In this document: piece by piece, positions 1 to 59,662 of the stretch | How the letters are laid out: each line of letters starts with the position of its first letter | Position numbering within the stretch: the first letter of the stretch is position 1 | Virus record (IMG/VR): IMGVR_UViG_3300005976_000001 | Span: 1 to 59,662 of that record | DNA: 59,662 bases | Origin: a virus | Lineage: Duplodnaviria; Caudoviricetes | Direction: 5' to 3' (one strand) | Translations under genes and position numbers: made by a program | The notes under the pieces: generated by a model | What the model was told of the DNA's origin: nothing | Database searches by the model: none | What the model saw: only the letters and a program-made list of their open reading frames with translations

Positions 1-123
1 CATTAACTAAAAGCAAACAAGCAGGTAAGAAAGTAGAGCAGGTTCCTTGTGCGGATAAATCTACTTTAGAGCAAGCACTAGCGGGGGTATCTGATGACAC
101 TTGGATGTCACCTTTTCTTACTC
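1..123. repeat. Terminal direct repeat copy 1 (circular assembly overlap)
   Basis: Bases 1-123 (cattaactaa...ttcttactc) are identical to 59540-59662; an ORF reads through the junction. Confidence 0.95.
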
Positions 124-1607
124 AGATGCTAATAAGTAATGAGCTAGAATTAGTAGTAGAGCAAGCTGAGGATTTAATACGAGCAGAATGTGGTGGAGGT
201 AATACCGGTTTAGAGGAAGTTAAAGCGTTATTAGCTGGAGTAGAGTCAGGACAGCAGGGACCAAAAGGAGACACCGGAGACACTGGTCCTCAAGGTGAAC
301 AAGGTATTCAAGGAGAGACTGGTCCGGAAGGCCCTCCGGGGCCACAAGGTATACAAGGCGAGCAAGGCCCACAAGGTGAGCAAGGTATTCAAGGAGATAC
401 TGGTCCTCAAGGCGAGCAAGGCCCACAAGGTGAACAAGGCATCCAAGGGGAGCAGGGAGAGCAAGGCCCACAAGGTGAGCAAGGTATTCAAGGAGAGACT
501 GGTCCACAAGGGGAGCAAGGTATTCAAGGTGAGCAAGGTATTCAAGGCGAACAGGGTATTCAAGGCGAACAGGGTATTCAGGGAGAGGAAGGCCCAGAAG
601 GTCCTCAAGGCCCACAAGGCATACAAGGAGAGCAAGGGCCGGAAGGCCCTGAAGGACCAGCCCCAAGTACTGACGACTTTGTAACGACAGATACAGGCCA
701 GACCATCACAGGGCTAAAAAGGTTCTCTCAAGCGAATCAAAACACAGGCAATTTCATCGAGCTTTATAACGACGATAATGATCAGCTTCTCGGGTTACGA
801 GCCGGGAACACTGGGCATCTCTCCTTTTTTAGCAATAGCGATCATATCGCACAGTTGTCTCCTGTAGGGCTGCGTATAGGTAACGGATCTTTTGGTAGCC
901 CTCAAGCGTCTTTCCACGGGCAAGTAGCCGGAGCTACCGATGCTGGGTTCTTTTTTGAGGGGAGTGGCACTACACGCCTTGTCATGAGAGGTAGCGGGTT
1001 TTCTAATGGGGCAGAGATAGAAACTCCAAATGGACCGCTAGTACTGACTACGAATAATTTTGTCTTAGACGCATCGGGGAGAGCAGACCTTAGCGCGGAC
1101 GATGGAGTAAGCATACTTTCTTCTGATTTTAGTGTAGGACAGTTTAGTGCGACAGGGTTGGGTAACGGGCAGTACTTTAACCAGATCTCATTATCCAGTA
1201 GTAGGAATAATGTTAATAGCCGTACTCATGTGGCGTTCTATAATCCTAACGGACTAGTCGGGCAGATTAGAACCAGCGGCTCATCCACTGCTTACGATAC
1301 ATCCTCTGATTACCGCCTAAAAGAGAATGAGCGACCCATTGAAAACGCGATTGAACGATTCAAACAAATTCAATTTTATGATTTCAATTTCATAGCGGAC
1401 AAGGAAGAAACGCTTTCAGGTGTATTTGCGCATGAATTGCAAGAAGTAGTCCCTAGCGCAGTATCGGGCGAGAAGGACGGCGAGGAGATGCAGGCGGTTG
1501 ACTACTCTAAGATAGTGCCTCTAATGGGAGCGGCCTTACAGAAGCTTACAGATAAGGTTGAATCTTTGGAAGCGGAGGTTCGAGCCCTAAAAGCAGCTAG
1601 GAGCTGA
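105..1607 (+). CDS. Collagen-like tail fibre/spike with C-terminal intramolecular chaperone (peptidase S74-like); true start probably at 59524 across the junction
   Basis: About 45 G-X-Y triplets (GPQGEQGIQ), then a beta-rich region, then SDYRLKENE...[12 protein letters not shown]...VDYSKIVP and a coiled coil typical of S74 chaperone domains. The frame is open upstream to ATG 59524. Confidence 0.85.
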
Positions 1608-1719
1608 AAAGCATGAATAAACTGATAGTTATAGAGATAAGCACCTTATTTTACGTCTATCAGTAGTAAATGGTATGTAGTATTATATGGTTATTATTTA
1701 AACAAATAGAGGGACTGTT

Positions 1720-2082
1720 ATGTTTGACTTTATATTTAAATCGTTTGGTTCTATTAAGGACTTCTTTATTAACCAGTACGCTAAGAATTTACTAGAGCAC
1801 GGGCTTACTGTAGTTGGTGGGTACTTGGTACTAAATGGTGTACTCACAGAAGAGCAAGCAGTTGAATGGGTCCAGTATACAGTAGGTGCTGGAGTATTCG
1901 GTCTCGGTTTACTACTTAGCCTAGTAGATAGAATGAGATCCGTGTCTGATGCTAAAGAGGTAAAAGAACTTAGATACCTTAATTCATCTTTACGTAGTAC
2001 TTTAAATAACCAGGCAACTGCTAAGTGTGACAACGTAAGTGAGCAAGGCAGAATACCAGTACAGAATAAGAGGCGTAGATAA
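1720..2082 (+). CDS. Small membrane protein, holin candidate
   Basis: Two hydrophobic segments (GLTVVGGYLVLNGV; YTVGAGVFGLGLLLSLV), basic C-terminus (NKRRR), GAGG RBS. Confidence 0.45.
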   Translation: MFDFIFKSFGSIKDFFINQYAKNLLEHGLTVVGGYLVLNGVLTEEQAVEWVQYTVGAGVFGLGLLLSLVDRMRSVSDAKEVKELRYLNSSLRSTLNNQATAKCDNVSEQGRIPVQNKRRR

Positions 2083-2110
2083 TATCTATTAATTTGGTGG
2101 AGAGTTCTAA

Positions 2111-3742
2111 ATGGCATGTAGCAAGTGTGGTAACTCAAGTAAATCTCTAGGAGCATCGTCTTCTTGTGGTACCGGGTGTGGCTGTGCTCCTAAAGCACAT
2201 ACTACTCCTCAACCTTACTATGCGTGTGCTGAAGCATGTGAAGAGGACCATACAAAAGAAATACTTGTTCCTCAGTTTAATACCAAGATAGATATTAATA
2301 ACAGTTGGAATATTCCTGAATGCGGTAGTACAGCCATACTTGCTATAAGTCACTTAAACCAAGTCTTAGTAGGTGGATACTTATGGAACCCTAATTACGG
2401 TTACTTTAGGGTAGAAGGGTTTGACAGGGAGACAGGGCAGCTTACTGTACTAAATCAATGTAACTCAGTTAATGAGTCTCCCGGTACAACCGTACCGGCA
2501 TGTACTGGGTTCATTATAACACCAGCACCATCAGATGCTCTAAGTAGTCAGTCTACTTTATTTCCTTATGTTGCTATTGATTTTACTGCTCCGAACGAGG
2601 ATAGCCCACTTCTAATTACTGTTACTACTGTTAACGGGCTTGCAGTCGGAAAGAATGTACAGATTGGAAGTGGCACATATCAGATAGTTAGTATTCCCGA
2701 TGCAGACACTATCGAGATTGAAAATAATGGAGCAGGTATTGTTCCAGGTACTTCTGTTATAGCTAAGAACTCAGCCGGAGAGTTTCAATATCCAATTATT
2801 TTAATTGATGCTAACCAGTGTACTAACCCGGCTTCAAGTGTAGGTTCCTTGCTTGTATGTAAGGATGGGGTAACACAGCCGCTATCTGGAATGACAATAG
2901 GATCTATTCCTGTATTGCAAGACCCTGACACAAATGAAGTAGAGTATGAAGTTTTAGAATTACCTACTAGAACATGCTCTACTATTCTGTGCTGCTTTAC
3001 CTTAAGTGAAGGAGAGGACACGTATACGATTAATGTGTTCGACTCTAGTGAGTTTGAGGTAGGAGATAACCTACAGCTAGGAAGCCGGACTGATAGGTAC
3101 GAAGTAACTGCTATTCCAGACGGTACACACCTTACAATCCAGAGAGATGAAGAAGCAGAAGAGGTAGAGGATATTCCACCAGGAACAAGTATCTGTCTTG
3201 TTGGGTGCTGTGAGCAGGTAGGTGACCAGCTTCAAGACATTCTAGATGAGTTCGGAGGAGAGCTCACTCCATGTAGTGACTTTGAAAATGTTCGCATTAA
3301 TGGGCTAATTGAACCAGATATCGTTACTGGCACTCTAAACAGTGGAACTCCCATGATAGGCTCAGAATCTACTGACCTTGTTATAGAGAACACATCAGAG
3401 TGTAGGCCTATGCTTGTAGGGCTAAGCTCACGGCATCAAATAGCAGGCCAAACAATAAACGCTAACTCTTCTGATCTTAATGTTCAGTTGTCAGCCCTTC
3501 TTAGTGTTGATGGCGGCTCTTATACTACGATAGGTACCTTCCAGGAGCATGTGTATAATAGAACTAATGCTGCAAAAGTTTGGAGCATGTATAAGCCAAT
3601 ACTCTCTCATTTTGTTATTCCTGCGGGAGAAACTAGAACGTATCGGTTTAGGACCGAGATAGCTTGGTTAGGCGGCGGGGGGTCTTCTGTGGATATATCC
3701 GGGCTGCAATGTCCGGGCTCTTACTTTGGGATAGCAATCTAA
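2111..3742 (+). CDS. Cys-rich virion structural protein with internal repeats
   Basis: Cys-rich N-terminus (CSKC..CGTGCGC); repeated unit V-G-x-x-[VL]-Q-[IL]-GS...Y.[IV]..IPD...I...PGT; lies in the structural arm. Confidence 0.6.
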   Translation: MACSKCGNSSKSLGASSSCGTGCGCAPKAHTTPQPYYACAEACEEDHTKEILVPQFNTKIDINNSWNIPECGSTAILAISHLNQVLVGGYLWNPNYGYFRVEGFDRETGQLTVLNQCNSVNESPGTTVPACTGFIITPAPSDALSSQSTLFPYVAIDFTAPNEDSPLLITVTTVNGLAVGKNVQIGSGTYQIVSIPDADTIEIENNGAGIVPGTSVIAKNSAGEFQYPIILIDANQCTNPASSVGSLLVCKDGVTQPLSGMTIGSIPVLQDPDTNEVEYEVLELPTRTCSTILCCFTLSEGEDTYTINVFDSSEFEVGDNLQLGSRTDRYEVTAIPDGTHLTIQRDEEAEEVEDIPPGTSICLVGCCEQVGDQLQDILDEFGGELTPCSDFENVRINGLIEPDIVTGTLNSGTPMIGSESTDLVIENTSECRPMLVGLSSRHQIAGQTINANSSDLNVQLSALLSVDGGSYTTIGTFQEHVYNRTNAAKVWSMYKPILSHFVIPAGETRTYRFRTEIAWLGGGGSSVDISGLQCPGSYFGIAI

Positions 3743-5604
3743 TGAGCCAGAATGTAGTTGACGGTTCTATAGATTTTTCTATGGGCCAAAACTCATCTCT
3801 TAATCCAGATAAAATAGACCCTAGGTCGTACTTTCTAGGGGTTAATACTATAGCTAACAGGGGGGATGTAGGTCCTCGCTGGGGCTGGAGGCAGATAGAT
3901 TTAAGGTTCCCAGAAGGTGGGGTTACCTTACCTAACAATATTGTAAAAAGTTATGAAGCCATATTTAAGTCAGGAAGGTTTCAAGGTGCTACTTATTACA
4001 ATATAGGAGAGGAGAAGTACTTTATAGTTGTAGTTTCCGGAATAATATATTTAATAAATAGACGGACAAGGCAGATAATAATACTGGAATTAGCCGATGA
4101 GTCTTACATAAATGAAAATGCTAGTAGAGTAGATATAACCGTAGCAGAGAAGTACGTAGTAATTCACGATTGGCCAAACTATCCAGTTATAATTGACGGG
4201 CTAGAAGCAAGAAGAGCAGATCCAGATGAAGATGAAGTACCAGTATCGGTTCTTAGCTCTTATAATCAAAACAGATTAATCATCTCTAATGCAGGTAGTG
4301 AGTTTACTGCTGGTGACCCAGTAGGGAGCTTAGCTGCTCCTAATGCTCCTATTACTTTTCAAGAGTTTCTGGTTTCTGGTACAGAGTTTACAGGACAAAT
4401 ATTCCAACTACCTACTGAGTACTCTAACCAACCTATTACAGGTATGACCTTCTTACCTATTACAGATACCAGTACTGGTGTAGGCCCTCTACTGGTTTCT
4501 ACAGAAAGTAGGATATTTACATACTCTACTCAGCAGCCTAGAGAGACGTGGGAAGCAGGTCAGTTTGGTACATTGCTGATAGGTAATTCCGGGTTTGCCG
4601 GTCCTAGAGCGTTTACTTCTGTTAACTCTGATATCTTCTATATATCAGGGGATGGGCAGGTCAGAACAGTAGCTATGTCTCGCAATGAGTTTAACCAATG
4701 GGCTTCTGTTCCTATCTCTAACGAGGTAGCTAGATGGATAAAGTTTTGGGATAAAGATTTAGTTTATTTTTCTTCTGTAGCCTACTTTAATAATAGAGTG
4801 TTCTTTACAGTCAATCCTTTTAGGACTCCGGTGTCTACGATACGTGGTTTATCTGTTAGTGATTATGCTCATGGTGGAATGGTTGTGTTGAGTTTGGATA
4901 ATATATCTGCTTTTGGGCAGGCAGGTACTCCTGCTTGGGATGGGCTATGGACTGGAATTTATCCTACTCAGTTACTGTCAGATGACGTTAGCTTATATGC
5001 TTTCGCTAAGAACAATCAAAGAATTAATGCTTTATACGAGTGTACTCCAGATGAGTCAGTAGACGTTGTAGACGGCAGGGAGAGAGATGTTAGATCAGTT
5101 CTAGTAACAAGAGAGTACAGCTTTGAAGCGCCGCTTCAGAATAAGAAGATACGTAATATTGATTTAGCGCTAGAAGATGTAGCTGGTGATTTTGAGATAC
5201 AAGTTGAATGGAAGCCTGCTCAGGCATCTCTTTTTTTAAAGTGGAGAAAGTTTTGTCATAAGACTATATGGAATACAGTTAAAGTCCCTACACTTGCTCA
5301 GGTAAGTGGGTTTGCTAGTCATAGTTTTAGGGAGCTAAATTTAGGAACCCCTAATGAGCATGAGTGCAGTCCTATTACAGATGATTACTACACTTCTTTT
5401 AGGAGGATTCAGTTTCGACTTACAATGAAAGGAAGGTCATGGTCTATTAGAGCACTAAAAATAATGGGAACAATAGATATGGAAAACGAGACTGAAAGTG
5501 TATGTATGGTAGATGGGGAGTGCCCTTTTCCTGTTAAAGAGATATTAAATGATGTATTTAAGTATTGGGCTGAGGGGGAGGTAGACTTATGCCAGGAAGA
5601 TTAG
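3742..5604 (+). CDS. Probable tail tubular/nozzle (DNA stabilisation) protein, beta-propeller type
   Basis: About 620 aa, beta-rich, upstream of adaptor and ejection genes as in podoviruses. Start ATG 3742 overlaps the previous stop (TAATG) and is preferred over the track start at 3664. Confidence 0.55.
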   Translation: MSQNVVDGSIDFSMGQNSSLNPDKIDPRSYFLGVNTIANRGDVGPRWGWRQIDLRFPEGGVTLPNNIVKSYEAIFKSGRFQGATYYNIGEEKYFIVVVSGIIYLINRRTRQIIILELADESYINENASRVDITVAEKYVVIHDWPNYPVIIDGLEARRADPDEDEVPVSVLSSYNQNRLIISNAGSEFTAGDPVGSLAAPNAPITFQEFLVSGTEFTGQIFQLPTEYSNQPITGMTFLPITDTSTGVGPLLVSTESRIFTYSTQQPRETWEAGQFGTLLIGNSGFAGPRAFTSVNSDIFYISGDGQVRTVAMSRNEFNQWASVPISNEVARWIKFWDKDLVYFSSVAYFNNRVFFTVNPFRTPVSTIRGLSVSDYAHGGMVVLSLDNISAFGQAGTPAWDGLWTGIYPTQLLSDDVSLYAFAKNNQRINALYECTPDESVDVVDGRERDVRSVLVTREYSFEAPLQNKKIRNIDLALEDVAGDFEIQVEWKPAQASLFLKWRKFCHKTIWNTVKVPTLAQVSGFASHSFRELNLGTPNEHECSPITDDYYTSFRRIQFRLTMKGRSWSIRALKIMGTIDMENETESVCMVDGECPFPVKEILNDVFKYWAEGEVDLCQED

Positions 5605-6041
5605 AAAATAAAGTTAGGGCAAGGTTAGAGGTAGATGGGTTACCAGATAATCTAAACTTTACAACCTTAAAGAACTTCTTTGAGCTGCTTCAGAAGCACG
5701 TTATAGTAGAGATACCCGATGCTATATCTAACGTGGTCATTTCTAATATTCAGCCGCTAGATAACCAGAGAGACGCTCTGTGGTTCCGTAGAAGTAATTC
5801 TGGTTCATTTCTAGGGGCTTACGTGTACTCTCAGGGAAAGTGGCAACAGTTTTTCCCTGCTCCAGAGGCTATTTACTGGATGTATGGAGACAGCCGGGAT
5901 GTACCTGAAGGGTACTCTTTAGTGACTATTGATACTCCCCAGATGGGAACCAGCACTAAAGAGTGGATTATTAACCAGTATAAGGAGCATGAATCAGAGG
6001 AGTATTTTACCTATTTTGCCACTATCTTCGTTGGGTTATAA
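5589..6041 (+). CDS. Hypothetical structural protein
   Basis: 150-aa ORF in operon, GGGGAGG RBS upstream. Confidence 0.6.
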   Translation: MPGRLENKVRARLEVDGLPDNLNFTTLKNFFELLQKHVIVEIPDAISNVVISNIQPLDNQRDALWFRRSNSGSFLGAYVYSQGKWQQFFPAPEAIYWMYGDSRDVPEGYSLVTIDTPQMGTSTKEWIINQYKEHESEEYFTYFATIFVGL

Positions 6042-6074
6042 TAGTAGGTAAGATAAATCTTTCTTTTAGGGGGT

Positions 6075-6275
6075 ATGATTATGATGAAGTTTAACGAGCA
6101 GACTCAGCTGCAAAAGATGCGTGGAGTATTTGCTCCTGGTCCGTCTTTTAAGAATCCTAATTTAAGTCCTAGTATGACTTTTGTAGATGGGGTTCATAAA
6201 CAGGTAACGGCAAAGCAACAGGTAGGACCTTATAAGTCTATGCCTTTTAAAGACCCTTGGGGCAAACACCGGTAA
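6075..6275 (+). CDS. Hypothetical small protein
   Basis: Fills the operon gap; AGGGGG upstream. Confidence 0.5.
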   Translation: MIMMKFNEQTQLQKMRGVFAPGPSFKNPNLSPSMTFVDGVHKQVTAKQQVGPYKSMPFKDPWGKHR

Positions 6276-6322
6276 GAACCGGTAACAGGTACTGATTATA
6301 TATTTAAATAGTGGAGGAAACT

Positions 6323-6565
6323 ATGGCTTTAAATACTTTAAACCTTTGTAGTACCGGAAAGGCATCTACTAGGGATGGGCATTCTGGTGAGTTCGCTCAC
6401 ATCATGCTTCCATTCTATACCGAGAGTGACGGCTTCTGGTTTGCTAACGGCCAGCTAGCTTCTTTTCCCGGTGCAGAAGCTCCCCAGTTTACTGGTAGGA
6501 ATCTACACGGAAGAAAGAAAGCTAACACGTACAGAAAAGATTGTTGTTCTTGTCTTGGTAGCTAA
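6323..6565 (+). CDS. Hypothetical small Cys-containing protein
   Basis: GGAGG RBS before ATG 6323; ends DCCSCLGS. Confidence 0.55.
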   Translation: MALNTLNLCSTGKASTRDGHSGEFAHIMLPFYTESDGFWFANGQLASFPGAEAPQFTGRNLHGRKKANTYRKDCCSCLGS

Positions 6566-6760
6566 ATGGGCTGCCCTACTTGTGGTAAGCGTTATCGCGG
6601 TACGTCCTCTCAGAAAGTGAGAACAGGTAGAACTGTACCTACTTCTGGGAGGCGTAAATCGCTACTTAAAAAAGCAGTGCGTGGTGTCGTTAAGTACGAA
6701 GAATCTACAGATAAAAATGAGCAGACTGAAGAACCAGTCAGCAATACCAATGAGAAGTAA
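6566..6760 (+). CDS. Small basic protein with N-terminal CPTC motif
   Basis: MGCPTCGKRY, Arg/Lys-rich; abuts both neighbours. Confidence 0.55.
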   Translation: MGCPTCGKRYRGTSSQKVRTGRTVPTSGRRKSLLKKAVRGVVKYEESTDKNEQTEEPVSNTNEK

Positions 6761-6762
6761 CT

Positions 6763-7737
6763 ATGCCTCTTACTTACGGGGAAGCAAAAAAGTACATAGC
6801 CCAGTATGCTGGCAAGGGCGGCAAATGTCCTGACAGTCCGGAAGTGGACATGTTCTTACGTGAAGTTCTTCAAGTTCTACTATTTTCAGGTCAATACGGT
6901 AACAAAAGAAAATTCTGCTTTCATGCGGTTAAGGGGTGCTTTACGGTCCCTTACGAGTTAGAGCACCCACTAGAAGTTAAGATTGATAATAATGCTGGTA
7001 CCGTCTGGAACAAGTGGTTCGAGTGGTACAACACTACTTCTTTATCAGACTGTGTTCCAGCAGCCGACGCTCTCTTTGAAGACCCAAATACATATCCAAC
7101 AGCATACGAAGGACCAAAAGGTGGGTATAGAGTAGGAGTACTCGGTACCTGCAAAGAGGATGAGGATGCTCACGTTATTATAAGTGGAACTGATAGGACC
7201 GGCAGAGAGATATTTACAAAACATGATGGAGAGCTTCTGTCTGGAGAGCGTCTCCGTATAGAGAACGGTAAGCTACGATATACAACTATAGACTTCGCTA
7301 AGGTTACAGGTGTTTCAAAGACAATTACTAAAGGGTATGTTCCTCTGTATTGGGTTAATCCACAGAGCAATGTGAAGGGGTTTCTTTCTGACTACTCGCC
7401 TATAGAACAGAACCCATCATATAGAAGATTTAACTTAACAATGAAGTGTTCTGATGTTGCTAAGGTTTCCATTCTAGGAAAGATTAGAATAAAAGAAGCA
7501 TACGCTGAGAATGACCACATACCATTTGATAACTTATTTGCTCTAAGAACTGCCGCTCAGTCTGTTAACTCCCACTACAATAACGCTATGGATGTAGCAC
7601 AGGCAAAAGAGGTAACACTAAACAACATAATCACAAGAGAGAATGAGTATAAGAAGATACAAACTGGTACTCCAGTTAAAGTTATGAAGCCAACTAGTGC
7701 TGGTAGGATTAGAAATATAAATAGGGGTCGTAGGTAA
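6763..7737 (+). CDS. Probable head-tail adaptor/tail tubular protein A-like
   Basis: 324 aa with helical N- and C-termini around a beta core; directly precedes the ejection genes. Assignment is by synteny. Confidence 0.45.
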   Translation: MPLTYGEAKKYIAQYAGKGGKCPDSPEVDMFLREVLQVLLFSGQYGNKRKFCFHAVKGCFTVPYELEHPLEVKIDNNAGTVWNKWFEWYNTTSLSDCVPAADALFEDPNTYPTAYEGPKGGYRVGVLGTCKEDEDAHVIISGTDRTGREIFTKHDGELLSGERLRIENGKLRYTTIDFAKVTGVSKTITKGYVPLYWVNPQSNVKGFLSDYSPIEQNPSYRRFNLTMKCSDVAKVSILGKIRIKEAYAENDHIPFDNLFALRTAAQSVNSHYNNAMDVAQAKEVTLNNIITRENEYKKIQTGTPVKVMKPTSAGRIRNINRGRR

Positions 7738-10700
7738 TGGCTGAGAGAGTTCTATATAAACCAGTAAGTCAGGGCCAGTTAAATGCTGGTGGCTTAAGTT
7801 TTATGCTCCCTAACAGCGGGGCATATAGTGGGGTATCGCTATATAGAGGGGACGAACGGATAACTGACCTTACCAGATCGCCTTATCACTCAAGCGACGG
7901 TGTTAAGTTCTACTCACATAAACCAGGCGGGTCATTCGGGGATGACCTAACAGCGCGAGTCACACTAGAAGATGGAACAGTCCAAGAGTACGCCATACCA
8001 AGAGGAGCACAGCGGTATGAGGGCCCTATGGGAGAGGAGCTAGCAGAAAGCTCTAAGGGCATGGGTGGCGGCGGTGGAGGCGGTGGGGGTAGATTTACTC
8101 CCGGCCAGCAAGGGCACGGATTCTATCCAGCATACATGGGTGGTTCGTTTCCAGACCCGTTTATGGTTGACTTTGAAGGTATGGAGTCTGCTCCTTTTAA
8201 CTTTACAGACCCGATGGAGTTTGCCAAAGAGTACGGAGAGTTTAACAGAGGAGAGTATGCTAAGAACTTTGAGCAGTCTCAACAATTCGCACTGGAAGCT
8301 CTTAGAACAGAGATGGCCGGTCTTCAAGAGTTTGCTCCAGCTGCTCAAGCGTTAAAGCATGAGATGCTCTCTCTTGATAACGTCAGAAATCAAGACATGA
8401 GAACAGCTCAGCTTGACCAGGCCATGCCCGGAATGAGAGGAGCGTTGCGTGGCCAGACTGATAGAGCTCAAGCGTTTGCAGAAGGAAGACTTCCTGAAGG
8501 AATGAGTGATAGGGCTTTTGAGCTTGGGGTACGGTCTGCTTCTGCTGACAGGTCAGCTGCTGGAGGGTTCGGAGAGAGGAGTTCTGTTGCTAGGTCTGGA
8601 AGTGACTTAATGTCTGTTAGAGAACGTATCGGTCTGTCTCAATACGGAGATCAATTACTAACCAGTAACTCTCAGCTACGTCAAGGAATGGAGCTTGCTC
8701 CGACTCAATATTCTGATGCCGGTGCTCAGATTCAAGCCAGACCAGAAGTAGGAGCTGCACGACTTGCAAGCCAAACTTTAAACGAACTAAATGCTCTAAC
8801 AACTACCCCTACTACAGCGGCAATGTCTACTAAAATTGGACAAGAGCAGTTTGGTACACAGCTTGAGCAACGCACAAGAGAGTTTAATGCAACCAATAGC
8901 TTTAAAGCTGCTTTAACTAATCAAGCTGTAGCTAACCAGTTTGGTATGGCCAAGTTCGGGTATGATGTAAGTTTTGCCGGAGCAGTAGCAGGTGCCCACC
9001 AGACAGATTACAACACCGAGATGGCTATCCAGCAACAAGAGCTTGCACAGCAAATATATCAAGACCATTTTGACCAGGCACAAGATGCCGGTACAGCTGG
9101 TTCTATAGCTTCTGGTGTAGGTGCTATCGGAGGAATATTAGATGTAATCAGTGATGTAGCAGGTACAGTAGACGACATAATAAGTGGAGACGAGGATGAA
9201 GAGGTAGCTGAGGATGTAGTAGATGATGGTGGTGGTGATGGGGGAGGAGTAGAAACTCCAGCTCGTGGTCCTTCACATATGCCTTCTGGTCCTGAGACTC
9301 CTTCTGGTCCACCACCTATGGCAGGAGAATCAGCACCAGAAGCAGTAGATGTACCAGCTGGAGTAGCTGTTCCTGATACTCATACTCCGGTAGGTACTAA
9401 TGTAGATGGCAGTATTCATGCCGTACCAAGATCACGAGTAGCATCTGAAGCTCGTTCTTTTAATGCAGACACTGGAGCTAATATTAATCCAGAGGGAAAT
9501 GCCCAGACTACTAGAGCATTGATGACCGCTAACGGTATAACAATGAAAGCAGCTGGTATTTCTAATAGGCCTAAAGAAGGCTACGAGAAAGTAGGGTACG
9601 ACCGTCAAGGAGCTGCTGTATACTCTAATACCAGAATGCGTAATGACCAAAACTCACGAGCAGGAGAATCAACTGTAGATGGTATTGCAAGAGTGCTAGA
9701 CCCGTTTGGTGTTATGTCTGCTGAGGACAAAACAACTATGCAGCAAATAGCAGCTGCTAGTAGTGATACAGCTTTTGCAGCAAGACTTACCGCTATGGCA
9801 TCTGGCGGTGCAAAGCCTAAAGATTTTGTAAATACGTTACTTAATAAGTATGGGTATAAAGCATTAGACCAGTTAACAGATAGCCCAGATGACAGAGCAG
9901 GGCTTGGTGCAGCTTTTACTGCTTATAAGTTGTTTCAAAGTTGGGATAAACTTAGTAACTCTCAACGAGGACAAGCGCTAGCTTCAATGGGAATGCAGGG
10001 GTACCAGTATGCAACTGGAGAGAAGTTGGGGAGCAAAGTTATTCCTGCTACTGACCTTCCAGGTATAGAAGGTGGTGGAATGACCGTTAACCAGGCAATG
10101 GGGTTAGTAGGGTCCGGCATAAACGCATACGCATTGGCTTCAAACTGGGGCCAGATGAATGACTTAAATAGATTAGTAGGTGGAACTAACACAGTAGCTT
10201 CTATTGCTCAAACAGCTCAGCAGTTTAACCTGTTAGGTACAGGTTCTACCGGAGCAGCTGCCGCAGCAGATGCCGCAACTCTAGCAGCTAACGGGTTTAC
10301 CAGTGCTCCAAACTTAGGAGTTGGGGCTATAACTGCTGACGTAGGAGCAGCTATTCCATCCGGGTACACGCAGGTAGCAACTGAAGGTGGTAAGGTCGTA
10401 GCAATGCCTGCCGGTAATGCAGCGTCATTTAGTGGGATAGTTCAAGGGGCAGCTGGAGTGGCCGGTATAGTAGGTGGAGCAATGACTATTGCAGAAAGCT
10501 GGGGTTCTGGGACTGACAGAGGAGCTTTAAACGGAGCACTAGGTGGTGCTTCACTTGCAATGGGACTATCAGCTGTAGGAGTAGGGCTTGGACCACTAGG
10601 TATAGCTGGTGTGGTTGCTTTCTCTGCTTTGTCTGGTTTGATGAAAACAGGAAAACATGAAGAGCAAGTTCACCGGGATGGCATCCGAGACCACTATGCA

Positions 10701-11648
10701 GGCCTGGGGTTAATTGATGAAGGGCATAACTTAACATTAGCAGATGGAACTAAGTTCTTCTTAGGGTCTGATGGTAGTGAGAATAGAGGAGTTCACAGCT
10801 TTACTAACCTAGATAGAGTTGCAAAAGGTCAAGAAAATATAAATGCAGAAGGAGGTCTCCATAGTTACGATATAGATTACACAAACGACTTAGACTTCTT
10901 TAGCGGGATGAGTGGTATCTCATTAAGTAGGCTTGTTGGTGGAGGGAAAAGCAAAGCTATTGATCAGATGGGTAACTATGTTGCTAACGGTGCATTGAGC
11001 AGTGTAGGTCACGGCCAAGAGATGACCAGAGAGAATTTTAGTAAAACAATGGAGAACAATAGAGCTTTCTATGCTCAAGCTGGAATTAGTAGTAAGTCGG
11101 AAGCTTATCAGCTAGCTAATATGATGTATGCTGAAGGACGAATTGACGATATGGACCTAATTAGTATGCACCAATCATTTAACATGATGTATGATGATGA
11201 CGGGTATGAATTAGCTCAAACACTTGCTAAAGGAAGGTTTGAGGGTGTAGAGCTAGCAGTAGGGGCTAGTGAGATGCCGGAACGTCCTGCTCCTAGAGAG
11301 GTAGAGAACAGTCCCGCAAGGCACGAGCAAGACAAGCAAAGACAGAGAGCTCCTGGATTTTTTCATCCCGGATGGTCTACTATTGGGGACCAGGTGTCGG
11401 GAGTGCCTAGACCGCCCCAGAGACCGCAAGCTGCTCCTGGTTGGGGTGATATTCTAGGAGAGCCAGCACAGCAGCCAGGGCCAACAGAATTTGCGGCACA
11501 AGCTAACGAGAACTTACAAAACTTACCGGGAATAGGAGCGAGCGCTCAACCACCGCAGCCTGGGCCAACAGAATATGCGGCACAAGCTAACGAGAACTTT
11601 CAAAACTTACCGGGGTGGAGTGCTCTTGAAAACGTAGAGATAGGTTAA
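7737..11648 (+). CDS. Large Gly/Ala-rich internal virion (DNA ejection/pilot) protein
   Basis: 1303 aa with Q/A-rich helical segments and GxxxG-rich hydrophobic stretches (GALGGASLAMGLSAVGVGLGPLGIAG); first of three giant ORFs. Confidence 0.6.
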   Translation: MAERVLYKPVSQGQLNAGGLSFMLPNSGAYSGVSLYRGDERITDLTRSPYHSSDGVKFYSHKPGGSFGDDLTARVTLEDGTVQEYAIPRGAQRYEGPMGEELAESSKGMGGGGGGGGGRFTPGQQGHGFYPAYMGGSFPDPFMVDFEGMESAPFNFTDPMEFAKEYGEFNRGEYAKNFEQSQQFALEALRTEMAGLQEFAPAAQALKHEMLSLDNVRNQDMRTAQLDQAMPGMRGALRGQTDRAQAFAEGRLPEGMSDRAFELGVRSASADRSAAGGFGERSSVARSGSDLMSVRERIGLSQYGDQLLTSNSQLRQGMELAPTQYSDAGAQIQARPEVGAARLASQTLNELNALTTTPTTAAMSTKIGQEQFGTQLEQRTREFNATNSFKAALTNQAVANQFGMAKFGYDVSFAGAVAGAHQTDYNTEMAIQQQELAQQIYQDHFDQAQDAGTAGSIASGVGAIGGILDVISDVAGTVDDIISGDEDEEVAEDVVDDGGGDGGGVETPARGPSHMPSGPETPSGPPPMAGESAPEAVDVPAGVAVPDTHTPVGTNVDGSIHAVPRSRVASEARSFNADTGANINPEGNAQTTRALMTANGITMKAAGISNRPKEGYEKVGYDRQGAAVYSNTRMRNDQNSRAGESTVDGIARVLDPFGVMSAEDKTTMQQIAAASSDTAFAARLTAMASGGAKPKDFVNTLLNKYGYKALDQLTDSPDDRAGLGAAFTAYKLFQSWDKLSNSQRGQALASMGMQGYQYATGEKLGSKVIPATDLPGIEGGGMTVNQAMGLVGSGINAYALASNWGQMNDLNRLVGGTNTVASIAQTAQQFNLLGTGSTGAAAAADAATLAANGFTSAPNLGVGAITADVGAAIPSGYTQVATEGGKVVAMPAGNAASFSGIVQGAAGVAGIVGGAMTIAESWGSGTDRGALNGALGGASLAMGLSAVGVGLGPLGIAGVVAFSALSGLMKTGKHEEQVHRDGIRDHYAGLGLIDEGHNLTLADGTKFFLGSDGSENRGVHSFTNLDRVAKGQENINAEGGLHSYDIDYTNDLDFFSGMSGISLSRLVGGGKSKAIDQMGNYVANGALSSVGHGQEMTRENFSKTMENNRAFYAQAGISSKSEAYQLANMMYAEGRIDDMDLISMHQSFNMMYDDDGYELAQTLAKGRFEGVELAVGASEMPERPAPREVENSPARHEQDKQRQRAPGFFHPGWSTIGDQVSGVPRPPQRPQAAPGWGDILGEPAQQPGPTEFAAQANENLQNLPGIGASAQPPQPGPTEYAAQANENFQNLPGWSALENVEIG
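11469..11614 (+). repeat. Two-copy intragenic repeat (84-bp period) encoding QPGPTE[FY]AAQANEN[LF]QNLPG
   Basis: gggccaacagaat at 11478 and 11562, near-identical over about 60 bp. Confidence 0.85.
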
Positions 11649-11650
11649 GG

Positions 11651-13894
11651 ATGGCGTACAATATTTTCTCACAACTATCAGGTCCTCAAATTGACCAGAA
11701 TTTATTTGCTAATTCAGCAGGTGCAGGTATAGCTGGCGGTACAGCTGTTCCTTCTACTACTAAAGCTATTATAGACGGTGCTATTGAGGGCATAGAGACT
11801 GGCCAGCAGATGATTCAAAACAATCAACAGATTGAGATGAATCAGCAAAAAATAGATAACATGCCTCTAGAGCGTGAGGTAGCAGAAGAGCAATTAAAAG
11901 CAGTTCAAAGACAAGAGCAGCAACAACTACAAGAGCAACAAAGAAAACAGCAGCAGGTAGAGAGAGAAAACGAGTTCTTAGGTAAGTTTCAAAACGCACA
12001 GAATAACCCAAGAGCACAAGGAACCTTGCTGATGAGTGGTGAGTATGCCGATGTTCTGTCTCGTGATCCGAGAATGTGGGAGCAGTTAAACCAGCAAGTA
12101 GCAGCCCGTGGTGGTCTAAACCAGGACGAATTAAACGGGCTAAACTATAAGTCTAGAAGACAACAGACCGTAGACCTACACCAACAGTTAATTGAAAAAG
12201 AGCTTCCTAAGCTAGAGCTTCATTCAAGAAATCTTGAGAATAACTTAGCTGCCGGAGAAGCTGCTGATAAATTAAGCGCTACAAGAGAAGATGCTTCGAT
12301 GGAGGTATCATTCTCTCCAGCAGGTGCCTACCAGGTTACCCCTGAAGGTACTCGCGGTGAGTATAATACAGAACTATCTATACCTGAAGAGGGAGGAAGT
12401 TCTAGGGAATCTTTTGACATGTGGAGCTCTGATGGTAAGTACTTAGGACGTGCCAGTAAAGAAGAGAAAGCAGGAATAGAGGGTTATAGAAATAGTGCCA
12501 ATCTGGTAAACGGCACAAAGATGATAACTGCTATACGCAACCTACAAAAGAAAAGTGGGTTCTCAGATACTAAAGCAGAGCAGGTAACTCAGCAAGGTCA
12601 AGGCCAGCAAGGTCAAGGCCAGCAAGCTGTTCAAGGTCAGCAGGGTGCTCAGGACCAACAAGCCCAACTACAGAACCAAACACCGAGCACCAGGAACCGT
12701 GGGAACATAAGAGGTCTTGGAAGGCTAAAGGGAGTAGCTATTGACTCAGCTGAATCTCCTTCATCTAATATGGAAGTTGCAGAAGGAGTTCGTTCTGAAC
12801 TAGGACTAAGTGAGCAAGAGTATCAAGCTAATGAAGAAATTTTCTCTCAGTTTATTGATGCAGCCGGTAGGGCTGCTCTAGAGCAGCCGAATATAGTGGG
12901 CAGACTAGCCGCAGGATTCTTCGACCCCACTCCTGGAGAGGCAGAACTTAGGAGTGTTAGAAGACAAGCCGCTACTGCTATAGCAGAAGCAGAAGTTGCT
13001 AGAATACGGTCTGTTCCGGGGGGGTCTGCTATGTATAATGAGCAAGCAGTTGAAGACCACAACAGACAAGTAGATCAGTTTGAACAGGACCAGGAGTCTC
13101 CGTGGACGAGAATGGATTCAGGAACTTTATTCTTGTTAGGCACAGCTGGTAAGCTGCGAACAGAAAGAGTAGAGACACCAGCAGAGCTTTATTATGTGAG
13201 AAACAGGTCGTCATTGGACCAGAGAGTGAGAGGATTAGAAGATGGTTTGGTAAAAGAGCTGCGAGCTAATTTTAGAGCACCAGAAAGAAGAGAGCAGTTA
13301 GGTGCAGAGATACGGGGGAATTTAAGAGGCATGGCAAATGAGAGTGACTTTAAACCTAAAGTAGCGGGCTCTAACCAGCAACAAAGTGCTGCTAACCAAC
13401 AAGACCAATCTCCGTTAGGGGGACAGGCAGAAGGGGGAGGAGCATCTCTTGGAGGGCCGCCAAGAAGTGCTGACCCACTAGACAACACGCCGGGTATGAG
13501 AGAGGTTAATCAGTTTATTCCTATCACTCAACAGGTTGGTGAATCCTTTGATGTAGAGCCTGCTTTGATTCAAGCAATTATATTTGCAGAGTCTACCGGT
13601 AATCCAGCAGCTGGTTCTCCAGCAGGTGCTAGAGGATTAATGCAGTTAATGCCTGGAACAGCAGCTGACATGGGAGTCGAGGACCCACTTGACCCAATAC
13701 AAAATATTACAGGTGGAACCAAGTATATTAAAAAGATGCTAGAGATGTTTAACGGCGACCTGGAGCTAGCACTTGCAGCTTATAATGCAGGCCCCGGCAC
13801 AGTCCAGAGGCACAAAGGAATTCCACCATACAGAGAGACTCAGAACTATGTTAAGAAGGTAATCAATGAGTACCGACGACGAACTAACTCTTAA
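11651..13894 (+). CDS. Internal virion protein with C-terminal soluble lytic transglycosylase (SLT) domain
   Basis: AIIFAES (catalytic Glu), GARGLMQLMPGTA, ALAAYNAGPG, PPYRETQNYV; Q-rich coiled-coil N-terminus. Confidence 0.9.
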   Translation: MAYNIFSQLSGPQIDQNLFANSAGAGIAGGTAVPSTTKAIIDGAIEGIETGQQMIQNNQQIEMNQQKIDNMPLEREVAEEQLKAVQRQEQQQLQEQQRKQQQVERENEFLGKFQNAQNNPRAQGTLLMSGEYADVLSRDPRMWEQLNQQVAARGGLNQDELNGLNYKSRRQQTVDLHQQLIEKELPKLELHSRNLENNLAAGEAADKLSATREDASMEVSFSPAGAYQVTPEGTRGEYNTELSIPEEGGSSRESFDMWSSDGKYLGRASKEEKAGIEGYRNSANLVNGTKMITAIRNLQKKSGFSDTKAEQVTQQGQGQQGQGQQAVQGQQGAQDQQAQLQNQTPSTRNRGNIRGLGRLKGVAIDSAESPSSNMEVAEGVRSELGLSEQEYQANEEIFSQFIDAAGRAALEQPNIVGRLAAGFFDPTPGEAELRSVRRQAATAIAEAEVARIRSVPGGSAMYNEQAVEDHNRQVDQFEQDQESPWTRMDSGTLFLLGTAGKLRTERVETPAELYYVRNRSSLDQRVRGLEDGLVKELRANFRAPERREQLGAEIRGNLRGMANESDFKPKVAGSNQQQSAANQQDQSPLGGQAEGGGASLGGPPRSADPLDNTPGMREVNQFIPITQQVGESFDVEPALIQAIIFAESTGNPAAGSPAGARGLMQLMPGTAADMGVEDPLDPIQNITGGTKYIKKMLEMFNGDLELALAAYNAGPGTVQRHKGIPPYRETQNYVKKVINEYRRRTNS

Positions 13895-16800
13895 TAAAAA
13901 TGACATGGCATCTGCTCTCTATCCTATATTTGAAGATAGCAGTGTATATCAACAACCAGATCTGGTTGAGTCGTCTGTTAAAGAAATTTATTCTAGTCAC
14001 GCAGACCAGTGGGATGATGAAGCAAAGGAGCTCCTGGCTACAACTTATGACCAGTATAAAAAAGCAAGTAATATATCGGTTGGTGTTGACTGGTTGTCCG
14101 CTTTTCCGGCACCAGAAGAACTAAAAGATGAGTCTATTCCAAAAGAGACAAAGTTAGAACTAGTTGACCAGTGGCAAAAGGATGCTGAAGAGCACTTCTC
14201 TACATCAGGTGGAGCCGACTGGGTACTAAATTCATTAGAGTCCAGAAAAGCTATAAAGATGGCAGCTGACGGAATAAAGAGAAATGTTGCAGGCGAGGGA
14301 GTAAGTAGGGGGAAGGACTTAGCTGCCCGGATGGGACAAGCTGCTGGAACCTATATGGCTGATCTATTCGGTGCAGATGAAACATCTGATTCTATTAAAG
14401 AGTACTTTACTGAAAACCCAGAATATGATGACTCTTTTGGTAGTAAAGAGATAGAAGCTATCGGCCAAGCTGGTGGTCAGTTTGGATTACCTGTTGGACT
14501 AGCTGTTGGTACAGTCGGAGCGGTAACTGCTTTAGGTGGCGCAAAAGCTGCCGCAGTTGGGACAGCTGTATTTGTAGCAGCTCAGTCTATACTTGGTTTT
14601 GTCGGCGGGTATAAAGAAGCATACGACACTGTGTACGAAGCTACCGGTTCTGAAAACCAGGCAACTAATACTGCTATGCAGTCAGGATTTAGCACTGCCG
14701 GGATGGAAGTAGTAGTTAACTCTCTTGTAGCAAACAAGTTACTTTCTCCGTATGTTAAAGCTCTTAGCCCTACTAGAAAATCAAGACTTGCAGCCGCAGC
14801 TGTTGCAGCTGCTGAAAAGGGTAGTCTAGGTGCAGCTTCTGGTGGAGTCACTGAAGGGTTCCAAGACTTATCTACTCAATTACTTACTGGTGCTATCACA
14901 GAAGAGGATGTTAGCTGGTCTCAAGTAGGAGAATCTACATACTTAGGACTGATTTCAGACGGAACTATCAGTGGTGGAGGTGCCGGTGGAGCTACACTTA
15001 TAAGACATAGAAGTAGTGTAGCAGCAGATGCTGCTCAATCTGCTACTACTCTAGAGCAGGAAGCAGCTAAACCACAGCGAGAACAAACAGCAACGGAAGA
15101 AGGGCTAGAGCGCAAAAAACAACAACCTCTATCTACTGAGGCAGAGCAAGCACTAGCTACTACTTTGCAAGATTATGCAGATGGTAACTCCGATACTGAC
15201 TTAACACTAGATGGCATTAAACTAAATTCTATTCCACAGGACCTTCTAGATATACTTAACTTAGAAGCAACCTCATCTGGAGAAGGAACAGTAGTAAAGA
15301 GAGTTCCAGTAGTAAGAGGAGAATCCGGAGTGTTATCCGCTGCTTCAAAAGCTTTATCTAAAACACTTGGAACTGAAGCTGTTCAGCAAGTAGCAAGCAC
15401 AGCTGTTGACACACAAGTAGACCCAGTAACTACTCCACCTACCGACCCAGTACAGGGTACACCAGAGTTATCACAGAGACAGCTTGATACAGCTCAGAGA
15501 AATCTCACACCGGAACCAGACCTGTCTCCTGCTCCAATAGAAACTACGTTGGATGCCGAGCTTCCCGGAATGATTCAGGAAATGGAAGCAAGACTAGCTG
15601 AGATACCAACTATCAATCAGCTTCAAAATAATTTGGTACAAGCAAGAAGACGGCATGAAGCCACTAAAGAACTAGTAGCTAACTCAAAGCACATGCCTAA
15701 TCCTAAAATTAGAAAACTAATAGCAGAAGCTGCTGTTGGTCTACATAATGCAGAAACTGAGATGAACAGAGAAACAAACTCTGCTCACTACACCTACGCT
15801 AGAGAAGTTTTAAAAGACGAGATAGTTTACGCAAGGCGGCATCTTTCCCGGATGGACGAGTCAGGGAATAATAAAGTTACAAACTCTGAACACACTAGTA
15901 TTCCGTATGTGAGAGTAGCTCCATATAAAGTCTCTCAAGCAAGGTCAAAGTCAACTAAAACTGGAGCAGAGTATACCGGAATCATTGATCCAGGGTTACG
16001 AGCTACAGTTAACTCCTGGGCTGCCGGGTTTGATTTAAAGGCTTTAGGTTTTCCAAAACTATATGTTGGAACATTCTTTGATGCTCAAAACGGTGCGTTT
16101 AATAACGCCGGTAAAGATGTTCAAGCTATGATGGAGTCTGCTAAACCTAAGCTAGAGACCAGTGAAGCAGTAGCTATTGTAGGAGATAAGAAAGCTGCAA
16201 TACTTTTAAAGAGTCCTCTATTTAATCCAAAGACAGTTAAAGAAGCATCCCATGAGATGGGGCATATAGTTTTTGATACACTCTGGAATAAAAAAGCAAC
16301 AGAAGACACTAAAGCTCAAGTCTATGAGGACTATCAAAACGCAAAACTAGATGCCTTAAAGCATAAGAAAGCAGCTGACGTAGCAAAAGCTCTCGGTGTT
16401 AGAGATGATATGTATGCTAGTGATACCAGAACATTTGACCAGCTAACTCTTGATGAGCAGAAGTACTTAATAGATAATGAGATTGGCTTTAGTGAATGGT
16501 TTGCTAATAAGGTCTCAGCTTATATTGTGGACCCGACTCTTGTCCCTACTAACCCGGCACAACGTCTGTATAAAATACTAGCAGATGCGTTTAAACGGAT
16601 ATACTCTATGGTATCTGCTCAGTTTAGAGAGCAGAGTCCTACTCTAAAGCAGTGGTTAGATGAGCAGTTTAGTATTGAGAGGGCCCGTAATACCTTCCCG
16701 GAAACCCCTAAGGTAACCAGACCACTAAATAGACCTGCCGGACAGCGAGAGATGTCAGTATCTAAAAGGTTACGCCTGGCAGATAACACACGGAGAGTAA

Positions 16801-19235
16801 AGGAAGGACTAAAGCATAATTACTACACACCGCTTTCACCTAAAGCTACTCTAAGAGATGTCCAAAACAGAGTAGCAGAAGACAGAATTGATTTTAATAT
16901 CAACGAAGTATTAGATGAAAAGAACGGTATGCCAGCTGATATCCGTTCTCCATACGCAGTAGCAGTGCATGATACTTTGCAAAAAATGGTAGCCAAAGAG
17001 ACCAACCCGGATAAGAAAGCTTTCTTAGAGGATAAGTATATATCGTTTGTTAACAACGTAGCTGAAATTGCGTTAAAGTACGGGAGATTTAATCAAGCAC
17101 TGAGTCTGCTCCCTAGAATGAGTAAGAGTTCGCTTTTTCGTTCTACTAAGAATCAAGTAGAGAAAGCTTTTGAGAGAGCTAAAAAAGAACTTCCAGCTAA
17201 CTACGATAAAATAATTAAAGAGGTAGTAGATGATATCCAGCCTAAGATGAAGGGCAAAGACTTGCACCTTCTACAAGAAGTAAACAGACAGCTCTTAAAC
17301 AGGCTAGACGCAGAGTTAGATATCCCCACAGAAGGAGCTCTTAGGTACTTCTGGTACGGTAACTTTCTTTCCGGGTTTGATACTCAGATGGTAAATGTTG
17401 GTGCTAGTGGGATGGACCTGTTAGGCCGAACTATGGCCAGTATGATTGCTAGCCCTAGAGACATTCCGACTATTATATCTGGAACTCTTGCGGGGTTTAA
17501 CAAAGCAATAACTACCGGTGAAGCTAACTTAAGAGGTATAGCTACTAGAAATGCAAGGTCAAATAAATATGGAATTGATAATGCAGCTGTAGCTCCACTA
17601 GTTAAGTGGGAAAACAGAGCACTAAGAGCTCCTATGAACGCAATGATAAAGCTCTTAGAGAAGTTTCCTTTTAGAGCACTTAGAGCTCAAGATGCTTTTA
17701 TGTCTACTATAGCGTCAGAGCAGCAAGCTTATTTGATAACCGCTAGAGCATTAAGAAAGCATATAAAAGATAACGACTTAGAAGTAACAAGAGAGCAGTT
17801 TGCTCAGACTATGACTGATATGCTTTTTGATGGGCCAGAGACTATAGCTAAGCTACGAGAGCAAGCTATTGCTGAAGCAAAAGAGGTTTACGGTGATAGA
17901 GACATCTCTGATAACGCATTGGAAAACTCTGTAACTTTAAGAGTATTTGAACTAGTAGACCAGATGAGGGACCCGGAGCTAGTAAAAGAGGCTTCCAGAT
18001 ATGGCGACATGATAACATACACTCAAAAGCCGCAAGGAACTTTTGGTGTAATAGCTGAGTTGATGAACAAAGCTAACAGAGACCTTATAATCACACGGTA
18101 TACAGTGCTTCCGTTCGTAGATGTAGTTGCAAATGTTCTCTCTAGGAGTGTGGATTATAGCCCGATAGGTGGGTTACGTGCCTGGTACGGCGGTCATTTA
18201 AGCTCTGTATACGGTAGAGATAAGACTACTTTTTCTAATCTAGAAAGAAGGCAAAGAGCAGCTGCTTCTTTTATGGGAACAGCTTCTTGGGGACTATTAA
18301 TGACAGCAGCCTCTCAAGCGCTTCAAGCTTCTGAAGAAAGCGGCGAACCACCGTGGTTTGAGTGGAACGGGTATGGGCCTAAAGCAGGAAGTAGAGCTAG
18401 AGACCAGTGGCTCTCTGCCGGAAACAAGCCTTGGTCACTACGGATAGGTGATACAATTTTATCCTATAACGAGATGCCAGGTGCTCCTTTTATGGCACTT
18501 GGTGGAGCGATCATGGACCATATGCGGTACAACCAGGAATGGGATGAGATGGATCTGGCAGCTAGAGTATTACTACTTAGTAAAGATACATCTGCAAGTA
18601 TTACTAACATGGGGTTCTTAAGCTCAATAAAGAACATAGGCGATATCATGGCAGGTAAGCGTGATATACTTTCCCCACTATCTACATCAGTTCAGGGACT
18701 TGTTCCAGGCCAGGGTGCTCTACGTTATATTAACAATATAATGGACCCAACTAAGGTAGACTACCGGGATGTAAAAGCGCTATTTATGGCTAACTTACCA
18801 TATGCTAAAAGCTTTGTACGTCCTGAACTAAATGTCTTCGGAGAGAAGCTTCACAGACCTGGAAGATTTACAAGTTCACTTGTACCAGATCCAACTATAA
18901 AGTGGATGACTGATAGAAACTTAACTGTGGCTGGTTACGGTGGAACAGAAGTTGGAACAGGAAGGAGTTTAGATGAAAAATCTTTCTATGCAGCTATTAA
19001 AGCTGATAGAGAAAAACACCTCGGAAGGTATGCCGCCAATATACTTACAGAAGAGGAGAAGTTTGCTATTCAAGAAACATCCGGTCCGAGAATTAAAAAA
19101 CGCATCCAAGCACTTATGGATAAAGGTTGGGCACCGGAGAGCTATCAATACGTAATTGATAAGATAGTTACTCAAGAAAGAAACAGAGCAAAACAAGAGA
19201 TACTGGCCGGTCAGTACAGAGCAAGAAACAACTAG
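13866..19235 (+). CDS. Giant internal virion/ejection protein of polyvalent type with zincin-like metallopeptidase motif
   Basis: 1789 aa; HEMGH at 16251-16265 with downstream SEWFAN; helical C-terminal region resembling large polyvalent/ejection proteins. Confidence 0.6.
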   Translation: MSTDDELTLNKNDMASALYPIFEDSSVYQQPDLVESSVKEIYSSHADQWDDEAKELLATTYDQYKKASNISVGVDWLSAFPAPEELKDESIPKETKLELVDQWQKDAEEHFSTSGGADWVLNSLESRKAIKMAADGIKRNVAGEGVSRGKDLAARMGQAAGTYMADLFGADETSDSIKEYFTENPEYDDSFGSKEIEAIGQAGGQFGLPVGLAVGTVGAVTALGGAKAAAVGTAVFVAAQSILGFVGGYKEAYDTVYEATGSENQATNTAMQSGFSTAGMEVVVNSLVANKLLSPYVKALSPTRKSRLAAAAVAAAEKGSLGAASGGVTEGFQDLSTQLLTGAITEEDVSWSQVGESTYLGLISDGTISGGGAGGATLIRHRSSVAADAAQSATTLEQEAAKPQREQTATEEGLERKKQQPLSTEAEQALATTLQDYADGNSDTDLTLDGIKLNSIPQDLLDILNLEATSSGEGTVVKRVPVVRGESGVLSAASKALSKTLGTEAVQQVASTAVDTQVDPVTTPPTDPVQGTPELSQRQLDTAQRNLTPEPDLSPAPIETTLDAELPGMIQEMEARLAEIPTINQLQNNLVQARRRHEATKELVANSKHMPNPKIRKLIAEAAVGLHNAETEMNRETNSAHYTYAREVLKDEIVYARRHLSRMDESGNNKVTNSEHTSIPYVRVAPYKVSQARSKSTKTGAEYTGIIDPGLRATVNSWAAGFDLKALGFPKLYVGTFFDAQNGAFNNAGKDVQAMMESAKPKLETSEAVAIVGDKKAAILLKSPLFNPKTVKEASHEMGHIVFDTLWNKKATEDTKAQVYEDYQNAKLDALKHKKAADVAKALGVRDDMYASDTRTFDQLTLDEQKYLIDNEIGFSEWFANKVSAYIVDPTLVPTNPAQRLYKILADAFKRIYSMVSAQFREQSPTLKQWLDEQFSIERARNTFPETPKVTRPLNRPAGQREMSVSKRLRLADNTRRVKEGLKHNYYTPLSPKATLRDVQNRVAEDRIDFNINEVLDEKNGMPADIRSPYAVAVHDTLQKMVAKETNPDKKAFLEDKYISFVNNVAEIALKYGRFNQALSLLPRMSKSSLFRSTKNQVEKAFERAKKELPANYDKIIKEVVDDIQPKMKGKDLHLLQEVNRQLLNRLDAELDIPTEGALRYFWYGNFLSGFDTQMVNVGASGMDLLGRTMASMIASPRDIPTIISGTLAGFNKAITTGEANLRGIATRNARSNKYGIDNAAVAPLVKWENRALRAPMNAMIKLLEKFPFRALRAQDAFMSTIASEQQAYLITARALRKHIKDNDLEVTREQFAQTMTDMLFDGPETIAKLREQAIAEAKEVYGDRDISDNALENSVTLRVFELVDQMRDPELVKEASRYGDMITYTQKPQGTFGVIAELMNKANRDLIITRYTVLPFVDVVANVLSRSVDYSPIGGLRAWYGGHLSSVYGRDKTTFSNLERRQRAAASFMGTASWGLLMTAASQALQASEESGEPPWFEWNGYGPKAGSRARDQWLSAGNKPWSLRIGDTILSYNEMPGAPFMALGGAIMDHMRYNQEWDEMDLAARVLLLSKDTSASITNMGFLSSIKNIGDIMAGKRDILSPLSTSVQGLVPGQGALRYINNIMDPTKVDYRDVKALFMANLPYAKSFVRPELNVFGEKLHRPGRFTSSLVPDPTIKWMTDRNLTVAGYGGTEVGTGRSLDEKSFYAAIKADREKHLGRYAANILTEEEKFAIQETSGPRIKKRIQALMDKGWAPESYQYVIDKIVTQERNRAKQEILAGQYRARNN

Positions 19236-19729
19236 TCTAAGTTGAGACCTAAGTCTCTAAAGTACATCTTCTTACCATACGTTGCTATTAAAAGTGCATC
19301 GGCTATAGCGTGAGTAACCTTTACACCGAACTTTGAATATAACTGCTGTGCTCTAGCTCTTGTAATTCTCTTATCACCACCAGTTAGGCACTTCATATTT
19401 CTCTGCCACACAGATGGCGTAACTGTATCGTATGGAATGTCTAGTGCAGTTAAGAGCCCTCGGTAGAACCCATAGCTATCGCTTATCTTTGAAGTTGCTA
19501 TTGAGCCTCTACCTATTCCTTCCTGCTTTCCTTTCTGGGGTAAAGCAGTGATTAGTTCTAAGTAAGCATAATCCGGGTTGCTATTCTTAATAAAGTTCTT
19601 TATATCGTGGTCTGTTTCTTTTCCTTTAACGTGACTAACCTCTAAAGAATCAGACTCTATAATTAGTAAAATTACTGCACCAGATTTTCCTGGGTCTATT
19701 CCAATTAGTTTAACCGGATAAGATATCAT
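19232..19729 (-). CDS. ruvC: RuvC-like Holliday junction resolvase
   Basis: IGIDPGKSGA, YLE, VTPSVWQ, K..R..AQQL, ADALLIA motifs. Confidence 0.85.
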   Translation of the reverse strand: MISYPVKLIGIDPGKSGAVILLIIESDSLEVSHVKGKETDHDIKNFIKNSNPDYAYLELITALPQKGKQEGIGRGSIATSKISDSYGFYRGLLTALDIPYDTVTPSVWQRNMKCLTGGDKRITRARAQQLYSKFGVKVTHAIADALLIATYGKKMYFRDLGLNLD

Positions 19730-20064
19730 TCATCGTCCTCTGACAGTTTAATTAACTGTTTAATATACTTAGGTGGAAGGTCAATATACTCTACTATTGA
19801 TTCAAAAGAGAAGTAAGGATAAGGACTTTTGATGATTCCTTTTAACCACTGAATTGCATCGGTCCGTATAGTAGAATCACTTGATTGTAAATCTCTCTTT
19901 GTTAGCTCCAGTATGCCGTAGAGTAAAGTCTCTTCTGGAGACAGCATTCTGTACTCTCCAAAATAAATTGTAGAGTAGTCACTAGCTATCTTACGCTCAA
20001 AGATATGATAGAAGTAGTTCTTCTTGCGCGGTTTTTTGTTTGTGTTTTGTGTCTCTTTTTCCAT
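19726..20064 (-). CDS. Hypothetical protein
   Basis: 112-aa ORF, ATGA-type overlap with ruvC. Confidence 0.6.
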   Translation of the reverse strand: MEKETQNTNKKPRKKNYFYHIFERKIASDYSTIYFGEYRMLSPEETLLYGILELTKRDLQSSDSTIRTDAIQWLKGIIKSPYPYFSFESIVEYIDLPPKYIKQLIKLSEDDE

Positions 20065-20136
20065 AGTCCATCTGACTTAAGGTAAAAAGAGTGTAGCGAT
20101 TAGTTAGGTTAGAGTACAGTAAAAAGATTCTACTTT

Positions 20137-20526
20137 TTATTTAGGCTCAATATCATCTGGTACTTCAGGTGGGGATAAGTATAGAACTTTCTGCTCATCT
20201 TGTTTTGAGAGCCGACACTTTTTTACAACCTTATCCCATAGAGGAGCTTTTCCTTGAAACTCTGCAAGCTCGCTATAGTTTAGAGCCCAGAGCGGTACTT
20301 TTAGTCCCTCAGCCACTCTTCTTGTATACTTTAATGGTACACTCCCTCTAAACCTCCAAGCAAAAGAAAGCGACGGGTCTATGCCGCACAGAGCGGCTAC
20401 ACGGGTAGGTCCACCGGATAGTGTCCATATGTAATCAATTAAAAGACCCTGACTGGTAGTTGGTGTGGACTTTTCTCGCGGGCCTCCCCGGCTCGTAGCT
20501 TTCTTACTGTGTTGTTTTTTTACCAT
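20137..20526 (-). CDS. Putative Cro/XRE-like HTH DNA-binding protein
   Basis: GGPTRVAALCGIDPSLSFAWRFRGSVP resembles a Cro-type HTH (GG...A..G.....W..RG.VP). Confidence 0.55.
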   Translation of the reverse strand: MVKKQHSKKATSRGGPREKSTPTTSQGLLIDYIWTLSGGPTRVAALCGIDPSLSFAWRFRGSVPLKYTRRVAEGLKVPLWALNYSELAEFQGKAPLWDKVVKKCRLSKQDEQKVLYLSPPEVPDDIEPK

Positions 20527-20532
20527 ATACTA

Positions 20533-20561
20533 AGAGTATCAAACAATATAAAAGAAGTCAA
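20533..20561 (-). promoter_or_regulatory. Sigma70-like promoter, likely leaderless, for the HTH gene
   Basis: Minus strand TTGACT-N17-TACTCT, 6 nt before ATG 20526; no SD. Confidence 0.55.
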
Positions 20562-20570
20562 ACAAATTGT

Positions 20571-22421
20571 TTAAGTATTAGGTTTCTTCCCAGATGATAT
20601 GGCCCAGTTCTTTCCTACACCTACCTCGTCTACTACTCCGTTTAGCACAGCACCTGGAAGTATGTGAGAAAAAGCCTTGACCATACAGTTCTTAATAAGC
20701 GGTCGTAGTATCTTCTTATCTTCTAACCTGCCCTCAACAGTCACATCATCATGCACACACAGAACCGGATGAGCATCTAACTTATGCTTTCTAATTTCCC
20801 GGTCAATTAAAATGATAGCTACCTTAATACACTCAGCAGCACCACCTTGTACTGGTGTATTCATGGCTGCACCATAGGTATTGTCGTGTGCGAGTTTTCG
20901 TACCTTTCCATATGGAGTGATAGCTTTTAGAGTTCGTTTTGCATTCTCGTGCTGAAGCATTTGCCATTCATACACGTCATCGTAGAGCTCTCTCCATTTA
21001 TCTATATCTTCTTCTGCTTGCTCTAGTGCTATATCTGCACCGTAACTCTTTTTAGCGTAGTGAACATAAGTCCCAGCAGCCATACCGAACACCAGCCCAA
21101 AGTTAAAGCCCTTGCCAGCTTTTCTCTGCTCATCAGTTATCTGGTCATACGGAAGTCCAGATACCTTTGCAGCTGTGATCTTATGAATATCTTTTCCATC
21201 TCTAAATGCTTGGAGCATAGCGTCATCCATCGAGAGCTCGGCTAGAACACGCAATTCAATTTGAGAGTAGTCAGCACTGTAAAGAACTTTCCCTTTAGCC
21301 GGTAGAAAGAGGCTTCTAAAGTCGTAATCGTTCGGTGCGTTTTGAAGGTTTGGAACAGCACAGCTCATTCTACCAGTTGCTGCACCTTCAAGCTTAAAAT
21401 TTGGATGCAGTCTTCCGGTTGCTTCATTTACTTTAGATCTAAGGCTTACTCCGTATCCAGATGAGAGCTTCTTATATTTCTGCATTGCAGCAAACGGAGC
21501 TACAAAGTCTAAGTAGCTAAAATCAGCTAGAGTATGAGCATCAGTTTTTAGTATTCCTTTACCTTCTGTCCGAGGCCAGTATCTCAAAGTTTTTGTATCT
21601 AGCTTGGACAGTAACCAGTCTGACATAGTTTGGTTTGTTACCTTGCTTAAACCTGTAATCTTTATAACTTCTTTTTTACATTCATACAGCTGCTCTCGCC
21701 ACAGATGAAGCATCTTGTTATGCTTATCTATATCAAATCCAATACCAGTCATCTTCATTGTGGTAATAGGAATCTGACATTTTTTTACAAGTTTATAAGG
21801 CTTTAATAAATTGTGATTCTTTAGGCCCTGGGCCAGTACTTCTGCTAGCTTTAACACTATGATTGCATCTACAGCTGCGTAATGTACCTGCTCATAAGTA
21901 AGGTCTGGTACACTCCAGTCTGACTTTTGAGCTTCTTTAGGAATCTTAAACTTTAAGAACCCATCTACTAAGCTTTCTAAATTAAGAGCTAGTCCCTTTA
22001 AATTAGGCCTAGCTGCCTGAAAAATCATAGTAGCCATTAGCAGTGTGCAGTTCATGTCGATATCATGAACCCCCATATTACGAAGAAAATTTAACTCAAA
22101 GACTGCCCAGTGAGCTACGAACTTATGGCGTTTCATAAATTCCACTAAGAAGTCAGGCTCACCTATATGGTTAAAGTCTAAAACTAAAATAGATTTACCA
22201 TTAGATAATTGAGCTAGCCGGGGAATAGAGTACTGCGGATAAGTAGCGGCTTTAGGTATGTGTTTATATTTAGGAAGGCTTTGAGTTTCAAAATCGAAAC
22301 CAAATAAGCAGTCTTGTTTATCGTACTGCTCAATAGCTTTTATAGCAGTAGTGCGATCTTTAATGTAAAGAGTAGGGTACTTCTCCCCTAAAACATCTAT
22401 TGAAAAAGTACCCTCTCTCAT
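20571..22421 (-). CDS. polA: Family A DNA polymerase with 3'-5' exonuclease
   Basis: DFET (ExoI), YAAVD (ExoIII), ATGRMSC..PNLQN, ADYSQIELRVLA (motif A), R..GK.FNFG (motif B), NTPVQG, VHD (motif C). Confidence 0.95.
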   Translation of the reverse strand: MREGTFSIDVLGEKYPTLYIKDRTTAIKAIEQYDKQDCLFGFDFETQSLPKYKHIPKAATYPQYSIPRLAQLSNGKSILVLDFNHIGEPDFLVEFMKRHKFVAHWAVFELNFLRNMGVHDIDMNCTLLMATMIFQAARPNLKGLALNLESLVDGFLKFKIPKEAQKSDWSVPDLTYEQVHYAAVDAIIVLKLAEVLAQGLKNHNLLKPYKLVKKCQIPITTMKMTGIGFDIDKHNKMLHLWREQLYECKKEVIKITGLSKVTNQTMSDWLLSKLDTKTLRYWPRTEGKGILKTDAHTLADFSYLDFVAPFAAMQKYKKLSSGYGVSLRSKVNEATGRLHPNFKLEGAATGRMSCAVPNLQNAPNDYDFRSLFLPAKGKVLYSADYSQIELRVLAELSMDDAMLQAFRDGKDIHKITAAKVSGLPYDQITDEQRKAGKGFNFGLVFGMAAGTYVHYAKKSYGADIALEQAEEDIDKWRELYDDVYEWQMLQHENAKRTLKAITPYGKVRKLAHDNTYGAAMNTPVQGGAAECIKVAIILIDREIRKHKLDAHPVLCVHDDVTVEGRLEDKKILRPLIKNCMVKAFSHILPGAVLNGVVDEVGVGKNWAISSGKKPNT

Positions 22422-23305
22422 TACAAGTCGTCTATAGCTACAGAGTTTAAGTCCTGGATGTCGTCATCATCGTCTTCATCCTCGTCTTCATCCTCCGCCT
22501 CTACTACTTCGACCTTCTGTTTGGCTTTAGCTTTTTTAGAAGTAGTCTTTTTCTTAACTACTTCTTTAGGAGCTTCTTCCTCTTCATCGTCTTCATCTTC
22601 ATCATCTTCTACCTCATCTTCATCTACCTCTTGAACAGCCTTTTTCTTCTTAGAGGTAACAGGAGTAAGCATCGACGCATAAGATTCAGGGCTAGCTCCA
22701 CCGGCAAAACGAGTACCGTCATCCTCAATAAACTGTATGATACGTGCTTTATAGCTTACACCGTGTGAAGTAAGCATAGGAGTTACAACCGCTGCAACTT
22801 CTACTCCTCCCACAATAACTGATGGATCGATTTGCTCTGTAGGGTCTTCCGGAGAGACGCACCGGATAGGTTTATAGCTCCGAACATTTAGTAACCACTT
22901 ATTCTCATAGAATGGATATTTTTCTGGGTCAAATCTATCAGAATCATCACCGTCTAAGAAAACATCTTCTACAGAAAGCTTTGTGCCTTTACCCTTATTA
23001 AAAAGTTCTTCCATCTGTTCAGCCATCTTTTCGATGTAGTCTTTGAACTTTTCTACAGTTGGGTCATCCTTATCTAATAAGTGAACATACTCGTATCGTG
23101 GAGCACCCGGCTCTTTGTCTGGGTCGTCACTCGGTGGTGGGTCTTTCGGCTCTACTAAGTACACAAAAGCTGCACGACCGGCAGGAATCGGAACATCCTC
23201 TCCATACACATGTCCATACTTTCTGTGTTTAGATACTCTAAACTCTAGCTTCTTAGCTGGAGCTTTTGCTGCTTTTTTTGCTTCTGACAGTTTTTTCTTT
23301 TTCAT
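22421..23305 (-). CDS. Single-stranded DNA-binding protein (T7 gp2.5/DUF2815-like)
   Basis: GRAAFVYLVEP...Y...LL.K, DGD, GVSY...IQF..D and a very acidic C-terminal tail; lies between nuclease and polymerase. Confidence 0.75.
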   Translation of the reverse strand: MKKKKLSEAKKAAKAPAKKLEFRVSKHRKYGHVYGEDVPIPAGRAAFVYLVEPKDPPPSDDPDKEPGAPRYEYVHLLDKDDPTVEKFKDYIEKMAEQMEELFNKGKGTKLSVEDVFLDGDDSDRFDPEKYPFYENKWLLNVRSYKPIRCVSPEDPTEQIDPSVIVGGVEVAAVVTPMLTSHGVSYKARIIQFIEDDGTRFAGGASPESYASMLTPVTSKKKKAVQEVDEDEVEDDEDEDDEEEEAPKEVVKKKTTSKKAKAKQKVEVVEAEDEDEDEDDDDDIQDLNSVAIDDL

Positions 23306-24548
23306 CTGGTTTTTCCTTATTAGGTTTTTTAGTTAGTAAATCAGCAGGTGTTGTAGCTTCTGGTCTTGGGTCAGCAGCTGAAACAAGTGCTACAGTTGGA
23401 GCACCCGGTAAGATATACGGAGCCATCACATCTTTTCCGACAATAGCTTCTAGCTTGGTCATGGCTTTTAGTTTTTTATCATAGAGCTTCTCTTTCGGAA
23501 TTCCCTGTAGACTAAGCCCTTGTACTATCTCATCCTGGTCATCAATTAAGCTTCTGCGTCCTGACTTTTCTACCAGCTTTAGAAGCGGTAGAGGGTCGTT
23601 ATTTAAGTGTCTATCCATTGCATATGATTTGTGCTTATTAACCCAGTTGACTATCTCTTCTGAGTACAGAACTATCTTTGCTACTTCCTCATCAGTCCTG
23701 GATTCGGGTGCCGGTAATTGAATTTTTGAGGGGTCTTCTATCTTCTTTAGCCCAGTTATCTTAACTATTTCTTTTTTATATTCCGGACAGATTGCTTTTG
23801 CACTACAAAACCGGCACCAATCTCCAACTTTAAACTTAGCTTCTTTTTCAATATAAATTTTATGGGCGGTATCTAGTATTTTTTCTTCTAGTCTATCTAA
23901 CTGCTTTGCTGTAAATTTAAACTCTTCTGGTTGCTCTTCATCTTCAAGAGTACCCTGGAATATTCTCCCAATTACATAGTCTAAATCTTTTCCGAACCCC
24001 CTAATATAGTTTCTAAGACCGAGTGCATAGTAGCCTAGTTGAGGATTGTTGTTCGGATTTACTTTAACCCACCCAGATTTTAAATCTGTGATATCTCCCA
24101 CCCGCTCTCCTTTGTCTCCTTTGTATACTGTCCAGAAGTCTGCTTTTCCAAATAGATTTAAGTTTTTATGTAGCCAGAATTTAGTCTCAGTTCCGTACGC
24201 TTTTCCGGTTAGGTACTCTTGAAGTGGCACTCTCCATATAAAGTCAGTGTACCTTTTAGCAATTAGTACTGCATCATCGGAGTCGCTGCTGACTCCTTTA
24301 AACTTCATTCTTTTCTTTGGGTCTTTTCCGGTTCGCTTATATGTAAGAAAGTCATTTAGATACACTTCTGAAAAGTCGTGTATTAAAGAGCCTGAGTCTC
24401 TATTTTTATCTTTAGTTTTTTCTTGTGGAATTTTTCGTTTGAGAAATATAGACCCGGTACACTTAAATGCTACACCAATTACTGATCCACCTAGTTCTGA
24501 GTGTTCTTCGTTATTGTAAGCAGGGAGGAGCTCTTGTTTGTCTGACAT
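23253..24548 (-). CDS. Cas4-like PD-(D/E)XK exonuclease (DUF2800-type)
   Basis: HSELGGS...C.GS, G..IH, E, GKAD, DLKSG, NPQL..YALG, GDWCRFC..K..CP. Confidence 0.8.
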   Translation of the reverse strand: MSDKQELLPAYNNEEHSELGGSVIGVAFKCTGSIFLKRKIPQEKTKDKNRDSGSLIHDFSEVYLNDFLTYKRTGKDPKKRMKFKGVSSDSDDAVLIAKRYTDFIWRVPLQEYLTGKAYGTETKFWLHKNLNLFGKADFWTVYKGDKGERVGDITDLKSGWVKVNPNNNPQLGYYALGLRNYIRGFGKDLDYVIGRIFQGTLEDEEQPEEFKFTAKQLDRLEEKILDTAHKIYIEKEAKFKVGDWCRFCSAKAICPEYKKEIVKITGLKKIEDPSKIQLPAPESRTDEEVAKIVLYSEEIVNWVNKHKSYAMDRHLNNDPLPLLKLVEKSGRRSLIDDQDEIVQGLSLQGIPKEKLYDKKLKAMTKLEAIVGKDVMAPYILPGAPTVALVSAADPRPEATTPADLLTKKPNKEKPDEKEKTVRSKKSSKSSS

Positions 24549-24626
24549 GCTTTAGTTTTCTAGTTTGTAGTTGGTTTAGTAATTAGAAGTTCTATTACAA
24601 ACCAAGTGTGCCGTCAACTAAAAAAC

Positions 24627-25520
24627 TCACCATCCCCATGCTAGATTTAAGCTACCGAAACTATGAGAACTTCCCTGCTCCCACTCTTTTGTAGCTCTGT
24701 TCCAGATATAAACAAGACGGTATCCTTTGTACTCTAAGAAGGCTCCAAGATGTAACTCAGTGATAGCTCTCTCGGAACCAGGTTGCGGGTACTGATGATT
24801 ACTCCTAAAAAAGCTTCCATCAAATAATACATTATGCCCTACTATCTTATATGTAGTGCCTGTAAACAGAAAGAATCTAAAAGGACTACCCGGAGAGTCC
24901 ACTTGAATTGATTGCGGTGTGAATGTTTTTGGTAAGTTTACTCCTATCCGGTATAGTACTCTCCCACTTACCTGCATGATATCTGTTCCAATGTCTGCTC
25001 TAGCAGATGTAATTACATCCCCATTATAGTTACCAATACTAACCGGAACAGATAAGAATTGCCTCTCTGCTAGCCCTGCAATCACCGGCTCGTCTTTAAG
25101 TTGAGTTCCCCACCCTCTTGGGTCAGTGCCTAAGCCTATATCATTATGAACAAACTTTTGAACATCTTCTCCTTTAGCACATGGTCCGATGCACCCTACT
25201 CTAATACCCCACTGGTCTATTTTATTGTCTTTAGTATAGTACTTTTGGTACGTACCAGTGAGAGATGCTGCGTACCCTCTATCTCCTGGTTCCGGCTCGT
25301 CTGTTCTTAAGTTATCCGGAGTATACATCTTATGAGCTATAGCGTAACTCTCAGATACTGATTCTGTTATATCCTTACCGGCCCGAACAATGAGGCCTTG
25401 AGTATAATTAGCGTCTTTATTCTTATCTACTTTAAAGAAGTCATTTTCTTCGTAGATGTCATACCTGTACCCGGAACAAGCAGCCAGACTACACAGTAAT
25501 ACTATTAAAAAAGTCTTCAT
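24627..25520 (-). CDS. lpxR: LpxR-family lipid A 3'-O-deacylase (outer-membrane beta-barrel, DUF2219)
   Basis: Family motifs in order: END..., D..YTQG, MYTP, DR.YA, G.IGP.A.GE.VQ..VH, P.GW..Q, N..FDG, E...H.FGS; C-terminal aromatic residue; N-terminal signal peptide. Confidence 0.8.
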   Translation of the reverse strand: MKTFLIVLLCSLAACSGYRYDIYEENDFFKVDKNKDANYTQGLIVRAGKDITESVSESYAIAHKMYTPDNLRTDEPEPGDRGYAASLTGTYQKYYTKDNKIDQWGIRVGCIGPCAKGEDVQKFVHNDIGLGTDPRGWGTQLKDEPVIAGLAERQFLSVPVSIGNYNGDVITSARADIGTDIMQVSGRVLYRIGVNLPKTFTPQSIQVDSPGSPFRFFLFTGTTYKIVGHNVLFDGSFFRSNHQYPQPGSERAITELHLGAFLEYKGYRLVYIWNRATKEWEQGSSHSFGSLNLAWGW

Positions 25521-26253
25521 GCCCTTTTACCCATGTCTCCCATGTAGGTACATTCGACAAGTCAAAGAGAACCTGTCTCAAATCACGAACGTCACCTTTC
25601 TTGTATTTTACTACAGGATACTCCCAACACCACCCCACATCTGGTGCTATTACAGGAACACCCATTGAAAGGGCTTCCACAACCGGGACAGGTCCTCCCT
25701 CACATGTCGATGTAACAACTAAATAATCAATTTTATTATAAAAGTTCTCTAGCTCGGATTGCTTTTGAGAGTGTATTTCACACGGCCAGCCCTTCCCCCA
25801 CGCCAAGAACTTATATTCTCCCATTAACTGCTCTACAAAAGCTTCTCCTTTTCGTCCTGATTGAGTATGTACTTTACCGCATACCCCGAACACTAAATCT
25901 TTTTTAAATCTGCTTCCAGGCTTAATAACATGAGCGTTTTTCTTTCTCTTAAACAAATCTTTCTGAGTAGTTGAGTTCATACAAATATGATAGTCACAGT
26001 ACTCTACTACTTCTATAAATTTTCTCTTCTTTTTCTTACAAAAATCACTACTCCCTGTTTCCAAGTGTGTAAAGAATCCTACTTTTATTTTAGCTTTAGA
26101 GGATTTAGCACAGGTGTACGGTAAGAAGTATTCAATGTCGCAGTCCGGGTTGTCTATGTTCACGTTAGAGAAAGCCTTTGTAAGCTCTAAAGCGCACCGC
26201 TTCATGATCCAGTTATGTGATTCTGTCTTAAGAGATATTTTTAGATGATCCAT
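25489..26253 (-). CDS. GT-B fold glycosyltransferase (GT4-like)
   Basis: RKG, FY..ID, S..EGGPVPVVEALSMGVPVI..DVG (E-X7-E motif). Confidence 0.85.
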   Translation of the reverse strand: MDHLKISLKTESHNWIMKRCALELTKAFSNVNIDNPDCDIEYFLPYTCAKSSKAKIKVGFFTHLETGSSDFCKKKKRKFIEVVEYCDYHICMNSTTQKDLFKRKKNAHVIKPGSRFKKDLVFGVCGKVHTQSGRKGEAFVEQLMGEYKFLAWGKGWPCEIHSQKQSELENFYNKIDYLVVTSTCEGGPVPVVEALSMGVPVIAPDVGWCWEYPVVKYKKGDVRDLRQVLFDLSNVPTWETWVKGHEDFFNSITV

Positions 26254-27068
26254 TAGTACTTATTCCCATTACAGTAGTAGTCCACCATCTGACAGAAATA
26301 AGTATTAGCGGGTTGTAGGTCGTTGTTAATTATATGGTAGCCCTTTAGAACTATTTCTGGTATCTGGTCACAGTACTTATTGTAGTCATCTTTATAGTCC
26401 TCGTCTCTAATGCTTCTAAATCTACCTAAGTGTAGACCGTGAAAGTATAGCTCCTCTCTCCAGCTACTGCTCCGTTCCGGTAATCCAATACCGGCTTGCA
26501 CTACCATATCGTACAGTGAGTACTCACAGCTCATCTTCGGATTAGCTATTGCTTTCTCTAAGATAGCCTCTTTATTCTTCTCTATAACTGGTCCTACTGT
26601 TTTGTACCAGTTCTCTGAATCGTAAAAATGTAACCCACCTAATCTGTTTTCTGGGTGCTTTAATACGTTGTGGTAGTACAGCCCTCTTTTTACCATATGC
26701 TCTACATGCATTGAAACCAGCGGATGAGTAGACGTAATCTCAGCCGGGTCTTCTTTGCATATTATTATATCAATGTCACCTACATAGATGTATTTAAAGT
26801 CATCATACAGTTCAGGACGGTGTACCCATCTCTGAGTCTTTACGTAGTTTTTGTTTCCGGGAACTCTAGGAAACGCATTGCTTATAATTGCTACATTTTT
26901 AGCATTTATCTCTACAAGAGCTTTCTCTACTCTACTATCAACAGAGCAATCAAGAGATAGAATTATCTTAGAGTGTGGGTACACTCTATTTATCCCAAGT
27001 ACGTACCACGGAATAAACGATTGATATTCTTTACTAACACAAGTTGCAAAAGCCAGTAGTTCTCTCAT
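26253..27068 (-). CDS. GT-A fold glycosyltransferase-like protein
   Basis: YIYVGDIDII (DxD), RLGGLHF, HGLHLG; lies in the GT cluster. Confidence 0.6.
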   Translation of the reverse strand: MRELLAFATCVSKEYQSFIPWYVLGINRVYPHSKIILSLDCSVDSRVEKALVEINAKNVAIISNAFPRVPGNKNYVKTQRWVHRPELYDDFKYIYVGDIDIIICKEDPAEITSTHPLVSMHVEHMVKRGLYYHNVLKHPENRLGGLHFYDSENWYKTVGPVIEKNKEAILEKAIANPKMSCEYSLYDMVVQAGIGLPERSSSWREELYFHGLHLGRFRSIRDEDYKDDYNKYCDQIPEIVLKGYHIINNDLQPANTYFCQMVDYYCNGNKY

Positions 27069-27769
27069 TCTTTTTCCTTTTCGTATGCCCTAAGTGGGCC
27101 AAGCCATGCTCGTCTCAGCCAGCTGTGCCTTACATTCCAAGGCTTATACTTTCCGTGAAACATAATTACACAGCAGTTTCTTGGTGGTTTGCGTCTTCTT
27201 TTTATATCTAAGCTGTAAGAGTAGATACCCTCTTCTTTGCCCCAGGTAGTTTCCCCTTCTCCTAGCCTATAGCTAATCCACGCCTGGTCTGTGCCGGGAA
27301 ACTCTTTTGCCTCTTCTCTAGACTCTTGTCCTTTAAAATCTCTCCAGAGTTGAGTGCGTGTGCCAGTCTTATGTAGTATCAATCCTCCCTGATAACGTAC
27401 TGTAGAGCCCTTATTCCACGCTATAAATTCTTCTTCTCTAGTTAGTAGGTGATCGATATTTCTAAAGATGACAACATCTAAATCTATCATTAGTACTTTA
27501 GAGCCAAATAACTTGGTTGCTAAGTGAGAAAATATTTCTAATCTTCTGTAGCAGTTTAAGTATAGACCATCCCCTAACTCTATGTCACTCCACGTACCCC
27601 ATAGTGGAAGAATCTCACCATACTTAACACCAGTCGGGTCATCAGTCACACAGATAAATCTAAACGGCACTGTCGTATGCTTTTTAAGCATACAGTACAA
27701 AGCATTTACGTGCTCTGAAGTGTACTCTCTAAAGTCAGACTTCCATTTAAAAGTTACTATTGTTATCAC
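27065..27769 (-). CDS. GT-A fold glycosyltransferase (GT8-like, phage type)
   Basis: KW, F.C.TDD, IDLDVVI (DxD), GTDQAWI, FHGK.KPW. Confidence 0.8.
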   Translation of the reverse strand: MITIVTFKWKSDFREYTSEHVNALYCMLKKHTTVPFRFICVTDDPTGVKYGEILPLWGTWSDIELGDGLYLNCYRRLEIFSHLATKLFGSKVLMIDLDVVIFRNIDHLLTREEEFIAWNKGSTVRYQGGLILHKTGTRTQLWRDFKGQESREEAKEFPGTDQAWISYRLGEGETTWGKEEGIYSYSLDIKRRRKPPRNCCVIMFHGKYKPWNVRHSWLRRAWLGPLRAYEKEKE

Positions 27770-28010
27770 TCTTTAATATCTTTTCTAAAGTAGATCCACT
27801 GGTTACATAAAACTCATCTGGGATTTTCTCGTGCATGTGCTTGACTACCATCTCCATCATTTCTCTAAATCTAGTAGTATCAAACGTCTCATCAACAATA
27901 ACTATATCTCTGTTTGTTCTCCAGAGGTTTTTACCTACATCGAAATAAGTAGTAGTCGAGAGTGCGGCTACTCCGATACTTAAGTTTCTAATAAACTGCC
28001 TACGGTCCAT
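27747..28010 (-). CDS. Small protein with twin-arginine (Tat) signal-like N-terminus
   Basis: MDRRQFIRNLSIGVAAL fits S/T/D-R-R-x-F-L/I. Confidence 0.6.
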   Translation of the reverse strand: MDRRQFIRNLSIGVAALSTTTYFDVGKNLWRTNRDIVIVDETFDTTRFREMMEMVVKHMHEKIPDEFYVTSGSTLEKILKSDNNSNF

Positions 28011-28324
28011 TAAAACCCCTGCTCTCTTCCGCAGTTAACGCACATTACAAATTTCTGAGTCACTATAAAGAACACACCACCACACTGGCACTCCCATATA
28101 GGAACATCTTCTGGGGGAGCAAAGAAGTTTTTAAATGTTCCAAAGTTTAGATGGCACTTTGGGCACTCAAAAACTTCCGAGTCACTCTCTACCGGGCGAA
28201 CTGCATGCCACTCGTGCTTACACTTCATACAAACTGCTTTGCCTTCTGCGTGTGGTTCTGTTTCTTGTTGTTCGTCTTTTTTAAAAGGAAGAACTTTGCA
28301 ATCTTTATCTTCCATTATCTGCAC
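28010..28324 (-). CDS. Zinc-ribbon protein
   Basis: CMKC, CPKC, CQC, CVNC. Confidence 0.65.
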   Translation of the reverse strand: MQIMEDKDCKVLPFKKDEQQETEPHAEGKAVCMKCKHEWHAVRPVESDSEVFECPKCHLNFGTFKNFFAPPEDVPIWECQCGGVFFIVTQKFVMCVNCGREQGF

Positions 28325-29655
28325 TTACAATTTGTTTGTTCTCTTAGTAGTCGTCTGCACTTTCTAGGTCTTGGCTCTCCTCTACAAGATGAGCGTATAC
28401 TTACAAATTCGTCCCACCTGCATGGCTCTGGTAGAGTCCACCCGGAACTATCAGCTGCAACCATGTTCTTATTTACTACCAGTCTGTCTCGGATATCACT
28501 AGAGCTTTTATCTGGTTCATGGCTCCATAGATAGGCTGCAATCCCTGCTACAAGTGGTGTTGCCATACTGGTTCCAGATATAGACCTATATCCGTTATCG
28601 TGCCAGGTGGATAACATATTAGTTCCCGGTGCAAACACATGAACAGGTTTGCCATAGTTTGAGAAATAAGCTCTCTTACCATTTTCTTTGTTCGCTCCTA
28701 CTGTGATAGCAGAACTGCCGCTAAACTTTGCTGGCCAGTAGGACTTGTGGTCTAAGTTTAGATTAGAGTTTCCAGCTGCAATAGCTGCTAGGATACCTTG
28801 CTCTCCTGACTCTTCTAATGCGTCCTCAAGCGGTTTGGAGTATCCAGCAGAACCAAATGATGCGTTTAGTATTACTCGTTGTTCCGGGTTTTGCTGTGCC
28901 CAGGCTGTTACCCAATCAATAGACTTTACAGCTCCTAGAGTTGACCCGGACCCATTAGCTGCTAAGAACTTTACAGGCAATACTGGGATACCAAGTGATG
29001 GGCTCTGAATCCCTACATCATTACCGGTAGTAGCACAGCATAGTCCTGCAACGTGTGTTCCGTGCCCGTTGTCATCGTGCCATGTAGTTCCACTTACAAA
29101 TGACTTACCTGGCAATACATTTAAATCGGGGTGGTTTGGTGCTACTCCGGTATCTACCACTGCAACAACTACTTTTCCTGCACCTTGTCCGTGTCTCCAC
29201 ATCTTAGCCACATTTACAGCGTCTAAGTACCACTGCTGAGCTCTTAATGGTCCTTCTGTTTTATAGAAAATGTTCGGCCCACAAGACACGCTATCAGATT
29301 GTACTACCGGGCAATCAGCTAATGTGCTCATTTCATCTATTACAGATAGTGACCTGTGAGTATTTTCTTGCTCGCTGTCTAGTACTCTTCCATCTTTAGT
29401 CACCAGGTACGTTCCGGGAGAATGGACGGTGGTTGCTTGTTGGGTAGGTCCACCTGGGCAGAACTTATTTTTATTCTCTTCTGTGAGATTAGAATAAGAT
29501 GTACCGTAACAGGGGCTATAGACTTGCCACTGGCCTTTTGCTCTTACGACATACTCGTTTTCATAGACTATAGTTTCTGCACTAGCGTAGAAAGCACAAG
29601 TAAATGCTACAAGAAGAGATACGACTAAGGCACAGTAGAATGTAGATAGTTTCAT
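28315..29655 (-). CDS. Secreted subtilisin-like S8 serine protease
   Basis: Catalytic triad motifs VVDTG, HGTHVAG and GTSMATP; oxyanion AAGN; N-terminal Sec signal (ASA cleavage) and prodomain. Confidence 0.95.
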   Translation of the reverse strand: MKLSTFYCALVVSLLVAFTCAFYASAETIVYENEYVVRAKGQWQVYSPCYGTSYSNLTEENKNKFCPGGPTQQATTVHSPGTYLVTKDGRVLDSEQENTHRSLSVIDEMSTLADCPVVQSDSVSCGPNIFYKTEGPLRAQQWYLDAVNVAKMWRHGQGAGKVVVAVVDTGVAPNHPDLNVLPGKSFVSGTTWHDDNGHGTHVAGLCCATTGNDVGIQSPSLGIPVLPVKFLAANGSGSTLGAVKSIDWVTAWAQQNPEQRVILNASFGSAGYSKPLEDALEESGEQGILAAIAAGNSNLNLDHKSYWPAKFSGSSAITVGANKENGKRAYFSNYGKPVHVFAPGTNMLSTWHDNGYRSISGTSMATPLVAGIAAYLWSHEPDKSSSDIRDRLVVNKNMVAADSSGWTLPEPCRWDEFVSIRSSCRGEPRPRKCRRLLREQTNCKCR

Positions 29656-29922
29656 TTATTCTCCTTCATATGGTTCTGGTTCTATATATGCTGCGTATGC
29701 TATGAATTTATGAGTTCTTGGGATACCATAACCTTGCTCATCTTCAAACCCTGAATCAGAACCTCTCCAGTACAGGGAGTCAACATACCTATTTCCTTTC
29801 AAGTCCTCACAAGTCACCCAAAATCGCTCTCCAATATTAATCTTATCATCTGTCGGTAGTTCGTTTAGTTCCCAGCTATACCATAAACTCTTTTTAATTT
29901 TTAATTTTTGTTTTCTGCCCAT
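29656..29922 (-). CDS. Hypothetical protein (DUF551-like pattern)
   Basis: W....LP...WVT...AY...PEPY pattern; AAGGA RBS. Confidence 0.5.
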   Translation of the reverse strand: MGRKQKLKIKKSLWYSWELNELPTDDKINIGERFWVTCEDLKGNRYVDSLYWRGSDSGFEDEQGYGIPRTHKFIAYAAYIEPEPYEGE

Positions 29923-29972
29923 TGTTTTTCCTTTTCTAAAAGCCCCACCCGGCTAAAGGCAGGGGTAAGGGT

Positions 29973-30243
29973 TTATTTGAACCGCTCTAAATCTTGCCTG
30001 AGGTCTTCAGCCTGCATTTTCATAGCTACCTTTTCATCCTCTTTCTGCTTGTCGTATATAGCCTTTATTCTTCCTTCCTCTTCCCCATAAGAGAGTAGTA
30101 TGTCCTGAACCCTATCTGCTACTGCCGATTTAGTAGCGCAAAAAAAGAACCCGGTTAGAGTCTAGTGACATAGGATACGGACCGGGAATATTTGTATTAT
30201 AGCGAATCACCCATCCATTCTCTATCGTCTCAATTGTCATCAT
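29973..30243 (-). pseudogene. Frameshifted small gene (one extra base in a T7 run), absent from the ORF track
   Basis: MMTIETIENGWVIRYNTNIPGPYPMSLDSNRVLF continues in the +1 frame as CATKSAVADRVQDILLSYG...DLERFK*; span 271 nt = 90 codons + 1; AAGGA RBS. Confidence 0.6.
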
Positions 30244-30297
30244 CTCATCTTTCCTTTATAAAAGCCCCGTGGGGCGTGTTAAATTATTGTGGTTTTT

Positions 30298-30843
30298 TTA
30301 TTTAGTAGCCCTAGTCCGTATCTTTCTCCAAATCTCTTTTAAGCCGCCGTCTGATTGTGGGCGGTGGATTGCTTCTGTGTCGTGAGGGATAATCTTACCG
30401 TAGAGATTTTTATCTGAGCCGCGTGGATGCCTAAATTCTAACAAATCCGTTGGCTGTATCGCAGGCATAGGATTACCATCCGGCTTTAGCTCTTGGAGTA
30501 TCGCTTCTTTTACTTGTTGCCATGTGAACCCGTAGTAGGAGAGAGGTAGCGTAGGGGTCATCTCCTCGGTGTTTGCTTGATTATCAAATTCTATATAACC
30601 CCAATCGGTGTATATAGTTTCTCTACCCTTCACATCTTTAGCGCTATTGTTCTCAGCTAATTCCAGCAGCCACTCTTTAGGGTCCACATCATCGGAAAGT
30701 ATGACCGTGTAGGTCTGTAGAAGATGTCTGCTAGCAGTATCTGAAGAGATTCCAAAAGTGACTATGTTATACAGAAAAGTAGAAGTAAATATTCTAAAAC
30801 AGTTTCCACCAACTTCGACTTTAACTAACTCATCCATATTCAT
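30298..30843 (-). CDS. Hypothetical protein
   Basis: 181-aa ORF, ATGA overlap with the upstream gene. Confidence 0.55.
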   Translation of the reverse strand: MNMDELVKVEVGGNCFRIFTSTFLYNIVTFGISSDTASRHLLQTYTVILSDDVDPKEWLLELAENNSAKDVKGRETIYTDWGYIEFDNQANTEEMTPTLPLSYYGFTWQQVKEAILQELKPDGNPMPAIQPTDLLEFRHPRGSDKNLYGKIIPHDTEAIHRPQSDGGLKEIWRKIRTRATK

Positions 30844-31295
30844 TTTCTACTCCACACTTCAACTAGTCTGTGATTTATCGGTTCGTATATAGCAACTATG
30901 TCATCACCTAAACTTTCCCGTGCTTCTATCGCATCTCTCCAAGGGTTATTAGCCCCATCTAAAAGGAGCCTTTGTGCTGATTCAAGAAATTCAGGCATCG
31001 GATTATCTACTTGTTCCGCACTATTTTTCTTCATACCTTCAATCCCACCCCTACGAATCCAGGTGTTAACTCTATGTACCGACCCGTGAGCAGCAGCTGG
31101 ACATGCCCAGTTAAGCCAGTTAATTATGTCTCCCATCCTCTCTAAGTTATGTCTGTCTGCTTTACAGTATGCCTCTATCAGCTTGCCTGATAATGCGGCT
31201 TTACAAAAACCTCCAGGTTCCACTCCCTTCTCAATGTAGAGCTTCATTCCTTCTTGTATGTGATCCGGTAATAGGTTGTAATCAATTGGTCTCAT
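30840..31295 (-). CDS. Hypothetical phage protein (paralog of 32396-32809)
   Basis: Y..LP......YIE.G..PGGF..A.....L...W....CP...GS......W; AGGAG RBS. Confidence 0.65.
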   Translation of the reverse strand: MRPIDYNLLPDHIQEGMKLYIEKGVEPGGFCKAALSGKLIEAYCKADRHNLERMGDIINWLNWACPAAAHGSVHRVNTWIRRGGIEGMKKNSAEQVDNPMPEFLESAQRLLLDGANNPWRDAIEARESLGDDIVAIYEPINHRLVEVWSRK

Positions 31296-31320
31296 ATATG
31301 AAGTCTCCTGCTAGTTTAAG

Positions 31321-31707
31321 TTAGTTATAATCTTCACCAGTAAATCTTCTCCGGCACTCATCGATCTGCTCAATGTACCCAGAATAGAGAACTTGTGGTT
31401 CCGGATGGCACCCACAAAACACTCGAACATCTTCTAAGTACAGCTTCTCTCTATATCCGGTAACATGCCCGTTAACGTATAAGCCGATGTTTATGTAGTC
31501 GCTTGGGCCGACTACTATCCCGTCTAGCTCTTCTGTAGGAACATCGTACTCGTTGCAGTACTCATGAATATAAATCAATATGACGTGAACTACCGATATA
31601 TCTATATCAGTTAGTATAGAGACCTCATCTTCTGGCATATCATCTAAATTAGGCACTGAGGCATCCCTTGCTCTTAGTATCCTGTCTGTTACTTTCGGAT
31701 ATTTCAT
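31321..31707 (-). CDS. Hypothetical protein
   Basis: Likely start ATG 31707 (MKYPKV), overlapping the GT stop as ATGA. Confidence 0.55.
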   Translation of the reverse strand: MKYPKVTDRILRARDASVPNLDDMPEDEVSILTDIDISVVHVILIYIHEYCNEYDVPTEELDGIVVGPSDYINIGLYVNGHVTGYREKLYLEDVRVFCGCHPEPQVLYSGYIEQIDECRRRFTGEDYN

Positions 31708-32369
31708 CTGTAATGCTCTCCGGCCCAACGCTCTTTTATCTGCCAGGGTTTTGGATTACCATGAAACATAACAATTTTAACTTTAGAGTCTAGAAAAGAA
31801 ACCCCTCTTAAATCTTGCTTGTATGAGTAGATTCCATCTGCTTTAGTCCAGGTCTCCTCATCCCGTCCCAGCCTATAGCTAATCCACGCTTGGTCACTTC
31901 CCGGATACATAGCTGCTCTTTTAGGGCTTTCAACCGGGTCGAACTCATCCCAAATAAACGCTCTACTACCCGGCTTATGTAAAATAATTCCACCTTGATA
32001 AGGAAGTAGCCCCTTGTGCCACGCTATAAAATCCTCATCACGGTTAACTAGGTGGTCAATGTTGCCTGTGATAATAGTGTCTAAGTCAAGAGATAGGATT
32101 TTCTCACCTAGCAGTTCTTTTGCTTCACGAGAGAACATCTTTAGTCGCCTATAAGAGTTTATCTTATGAGCATTCATCTCTACTTCTGGGTCATCCCAGA
32201 GCGGTACAGTGCGTACCTCTTTATCTATCTTGGTTGGATTATCTGTCACACAGACATGCCTAAACGGAACGGTTAAATGCCGTTTAAGCATGGAGTGTAA
32301 TTTATTTACGTGATAAAAAGTATACGGCCTATTAACTGACCGCCACTTCCAACTTACTATTGTAACCAT
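31704..32369 (-). CDS. GT-A fold glycosyltransferase, paralog of 27065-27769
   Basis: KW, HVCVTD, LDLDTII, YQGG.ILHK.G.R, PGSDQAWISYRLG, FHGNPKPW; colinear with the other copy. Confidence 0.8.
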   Translation of the reverse strand: MVTIVSWKWRSVNRPYTFYHVNKLHSMLKRHLTVPFRHVCVTDNPTKIDKEVRTVPLWDDPEVEMNAHKINSYRRLKMFSREAKELLGEKILSLDLDTIITGNIDHLVNRDEDFIAWHKGLLPYQGGIILHKPGSRAFIWDEFDPVESPKRAAMYPGSDQAWISYRLGRDEETWTKADGIYSYKQDLRGVSFLDSKVKIVMFHGNPKPWQIKERWAGEHYR

Positions 32370-32395
32370 GTGGGGATTACTTCTAAAAGTGGTTG

Positions 32396-32809
32396 TTACT
32401 TAGTAGCGCCGTTCTTTTGTGATTCAGCTTTTAAGACGTTTGCTTGAAGCACCAGCCCGGTTAGTCCTTTATTTAAATTCCACCGGGTCATCTTCTCGTG
32501 AGAGCCGTACATGGCTCCAGGACATGAGTTAGTTATCCAACCGGAAGTAGTATATGCGTCTCTAATCTCATCTACAGTAGAGCAAAAACGAAATACACCA
32601 GATAGTGAATCTGAGATTATGGCTTGTAAGTATTCGTTTGGTAGAGTTCCATCTTCAACATACGCTTGAATCTGCTCTCTAACTCTTTCTGGGACACCTT
32701 CATAGTTTAATTGAGGCATCTCGGCTAGTAGAGCTTTTTTAATCTTCTCGTCTTTTTTCTTTTTTAGTTCGTCTTCTGTAGGTACTTTTACCTCGTTAGT
32801 GTCTTCCAT
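32396..32809 (-). CDS. Hypothetical phage protein (paralog of 30840-31295)
   Basis: YEGVPERV...YVEDG..P...LQA...W....CP...YGS.....RW. Confidence 0.6.
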   Translation of the reverse strand: MEDTNEVKVPTEDELKKKKDEKIKKALLAEMPQLNYEGVPERVREQIQAYVEDGTLPNEYLQAIISDSLSGVFRFCSTVDEIRDAYTTSGWITNSCPGAMYGSHEKMTRWNLNKGLTGLVLQANVLKAESQKNGATK

Positions 32810-32818
32810 CTGTTTCTC

Positions 32819-34135
32819 CTAGTCATGTCGTTTGCACGGGTCAGACCCGCCAGTTAAAATTAGAGTCATGTTACCGAGAGTGCAATAGGTTTTAGGGTCC
32901 CGGTAAGCATCACACTTATAATTTGCTCGATAGGTTAACCTATCTGGATTGCTTAAGCACTTAAAATCGTTCCAAGGGCCTTTAACGCATCTAAAATTAT
33001 CCCAAGCTCCTGATTTTCTTTGAGACTTACACTCTAGAAATTCAGTTTGATAGGCATTTCTAATTAGTACTACCGGATTGCCATCAGATTCAGATACCGG
33101 CTTCCATAAATTTCCGGCTCCCCAACTCTCTACTACTGTGTACGGTTGTCCCGGTTCGGGAGAGTCTCCAAAGATAATATTCATCATAGCTTGATGCTCA
33201 AGTGGGGTCGGACAGTTTGTGCGTGAACGTGGCGGGATAAAAGGACCCGGAACTCTACAGTTAAACATCCAGCCCCAGTTAAAAGCGAGTCCTACACTAG
33301 AGTTTGCTACATTGCTCTTCCATGTTGGAATGTGAACTTCACTTACATCTTGTCCATCAAGAGAGTTTATATTTGCTGCAAAATCAAATGTACCGTGATG
33401 AGCCTCAAATAAAACTCCAGCTTGTGGGTGTGATGGAAACTCGTGAGAGTTTTCCGGGTTGTTAACTATATAGTAATCATTTCTATCACAAGTAGCTCTT
33501 AGCTCATCGTACAGTACATTCCAAGCAGACACGGTTAGATTATGCTCTAACATTGGAGACATATAGAACCGCACATCTGAGTATTGGTCCATCCGAACAC
33601 AAAATGCTCCAATCCAAACTCTGTATGGAGCTAGAATAGATTCATCCCGGTTAGTAACAGCTTCATTAAATGATTGAACTGTATGACCGTACCCAATCTC
33701 GTATGGTTGTAGCTGAGAGTTTCTAAGGCCCGGACCATTTAACCCCAAGTGAATACGTATATGACTTACTTTTCCACTTCCAAGAGCTAAATCAACTGGA
33801 GACATCGAATCACCAAATGAGTTTGCGAGCATCCCAACCGGGATTCTTGTACCAACTGGTATTAGCTCTAGAGCAGCTCCTAGATTAAAAGATGGGTGCT
33901 GCAAAGCTAGCCAGTCTTGCCCATACTCGGCAATAGTTGGTAAGTCCGGCTTTGTTGGAGCTGGTGCCGGGTCGCTCCCTTTAAACCAAGAGCACCCTAC
34001 AACGTGTGAGAGAAAGTATAAAAAGAGAATTAAAAGTATTAACCGGAAGATAAATTGCACCGGAGAGAGCTCTTTGTCATTTCTTTTACCTTCTACAATA
34101 CTTTGAACCGGGTCGTAAAATGGATCACCACTCAT
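32819..34135 (-). CDS. Putative exported lipoprotein/membrane-anchored protein
   Basis: Hydrophobic segment ending in a VVGC lipobox, Pro linker, alpha/beta core, Cys-rich C-terminal domain beginning LWKPVSESDG. Confidence 0.6.
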   Translation of the reverse strand: MSGDPFYDPVQSIVEGKRNDKELSPVQFIFRLILLILFLYFLSHVVGCSWFKGSDPAPAPTKPDLPTIAEYGQDWLALQHPSFNLGAALELIPVGTRIPVGMLANSFGDSMSPVDLALGSGKVSHIRIHLGLNGPGLRNSQLQPYEIGYGHTVQSFNEAVTNRDESILAPYRVWIGAFCVRMDQYSDVRFYMSPMLEHNLTVSAWNVLYDELRATCDRNDYYIVNNPENSHEFPSHPQAGVLFEAHHGTFDFAANINSLDGQDVSEVHIPTWKSNVANSSVGLAFNWGWMFNCRVPGPFIPPRSRTNCPTPLEHQAMMNIIFGDSPEPGQPYTVVESWGAGNLWKPVSESDGNPVVLIRNAYQTEFLECKSQRKSGAWDNFRCVKGPWNDFKCLSNPDRLTYRANYKCDAYRDPKTYCTLGNMTLILTGGSDPCKRHD

Positions 34136-34138
34136 ATA

Positions 34139-35704
34139 CTACACTCCATAATCTAACTGATTTGGTTTAATATTTTTTAAGAACTTATCTGTCTCTTCTT
34201 TTGAGCGCTCTTGTGGTGCGTCTGGGCTATCCGGGTTAGCTAAAAGAGTCTTAAACTCAGCAGCACGTTTGATGACTGCTTTTGTTACTTTCTCGTCAAT
34301 ACTATCTTTAACAACAAAAGAGTAAATTATTACTGGCTTTGTCTGTCCTCGTCTGTGACTTCTATTTGTTGCTTGAGCAACCACTGCCGGGCTCCAGTCA
34401 TACTCAGCTAAAAGAACAACACAAGCTCTAGTAAGAGTGATACCTTCTCCAGCTGCTCTTAGATTACCGATAAATAAATCAGTCTCTCCAGATTGAAGCT
34501 TTTCTACCTCTTTAAATCGTGCAGTGTTAGCAGTTGCTCCAGTTATGATTGCCGGATTATACTTTTTTAATCCTTTAGCAAGAAGTGCAATAAGACTCGT
34601 ATGATGAGCAAATATAGTACACGGTATGCCAGCTTCTAGCTGTTCTTTTGCAAACTCTATAACAGCCGGTGCTTTTAGTAGCCCTTGCTCTTTTCTATGT
34701 GTTGCAGCTGCTTTTGGAACTATTAACTCTTTTCCCTCATCTAACTGAGCAAGTACACGTTCAATATCTGCTAGTAGCTCTGCTTGACTTACCTTAGCTT
34801 TCTCTTTTAGAGATAGCTCTTTTGGTAAGTAAATTGTCTGCCAAGTTTTTGGTGGTAATTCTTTTGCAAGCTCTTCTTCAGTTATAGCTGTAAAGAAATT
34901 GTCATACATTATCTTGTTTAGAATTTCCTCGTTCTTAGTTCCGGTATAGATAATGCCAAATCCGTTAGATTTCTTATTTGAAAAGTACTCTACAAAATTA
35001 TAATAGTTCTGAAACTTAGAAGAGAACTTGCCTAAGTCTATTCCTTGGAGCATTTTATTTACCCACGGATAGATATCAGATGTACCAATCCTGTACGGTG
35101 TACCAGAAAGAGCTATTTTATACTTTGCAAAGTCCCAGATGCTGTGAGTTTTCACACCGGCACGGCGGCGAGCACCTAAATCACCTAACATAGATCTAGT
35201 TCTCTTTGCTTTTCTATTCTTATAAGCGTGTGCTTCATCTACAATTAAGCAGTCATAGAAGTTAGAAGTGAGAACTGAAAACGTTTTCTCTCTATGAATC
35301 GCGTCATGACCGCAGATAACTATAACTGGAGATACTGAACTATCGTTGTGAGCTCTGTTTACTTTATCTACTACTTTCTTATTAAAGTGAGCACCTTTTG
35401 AGCATACAATAACTTCATACTCTCTTGTTGCCCACTCTTTAATCTCAGCTTCCCAGGTTAACCGCACCGATGCCGGACACACTATTAATACTGTCCTAAA
35501 GCGCATAAAGTCTATAACAGCAATAGATTGAATAGTTTTACCTGCTCCCATGTAGTCACCTACATACGCACAGTTGTTTGGATTGTCCCTAAGAAACCCC
35601 AGTGCATTCTTAATTGAGCGCTTTTGAATTGGGAAGAGATGGCCCGGAAGGCCTTTCTTTGGTTTCTTCTTACCTATAGTTGCAGAGTCAGAATTGTTTG
35701 GCAT
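34139..35704 (-). CDS. SNF2-family DEAH helicase
   Basis: D.MGAGKT, IVCPAS, IVDEAH, LSGTP, GEGITLT, QA..R.HR.GQ. Confidence 0.9.
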   Translation of the reverse strand: MPNNSDSATIGKKKPKKGLPGHLFPIQKRSIKNALGFLRDNPNNCAYVGDYMGAGKTIQSIAVIDFMRFRTVLIVCPASVRLTWEAEIKEWATREYEVIVCSKGAHFNKKVVDKVNRAHNDSSVSPVIVICGHDAIHREKTFSVLTSNFYDCLIVDEAHAYKNRKAKRTRSMLGDLGARRRAGVKTHSIWDFAKYKIALSGTPYRIGTSDIYPWVNKMLQGIDLGKFSSKFQNYYNFVEYFSNKKSNGFGIIYTGTKNEEILNKIMYDNFFTAITEEELAKELPPKTWQTIYLPKELSLKEKAKVSQAELLADIERVLAQLDEGKELIVPKAAATHRKEQGLLKAPAVIEFAKEQLEAGIPCTIFAHHTSLIALLAKGLKKYNPAIITGATANTARFKEVEKLQSGETDLFIGNLRAAGEGITLTRACVVLLAEYDWSPAVVAQATNRSHRRGQTKPVIIYSFVVKDSIDEKVTKAVIKRAAEFKTLLANPDSPDAPQERSKEETDKFLKNIKPNQLDYGV

Positions 35705-35710
35705 GGTTTT

Positions 35711-35740
35711 AGTATACTACATAGATAAGTATAGAGTCAA
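35711..35740 (-). promoter_or_regulatory. Sigma70-like promoter, likely leaderless, heading the replication/envelope operon
   Basis: Minus strand TTGACT-N18-TATACT, then AAAACC and ATG 35704; no SD. Confidence 0.6.
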
Positions 35741-35908
35741 ACAAAATATATGATAGTGTAGAACTCGGTAATGCTAACGATTATTCTTAATTGTTTACTC
35801 TTTTTAGTATACGTTGTAAATCTTGAAATTGGTCGGCTCGGTCTCAGCTGACCCGGCTAGCCCAACAAACACTATAGCGAACACTTTCACTCTAGAGGTA
35901 CCTCACAG

Positions 35909-38900
35909 ATGTCAGCAAAAGAATTTGTCCGATTTAATCTAGACGATACACGCACTTATATAAATTACATATCACATCAACCTTACAAGCTAAAACAGAA
36001 CCGGACAATATTTACTTTTATGCTTGTGCTTGAGCGGTTGATAGGATCCGGCCCGGAGAGTACCCCGGACAGCTACATTCTACAACGTGAGATGGTTCCA
36101 GCTCACCACACTCTTCACGTAAAATATAAAGACATCTATAAGTTCTTAAAAGTTCTGTACTTAAAGCTTAGAGCCAAACAAAATGGTGAAATTGGAGGTA
36201 GTCGAATAGTCGCACCGGGTAGTGTGGTTTCAGAGAAAGACTTTAAGATTACAAACAGTATCTACAGTGTTCACAACACATTGAACCTATGCACACTTGG
36301 AGCAGGAAGACGTAAAGAGCACATGATTTCTCCAAGAGTGCTTGTAGTTGACTTAGACTTTGGAACTACAAAAGAGAACGCTCTGTACTTAGCAGCTCAA
36401 GAGAACGCTTCACTGGTAGTAGAATCTAGACCGGGCAGATTCCACATCTATTGGCAAATTTCAGAGAATGTAAGTTTAGATAGCTGGTCAAAGTTTCAAC
36501 TGGCTCTCGCTCATAAACTAGGGGGAGATACTAACTTACGTAATATTACAAGCATGTTGCGTGTTCCAGGGTTCCAGCGGTTTTTACCGGATGGGTCAGT
36601 TTATACTCCAAACATAATATTTAAAGAGAAGTCACCAGATGTGTACTCTTTAGATGATATGTATAGCGTATGGCCGGACGTAGATGAGCTCTATCAATCC
36701 GGGCTAGATGAATTAAGAGCTGTGTACGATGAGCAGAAAAAGGCAGCTCAACAAGTATTTGCTGAAATTCAAAAAAGTGGGGCCAGTGGAGTTAAAGCTG
36801 ATGGTATACCCGGACTACCAACGAGTTCTAGCTTTACTTCAACAGTTCATAAGTACGGAAGAAACCAGGCACTCTACTCTATTTTAAAACTTACCGGCTA
36901 CAAAGCTTACCGAGACACCTATCAATTTAAGAAACCAGACGACTTTATACGTCTACTTGCAGCTCAAGCGCAGTTAATTAATGAGAAGTTTCAAGAGTCA
37001 TTAGAAGAGAGAGAAGTTTTAGAGATTGTTTCAAAGCTAAGTGTAAAGGTCCCAAAGATGTACCAAGCAGAAGTAGAACAAGAAAAGCAAGCAGTTGATG
37101 AAGCGGCAAAATTACTGGTTCGTAGAGATGTAGAAGACACTAAGATTGGTAAAGATGTAACAACTACTCTTCCGATGGCTCCGGTAGCTGTTACGGTAAC
37201 GAGTGTGTCGTCCAATCAACCCGGAGAGATACAACCCGGAGAGAAGCAAGCAAGTCAACCCAGAGTAGAGCCTTCTGACCCAGACATACCGGACAACTTA
37301 CTTGACTTAGCGGTTCAGTTTGCTGAGTACATCTATAACAAACATAACGAGCAACTAAGTAAGATTTTTAAAGTAGCTTTTAAATCAAAAAACTACATAC
37401 CACTTTGTGACTTAATTTTCAGATACTACCATCTACTTGGTAAAATAAAAGCAAGCGGAGCTTCAGTCTCTCTAGCCGGACAAAGTAAATGGGGAGAATC
37501 TATCTATGAAGTACGCTCTTTAAACCGAGATGAATTCTCAGGACTTGTAAGTAGAATTGCATTTAAGTGGGCAAGTCTCTTTCTATCCGATAAGCGCACA
37601 AAGATTATAGATAAGATGCCTAAAAGCTCTGAGTTTAAAGCAATAGCTGACATATCTCATACAGTTTTAGTTACTTTACCGGTAGTTAAAAGACAGCATC
37701 CAATGTTTATAGTGTACCAAAACGGTGTGCTTAACGTGGCTTTACGAGAATTCACACCGGACAAGCTAGCGGCTCTAAAACATTCAAACCCAATTCACGC
37801 TCGTTTTATTCCAGAAGTGTTAAATGTTGCCAGAGAGCATCGGGACGTTCCAGCCAGTGAACTTGTTAGGATTCTTTGTCCAGTAACTTATCGGTACATG
37901 AATGATTGGTTCCCAGGCGACCCGGCAACAATAGACTTACTGCTGCGGTTTATTGGGTATTCTATGACTACGAACACCACAAAGCAAAAGTTTTTATTCT
38001 TCTTTGGACCGGGTGGGAGTGGTAAAGGGTCTATAGTTCAGATGATTGAAGCAATTTTAGGGCAGTCTAATTGTGCTGGAGTTGAGTACAAAGGATTAGA
38101 TAGTCCGTATAAAGTAAGTGAGTTTGTCGATAAACTTCTAATTAGCATCGATGAGGTAGAAGGTACTAAGAAGGAACACGAGCGGCGGTTAAGTTTAGTT
38201 AAACAGATTACGGGGGGTGGAATGATGCAGATTGAGCGAAAGTACGCTCACCCGTACAATGACCACATCACCGGAAAGTTAGTACTGCAATCAAATGAGC
38301 TCTTAGAATACCAGGATAAGGGAGGTAGTATTACCGGGAGGATGATACCAGTAGGGTTTGAGCAGAGATTTAGAGGAAGCAGTGTAGCAGAGCAATTAGA
38401 GAAAGAGCCGATTACCGGCATGATTGAGGCTAGGTCTGAATTCCGGCTAAGTAAGAGTACGAAAAGCAAGCAGAGCCAGCTGGTTGAAGGTGTTGAGCGC
38501 CCGGAAGATGCTAAGGATGCCGGGTACAGTTTGATTATAGAACACGAGTTGAATATACTAGCTACTCTGGCGGGTTTGAGTTGGATGAAAAGTTTACGGC
38601 AAAATGCCGGGCTGACTCTACCGCTGATGGGTAGCGATGAGTTTGCTAAGGTAGGGAAGTTATCGGCAGAAGCACGGCAAGCGAGACTGAAAGCTAAACC
38701 TCAGTCGGCAGCTCTTGGAGTAGGAGTAAATAAGATGAAAGGAACTTTGAACCCTATAGAGTACGCACTGCTAGCGTTTACTGAGTATTCTAGAGGCATG
38801 ACATGCCGTAATAAGGATTTGGTAGCTCTCTGTTACCTGGTAGGGATACTTGGGAATGACGACTGGAGTGGGACTACTAACCGGGCTAAATTAGATAACC

Positions 38901-39334
38901 TGTTTGGTGAACATAATAGCGGCAGCAGCAACCAACGCAGACTGAAGCAGCTGTTTGAGTACGAGTTTAAATATCTGTACCGAGGTGAAATGTCTATTAG
39001 TTACCAGAGAGTTAGAGGGATTAAGGGGAGTGAGAACGCGGAAGGTAGAGAGAGGGTGTGGGGTAACGTATGGATAAACTTTACTAAGCTATACAGTCAG
39101 TTTAAAGAGCTGGAAGGTTTAAGGATGGCTGACGGAACACTTAACTTGGAAGTGGCTGATGACTTAATGGATGACGCAATAGAGTGGATGGGGGAGTTTG
39201 AAGAAGCAGCCTGTACGTGCCTAGGGGTAGAGTGGAATGGGAAATCAAAAGAATTTGTAGATAAGTGCAGAAAGCGGTACCTGAGCAGCACAGATAATAA
39301 CATTAGTCAATATTCTGACATGCTAAAACGATAA
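35909..39334 (+). CDS. Primase-helicase: RepB-like AEP primase, PriCT-like domain and D5/SF3 helicase
   Basis: VVDLDF, VESRPGRFHIYW, D..LRVPGF; GRNQALY; FGPGGSGKGS (Walker A), IDE (Walker B), QSN (motif C). Confidence 0.85.
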   Translation: MSAKEFVRFNLDDTRTYINYISHQPYKLKQNRTIFTFMLVLERLIGSGPESTPDSYILQREMVPAHHTLHVKYKDIYKFLKVLYLKLRAKQNGEIGGSRIVAPGSVVSEKDFKITNSIYSVHNTLNLCTLGAGRRKEHMISPRVLVVDLDFGTTKENALYLAAQENASLVVESRPGRFHIYWQISENVSLDSWSKFQLALAHKLGGDTNLRNITSMLRVPGFQRFLPDGSVYTPNIIFKEKSPDVYSLDDMYSVWPDVDELYQSGLDELRAVYDEQKKAAQQVFAEIQKSGASGVKADGIPGLPTSSSFTSTVHKYGRNQALYSILKLTGYKAYRDTYQFKKPDDFIRLLAAQAQLINEKFQESLEEREVLEIVSKLSVKVPKMYQAEVEQEKQAVDEAAKLLVRRDVEDTKIGKDVTTTLPMAPVAVTVTSVSSNQPGEIQPGEKQASQPRVEPSDPDIPDNLLDLAVQFAEYIYNKHNEQLSKIFKVAFKSKNYIPLCDLIFRYYHLLGKIKASGASVSLAGQSKWGESIYEVRSLNRDEFSGLVSRIAFKWASLFLSDKRTKIIDKMPKSSEFKAIADISHTVLVTLPVVKRQHPMFIVYQNGVLNVALREFTPDKLAALKHSNPIHARFIPEVLNVAREHRDVPASELVRILCPVTYRYMNDWFPGDPATIDLLLRFIGYSMTTNTTKQKFLFFFGPGGSGKGSIVQMIEAILGQSNCAGVEYKGLDSPYKVSEFVDKLLISIDEVEGTKKEHERRLSLVKQITGGGMMQIERKYAHPYNDHITGKLVLQSNELLEYQDKGGSITGRMIPVGFEQRFRGSSVAEQLEKEPITGMIEARSEFRLSKSTKSKQSQLVEGVERPEDAKDAGYSLIIEHELNILATLAGLSWMKSLRQNAGLTLPLMGSDEFAKVGKLSAEARQARLKAKPQSAALGVGVNKMKGTLNPIEYALLAFTEYSRGMTCRNKDLVALCYLVGILGNDDWSGTTNRAKLDNLFGEHNSGSSNQRRLKQLFEYEFKYLYRGEMSISYQRVRGIKGSENAEGRERVWGNVWINFTKLYSQFKELEGLRMADGTLNLEVADDLMDDAIEWMGEFEEAACTCLGVEWNGKSKEFVDKCRKRYLSSTDNNISQYSDMLKR

Positions 39335-39419
39335 AAGTTAGAGGAAGAGTAGACCTGCCGGGAGAGTGGGGAAGGTAAAAACACCCGACTAGTTCAAGTT
39401 ACTTAAATCTAGAGTTTAT

Positions 39420-39584
39420 AGAACTAAACTAGAACTAGCCTATGTGGGCCAGTATGTGGGCCAGTAAAAAAATCTATTTGATATCATTACATAAGTTTGG
39501 GTACCATATCCGAATGTATGTGGGCCATATGTGGGCCATATGTGGGCCATATGTGGGCCAGCAAATATTAGAACTAAACTAGAA
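39420..39584 (+). repeat. Iteron-like array, candidate replication origin
   Basis: TATGTGGGCCA at 39441, 39453, 39517, 39528, 39539 and 39550, flanked by AGAACTAAACTAGAA at 39420 and 39570; related copies near 39664, 39815 and 39883; A/T-rich tract 39900-40050. Confidence 0.75.
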
Positions 39585-40143
39585 GTAAAAACTAAAATGT
39601 AGTTTAGTTATAGTTACTTACCCTACTTTTGACCATTTTGTTTGTGGTATTTAAGCCACAACCTGGCCCAGATGTTAACAACTAACAGGTTTAGTCGGTG
39701 TTGGTTGGAATCTACAGTATCAAACGTAATAAAAGGAAACTAAAGTTCACTGGCCAACTTCTAGTTTAATTCTAGTACCTATATAATCAACTAGTTATAA
39801 CCCCCCCGGGACACATATGGCCCAGATATAATTGGAGAGAAAAACTAGTTAAATTCTAATATAGTCAATACTTTAAGTCAGGGTGGGCCAGATGGACCAC
39901 ATAAATCAGTAAACTTTTATAATATCTGTACGATAAGTTATAATTATAACAAAATTAAAAAAAAGAGAGAAAAATAGATAAAGAGAAAAAGAGAGAAAAT
40001 TTTTAAAAAGTTTTTGGAAAAATTTTTAGAGTTTTAAATCTAAAAATATCTTACAAGCTGTTTGAAAATCGGCCTAAAATGAAGGTAGAGATTTAGGGTT
40101 AAATTCTTACTTTTCGGTGACGGGCGGCGGCGGCGAGAGAATT

Positions 40144-40341
40144 TTAGAAAGATGTTATAAAGTAGAGAGCCAGGAAGAAGAATAGAGGGGTGAGGAGAGA
40201 TGAGAGGATGAAGGCTATTTTATGGCGGTGTGAGTAGTAGAGGATTGTTAGCTTTGAGGGTTGCTGGATGGCTTGAGCGTAGAGATTTGGGTTTATAGGC
40301 TCTCTGAGGTAGGGAATTTGTTTTTTGTCTATCTGGTGCAT
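40144..40341 (-). CDS. Possible small membrane protein
   Basis: C-terminal hydrophobic helix; lies beyond the early terminator and could be spurious in this purine-biased region. Confidence 0.3.
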   Translation of the reverse strand: MHQIDKKQIPYLREPINPNLYAQAIQQPSKLTILYYSHRHKIAFILSSLLTPLFFFLALYFITSF

Positions 40342-40435
40342 TGTGGGCCTTATAACCTTAAAGGGTGTATTTGATTATACGGCACGATATCCGGGGGACT
40401 TTAGGTTTGCAGATTAAATTAGGAAAAAAGAGTAT

Positions 40436-40478
40436 AAAAAAAGGCTCCAGGCATATCTAGATAGATATACCCGGAGCC
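40436..40478 (-). terminator. Rho-independent terminator ending the early operon
   Basis: Minus strand GGCTCCGGGTATATCT-loop-AGATATGCCTGGAGCC followed by T7. Confidence 0.85.
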
Positions 40479-40523
40479 CCAAACAACGAACAAAAGACAG
40501 ATATAGGTTAGTATATCATAAAT

Positions 40524-41153
40524 TTAAAGGCTGGTACTATAACCATTAGCATCAAAATAGTTTAAAATGTTTGCTACGTTATCGTTCTCCCAGAAAAGAT
40601 CACGGATATGGTCGTGTAAATCCTCTACCAGGTAATATTCATCCATCTGGGATATTTCGGTTAACCCCTCTTCTGTCATCCAGTAGTATTCAAGTAAGGT
40701 TCCTACTTGATTATGGTCCCACCTACTTATTGGGGTAGTCATCCAGGCTGATAGTGAATTAGGGTATCTAGAGATAAACCCACTATATGAGGTAAATTTC
40801 TCTGCTATAAGTTTATCGAGACCAGACAAATCAACAGCTAGTAGCATTCTGCTAACTGATTGAGCCGGAATAGAGCAGAAGACTCTATCGGTTTCAAAGT
40901 TGTATTCACGGGGTGAAACTACTTCACTAAATTCTAGCTCTAATTCTAGTAATGCTTCTAAAGATTCTACGTATAACCGTGCATACTCGGTATGGATTTT
41001 CTTCCAGTCAACTAAGTTGTGTACTTGTTCTAGTAGCTCTGGATTTATTTCTCCGGAGTCATCAGAGCATTCTAGTTCTAGTCTACTTTCTATCTCTGAG
41101 CTATGGATTGAATCATAGAATCCGCTAAATGGAATGGTTGTTTGTTGTTTCAT
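40524..41153 (-). CDS. Acidic early hypothetical protein
   Basis: IPFSGFYDS, SPREYNFETDR; AAGGA RBS just downstream of a repeat element. Confidence 0.7.
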   Translation of the reverse strand: MKQQTTIPFSGFYDSIHSSEIESRLELECSDDSGEINPELLEQVHNLVDWKKIHTEYARLYVESLEALLELELEFSEVVSPREYNFETDRVFCSIPAQSVSRMLLAVDLSGLDKLIAEKFTSYSGFISRYPNSLSAWMTTPISRWDHNQVGTLLEYYWMTEEGLTEISQMDEYYLVEDLHDHIRDLFWENDNVANILNYFDANGYSTSL

Positions 41154-41178
41154 AGTTTTCCTTATTGATGTTTGTTGC

Positions 41179-41228
41179 TTGGATTAAAATAATCCTCAAT
41201 CCGGGCTTGCAACCCGGATCAAGCATTA
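41179..41228 (-). repeat. Early-operon intergenic hairpin element copy A
   Basis: Minus strand TAATGCTTGATCCGGGTTGCAAGCCCGGATTGAGGATTATTTTAATCCAA; the first TAA is the stop of the upstream gene. Confidence 0.9.
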
Positions 41229-41666
41229 TTTTAGTTGGCCGCGTTCGTTATATAACCACTCGTTGGCCTCTGATACTTCTAAAAAGTATTCTGCTGAACA
41301 AATATATTCGTATTCTCGTTCTAGTGAGATTCTAATTGTTTCGTTACAGTCGTTTAATACCTCGTTTAATGCATCAAACACTGTGATCATGAGTTTGGAG
41401 ACTCTCGGTGATTGTTTAGAGTCGTAGTATAAGATGGAAGTAACTTCTAATCCTGGGCATCTATGCCTATAAGATTCTATGCTAAAAATCTTTATCGGAT
41501 CAGGTTCATCAGCTAACATTTTAGCAACCCGGCAAAGACTTCTAATGTGCTCAAAGTCATTAAATCCTGATGACAAGTAATCGTGATGTTCTTGCTCGAA
41601 TGCATTTCCAGGCAACTCTTGAAGTTCTTTAGCAGAGTAGAGACTGATTGTTTTTGTTTGGACCAT
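41226..41666 (-). CDS. Acidic early hypothetical protein
   Basis: YS..EL...EREYEY..S.EYF.E..EANEW.Y...G; GAGG RBS. Confidence 0.7.
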   Translation of the reverse strand: MVQTKTISLYSAKELQELPGNAFEQEHHDYLSSGFNDFEHIRSLCRVAKMLADEPDPIKIFSIESYRHRCPGLEVTSILYYDSKQSPRVSKLMITVFDALNEVLNDCNETIRISLEREYEYICSAEYFLEVSEANEWLYNERGQLK

Positions 41667-41714
41667 AGTTCTACCTCTTAGTTTGTTGTTTGTTTTAGTT
41701 AACTAGTGCATTAA

Positions 41715-41876
41715 TTATTTAAAGTAAGGAAGGGTTAAGTTTGTTGTTTTCATTTTCTCGGTGTCATAGTTATATGCCGCTATTGTGAAGGCTATCACTC
41801 CAACAGAGATAATTGAGATTAAAACAAAGAGCGCAATGGGTAGCACCGGTTTTAGTTTTTTATTTAATTTGTTCAT
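41715..41876 (-). CDS. Small single-TM early protein
   Basis: Start ATG 41876 (MNKLNKK) after AAGGA; hydrophobic segment VLPIALFVLISIISVGVIAFTIAAY. Confidence 0.6.
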   Translation of the reverse strand: MNKLNKKLKPVLPIALFVLISIISVGVIAFTIAAYNYDTEKMKTTNLTLPYFK

Positions 41877-41900
41877 TTTGTGGTTTTCCTTGTTGTTTGT

Positions 41901-41950
41901 TTGGACTAAAATAATCCTAAATCCGGGCTTGCAACCCGGATCAAGCATTA
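41901..41950 (-). repeat. Early-operon intergenic hairpin element copy B
   Basis: Minus strand TAATGCTTGATCCGGGTTGCAAGCCCGGATTTAGGATTATTTTAGTCCAA, just after the ardA stop; two differences from copy A. Confidence 0.9.
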
Positions 41951-41952
41951 TT

Positions 41953-42429
41953 TTAATGGGAAAAAATATAGACCTGATTTTCATGCTCGATTACCTCGTA
42001 ATCGTGTTCTAGGTCCCTAGCGAATGCTTTATAGTCAAAGTACGGTTGTATACTTTCCGGAAGCTCAAAACATTCATCGGCAATCTCTGCTGCATACTCC
42101 TCGAACGAATTACAAGTAGTTATGTATCTATCTAAGATGTCTTGAATTTCACCGTCTTCTGATGACCAGTAAGCCAGTACAGCTTCTTGCTCGTAGTCTT
42201 CAAGCTCTAGGACTTCCCAGATTTTTGCATCAATATAGGACTCTGAATAGAGAGTGTCTGGGATGTCTTCTTTATCCTGAAACATCAACTCCGGATCATC
42301 TTCATCTTTATGCAATTCTCTGCAAGCTTCCAGGAACTCATCTTTATTCGAGTAGTTTTCTAGGTCTAGCCAATCTCCAAATAGTGATCCCTCGTTGTAT
42401 TTTTTATATGTGCCTATGTATAACTTCAT
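41953..42429 (-). CDS. ardA: ArdA antirestriction protein (type I RM DNA mimic)
   Basis: IGTYKKYNEGSLFGDWLDL, E.MFQD.E.IP, PYFDYKAFARDL; very acidic. Confidence 0.9.
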   Translation of the reverse strand: MKLYIGTYKKYNEGSLFGDWLDLENYSNKDEFLEACRELHKDEDDPELMFQDKEDIPDTLYSESYIDAKIWEVLELEDYEQEAVLAYWSSEDGEIQDILDRYITTCNSFEEYAAEIADECFELPESIQPYFDYKAFARDLEHDYEVIEHENQVYIFSH

Positions 42430-42454
42430 GGTTTTTCCTCGTTGTTTAGTTTGA

Positions 42455-42673
42455 TTAGTTTTTTCTAACGATAAAGTGGCTGCTGTTTGGTCGCTCGCTT
42501 GGTTTGTACGAATGACAGTTAGCAGTTGTAGATTTTAATTCTACTTCTGAAACATGGACTATACTTGACTCAATCTCTTTTATTATTTTTTCGGCAAATT
42601 CTATCGCTCGGTCGATTGAGAAACATATAGTTCTATATGTCTTCTTGTTATGCTGTACGCTAATTAAATACAT
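42455..42673 (-). CDS. Small early hypothetical protein
   Basis: 72 aa; AGAGG RBS downstream of a repeat element. Confidence 0.6.
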   Translation of the reverse strand: MYLISVQHNKKTYRTICFSIDRAIEFAEKIIKEIESSIVHVSEVELKSTTANCHSYKPSERPNSSHFIVRKN

Positions 42674-42695
42674 ATTTACCTCTTTTGTTGTTTGT

Positions 42696-42757
42696 TTGGA
42701 TTAAAATAATCCTCAATCCAGGTAGGTTTGCTACTTTGCTACCCGGATCAAGCATCA
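42696..42757 (-). repeat. Early-operon intergenic hairpin element copy C (longer stem and loop)
   Basis: Minus strand TGATGCTTGATCCGGGTAGCAAAGTAGCAAACCTACCTGGATTGAGGATTATTTTAATCCAA; the first TGA is the upstream stop. Confidence 0.9.
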
Positions 42758-42994
42758 TTCTACCTCTTCTACCCATTCATCCGGTATATCAATCAGAAGT
42801 GGGCATCCTGTTTTAGATTCTCTTTCCGGAATCTCCAGGCAGAGTGTATCGGTATCGGCTCTATCTTTGCTGTTGAATTCTGAAGCTAAGATGTCAGCTA
42901 GCTTGTCTAAGTTTACGTACTCTGAAGGTGTGTTTACGTTGTTTAAATACTCTGTTGCTAGCTCTTTTTTGTCTTGTTTTGTTAGTACTTTCAT
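42755..42994 (-). CDS. Small acidic early hypothetical protein
   Basis: 79 aa, EIP..ESKTG.P; AGGAG RBS within the 81-bp repeat. Confidence 0.65.
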   Translation of the reverse strand: MKVLTKQDKKELATEYLNNVNTPSEYVNLDKLADILASEFNSKDRADTDTLCLEIPERESKTGCPLLIDIPDEWVEEVE

Positions 42995-42996
42995 TG

Positions 42997-43077
42997 TGTT
43001 TGCTCCTGTTTTTCGTCATTAGATCAAAGTGATCCTCAATTCACTCAGTTAAGAGAGGATCAAGCATTACTTTATCC
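42997..43077 (-). repeat. 81-bp direct repeat copy 1 containing hairpin element copy D and RBS
   Basis: Identical to 43590-43670. Confidence 0.92.
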
Positions 43078-43303
43078 AATATTTATTCACTGCTTGGCGT
43101 TTGATCTCTGAGAGTATTTGCTGAGTTTGATTTTCAACATCATAGTGATCTGCGAGTTGGAGTGCTTTGCACTTGATTTGATTGCGACTAAAGTTATCAA
43201 TTGCTCTGTCAAGTAAAGAGTCTAGACCGATTAAGTCAAAATATTGCTTGTTCAATTTCGCTTGTAAGGTCATTTCGTTCTCCGTGTTGTTCTCCCTGGC
43301 CAT
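43067..43303 (-). CDS. Small early hypothetical protein
   Basis: 78 aa; its stop TAA begins the hairpin element. Confidence 0.55.
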   Translation of the reverse strand: MARENNTENEMTLQAKLNKQYFDLIGLDSLLDRAIDNFSRNQIKCKALQLADHYDVENQTQQILSEIKRQAVNKYWIK

Positions 43304-43338
43304 ATCTCAAGCCGGGTTTCTTGCTATAGACCTCAGTA

Positions 43339-43590
43339 TTACTCTTTTTCAATCCAGTTTTCGCTATCTACATCATAAACGACTTCGATCAAGTCCTGCT
43401 GTGACTCCCAGCTAGAAGCTACATCTATGGCTCCCGTATTCTGATTCATGTAAACAGTGTCGGCAGACACTAAAAGATTAGCGGGATCTGATACGAATTC
43501 TAGAGCTTCTTCTTTTGAGTTGACGCCAAAAATTGGAAAAAGTTTGTCCGCTATTTTTTCATAATATCCGTTTTGTTGTGTTTCCATCAT
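43339..43590 (-). CDS. Small acidic early hypothetical protein
   Basis: 83 aa, YMNQNTGAID...W...LIEV.....W; AGGAG RBS in the repeat. Confidence 0.65.
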   Translation of the reverse strand: MMETQQNGYYEKIADKLFPIFGVNSKEEALEFVSDPANLLVSADTVYMNQNTGAIDVASSWESQQDLIEVVYDVDSENWIEKE

Positions 43591-43670
43591 GTTTGCTCCT
43601 GTTTTTCGTCATTAGATCAAAGTGATCCTCAATTCACTCAGTTAAGAGAGGATCAAGCATTACTTTATCC
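43590..43670 (-). repeat. 81-bp direct repeat copy 2 containing hairpin element copy E and RBS
   Basis: Identical to 42997-43077. Confidence 0.92.
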
Positions 43671-43856
43671 GATCAACCATTTTTGATTCTCGTAGTCGTA
43701 AAACACGTTGTTAGGAGCTGGTATGTTCATCTCTTGCACGATACTAGCAAGTGCAATCCTTTCTTCTTGCGTCATTCTTTTGAGAAATGCGTTTAGTTCG
43801 TTTTGAGCAGAGGGACCTTTGTTCAGTATTTCGAGTGCTTTATCTATATTGTTCAT
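43665..43856 (-). CDS. First gene of the early operon, hypothetical protein
   Basis: Start ATG 43856 (MNNIDK) after CAGGAGCAAACACA, the same RBS context as in the 81-bp repeat. Confidence 0.6.
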   Translation of the reverse strand: MNNIDKALEILNKGPSAQNELNAFLKRMTQEERIALASIVQEMNIPAPNNVFYDYENQKWLIG

Positions 43857-43918
43857 TGTGTTTGCTCCTGTTGTTGTTGTTACTTTGCTACTTGGATCAA
43901 GCAAGTTCTCTATCTTTG

Positions 43919-43947
43919 ATTATGTTTGAATATTCGTATCGTGTCAA
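43919..43947 (-). promoter_or_regulatory. Strong sigma70 early promoter
   Basis: Minus strand TTGACA-N17-CATAAT with an A/T-rich upstream element. Confidence 0.75.
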
Positions 43948-44401
43948 ATAAAACTTTAGACTTTTTCATGATAAAAGATCAGAAAACGCTATTGATCTGA
44001 TTTTTCTATATTTTTTCTTTCAATTTGTTTGACTACTTCGGTTTGCCTCTCTCAATCTACTAAACAAACCCCAATTCCTAGATCGCTAGAATTCTGATTC
44101 TCGTGATCTAGATTTGAAATGCTCTTAGATTGCTGCTCAGGATGAGCTCTAAAAAAATTTGAGGCTATCCAATTTAATTATCGTAACATAGTACATCTTG
44201 ACTAGTGTTCAGTGATATCAAGTACTTAGATGATTGATTGATTATTCTAGAATGAGTGGTCAGATTAGAGATAACTAACCGGAATTATTAGAAAAAAGGA
44301 ATCCATTAAATCGAGGAGACAGGCCGGAAAAAATCGAAGATGCCCCCCGGTATTCGCCTCCATATGTACATACGTTCTAGATTTTCTCGTCAAACACGTA
44401 G

Positions 44402-44582
44402 TCATCTTATTTGTTTGATTACCCCGGCTAGCCTGGTAGTCTCTCCGGTTAGCCGGGCCGGGCAGTAGTCTCTCCGGTTAGCCGGGCCGGGCAGTAGTCT
44501 CTCCGGTTAGCCGGGCCGAGTAGTAGCCAAGTAGTCTCTACGGCTAGCCGGGTAGTAGGCTAGTAATCATCTTATTTGTTTG
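44402..44582. repeat. 29-bp GC-rich tandem repeat (about 3 copies plus a degenerate one) flanked by TCATCTTATTTGTTTG direct repeats
   Basis: GTAGTCTCTCCGGTTAGCCGGGCCGGGCA at 44436 and 44465, near-complete copy at 44494, degenerate copy at 44531; flanks at 44402 and 44567. Confidence 0.85.
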
Positions 44583-44620
44583 GTTGCTCCGGGTCGAAAA
44601 GTAGGCTACTATCCCCAGAC

Positions 44621-44700
44621 GGCAGTGTGGATGCTTATAGGGTAGTAAGTTACCCGAACTTTATTAACATAAAGCTAAGCGGCCAAGCAGCCATACTGCC
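44621..44700 (+). ncRNA. Candidate structured RNA (three-way junction)
   Basis: GGCAGTGTGG/CCATACTGCC plus TGCTT/AAGCA close two hairpins, GGGTAG-TAAG-TTACCC and CTTTAT-TAAC-ATAAAG. Confidence 0.4.
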
Positions 44701-44702
44701 CC

Positions 44703-44732
44703 TTGAGCTAATACACCTTCCCGAAGTATAAT
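44703..44732 (+). promoter_or_regulatory. Sigma70-like promoter, likely leaderless, for 44739
   Basis: TTGAGC-N18-TATAAT, then AAACCT and ATG; no SD. Confidence 0.55.
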
Positions 44733-44738
44733 AAACCT

Positions 44739-45134
44739 ATGTCAATAGAGAGAGGATTCGATGAGCTAGATGAAGAGCTAGATACTGATGAGGACACCGA
44801 GCCACGCGAAGAGGATGACGGTGACTTAGCCGTGTCTATTATGGATAAGGCATCCGGTACTCTACGTAATGTCTCTCCACCTAAAGTAACACTAAAGTAT
44901 GTTGACGGTACGAGCACAGAAGTAGAAGTAGTTGATGCGGATGCTCAGACTTCGTTTCTAGTTCTACACATGCTACACCAGGCATGGTCTCAGGTAGGAA
45001 CTATAAAAGGAGTGTGCGACCTGGCCGGGTCAACCATGAAGACACTAGAGACAAGAAGAAAGTTATTAAATAAACAGTATGGTGCGATACCTTCCGAATC
45101 AGGAAACAGCAAAAAAGTATTCTCTCTCGATTGA
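44739..45134 (+). CDS. Hypothetical protein, terminase small subunit candidate
   Basis: 131 aa with a helical C-terminus, next to TerL and the repeat region; assigned by position only. Confidence 0.35.
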   Translation: MSIERGFDELDEELDTDEDTEPREEDDGDLAVSIMDKASGTLRNVSPPKVTLKYVDGTSTEVEVVDADAQTSFLVLHMLHQAWSQVGTIKGVCDLAGSTMKTLETRRKLLNKQYGAIPSESGNSKKVFSLD

Positions 45135-45420
45135 GTATGCTTTAAAGAACACTCCTGGATTTAGACCTCTACCACTTGAAGAGTTCATATCTACAGAATC
45201 TATTTCTCTGGCATGCTTTTACTCAGAAGAGGAAGTCTTTGATTGGATAGCAGATGATGATAAGTGCTTTGGACTGCTACTCCAGAATGGAATGTGCCTT
45301 GTCCACCCGGATGGCTTAATTGAAAAGATAAGAGATAAGTTCATGAGAACTATAAAACTGGATATGGAAGCAGTAAAGAAGCATATCACTCCGGCCCGAA
45401 TAACCGTTTCATCCCTTTAA
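45079..45420 (+). CDS. Hypothetical protein
   Basis: ORF between 44739 and the TerL 3' end; convergent overlap with TerL; exact start uncertain. Confidence 0.5.
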   Translation: MVRYLPNQETAKKYSLSIEYALKNTPGFRPLPLEEFISTESISLACFYSEEEVFDWIADDDKCFGLLLQNGMCLVHPDGLIEKIRDKFMRTIKLDMEAVKKHITPARITVSSL

Positions 45421-47311
45421 GTAATCCTGATGTTGGTCTAATACTAGATTTAAAGTTAGCTTTCGGTGGGGATGGTTTTTGGTTCCGTGCAATCGTGTTC
45501 ATGTACTCTAAATCTCTTCTTTTGTACGAATGATTTAATTGTTGGAATGCTTGAAACTTCTCGTCTGCAAATGAGTCTACCTGCACAATCTCCTTTCTAT
45601 CTCCCACAGTAAAACCTAGACGCATAATAGCAGCCTGCAATGCCAGTGCTGCGGCATCGGCTTCATCTGGACTGTGCGCCATTGACGGGCTTATAGCAGA
45701 CATCCTACTCCTATAAACACTCTTCGGTTCTAAGACCTTTTTTAGTGTCTTCTCGTTAAGAATCATTAACCTGGAAGTTAATTGGTTAATGGTAGTTGAA
45801 TCTAATCCTCGAATCTGGTCTGTTTCTATATAGGCTCTAAAGTCTGTCCAAAGCTCTGCTGAGTTCTTAATTGTTATATCAAATGATTTCTGTCTTATCT
45901 GACCACCACGGGTAGAGTATATCTTTATCGGCATAAGAGCTGAGTTTGCTTTTAACCGGATTACTTCTGCTAGTGCTCTTCCTTGTCCGTTAGCATCAAC
46001 GCATAGATGGTCTAGTGGTACACCGTAGCTACTTAAAATCTGGTTTACTTGTTCAGCAATTTGAATCTCAATGCTCTTATTATCTACTGCTGATATCGCT
46101 ATCCTAAAGAGTAGTGATTCTCCCATGTAATCAAGAAGAACCTGACCGTTACTAGCATGCCCCATAACTGCTAAGCGCAATATACAAGCATCCCCTCCGG
46201 TAGAAAATGCGGGGTCAAGACCAGCTACTGTTTTAAGTGGATAAGAGCCGGACCACTCAGCACTCCTAATAATACTTAACTCCGATAAGAACTGAGTAGA
46301 TACTACTGTTTCATCGGCACTCTCAGACCGCCAAAAGCCCAAAACAAACCGCCAGAATGAATCAGAGTCTGCTCCCCAGACTTTTTTCTTCTTCTCAATC
46401 TCATCTTCGGTGATTAAGAACTTTCCAAGTAGTTTTCTTTTTTGCGGGTCGGGGTCTGTGATAGCCGGAGAGTTGTAACAAGAAAAGAATAAACAGACTC
46501 CTTTGTCGTGCGTGGTCTCCCATTTAGTATCAACCATTGGGTCAATACTTTTTCTTCCTTCTTTTGGGGTCGATAAAGCACCGTGTGTATCATTCCAGGA
46601 TGAAGAGTTACCGATACACATTAGCTGAAACCACGGAGCAGTCTCTAAGTTAGCCACAGCATTTAGAATTGCTGGCGGCATATCAGTCCCTTCATCTAAG
46701 ACTACCATTAGAGCGTTTTTTGGGTGACGACCAATCCACTCTCTAATTGAAGTCTCATCATCTCCACGTTTTGCAGCTACAGCAAACATACCGTGAATGG
46801 TATCGTTTTTGTGGTGGAGTATTTTAGGAGGCTTTCCGGTATAATGTGTAAACTTTAAATCTAGTTCTGAGGTACGAATTAGCATAGTGATGTACCCCCA
46901 GATACGCCCGGATAGAGACTCCAGAGTCGTACTAGCTACCACACAGGTTCTTCCTCTTTGGTCAGCTAACCAGAACAATAAAGCTATTTTAGCGGCATCG
47001 TATGACTTAGCTGTCGATGCGCCCCCGGCATAACTGATAAACTTCCAGTCATCACAGTGTGCTCTAAATCTATCCTCTGTCCAGCTGTGCCAGACAGTCT
47101 TTGGCCAGAGATAATCGTGCATGGCTTTAAAGTGCTTATAGCGGATACTGGGGTTTCCAGATTCTCGGTAGAGCTTTCCGTGGATAGAAAATGGGTGGCA
47201 GATAGGAAACTTATTGCCATAAACCTCTACACACTCTACAATTTCTCCAGAGCTGGTCTCAATATTCTTTATTTCCCAGCCTTCATTTGCTATGAGTTCT
47301 TTTATGTTCAT
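45386..47311 (-). CDS. terL: Terminase large subunit
   Basis: AGGASTAKS (Walker A), VVLDEG (Walker B), IGN (motif C), RFVLGFW, GLDPAFSTGGD, VDANG.G, SPDEADA nuclease motifs. Confidence 0.88.
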   Translation of the reverse strand: MNIKELIANEGWEIKNIETSSGEIVECVEVYGNKFPICHPFSIHGKLYRESGNPSIRYKHFKAMHDYLWPKTVWHSWTEDRFRAHCDDWKFISYAGGASTAKSYDAAKIALLFWLADQRGRTCVVASTTLESLSGRIWGYITMLIRTSELDLKFTHYTGKPPKILHHKNDTIHGMFAVAAKRGDDETSIREWIGRHPKNALMVVLDEGTDMPPAILNAVANLETAPWFQLMCIGNSSSWNDTHGALSTPKEGRKSIDPMVDTKWETTHDKGVCLFFSCYNSPAITDPDPQKRKLLGKFLITEDEIEKKKKVWGADSDSFWRFVLGFWRSESADETVVSTQFLSELSIIRSAEWSGSYPLKTVAGLDPAFSTGGDACILRLAVMGHASNGQVLLDYMGESLLFRIAISAVDNKSIEIQIAEQVNQILSSYGVPLDHLCVDANGQGRALAEVIRLKANSALMPIKIYSTRGGQIRQKSFDITIKNSAELWTDFRAYIETDQIRGLDSTTINQLTSRLMILNEKTLKKVLEPKSVYRSRMSAISPSMAHSPDEADAAALALQAAIMRLGFTVGDRKEIVQVDSFADEKFQAFQQLNHSYKRRDLEYMNTIARNQKPSPPKANFKSSIRPTSGLLKGMKRLFGPE

Positions 47312-47885
47312 GAAGTTTAAACCTTTTATCGGCCCTAAAGAGTATAAGTTTCAGGACCCGGACTTACCACACAAGGTATATAATTCTGCTACTAAAGAAG
47401 ACCTAATAAGGCAAATAGAATCTTTCCGCACCCAAAATAGACTAGAGCCAATCCTACGATTAAGTGATACAATAGATAACTATCTCTGTAGTTTACCAGA
47501 GAATACCGGTTCGTGTGAAGCAGCAAAGATGATTAATAGAAGTTTTCTAACGTATGTAAAGGGAGGAGTAGCGCTACTAAAGCACATATTCGGTCCGGGC
47601 TCTTTTAATACTCCTCAAGCGGTAGCAGAAAAAAGAGCTTCTATCTGCATTGACTGTAAGTATAATGTGTTTCCGGACAAGAAAGGGTTTGTAAAGTGGT
47701 CAGACCATGTAGCAGAGCAAACTACTAATGGAAGAACTACCACTCTTCATTCTTACTTAGGAAACTGCGAAGTATGTACTTGTGTACTAAAAGCAAAAGT
47801 TTTTTATAGTGGTAGTGATAAGTTCACTAAAGAGCAAACTGAAAAGATGAAGTCTGTCGGTTGTTGGCAGGTAAGTAATAGATAG
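47292..47885 (+). CDS. Cys-rich (Zn-binding) hypothetical protein; alternative start 47310
   Basis: RA.IC..C.YN...C.VC.C.LKAKV...CWQ. Confidence 0.65.
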   Translation: MSSFMFMKFKPFIGPKEYKFQDPDLPHKVYNSATKEDLIRQIESFRTQNRLEPILRLSDTIDNYLCSLPENTGSCEAAKMINRSFLTYVKGGVALLKHIFGPGSFNTPQAVAEKRASICIDCKYNVFPDKKGFVKWSDHVAEQTTNGRTTTLHSYLGNCEVCTCVLKAKVFYSGSDKFTKEQTEKMKSVGCWQVSNR

Positions 47886-47896
47886 AGTAATTGTTT

Positions 47897-50326
47897 ATGA
47901 GCAACGATCTACAGAGCACACATGACGGGTCAGGCAGAGCGCCAATAGTAGCTACTGAGTCCGGGGAGTTAAAAGCTCCTGAAAATATAATGACCAATAT
48001 CTGGACCGTCCGAGCTATTTACTCGCGGTTAAGAACACAGCATTTAGAAAGAATAGAACTATACTCATCAATTAAAGGGATGATTGATGGTAACCCTCCA
48101 TACGACCCAGAAGAGCTAGAGCAAAATGGAATTGACCATATCGCTAACTTTAATGATATGTCATCTAGCTCTACGTTTGAGAGAGCAGCGCTTGCTCACT
48201 GGAACTTACTTAACCAAACTCAAAGTTTTGTAAAGTTCTCACTTCATTTTCCAGGTGAACCAAATGCTCCAAAGTACGCAGAGATAATGTCTCGTAACTT
48301 TGACTATGTAGTAAGAAAGTGGCCACCATTTGAAAAGAGAGTAAATAGACTTGCAGGTCAACTTGTTCAGCTAGGAGTTAGTCCGGTTATCTGGCCAGAC
48401 GAACTAGACTGGAGGTGGAGAGTTGTAGACTTATCAAAACTATTTGTTCCGGACCAAGCGCCAGATGACACCGAGCTCTTAACCTTCTTTGCAATAGAAT
48501 CTACGTTTGATGTGCAATATCTTTTTCAGGTGTACGAGAAGTTTAAAGATAAACCAGAAGATAAAACTCTTTGGAATGTAGAAGAACTAGAGAGACTTCT
48601 TTTACACTTTGCTAATCAGCACTCTAAGGATAGATCGACAAGTTTTGTAGATATGGTCGAGGTGCAAAAGAGCATTCAAAATAATGACATGAACTATGGA
48701 GACTTCTTAACCGATAACATCCGGGTGGTATCATTTATCCAGAAAGAATACAGCGGAAAGTACAGCCACTACATGTTTCATGTCTACTATGATGGTGGGG
48801 ACTTCTTATTTAAAGCAAGTGAGATATTTGAAAAGCTAGAAGACTTTATTGTCTTATTTACTGCTAGTCCAGGCGAGGAGACAATTCATGGTAGTAGAGG
48901 GGTGGGGCACAGAATGTACTCGACCTCTCAAGCTATGATGCAGCTAAACTGCTCAATAATTGATATGGCCCGGATGAGCTCTACTCCATTCTTAAGAGGT
49001 GCTCCAACCCAGGATTCGAGTGCGCTTAGAGTCTTTCCGGGTGTTCCAACCCATATCGGTAATACTGACTTTGTTCAAACAAATTTTGGAGCAAATATTA
49101 GTCAGCTAATTGGTGCATCGGACTTTTTACAATCAAGACTAGAGTTTAATATTGCTAACGCTGGAGACAACCCGGCTATTCCCGATTCAAATGAGCAGGG
49201 GTCATTGGCTCCGAGTCAGGCTAGATCTATGGTGTTTAAAGAGCACGGTATTTTAAAGAACCATATAAAGCATTTTTACAATAAGTTTGATTTAGTAATA
49301 GTTAATATGGTCTCTCGGATGCTTAAGTCCAAAGAAGGGCAACCTGGACATAAATGGGCTAAAGAGTGGAAGAGACGGTGCGTAGCAGATGGAGTACCAG
49401 AGTTTATATTTAATAATTCAAATACTAGGGATATAAATCCACTAACAGGATTACCGTTGTTTCTAGATGTTAAAGCATCAAGAGTCGCAGGCGACGGTTC
49501 AACTGTCGGTCAGATTATGGGATTACAAGAGCTTACCGAGCTCTTAGGTGGAGATATTGGGGGACCAAGAGAGGTTAAAGCGTATAGAAGACAAGCAGTA
49601 TTAGCTACTCTCGGCTCAGAGTACTTAGATGAATATATGCAAGAGTCAAGTGAAGCAGATGAGCGTGCCGGTGGAGCAAGTTTAGCAGCCCTAGAAAACG
49701 CGGTTATGGAAGATGGAAGAGCGCCAGTGTTCTCTCCGGATAACGAGCACAGGAGCCATACGGTAACACATATCGCTCTTGGTTCTGAGATTATAGATAG
49801 ACTACAGCAACAGCAGATGGACCCGGTTCAAGCTGACAAAGTTTTTCATGTGCTTGTTCCGCATATGCAGCAACACTTTCAAGCAGTGCAAGTCAGCCCG
49901 TTTAACGCAAGCTTTGCGGCTCAGGTAGAGCAACCGGTTATGCAGATTGCAAACTACGCACAGCTTAATAGAAAGAATGCTATGGCTATGCTAAAATCAC
50001 AAGAAAAGCAGCAAAGACAAAATGCAGAGCAACAGCAAGAAGCAATGACCGATGCTCAGAGGAAGGATTTCATAGCAGCAAAAGACGAGGAGAGAAAGAA
50101 TTATCAGTTGCAAGCTAAAGAAGAGAGAACAGCAGAAGCGCAAAAAACCAGAGCTGACATAATGCGAGAAAAAGTACATCTGGATGCTCAGAATCAGAAA
50201 AGAAAGGTAGAGCTAGAAGCTAACATTAAACAAAATAAAGCTGCTAACGAGATGAATCTAGCTGAGATACGAGCGAATATTCAAAAGATAAAAGGAGACA
50301 CTCCTTCGCCAGCGGACATAGAATAG
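47897..50326 (+). CDS. Portal protein
   Basis: About 810 aa, helical, with a long C-terminal coiled coil (barrel-like); located between terL and scaffold/MCP. Confidence 0.7.
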   Translation: MSNDLQSTHDGSGRAPIVATESGELKAPENIMTNIWTVRAIYSRLRTQHLERIELYSSIKGMIDGNPPYDPEELEQNGIDHIANFNDMSSSSTFERAALAHWNLLNQTQSFVKFSLHFPGEPNAPKYAEIMSRNFDYVVRKWPPFEKRVNRLAGQLVQLGVSPVIWPDELDWRWRVVDLSKLFVPDQAPDDTELLTFFAIESTFDVQYLFQVYEKFKDKPEDKTLWNVEELERLLLHFANQHSKDRSTSFVDMVEVQKSIQNNDMNYGDFLTDNIRVVSFIQKEYSGKYSHYMFHVYYDGGDFLFKASEIFEKLEDFIVLFTASPGEETIHGSRGVGHRMYSTSQAMMQLNCSIIDMARMSSTPFLRGAPTQDSSALRVFPGVPTHIGNTDFVQTNFGANISQLIGASDFLQSRLEFNIANAGDNPAIPDSNEQGSLAPSQARSMVFKEHGILKNHIKHFYNKFDLVIVNMVSRMLKSKEGQPGHKWAKEWKRRCVADGVPEFIFNNSNTRDINPLTGLPLFLDVKASRVAGDGSTVGQIMGLQELTELLGGDIGGPREVKAYRRQAVLATLGSEYLDEYMQESSEADERAGGASLAALENAVMEDGRAPVFSPDNEHRSHTVTHIALGSEIIDRLQQQQMDPVQADKVFHVLVPHMQQHFQAVQVSPFNASFAAQVEQPVMQIANYAQLNRKNAMAMLKSQEKQQRQNAEQQQEAMTDAQRKDFIAAKDEERKNYQLQAKEERTAEAQKTRADIMREKVHLDAQNQKRKVELEANIKQNKAANEMNLAEIRANIQKIKGDTPSPADIE

Positions 50327-50327
50327 T

Positions 50328-50711
50328 ATGAAGAAAACAGTAGAAGAGTTTAAAGAGGATATGTTAAGCGGTCTTGGTTCTTACCAGGAAGCAGTAGATA
50401 TCTTTATGCGGTTAGGTTTGTACGAGTTTCTTCTTGAACGTGCATTACCGATTAAGTCCCCAGAAGATAGTCCAAACCATGATAGTCTTAGCTTAATTGA
50501 GATTGGGCGTGTTAGAGGGTACAACGAGTGCATTACAGATATGTTTGAGTTTAAAGAAACATACTTGTCTGCTGTGAAGAAGGGAGCACCTATTAGGCCT
50601 ACTTTTGGCGGTATTAGTCATGCGATATCTAGAGGGGATCTTAGCCCGGAAGAAGCAGCTGAGTTGTTAAAGAAAAAGCTAAACGGACAAAAGAGTTCTA
50701 TGTCTAACTAA
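50328..50711 (+). CDS. Hypothetical head-module protein
   Basis: 127 aa, immediately after the portal. Confidence 0.6.
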   Translation: MKKTVEEFKEDMLSGLGSYQEAVDIFMRLGLYEFLLERALPIKSPEDSPNHDSLSLIEIGRVRGYNECITDMFEFKETYLSAVKKGAPIRPTFGGISHAISRGDLSPEEAAELLKKKLNGQKSSMSN

Positions 50712-50731
50712 CATTAAATAGGGAGGTGATC

Positions 50732-50830
50732 ATGCCAGGAATCTATGCAGGTAAATCAAAGAAAGGCTCTACCGATAAGGTAAAGAGCACTATGAAAAAA
50801 GGAAAGAAAGGTAAAAAGAAAATGAAATAA
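50732..50830 (+). CDS. Unannotated 32-aa Lys-rich peptide
   Basis: MPGIYAGKSKKGSTDKVKSTMKKGKKGKKKMK preceded by GGAGGTGATC (extended anti-SD match). Confidence 0.7.
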   Translation: MPGIYAGKSKKGSTDKVKSTMKKGKKGKKKMK

Positions 50831-50879
50831 ACCTTTCTTTAATGTACTTCTAACCATCACTACACTCTAGGGACTTTTT

Positions 50880-52298
50880 ATGAATAACAATGATAATCAA
50901 ACTAACTCTTCTACTCCAACTAATCAGGCACCGGGTAAACCCCCACTAGCTGACCACCGGGCGCAACTTCCAAGTGGGGTAAAGAACACTAACGTACATG
51001 GGAACCCATTTCAAAATAGTGTAAATAGTATCATGGGTGATGTGCTTACTCCGGATGTTATGTCTGCTGAACCTTCCGGGGAGGGCCAATCTCAAGATAG
51101 TCAGCAGACCCAACAACCACAACAACCACAAAGTAGTGCAGAGCCTAAGCTCTCATTAAACTTTGATGAGATGTTGAATATATCCAGTAGTCCGAGAGTG
51201 GCTCAGACAGATGTAGTTGAGCCGGATATATTTAATAAAGAAGATGAAACAAAAGAACCTCAAAGCAGTGATGACCAGGATGCTCAAGGTTCTGAAGATT
51301 CCGGTGAGGACCAGGAGAAAGACTCAAAAGCTCCAGAAGCTAATTTAAGGAAGCTAGGTAGAAAGTATTCTGAAACAAAGTCAGCACTTGAGCAGAGAGA
51401 TCAAGAGATTCAAACACTTCAAGAGCGTATAGCAAAGTACGATAAAGGAGAGGAAGTCCCACAAGCACTCTCTGATAGGCTATCTAGACTACAGAGGTAT
51501 GAGCAGTTAGTAGATTTAAAGTCGTCTGAAGAGTTTCATGAGACAAAGATAAAGCCACTAGAAGAGCTAAAAGAGGGGCTAACCGGGTACTTAGAAGACT
51601 ACGGAATGAGCGAAGATGAAGCTGATAAGCTTCTTTCTTTTGAGAATCAGGCAGAATTAAACAGATATCTGAGCTCGAAGTTTGATGCTACTGGGGCATT
51701 AGAGGTCAAGGTAAAGCTAGCTAAAATTAGAAAGCTTCAAAGAGAGATAGAGCAAGCTGAACAAGAGCCGGGTCAAGCATTAGAGAGAATGATTGCAGAT
51801 ACCCGCAACCAGAGAGAGGCTCGAAAGCAGCAGTCAAGAGAGAAGATTAAAACTGTAGCTGAGGGTTCTCTTAGAAAAGCTCTGTCAAAAATTAAAGAAG
51901 ACGGTAAGTTTCAAGAGCTAATCTTTAGGGAAGGAGACGAGGAGTTTAACAATAAGTGGGTAAAGCCTCACATCGAGAAAGCTTCTAAAGATTACGCTCA
52001 GATTATAGGAAAGCTTGTAGAGCTAGGGGTTGATGATATGCCAGAAGACTTAGCGTATGCTTTAAGTATGCAGTCTTTACTGACAGCTATCTCAGCTACA
52101 TCAACTGAATCAAGAGAGGCTGCTCTAAAGTATGCGAACAATTTATCTTCCAATGTAGAGCGTGATGCAGCTTATTATAGGCCACACATCGGAGGGTCTG
52201 GCACCGGGTTTAGTTCTCCGGCTGCTCCAAAAGGTAGAGATCAAACTCTACATGAAGGATTGGATGGGATCTTAAGCGATGTCTTTAAGGGCCGCTAG
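50880..52298 (+). CDS. Capsid scaffolding protein
   Basis: Disordered acidic N-terminus, long coiled coil and short C-terminal helix; directly upstream of the MCP. Confidence 0.65.
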   Translation: MNNNDNQTNSSTPTNQAPGKPPLADHRAQLPSGVKNTNVHGNPFQNSVNSIMGDVLTPDVMSAEPSGEGQSQDSQQTQQPQQPQSSAEPKLSLNFDEMLNISSSPRVAQTDVVEPDIFNKEDETKEPQSSDDQDAQGSEDSGEDQEKDSKAPEANLRKLGRKYSETKSALEQRDQEIQTLQERIAKYDKGEEVPQALSDRLSRLQRYEQLVDLKSSEEFHETKIKPLEELKEGLTGYLEDYGMSEDEADKLLSFENQAELNRYLSSKFDATGALEVKVKLAKIRKLQREIEQAEQEPGQALERMIADTRNQREARKQQSREKIKTVAEGSLRKALSKIKEDGKFQELIFREGDEEFNNKWVKPHIEKASKDYAQIIGKLVELGVDDMPEDLAYALSMQSLLTAISATSTESREAALKYANNLSSNVERDAAYYRPHIGGSGTGFSSPAAPKGRDQTLHEGLDGILSDVFKGR

Positions 52299-52310
52299 GA
52301 AATAAGGCTA

Positions 52311-52529
52311 TTGCATCAACTTTCTTTTTATAAGATAATTACTAGTGCGAGGGCGGTCTTGCGTTAAGAAGCCATGTCTCCTGGTCACATGTAAACTACC
52401 GGGCATAAGCGTTAGAGTAATCTGACTACGGTAGCTCCGTTATAGCTGCTTAGAGAAATATAAATAAATTGGTAGTAGCTTTAGCTACTAACAGTTGACG
52501 TGTAATTTTTCTATCATGCGAGGAGTGTC
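52311..52529 (+). promoter_or_regulatory. Promoter and long structured 5' leader (or ncRNA) of the capsid gene
   Basis: TTGCAT-N17-GATAAT at 52311-52339; several hairpins including GTTAGA-GTAA-TCTGAC and TAGTAGC-TTTA-GCTACTA; GAGGAG RBS at 52520. Confidence 0.55.
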
Positions 52530-54380
52530 ATGCCAGATAACTGTACCGCTATGTCTGCAAAACAAGTGCAGCAAGCATTTCTAAAAGCGCAGCCTTTAAT
52601 AGCTGCACAAATTCGAGACTTAACTGTTCAAATCCCTAACTTTATAAGAGATATGTATAACGTATCTCCGTTTCCTCTAGGTAACGGCACTTCTATGGAA
52701 GAGCTAGTATACCGGGGAGCAATGCCAGCCATCGAGCGTGGGTTCGATAAGTGGCGTACGTTAGGTGGTGCGAACGGTTGTAATGACTGCGACGGCCCGG
52801 ATTGTTCCTATAACTGGACAGACCTTGGTGGTGGTGGAATCGAACGTAAAGTAATGCAGATTATGGACCGAGACTTTAGGTCTGAAGCATTCTGCGTTAA
52901 AGAGATTCAAACTACTGCTCACTTTCGTCAGGTTATGGGGAAAATAATTGAGAACCTCTACCGTCAGGTAGACTTCTTTAAAGAGCACAATATTGGATTC
53001 AACGCACTTACTTCACTTGCTAAGAAGTATGTGATTGATTCTACCGGTCCCCGTCCTAACCCAGAAAACCCATATGTCTATAGGAACATTCTTGGTGCAA
53101 GACTGAGTATGTTGAACATGGATGTGTTTACGCACTGGTATAACTGGATGCGTATGCTACCAGATGTGATTCCTATGGCGTATAGTAATGGTCAGCCGCA
53201 GTTCGGGGCACTCTTGTCTCCGGAGATGTTAAGTAGACTGTATCGGGACGATCCGGGGTTACGACAAGATGTCCGTGCTACTAGAGACGGAACCAATAAT
53301 GAACTACTTCATCGGTATAACTTTGTCACAACTATCCGTGACATGTTTATTCCTATTCCATATATGTACCCAAGAAGGTTTAACATCTCGGAATCAGGAG
53401 AGCCGTTAGAAGTATTCCCATATGTTAATAACGTACCACTAGAGACTGGGTTTTATACCAGTATCAATCCGCTGTACTTAGCAGCTACTCATGAGGAGAT
53501 ACTACTTTTTGGTATGCATCCGTTTGAGATTTATGCTATGCCTACGGTTGAGACGTTAGGAGATAACTCTTCTTTCGGACCTGAAGTCACCATGTTTGAT
53601 GAGTTCCAGTGGGTTAACCCACAAACTGATCAGGACCCAGGCAGACGACAGGGGTACTTCTGGACATCTGCTACTATCGGTATCAGCCAGCAGTACTCTC
53701 AAGGTATTTTTGGTATTTTGGTTGAACGTCCACAGGCGAATATGATCGCAACATTCTTCCCGAATCCAGAAGGACCACCTGATCCATCTGAAGTTGATAA
53801 CGAGGTACCAACCGTGGCTTGTCCTTGTCCTCAAATTGTTGATGCATTTGCTAACCCGCTTAATGCGGCTCAGTACTACATCATTCTTGGTGCTCCAATT
53901 GAGACCGAGGGTGTTGATGATGTACTTCTTGGTATTACTACCGGAGGGTACGTTACTGCATCACTTGAGGGTTCCTCTGATGACAATAAGCGACTGCTTG
54001 TTGAGATTGAGGAGACTTTACAGACATGTGACTTTACCAGCATCTACTGTGCAGATACGCTAGAGTGTCGTGCGACAGTTACTGATTGGTCAGTCAACTG
54101 TGATGATGCAGGAAACTTAGACCTGGTACTTGATGCACCGATTAAGGCTGTTGATGCAGCTGATGTCGTGGTCTTAACCCTTGGAAATGGAACTGTTATT
54201 GATGACGCTGTAGTAGTTAGCGTTGATATGGCGAACCTGACATGGGTAGTAGATAGCGGAGACGCTACCTTCTGTAACAACAACGGTGGGGTTGCTGAGA
54301 TATGCGTACCACCTGATACAGATGATAGTTGTCCGGCATGTTCTACTGGGCCAAGCTTTGACCAGTGTGAAGATACCTAG
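52530..54380 (+). CDS. Major capsid protein with Cys-rich acidic C-terminal extension
   Basis: Follows the scaffold, has a strong RBS and is followed by a terminator; about 410-aa core, Pro-rich linker (PNPEGPPDP), then about 200 extra aa. Confidence 0.7.
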   Translation: MPDNCTAMSAKQVQQAFLKAQPLIAAQIRDLTVQIPNFIRDMYNVSPFPLGNGTSMEELVYRGAMPAIERGFDKWRTLGGANGCNDCDGPDCSYNWTDLGGGGIERKVMQIMDRDFRSEAFCVKEIQTTAHFRQVMGKIIENLYRQVDFFKEHNIGFNALTSLAKKYVIDSTGPRPNPENPYVYRNILGARLSMLNMDVFTHWYNWMRMLPDVIPMAYSNGQPQFGALLSPEMLSRLYRDDPGLRQDVRATRDGTNNELLHRYNFVTTIRDMFIPIPYMYPRRFNISESGEPLEVFPYVNNVPLETGFYTSINPLYLAATHEEILLFGMHPFEIYAMPTVETLGDNSSFGPEVTMFDEFQWVNPQTDQDPGRRQGYFWTSATIGISQQYSQGIFGILVERPQANMIATFFPNPEGPPDPSEVDNEVPTVACPCPQIVDAFANPLNAAQYYIILGAPIETEGVDDVLLGITTGGYVTASLEGSSDDNKRLLVEIEETLQTCDFTSIYCADTLECRATVTDWSVNCDDAGNLDLVLDAPIKAVDAADVVVLTLGNGTVIDDAVVVSVDMANLTWVVDSGDATFCNNNGGVAEICVPPDTDDSCPACSTGPSFDQCEDT

Positions 54381-54403
54381 TAACTAGAGTGTAGTGAGGT
54401 TAG

Positions 54404-54444
54404 AGCAGGGGGGTGGGCCGCAAATCCCGCTTCCCTGCTTTTTT
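54404..54444 (+). terminator. Rho-independent terminator after the MCP
   Basis: AGCAGGGGGGTGGG / CCCGCTTCCCTGCT stem followed by a T run. Confidence 0.8.
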
Positions 54445-54447
54445 ATT

Positions 54448-55431
54448 ATGGCAATTAGATTACTAAGATTTACGAGCTGCGTTAAATTACATAAAGGACT
54501 TACTATGCCAGGAGATGGAGCAGACGGGTTAAACGGGTGGAGTCCGGTTCTCTCTATTCAAACTGATGGTGGTCGCAAAGTTCTTCAAATCACAGACTGG
54601 GCTGGTGGAGAAGGAATAAAGCCTGCGAACGGGTCGTATATAGGCTCTACTGGTTTTGTTTCAGATATATCAGATGCTATTCAAATAAATGGAGAAGACG
54701 GGACTGATGGAGTTGATGGGTCCGATGGTGCCGACGGTGCTCCAGGAGCAGATGGTGCTGACGGAACAAATGGTACGGACGGCACAGATGGGGATAACGG
54801 ATGGACTCCTTCTTTTGCTATAGCAACTGACTCAGACAGGAGAGTTCTTCAAGTCTCTGACTGGGTAGGTGGGGAAGGAACTAAACCAGACACTGGAGAT
54901 TACGTAGGTGCAGCGGGGCTAGTACCAGACATTGCAGATGGAGTAGACATAAGAGGACCAGCAGGTGCTAGCTCTGGTGCAGGTCCTATGGTTAAAGTTT
55001 ATTTAGAAGACCCACAAGAAGTCCCTAACTCATCTCTGTATACTATAGACTGGGATGCGGTTGAGTATGATGAGGGCAGCTACTGGGATGCCGGAGACCC
55101 TGATGAGATATTAATATCTCAACGTGGAATCTACAGGATAATATTTTATTGTAGGTTTGCATCTTGGTCTAGCTCTAATGCGGTATACTCAGCACAGATA
55201 AGAAGGGACCGTTCAGGTGACCTTAACAGACCGCTGTCAAGCTCTGTTGCAGAGTACGAGATAGATGCTACCAAATCATCTCCTATTATGTGGGAAGGTA
55301 TACTAGAAGTTAATGACATAATTAAAGGAAAGACATTTCAAGATAGTGGGGGGCCGTTAGATTTAGAAGGAGAAGGAGCTACATCTACTCCCGCTTTTAT
55401 GACTGTGAGTTTAATAAGAGAGCTTGCTTAA
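54448..55431 (+). CDS. Collagen-repeat fibre protein with duplicated domain and C1q/TNF-like head
   Basis: GxDG triplets between two copies of GW.P.....D..R.VLQ..DW.GGEG.KP..G.Y.G..G.V.DI.D; C-terminal WD.VEYD.G.YWD...G.Y.I. The track start at 54394 lies before the terminator, so ATG 54448 is preferred. Confidence 0.65.
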   Translation: MAIRLLRFTSCVKLHKGLTMPGDGADGLNGWSPVLSIQTDGGRKVLQITDWAGGEGIKPANGSYIGSTGFVSDISDAIQINGEDGTDGVDGSDGADGAPGADGADGTNGTDGTDGDNGWTPSFAIATDSDRRVLQVSDWVGGEGTKPDTGDYVGAAGLVPDIADGVDIRGPAGASSGAGPMVKVYLEDPQEVPNSSLYTIDWDAVEYDEGSYWDAGDPDEILISQRGIYRIIFYCRFASWSSSNAVYSAQIRRDRSGDLNRPLSSSVAEYEIDATKSSPIMWEGILEVNDIIKGKTFQDSGGPLDLEGEGATSTPAFMTVSLIRELA

Positions 55432-55434
55432 GTT

Positions 55435-55773
55435 ATGGGATACTTGGAAACAAAAGATACGTGTGGTGGTGCTGTCAAAACAGACAAGTGCGCTACTGAT
55501 GTTATCTTATGTATTCCACCAGTGATGTCCGGGGAGGAACCGGTAGGGTTTATTGATGCAGAGCTTATCTCTTGTCAGCAAAGTAAGAAGTGCTGCTCTG
55601 ACTGGGAGTATATTATTCGGTATGATGACTCGCAACTAAGTAGTTATATTTCAGATATAAATCAGGCAGCAGAAGCACTAAAACCGCACCATATATTAGG
55701 GATACTATACTCTGGCTCTTTTCTGCGGTGGGTACAGTCGTATGCTGAATTACTTCTTGAAGAGGAGGAGTAA
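55435..55773 (+). CDS. Small structural protein consisting of a domain shared with the next two genes
   Basis: FIDA.L......C...Y...YDDSQLSSY motif. Confidence 0.6.
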   Translation: MGYLETKDTCGGAVKTDKCATDVILCIPPVMSGEEPVGFIDAELISCQQSKKCCSDWEYIIRYDDSQLSSYISDINQAAEALKPHHILGILYSGSFLRWVQSYAELLLEEEE

Positions 55774-57218
55774 TGTTACAGCTTGTAGTGTTCTCAGCAG
55801 TAGAGGAAATTAATTGCGGATGCTTACCAGCAGACGTGAAGATTGAAGTTAGAACTGGCCTTACTGCTTTAGATATATCTCCGGCAGATTTTATTGATGG
55901 CAAACTACTTAGTTCTAGAGAGGTGTGCGCTAGTAACAATACTACCATTTATGAGTATACTCTATCCTATGAGGATAATCAGCTAGGAAGTTATGATTCT
56001 GGAACAGATATAGCAGTACCGTTAACGTCTAGACAGGTTAAAGGGTTCTTCTGTAAGGACTGCTTATTTAGGTTTACAGAGACTATTGTTCAATGCCCAG
56101 AGTGCCCGGAGTGCGAGCTCTGTTTTGACCCGGAGGCTCTAACTCTTTTAGAGGACCTAGATTTAGGTGATAGGTCCTTAAAGTGGCTGCATGGTGTGCT
56201 CCATTCTAATGGCAAGATATATGCAATGCCTAACATCGGTAGTGGGTCTGGTAGTGACTTACCATCAGAGAGCGCACTAATCATAACACCAGCGTCTCAA
56301 TCGTATGAAGTAGCAGACGAGAGTATAGCTGACGCTATCGGGTCAGGCGGTCCTAAGTTATACAGAAATAGCGTAGCTCTAGAAAATGGGGACATTTATG
56401 CGTGCCCTAACTCTGGTGGGAGCACCAGACCGATTATAAAATTTAATGTAACTACAGAGGAAGTTACTACTATAGACTACTCAAGTTTAGCAGGTCAGCT
56501 ACATAGTACAGTTAGCCCGACATCTTCTAGTGCAAACTTCTTTTCTTCTGTTCATTTAGCTCCAAATGGTAGTTTATACTTTGTTCCTGGACCGGATTCT
56601 AATAATATTTCTGTATCATATCTAGGAGTATTAAAGTTAGACCCATCAGATGATAGCTTGTCGGTCATTGATATATCTGGAATGGGCAGTACCGCTACTA
56701 GAAGAGGTTGGTGCGGGGGAGCTATAACTGATGATGGGGTTATCTATGCCGGTCAAGGCTTTGGAACTACTCTGCTTAAAATAGATACTACTACTGATAC
56801 TGTTACTTTACTTGGTTCTTTTAGCATATCGAACGATCCGGGACATCAAAGCACAGTAATAGGTAGTGATGGAAGAGTATACTTTACTCCTGGAACTAGA
56901 GGAGAAGTTAGGATACTAGACCCAGATACTGATGCTAACTTTGCTATAGGAAATGGAACTATACTAGGGACTTCTAGAAATATATGGGGAAATGGGTTCT
57001 TAGCTCCAGATGGAGCAGTCTGGGTGCCGTTAGGTGGTAATGACACAGGGCTGTACGATGACTCTAGAATATTAAGAATTTACCCAAATCTAAACTTGGA
57101 TTTTGATTTAGTTTTGTCTGAGTCCTCTCTTGACCGATACTACCACGGGGTAGTTGGGTTGGACTCCAAAGTTTATATGATCCCAAGTAGTGCTAACAAT
57201 GTAGCAGTTATAGGTTAA
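55773..57218 (+). CDS. Structural protein: shared N-domain plus beta-propeller head
   Basis: FIDG.L...Y...YEDNQLGSYD...G.FCKDCL; about 6-7 repeats of L..[ND]G.[IV]Y..P. Confidence 0.65.
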   Translation: MLQLVVFSAVEEINCGCLPADVKIEVRTGLTALDISPADFIDGKLLSSREVCASNNTTIYEYTLSYEDNQLGSYDSGTDIAVPLTSRQVKGFFCKDCLFRFTETIVQCPECPECELCFDPEALTLLEDLDLGDRSLKWLHGVLHSNGKIYAMPNIGSGSGSDLPSESALIITPASQSYEVADESIADAIGSGGPKLYRNSVALENGDIYACPNSGGSTRPIIKFNVTTEEVTTIDYSSLAGQLHSTVSPTSSSANFFSSVHLAPNGSLYFVPGPDSNNISVSYLGVLKLDPSDDSLSVIDISGMGSTATRRGWCGGAITDDGVIYAGQGFGTTLLKIDTTTDTVTLLGSFSISNDPGHQSTVIGSDGRVYFTPGTRGEVRILDPDTDANFAIGNGTILGTSRNIWGNGFLAPDGAVWVPLGGNDTGLYDDSRILRIYPNLNLDFDLVLSESSLDRYYHGVVGLDSKVYMIPSSANNVAVIG

Positions 57219-57221
57219 GGT

Positions 57222-59183
57222 ATGGAGCAATTAGTAACACTGACTTCTTTCATAGATTTAGAATGTAAGGATGATGCAGGGTCTGAAGTTATACTCTGTG
57301 TTGACCCTGACATGGTTGCTCCAGTTGACTGTGACGGGGAAGCAGATGAGACTATTCAGTACTCTTTCATCGAGGCTACTTTAGAGAGTTACTGTAAGAG
57401 TAGCCCTAAGTGTGGTGCTCCTTACACTTACACTTTTAAGTATGATGATATTCAGCTTACGTCTTATGATGAAGAGACAGAGCAAGCTACTGAAATTTTA
57501 TTACCATTAGATATTATAGGGGTGTTCTGTAAAGACTGTCTTACTACCTGGTTAGAACAGAAGATTGGAGGCCCGGCATCTTTGACTGTTGAGGATGGGA
57601 CAGTTGTTTTTGTATCTGGGCAAGGGTGCCGGTATGAGTTTGATGTGGAGTTCATACTCTCTGTCGATGGCACTCAAAGTGTTGACCTCACTCTAGACGG
57701 TAATACTCTTACAGCAGATGTAATTATATCAGAAGAGTCAGGAAATCTACTCCAAGAAGTAGCAGATGGACTACTTGTAGAACCTCTTTTATCAGAAGAC
57801 ACCGACTCTATATTGCTAGATATTCAAGTAGCTAGTTTGCAGCAAACAATATCTGCTGAGTTAAATGTTGATGATGCAGCTAATAACTTAATAGAGGTAT
57901 CAGGTGATGGGGTACTTGTTCCAGACTTAACTGTTGATGATACAAATTCTATCTCTCATACATACGCTGGAAGAGAACTTACTTCTGATGTGAACATATC
58001 AGGAGATGCAGATAATATAATTGAGATACGGGGTAATGGTCTGTATGCAGCTGACAGCGGATCACTCTCTGTCGATGATACAAACAGTATCGACCTAACA
58101 CTTTCTTCTGGAGTTATTACTGCTGATTTAAATATATCAGCAGTCTCAAATAACATCGCTACTGTAATTGCTGACGGTCTGTATGTTCCACCACCAGACG
58201 ACCCGGAAGGCTCTTGGTACCCAGGAAGCACAATGTTTGGCTCTGGAGAAGATGGAGATAGAACCGTAACAGGTGATGAGCTTATACCTTACCCAGTACG
58301 GGACATGTTTTACGAGAATCTAACTATTAATGATGGGGACTTGTTAGAGCCTTTTGGCTACTTTCAAAATAACGAATCAGGCGATCCGGAAGATAGAGCT
58401 TTTGTTAGAATATATGTAAACGACACGCTAACTATTGCTGGGTCAATAAGTGCAGACGGTGCTAACGGTAGCGGGGCAGTTGGTGCTCCTTTACTTGCTT
58501 TAGATGGTTCTGGTGGAGGGAACTCATCAGGCGGAGATGGTGGAGTAGGAGAATCTGACTCTTCTAACTTTTCTAACGGCAGTGATTCGGGAGCAGAAAG
58601 AGATTTGCCACTTGGTCTTATGGCTGGTGGCATGGGTGGTCCCGGTGGTGAAGGTGGAGTGTATGCCGGAGCAGGTGGTTCTCCTAGAGGGTATCCGTGG
58701 CTGATAGATAGGCTAGTTAAAATGCTTACCATGGTAGCACCAGGTGGTGATAGTGTCGTGCTAGGCGGCGGCGGCGGCGGTGCCGGTGGAGGCGGTGGAG
58801 GTAGAGACTACTCCTCTAGTGGTGGCGACGGCGGCGGTGGTGGTGCTGGCGGTGGAGTAATATTTATTATAGCTAGATCAATTGTGTTAGAAGATACTGG
58901 AACCATAAGCGCTAACGGTGGTGACGGTGCAAATGGTTCTGATGCGGTGGATGTAGGCGGTGATGATGCTGACGGCGGCGGTGGCGGCGGCGGCGGCGGC
59001 GGCGGTATGATCTATCTCATATATGAAAGCTTTACTGACAATGGTGGTACAATAGAAGCACTGGGTGGTTCCGGAGGTGCAGGCGGTGCTCCGGTTAACT
59101 TTGGTGAGGCTGGCCAGAATGGTGACAGCGGATTAGATGGGAATATTTTTAGAATGAAGTTCCCGGAAGGAACCTTTCAGTAA
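57222..59183 (+). CDS. Fibre protein: shared N-domain, repeated shaft and glycine-rich head
   Basis: FIEATL...YDDIQLTSYD...GVFCKDCL; four repeats of DT.S[IV].L......T.D..IS....N......DGL; poly-Gly C-terminal domain. Confidence 0.7.
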   Translation: MEQLVTLTSFIDLECKDDAGSEVILCVDPDMVAPVDCDGEADETIQYSFIEATLESYCKSSPKCGAPYTYTFKYDDIQLTSYDEETEQATEILLPLDIIGVFCKDCLTTWLEQKIGGPASLTVEDGTVVFVSGQGCRYEFDVEFILSVDGTQSVDLTLDGNTLTADVIISEESGNLLQEVADGLLVEPLLSEDTDSILLDIQVASLQQTISAELNVDDAANNLIEVSGDGVLVPDLTVDDTNSISHTYAGRELTSDVNISGDADNIIEIRGNGLYAADSGSLSVDDTNSIDLTLSSGVITADLNISAVSNNIATVIADGLYVPPPDDPEGSWYPGSTMFGSGEDGDRTVTGDELIPYPVRDMFYENLTINDGDLLEPFGYFQNNESGDPEDRAFVRIYVNDTLTIAGSISADGANGSGAVGAPLLALDGSGGGNSSGGDGGVGESDSSNFSNGSDSGAERDLPLGLMAGGMGGPGGEGGVYAGAGGSPRGYPWLIDRLVKMLTMVAPGGDSVVLGGGGGGAGGGGGGRDYSSSGGDGGGGGAGGGVIFIIARSIVLEDTGTISANGGDGANGSDAVDVGGDDADGGGGGGGGGGGMIYLIYESFTDNGGTIEALGGSGGAGGAPVNFGEAGQNGDSGLDGNIFRMKFPEGTFQ

Positions 59184-59192
59184 AGGAGATGT

Positions 59193-59519
59193 ATGGGCGA
59201 TAAAACTATTGGGTACTTAAAGGTAAATAAAAACTCAAACAATGAAGAGGAAGTAGAGGAGCTTCAGAAGGTTATTATACCAGCTGCTAGTAAGTGTGAG
59301 TTTCACCCTGACCATATAGAAACGCTCTCAAAGAGTATATTGGTAATGTCGGAATCTATCAAAGAAAATACAAATACTTTATCTACTCAGTTTGCTGACT
59401 TATTAAAAGTAGCTGTCGGAAAGGACCAGGTACCAATGCGTGTTTTTTTAATTGCTATTATATCTATAGTTGCAGCATTCTTAGGCGTAGAGAGTATCAG
59501 GACAATATTTGGAAGATAG
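59193..59519 (+). CDS. Small membrane protein (C-terminal TM), possible lysis component
   Basis: AGGAG RBS; coiled coil followed by VFLIAIISIVAAFLGV. Confidence 0.5.
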   Translation: MGDKTIGYLKVNKNSNNEEEVEELQKVIIPAASKCEFHPDHIETLSKSILVMSESIKENTNTLSTQFADLLKVAVGKDQVPMRVFLIAIISIVAAFLGVESIRTIFGR

Positions 59520-59523
59520 CTAG

Positions 59524-59662
59524 ATGGTACTGCGTAAGCCATTAACTAAAAGCAAACAAGCAGGTAAGAAAGTAGAGCAGGTTCCTTGTGCGGATAAATC
59601 TACTTTAGAGCAAGCACTAGCGGGGGTATCTGATGACACTTGGATGTCACCTTTTCTTACTC
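59524..59662 (+). CDS. 5' part of the collagen tail fibre gene, continuing at 105-1607 across the circular junction
   Basis: [46 protein letters not shown] runs in frame into MSPFLT. Confidence 0.8.
   Translation, partial: MVLRKPLTKSKQAGKKVEQVPCADKSTLEQALAGVSDDTWMSPFLT
59540..59662. repeat. Terminal direct repeat copy 2
   Basis: Identical to 1-123. Confidence 0.95.

Follow-up and report, generated by a model that had tools for sequence, protein, structure and literature searches.

What is the role of a repeat that recurs, in near-identical copies, between the unrelated small genes of a phage early operon? The question is raised by a salt-lake phage record, a complete genome of 59,662 bp (59.7 kb) that was analysed in its entirety (hereafter, the window) and in which repeat modules are confined to one early operon. 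The original prediction took the repeats for the boundaries of a modular array in which anti-defence genes could be gained, lost or reordered.

The early operon and its intergenic module

The operon comprises one sigma70-like promoter, nine ORFs including ArdA, and one intrinsic terminator. Its features, in the order of transcription, are as follows.

43919..43947, minus strand: sigma70-like early promoter (TTGACA, 17 nt, CATAAT; 11/12 positions match)
43877..43904, minus strand: 5' half-copy of the element in the 5' UTR of g1 (5' arm TTGCTTGATCC plus loop, without the 3' arm)
43665..43856, minus strand: g1, 63 aa, no assigned function (ORF list)
43608..43670, minus strand: element copy A, hairpin 43618-43667 (covariance model 74.8 bits)
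43339..43590, minus strand: g2, 83 aa, acidic, no assigned function (ORF list and Pfam/PHROG searches)
43067..43273, minus strand: g3, 68 aa (78 aa with an earlier ATG), no assigned function
43015..43077, minus strand: element copy B, hairpin 43025-43074
42755..42994, minus strand: g4, 79 aa, acidic, no assigned function
42694..42765, minus strand: element copy C, hairpin 42702-42762, 13-nt loop (covariance model 85.8 bits)
42455..42673, minus strand: g5, 72 aa, no assigned function
41953..42429, minus strand: g6, ArdA anti-restriction protein, 158 aa (PF07275, phrog_2059)
41897..41958, minus strand: element copy D, hairpin 41907-41955 (covariance model 79.6 bits)
41715..41876, minus strand: g7, 53 aa, hydrophobic, no assigned function
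41226..41666, minus strand: g8, 146 aa, resembles viral hypothetical proteins
41175..41236, minus strand: element copy E, hairpin 41185-41233 (covariance model 83 bits)
40524..41153, minus strand: g9, 209 aa, acidic, phrog_37559 (no assigned function)
40441..40480, minus strand: intrinsic terminator closing the operon (18-bp stem, then a T run)

According to a promoter scan of 39300-45400, the operon promoter is the best promoter-like site, and no coding-strand promoter-like site lies inside any copy. An Rfam scan of the same interval (E <= 1) matched no family. The identification of g6 as ArdA, made in the original prediction, was borne out: residues 4-149 align to positions 2-149 of the 155 in the PF07275 profile (E 3.3e-25; 89.9 bits vs a cut-off of 27), and the protein matches phrog_2059 with an E-value of 5.5e-27. 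No Pfam or PHROG family was assigned to g1, whose sole Pfam match, YL1 (E 0.0035), fell short of the 29.2-bit cut-off with 17.9 bits. A protein atlas lookup returned no function for g8 or g9. The cargo proteins are indeed mutually unrelated (best pairwise BLASTP E-value of 0.055). The broader description of the cargo as anti-defence genes is demonstrable for ArdA only, one of nine to ten genes.

The repeat itself, described earlier as five full copies and a 5' half-copy, was recovered on the minus strand at the same coordinates, with pattern matches far above chance. More specifically, ATGCTTGATCC occurs exactly five times, always on the minus strand (starts 41226, 41948, 42755, 43067 and 43660), and twice with one mismatch, at 43904, which is the half-copy, and at 51780, which is unrelated. 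These seven matches compare with an expectation of 0.89, and none of 100 shuffles reached seven. The 3' consensus ATTKAGGATYAYTTTRRTCYAA, as originally written, has five matches and no mismatches (0.06 expected), with low coordinates of 41179, 41901, 42696, 43019 and 43612, exactly as predicted; the 3' motif is absent from the rest of the 59.7-kb genome.

All five copies have the same orientation, and this is the only operon of the genome to contain them. Each is a near-palindrome of 49-61 nt with 21-nt inverted arms, and at the five junctions the entire intergenic space is a copy of one module. In agreement with the claim that three copies begin with the upstream stop codon, that codon stands immediately before TGCTTGATCC in E, C and B; D and A have it another 5 nt upstream, where it also belongs to the element. 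The stop codon thus occupies hairpin position 1-3 or 6-8 in 5/5 copies, and in all five the hairpin is separated from the next ATG by 27-31 nt, an A/C-rich leader with a Shine-Dalgarno sequence. A relay uORF, which would begin at the conserved AUG overlapping the stop codon of the upstream gene, was rejected, its lengths of 8, 8, 31, 77 and 33 codons not being conserved.

The proposal that every gene carries its own boundary did not hold, as copies are present at five of the eight internal junctions. The g2/g3 and g5/ArdA junctions have no element, the g7/g8 junction has the leader and no hairpin, and g9, the last gene, is followed by the terminator and not by a copy.

Folding of the element and its predicted role as RNA

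The full copies each fold as one long imperfect hairpin of ~22 bp, and not only as a short 3' hairpin. In each, the upstream stop codon is part of a 9-bp AU-rich lower stem; the remaining parts are a conserved G.G mismatch, an upper stem of 12-14 bp and a variable tip, and the A/C-rich leader is predicted to stay single-stranded. Copies E, D and C form 21-22 pairs with one mismatch and have folding energies of -29, -28.2 and -30.4 kcal/mol (z -4.64, -4.75 and -4.86, respectively), values that 0/200 shuffles equalled in each case. Copies A and B, with 18 pairs, have weak predicted folds (-19.2 and -16.9 kcal/mol; z -2.56 and -0.76), and the half-copy does not fold (dG -4, z +0.79). Over the 21 shared pairs, 96% of cells are paired vs 29-56% with the partner slid. 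Covariation was not significant among the four distinct sequences, which contain one compensatory pair, a number equalled by 239/500 shuffles; a small alternative 3' hairpin is equally compatible with the covariation data.

In three of the five copies folding is stronger for the sense than for the antisense strand (-26.7 vs -17.8, -23.8 vs -17.4 and -25.4 vs -11.5), because of two to five G.U pairs. This predicted advantage points to an element that acts as RNA. We favour, at a probability of about 0.5, a reading of the repeats as RNA-level expression modules between the cistrons of an early operon that the host polymerase transcribes, where they would process, stabilise and insulate those cistrons. 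Each hairpin on the polycistronic mRNA would be a site for a double-strand-specific endonuclease of the host RNase III type, a barrier to 3' exonucleases, or both, such that each upstream cistron would end in a protective stem. The complete 59.7-kb genome contains no RNase III gene, so cleavage would require the host enzyme. By sequestering the last part of the upstream reading frame, the hairpin would keep a standard leader single-stranded, and any downstream ORF could then be translated independently of its neighbour. Against RNA processing stand the weak folds of copies A and B, the non-significant covariation, the three junctions that function without a hairpin and the module of a relative, L042, whose two hairpins of 6-7 bp are too short for a classical RNase III substrate.

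The early region of T7 starts with an anti-restriction gene and has RNase III sites R0.3, R0.5, R1, R1.1 and R1.3 between its cistrons. Like those sites, the present elements are imperfect hairpins of ~50-60 nt, or about two helical turns, that are mutually related in sequence and lie between the cistrons of a polycistronic mRNA from a host-polymerase early operon, with a short leader and an anti-restriction gene in the operon; we infer that they may likewise be cleaved. Unlike the T7 sites, they hold the stop codon inside the stem and have a single G.G mismatch instead of a larger internal loop. R1.1 and R0.5 are described as RNase III sites of T7, and a single cut as leaving a stabilising 3' structure or hairpin (PMC6993053).

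Attenuation is a live alternative because the upper stem of copy E, with its AUUAUUUUA tail, was flagged as terminator-like. The hairpins would then be leaky intrinsic terminators that grade expression along the operon, and 3' ends would arise by termination, not by cleavage. In copy E, 13 pairs (6 G-C) make up the upper stem, which with GAUUAUUUUA behind it matches a terminator-like pattern, and the lower stem is shaped like an A-tract/U-tract pair, the arrangement that surrounds bidirectional terminators. In a further relative, L068, copy 1 of the module has a GC stem followed by UUUU. The stem-loops of T4-type phages considered below terminated transcription in the reporter assay described for them (PMC2839356). 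However, the scan picked out only one of our five copies (E), and the U tracts are interrupted, and poor in A and B, whereas the operon's true terminator, the local example of a full one, has an unbroken T run. Moreover, the modules of L042 and another relative, L048, have no U tract after the last hairpin, and five terminators in series, unless very leaky, would leave ArdA and the distal genes with little transcript. We consider attenuation unlikely.

Signs of copying between modules and the search for them elsewhere

Copies A and B are identical over 81/81 nt (43590-43670 vs 42997-43077), a stretch that begins within the final codons of g1 and g3 and stops just short of the start codon that follows. 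Stop codons are available in two of the module's frames, and g1 and g3 do not share a reading frame across the identical bases. The two copies form direct repeats around g2-g3, 593 nt apart. Copies D and E share 90% identity over 70 nt, and copy C and the half-copy are mosaics, the latter joining a copy-C-like loop (89% identity, 27 nt) to a copy-B-like leader (96%, 24 nt). The copies thus bear signs of recent copying, and from the identical A/B pair we infer recombination between them. As a secondary role of the RNA modules, a crossover or gene conversion between copies would leave ORFs intact, since the module spans stop to start almost exactly; copies would be homogenised within the genome and could offer stretches of homology at which genes are gained or lost, in the manner of T4-type PeSLs.

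The same observations lend themselves to the array originally proposed, in which the elements are boundaries of mobile gene cassettes and anti-defence cargo is shuffled by recombination between copies without a dedicated recombinase. One part of that proposal stands: a stop/hairpin/leader/RBS module is repeated through the ArdA operon, with signs of recent copying between A and B. Its mobility fared less well, in that the element was found nowhere else searched and no breakpoint was mapped. No further copy turned up in the records searched, namely IMG/VR, JGI metagenomes, GTDB genomes, GenBank phages and a set of 151 loci that were related or held cargo homologues, although near-identical records may have been missing from these searches. 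The strict pattern had 0 matches in the GTDB genome collection (185,579 species) and 0 in JGI metagenome contigs, the 34-nt promoter stretch had 0 in IMG/VR, and neither blastn of the region nor tblastn of the terminase found a match among GenBank phages. In IMG/VR, the two-part pattern hit 32 loci, each with a single match, no covariance-model score and no cargo homologue; the 3' motif hit one locus, L198, without the 5' arm (15.9 bits, E 0.59). Both results were attributed to chance. Relatives were reached via terminase alignment; the terminase alone confirmed no relative in IMG/VR. The original prediction had called for a covariance-model search of related contigs, with absence outside this genome counting against it; in 40/47 terminase-related loci and the window, covariance model R1 had no hit beyond the five copies and their echoes on the reverse strand, and it found nothing in 111/111 cargo-homologue loci.

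The record of the cargo genes bears on mobility in both directions. Homologues of g1-g10 were absent from all 79 loci searched, the 47 terminase-related ones among them, and the flanking gene p131 was found in 19 of the 79, as would suit a hyperplastic spot; ArdA and g9 have homologues dispersed across 55 and 56 other viral contigs in IMG/VR, respectively. The half-copy after the promoter and the mosaic copy C are further points in favour of cassettes. By contrast, g4, g5, ArdA, g8, g9 and p131 are each recorded on 9 contigs, the same 9 for every cargo protein with an unambiguous start, nothing but the start call or one residue distinguishes the variants of g1, g2 and g7, and the assemblies of this phage carry the same gene set. 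Junctions between copies, a further prediction of the array, did not appear in 4 runs, a weak test given that it used contigs, which break at repeats, drop rare variants and are blind to rare deletions or circles. With three junctions lacking an element and ArdA the only identified anti-defence gene, we regard a cassette array as rather unlikely.

A precedent for such shuffling is the PeSL (promoter-early stem-loop) of T4-type phages, in which, as here, an upstream stop codon in an AT-rich stretch is followed by a stem-loop and then by a Shine-Dalgarno sequence and start (PMC2839356, PMC4122927). PeSLs are described from hyperplastic ORFan regions, a setting common to the present modules, and are proposed there as mediators of modular shuffling (PMC2839356, PMC4122927). 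As described, a PeSL contains its own strong sigma70 promoter, whereas the only strong coding-strand site here is the operon promoter; mini-circles and indels between close relatives are demonstrated for PeSLs only (PMC2839356). A second parallel is provided by the start-associated sequences (SAS) and extended SAS (ESAS) of Cluster K mycobacteriophages, in which a conserved start-associated leader, with imperfect inverted repeats of varying spacer ahead of it, recurs in one orientation before some of the genes; their consensus differs between subclusters and their function is given as unknown (PMC3203893). The layout of leader, inverted repeats, gene subset and single orientation is the same here. 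Unlike the ESAS as reported, which are genome-wide, the present copies are limited to one operon, overlap the upstream stop codon and differ in sequence and host phylum.

The arrangement also recalls an integron, with a promoter, a partial site and then ORFs split by imperfect palindromes that, like attC, have a conserved base and a variable tip. The claim that it is not one was upheld. The integrase profile PF00589 had no match in the complete 59,662-bp record and matched 14/14 control genomes, the last gene has no copy, and neither GTTRRRY nor RYYYAAC is present in the five aligned copies, the sole GTT in any of them preceding GCAA and so not fitting GTTRRRY.

Near-palindromic form and near-identical copies, together with a private family in each related phage, would also be expected of a selfish miniature palindromic element (REP- or MITE-like) that spread within the operon and affects expression only incidentally. 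Unlike REP/RAYT or MITE systems, the genome has no Y1 transposase (no match to PF01797) and no resolvase or integrase, and the strict pattern is missing from the genome collection and metagenome contigs searched. Random insertion would not produce the observed placement in one orientation and one operon, at a fixed stop-start register with a 27-31 nt spacer. This origin is highly improbable.

Modules of the same design in other phages

Three relatives have modules of their own, of the same design and unrelated sequence (three copies in L042, four in L048 and three in L068). Each copy follows a stop codon and has a conserved base and leader, with a tip that varies through compensatory changes; in L042 and L048, the sense strand is not favoured in folding. 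These modules flank wholly different cargo, and the recurrence of the design fits a hyperplastic region. An unrelated viral contig of ~100 kb has the same design, again in unrelated sequence, around an ArdA homologue.

Within a genome the module is homogeneous; between related genomes it differs. This is the pattern expected of sites that co-evolve with a genome-specific factor, and the conserved parts might be bound by a sequence-specific protein, either a translational or transcriptional regulator acting at the five junctions or an unrecognised phage RNA polymerase for which they would be promoters. The invariant stem base and G.G mismatch, beside a variable tip, would agree with such binding, as would the presence in the virion region of two giant proteins (1303 and 1789 aa) without a recognisable family. 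Against it, the confinement of the 3' motif means that the protein would control this operon only, and no candidate regulator was identified; a search for T7-type RNA polymerases matched nothing here, but nothing in the control genomes either. We think a protein-binding role very unlikely.

A more general form of the cassette proposal, which we also regard as rather unlikely, is that each phage of this ~60-kb family possesses a private hairpin-plus-leader module as a promoterless, recombinase-free cassette platform. With two-frame stop codons, a stem for RNA processing or insulation and a leader already equipped for ribosome binding all provided by the module, a foreign ORF arriving between copies would be instantly terminated, insulated and translated, and recombination between copies would lead to concerted evolution and turnover of anti-defence cargo.

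In design, the module resembles known kinds (T7 RNase III sites, PeSL and ESAS), yet it has its own sequence, found nowhere else searched. Its design in the three relatives and the ~100-kb contig suggests a widespread, under-described organisation of phage early regions. If the RNA reading is true, the module would be a natural stop/hairpin/leader insulator that frees the expression of small early genes from their neighbours. It would be a useful part in operon design and an aid for finding early, anti-defence-rich operons in uncultured phages. If module recombination is also true, it would explain how early regions turn over fast without broken gene expression.

The early operon and its repeated element

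The region bearing the copies of the element is a single operon on the minus strand, with the following limits:

43947-43919, minus strand: sigma70-like promoter at the operon start (11 of 12 positions match)
40480-40441, minus strand: strong intrinsic terminator at the operon end (18 pairs, then a T run)

In order of transcription, the operon comprises the 5′ half-copy, g1, full copy A, g2, g3, copy B, g4, copy C, g5, ArdA, copy D, g7, g8, copy E and g9. The element is present at five of the eight internal junctions, and the proposal that every gene carries its own boundary did not hold. The junction between g7 and g8 has an A/C-rich leader without the hairpin.

The motif ATGCTTGATCC occurred exactly five times in the window, always on the minus strand, and twice more with one mismatch, in the copy after the promoter and at an unrelated site at 51780. 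This total of seven compares with 0.89 expected and was reached in none of 100 shuffles. The 3′ consensus of the original prediction matched five times, at exactly the coordinates reported for it, against 0.06 expected. Scanned with a covariance model of the five copies, the whole window gave only those five and weaker reverse-strand echoes. These counts and scans confirm the five minus-strand copies as first described.

The proteins encoded between the copies are mutually unrelated (lowest pairwise E-value 0.055) and one is securely assigned as ArdA (PF07275, E 3.3e-25; phrog_2059, E 5.5e-27), in agreement with the original prediction. No function could be assigned to any other cargo protein, the sole match of g9 being a PHROG of unknown function. 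In two (L089 and L093) of 56 loci with a g9 homologue, an ArdA homologue is no more than 4 kb away, which hints faintly that g9 and ArdA belong to one kind of neighbourhood.

A tandem array with a 29-nt unit (44436-44563) separates the early promoter from the terminase-side genes. It consists of three tandem copies and a fourth that is 73% alike, at an offset of 37 nt. The number of units varies between the sequencing runs with contigs of the phage: X1 and X2 are one unit short.

Folding, register and apparent copying of the element

Each full copy was predicted to fold as a single long imperfect hairpin with a 9-bp AU-rich lower stem, a conserved G·G mismatch and an upper stem of 12–14 bp, the tip of which varies among copy types. 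A hairpin had thus been correctly foreseen, although as a small 3′ hairpin only; the small hairpin is mutually exclusive with the long one and equally compatible with the data. Copies E, D and C had predicted free energies of −29, −28.2 and −30.4 kcal/mol, respectively (z about −4.7), and none of 200 shuffles folded as well. Copies A and B folded more weakly (−19.2 and −16.9 kcal/mol; z of −2.56 and −0.76), and the half-copy was predicted to be unable to fold. Over 21 shared pairs, 96% of cells were paired, versus 29–56% when the partner was slid. Covariation among the sequences, only four of them distinct, was not significant (one compensatory pair, equalled in 239 of 500 shuffles). The sense strand of E, D and C was predicted to fold 6–14 kcal/mol better than the antisense strand via G·U pairs, which favours an RNA role for the element.

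The stop codon of the upstream gene occupies hairpin positions 6–8 in E, C and B, and positions 1–3 in D and A. All five copies therefore contain stops in two reading frames in the 5′ arm. A spacer of 27–31 nt separates the hairpin from the ATG that follows. The element also has a conserved AUG, which in copies E, C and B shares bases with the stop codon upstream (UAAUG or UGAUG). The element AUGs open the following ORFs, and gene callers have picked these AUGs as the starts of g1 and g7 in public collections:

43660, minus strand: 8 codons
43067, minus strand: 8 codons
42755, minus strand: 31 codons
41948, minus strand: 77 codons, in frame with g7
41226, minus strand: 33 codons

Copies A and B are identical at 81 of 81 nt. 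The identity starts within the 3′-terminal codons of g1 and g3, where the same bases are read in different frames, and ends a few bases short of the next start codon. Given these limits and the differing frames, the shared unit is the whole intergenic module and not a coding similarity. Copies D and E share 90% identity across 70 nt. The half-copy resembles C in its loop (89% of 27 nt) and B in its leader (96% of 24 nt). All these likenesses are footprints of duplication or gene conversion. From the A/B pair and the mosaics we infer recombination between copies, which probably helps to make the region plastic, in the manner of the promoter-early stem-loops (PeSLs) of T4-type phages. No exchange event between copies was observed, and contigs of the four runs, in which rare variants are invisible, showed none of the joints between copies that the original prediction had proposed to seek. 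These contigs break at the repeats, and the shared 81-mer is at double depth. In X3, a contig with the promoter and g1 (43641-44465), with element A at one boundary and the array of 29-nt units at the other, had some threefold the depth of its neighbours (340 versus 97–122); in X4, a shorter piece of this region had a depth of 16 versus 2.5–6. This segment may be common to other genotypes, although contig depth is a weak measure.

The phage, its relatives and the recurring design

The 59,662-bp window, a complete virus record in IMG/VR, has direct terminal repeats, and the runs containing it are labelled hypersaline lake metagenome. It encodes a large terminase (phrog_2, E 6.6e-13), a family A DNA polymerase, an SNF2 helicase, a primase-like protein, a DUF2800/PD-(D/E)XK nuclease, and tail-fibre and transglycosylase proteins. 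Further genes are:

24627-25520, minus strand: LpxR homologue, an outer-membrane lipid A deacylase (PF09982, E 3.6e-53)
25489-26253, minus strand: adjoining protein with a glycosyltransferase group 1 match
7737-11648, plus strand: protein of 1303 aa, on one side of the SLT-transglycosylase protein
13866-19235, plus strand: protein of 1789 aa, on its other side

The LpxR homologue suggests a Gram-negative host and, with its glycosyltransferase neighbour, LPS remodelling by the phage. The two very large proteins had no sequence match in Pfam, PHROG or PDB and may be ejected internal virion proteins. Non-coding DNA at 39400-39860 separates the primase-like gene from the end of the early operon. 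It contains several inverted repeats together with a tandem repeat of 11 nt (TATGTGGGCCA), and looks iteron- or origin-like.

The element had no match in GenBank phages or Rfam and its strict pattern none in JGI metagenome contigs or GTDB genomes, in a search scope from which records of this genome, or very near ones, may be left out. The 32 single hits of a two-part pattern in IMG/VR, none scored by the covariance model or accompanied by cargo homologues, were rejected as chance, as was the one hit of the 3′ motif in that database. Cassette mobility, which the original prediction had tied to finding the element in other genomes, is thus unsupported by the data at hand. An integron-like cassette array is likewise unsupported so far. 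Phage_integrase, Resolvase, Y1_Tnp and RNase III all went unmatched in the genome, and the aligned copies lack an attC core, as anticipated for something other than a classical integron. In the protein collection, g4, g5, ArdA, g8, g9 and the flanking p131 were each found on nine contigs, and variants of g1, g2 and g7 differed only in start call or one residue. The available assemblies of the phage therefore have one gene set in common.

Terminase homologues are plentiful at 45–58% identity. We fetched 47 related loci, and a covariance-model search of 40 of them, as originally suggested, found the element in none. Homologues of g1–g10 were absent from all 79 loci searched for them and the neighbouring p131 was found in 19, so the spot is hypervariable in content with conserved flanks. 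Among the 16 loci reaching 3 kb or further downstream of the terminase, three had a repeated module of their own (L042, three copies; L048, four; L068, three). Each module overlaps or follows a stop codon. Its hairpins, one or two in number, have a base that is conserved and a tip that varies with compensatory changes, and precede a conserved A/C-rich leader and RBS. In L052, the leader alone is repeated. L039-L041 have the same hairpins at four shared sites, one being absent from L040 and present in the other two; L044 and L065 represent one and the same contig range. The module families of the window and its relatives have no sequence in common, and the L048 core occurred in IMG/VR in its own contig only. 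The L068 copies lie at 3992-4070, 4940-5005 and 6196-6262. Their layout as a whole is that of the window's element, and their 5′ arm (AAUAUUGCUUGA) resembles its arm (AAUAAUGCUUGA); this module received no score from the covariance model. Common descent of the two is possible.

By a crude criterion, and with many near-duplicates of one lineage, 32 of 111 loci with ArdA or g9 homologues had at least three same-strand repeat positions. One of the 32, L170, is an unrelated viral contig (∼106 kb) that encodes an ArdA homologue. At 2900-7520, at least seven of its genes, among them that of the ArdA homologue, come after variable GC-rich hairpins and a conserved leader (TGTCTAACTTAAA ... GGAATTATG), in that order. 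The design thus recurs, with sequences private to each genome.

The element as a proposed RNA-level module

The strand-specific hairpin, the fixed stop-start register, the location in one host-transcribed operon and the recurrence by design rather than sequence point to an RNA-level expression module. The early region of T7 is laid out with RNase III sites. By analogy, we give roughly even odds (about 0.5) that the hairpin would act as a processing site on the operon mRNA, protect 3′ ends and insulate the standard leader. PMC6993053 describes a stabilizing effect of a single cut at the T7 sites. The main mechanistic rival to such processing is leaky termination at the hairpins, a terminator pattern being fitted by the upper stem and tail of copy E.

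The element differs from PeSLs, which PMC2839356 defines as strong sigma70 promoters plus stem-loop terminators, because no copy has a promoter-like site on the coding strand. Among systems of unknown function, the nearest structural analogue is the pair of extended and simple start-associated sequences (ESAS/SAS) of Cluster K mycobacteriophages, as presented in PMC3203893. The element is real and neatly organized, and is best filed with the known intercistronic hairpin modules of phage early regions (T7 RNase III sites, PeSL and ESAS) as a new form.
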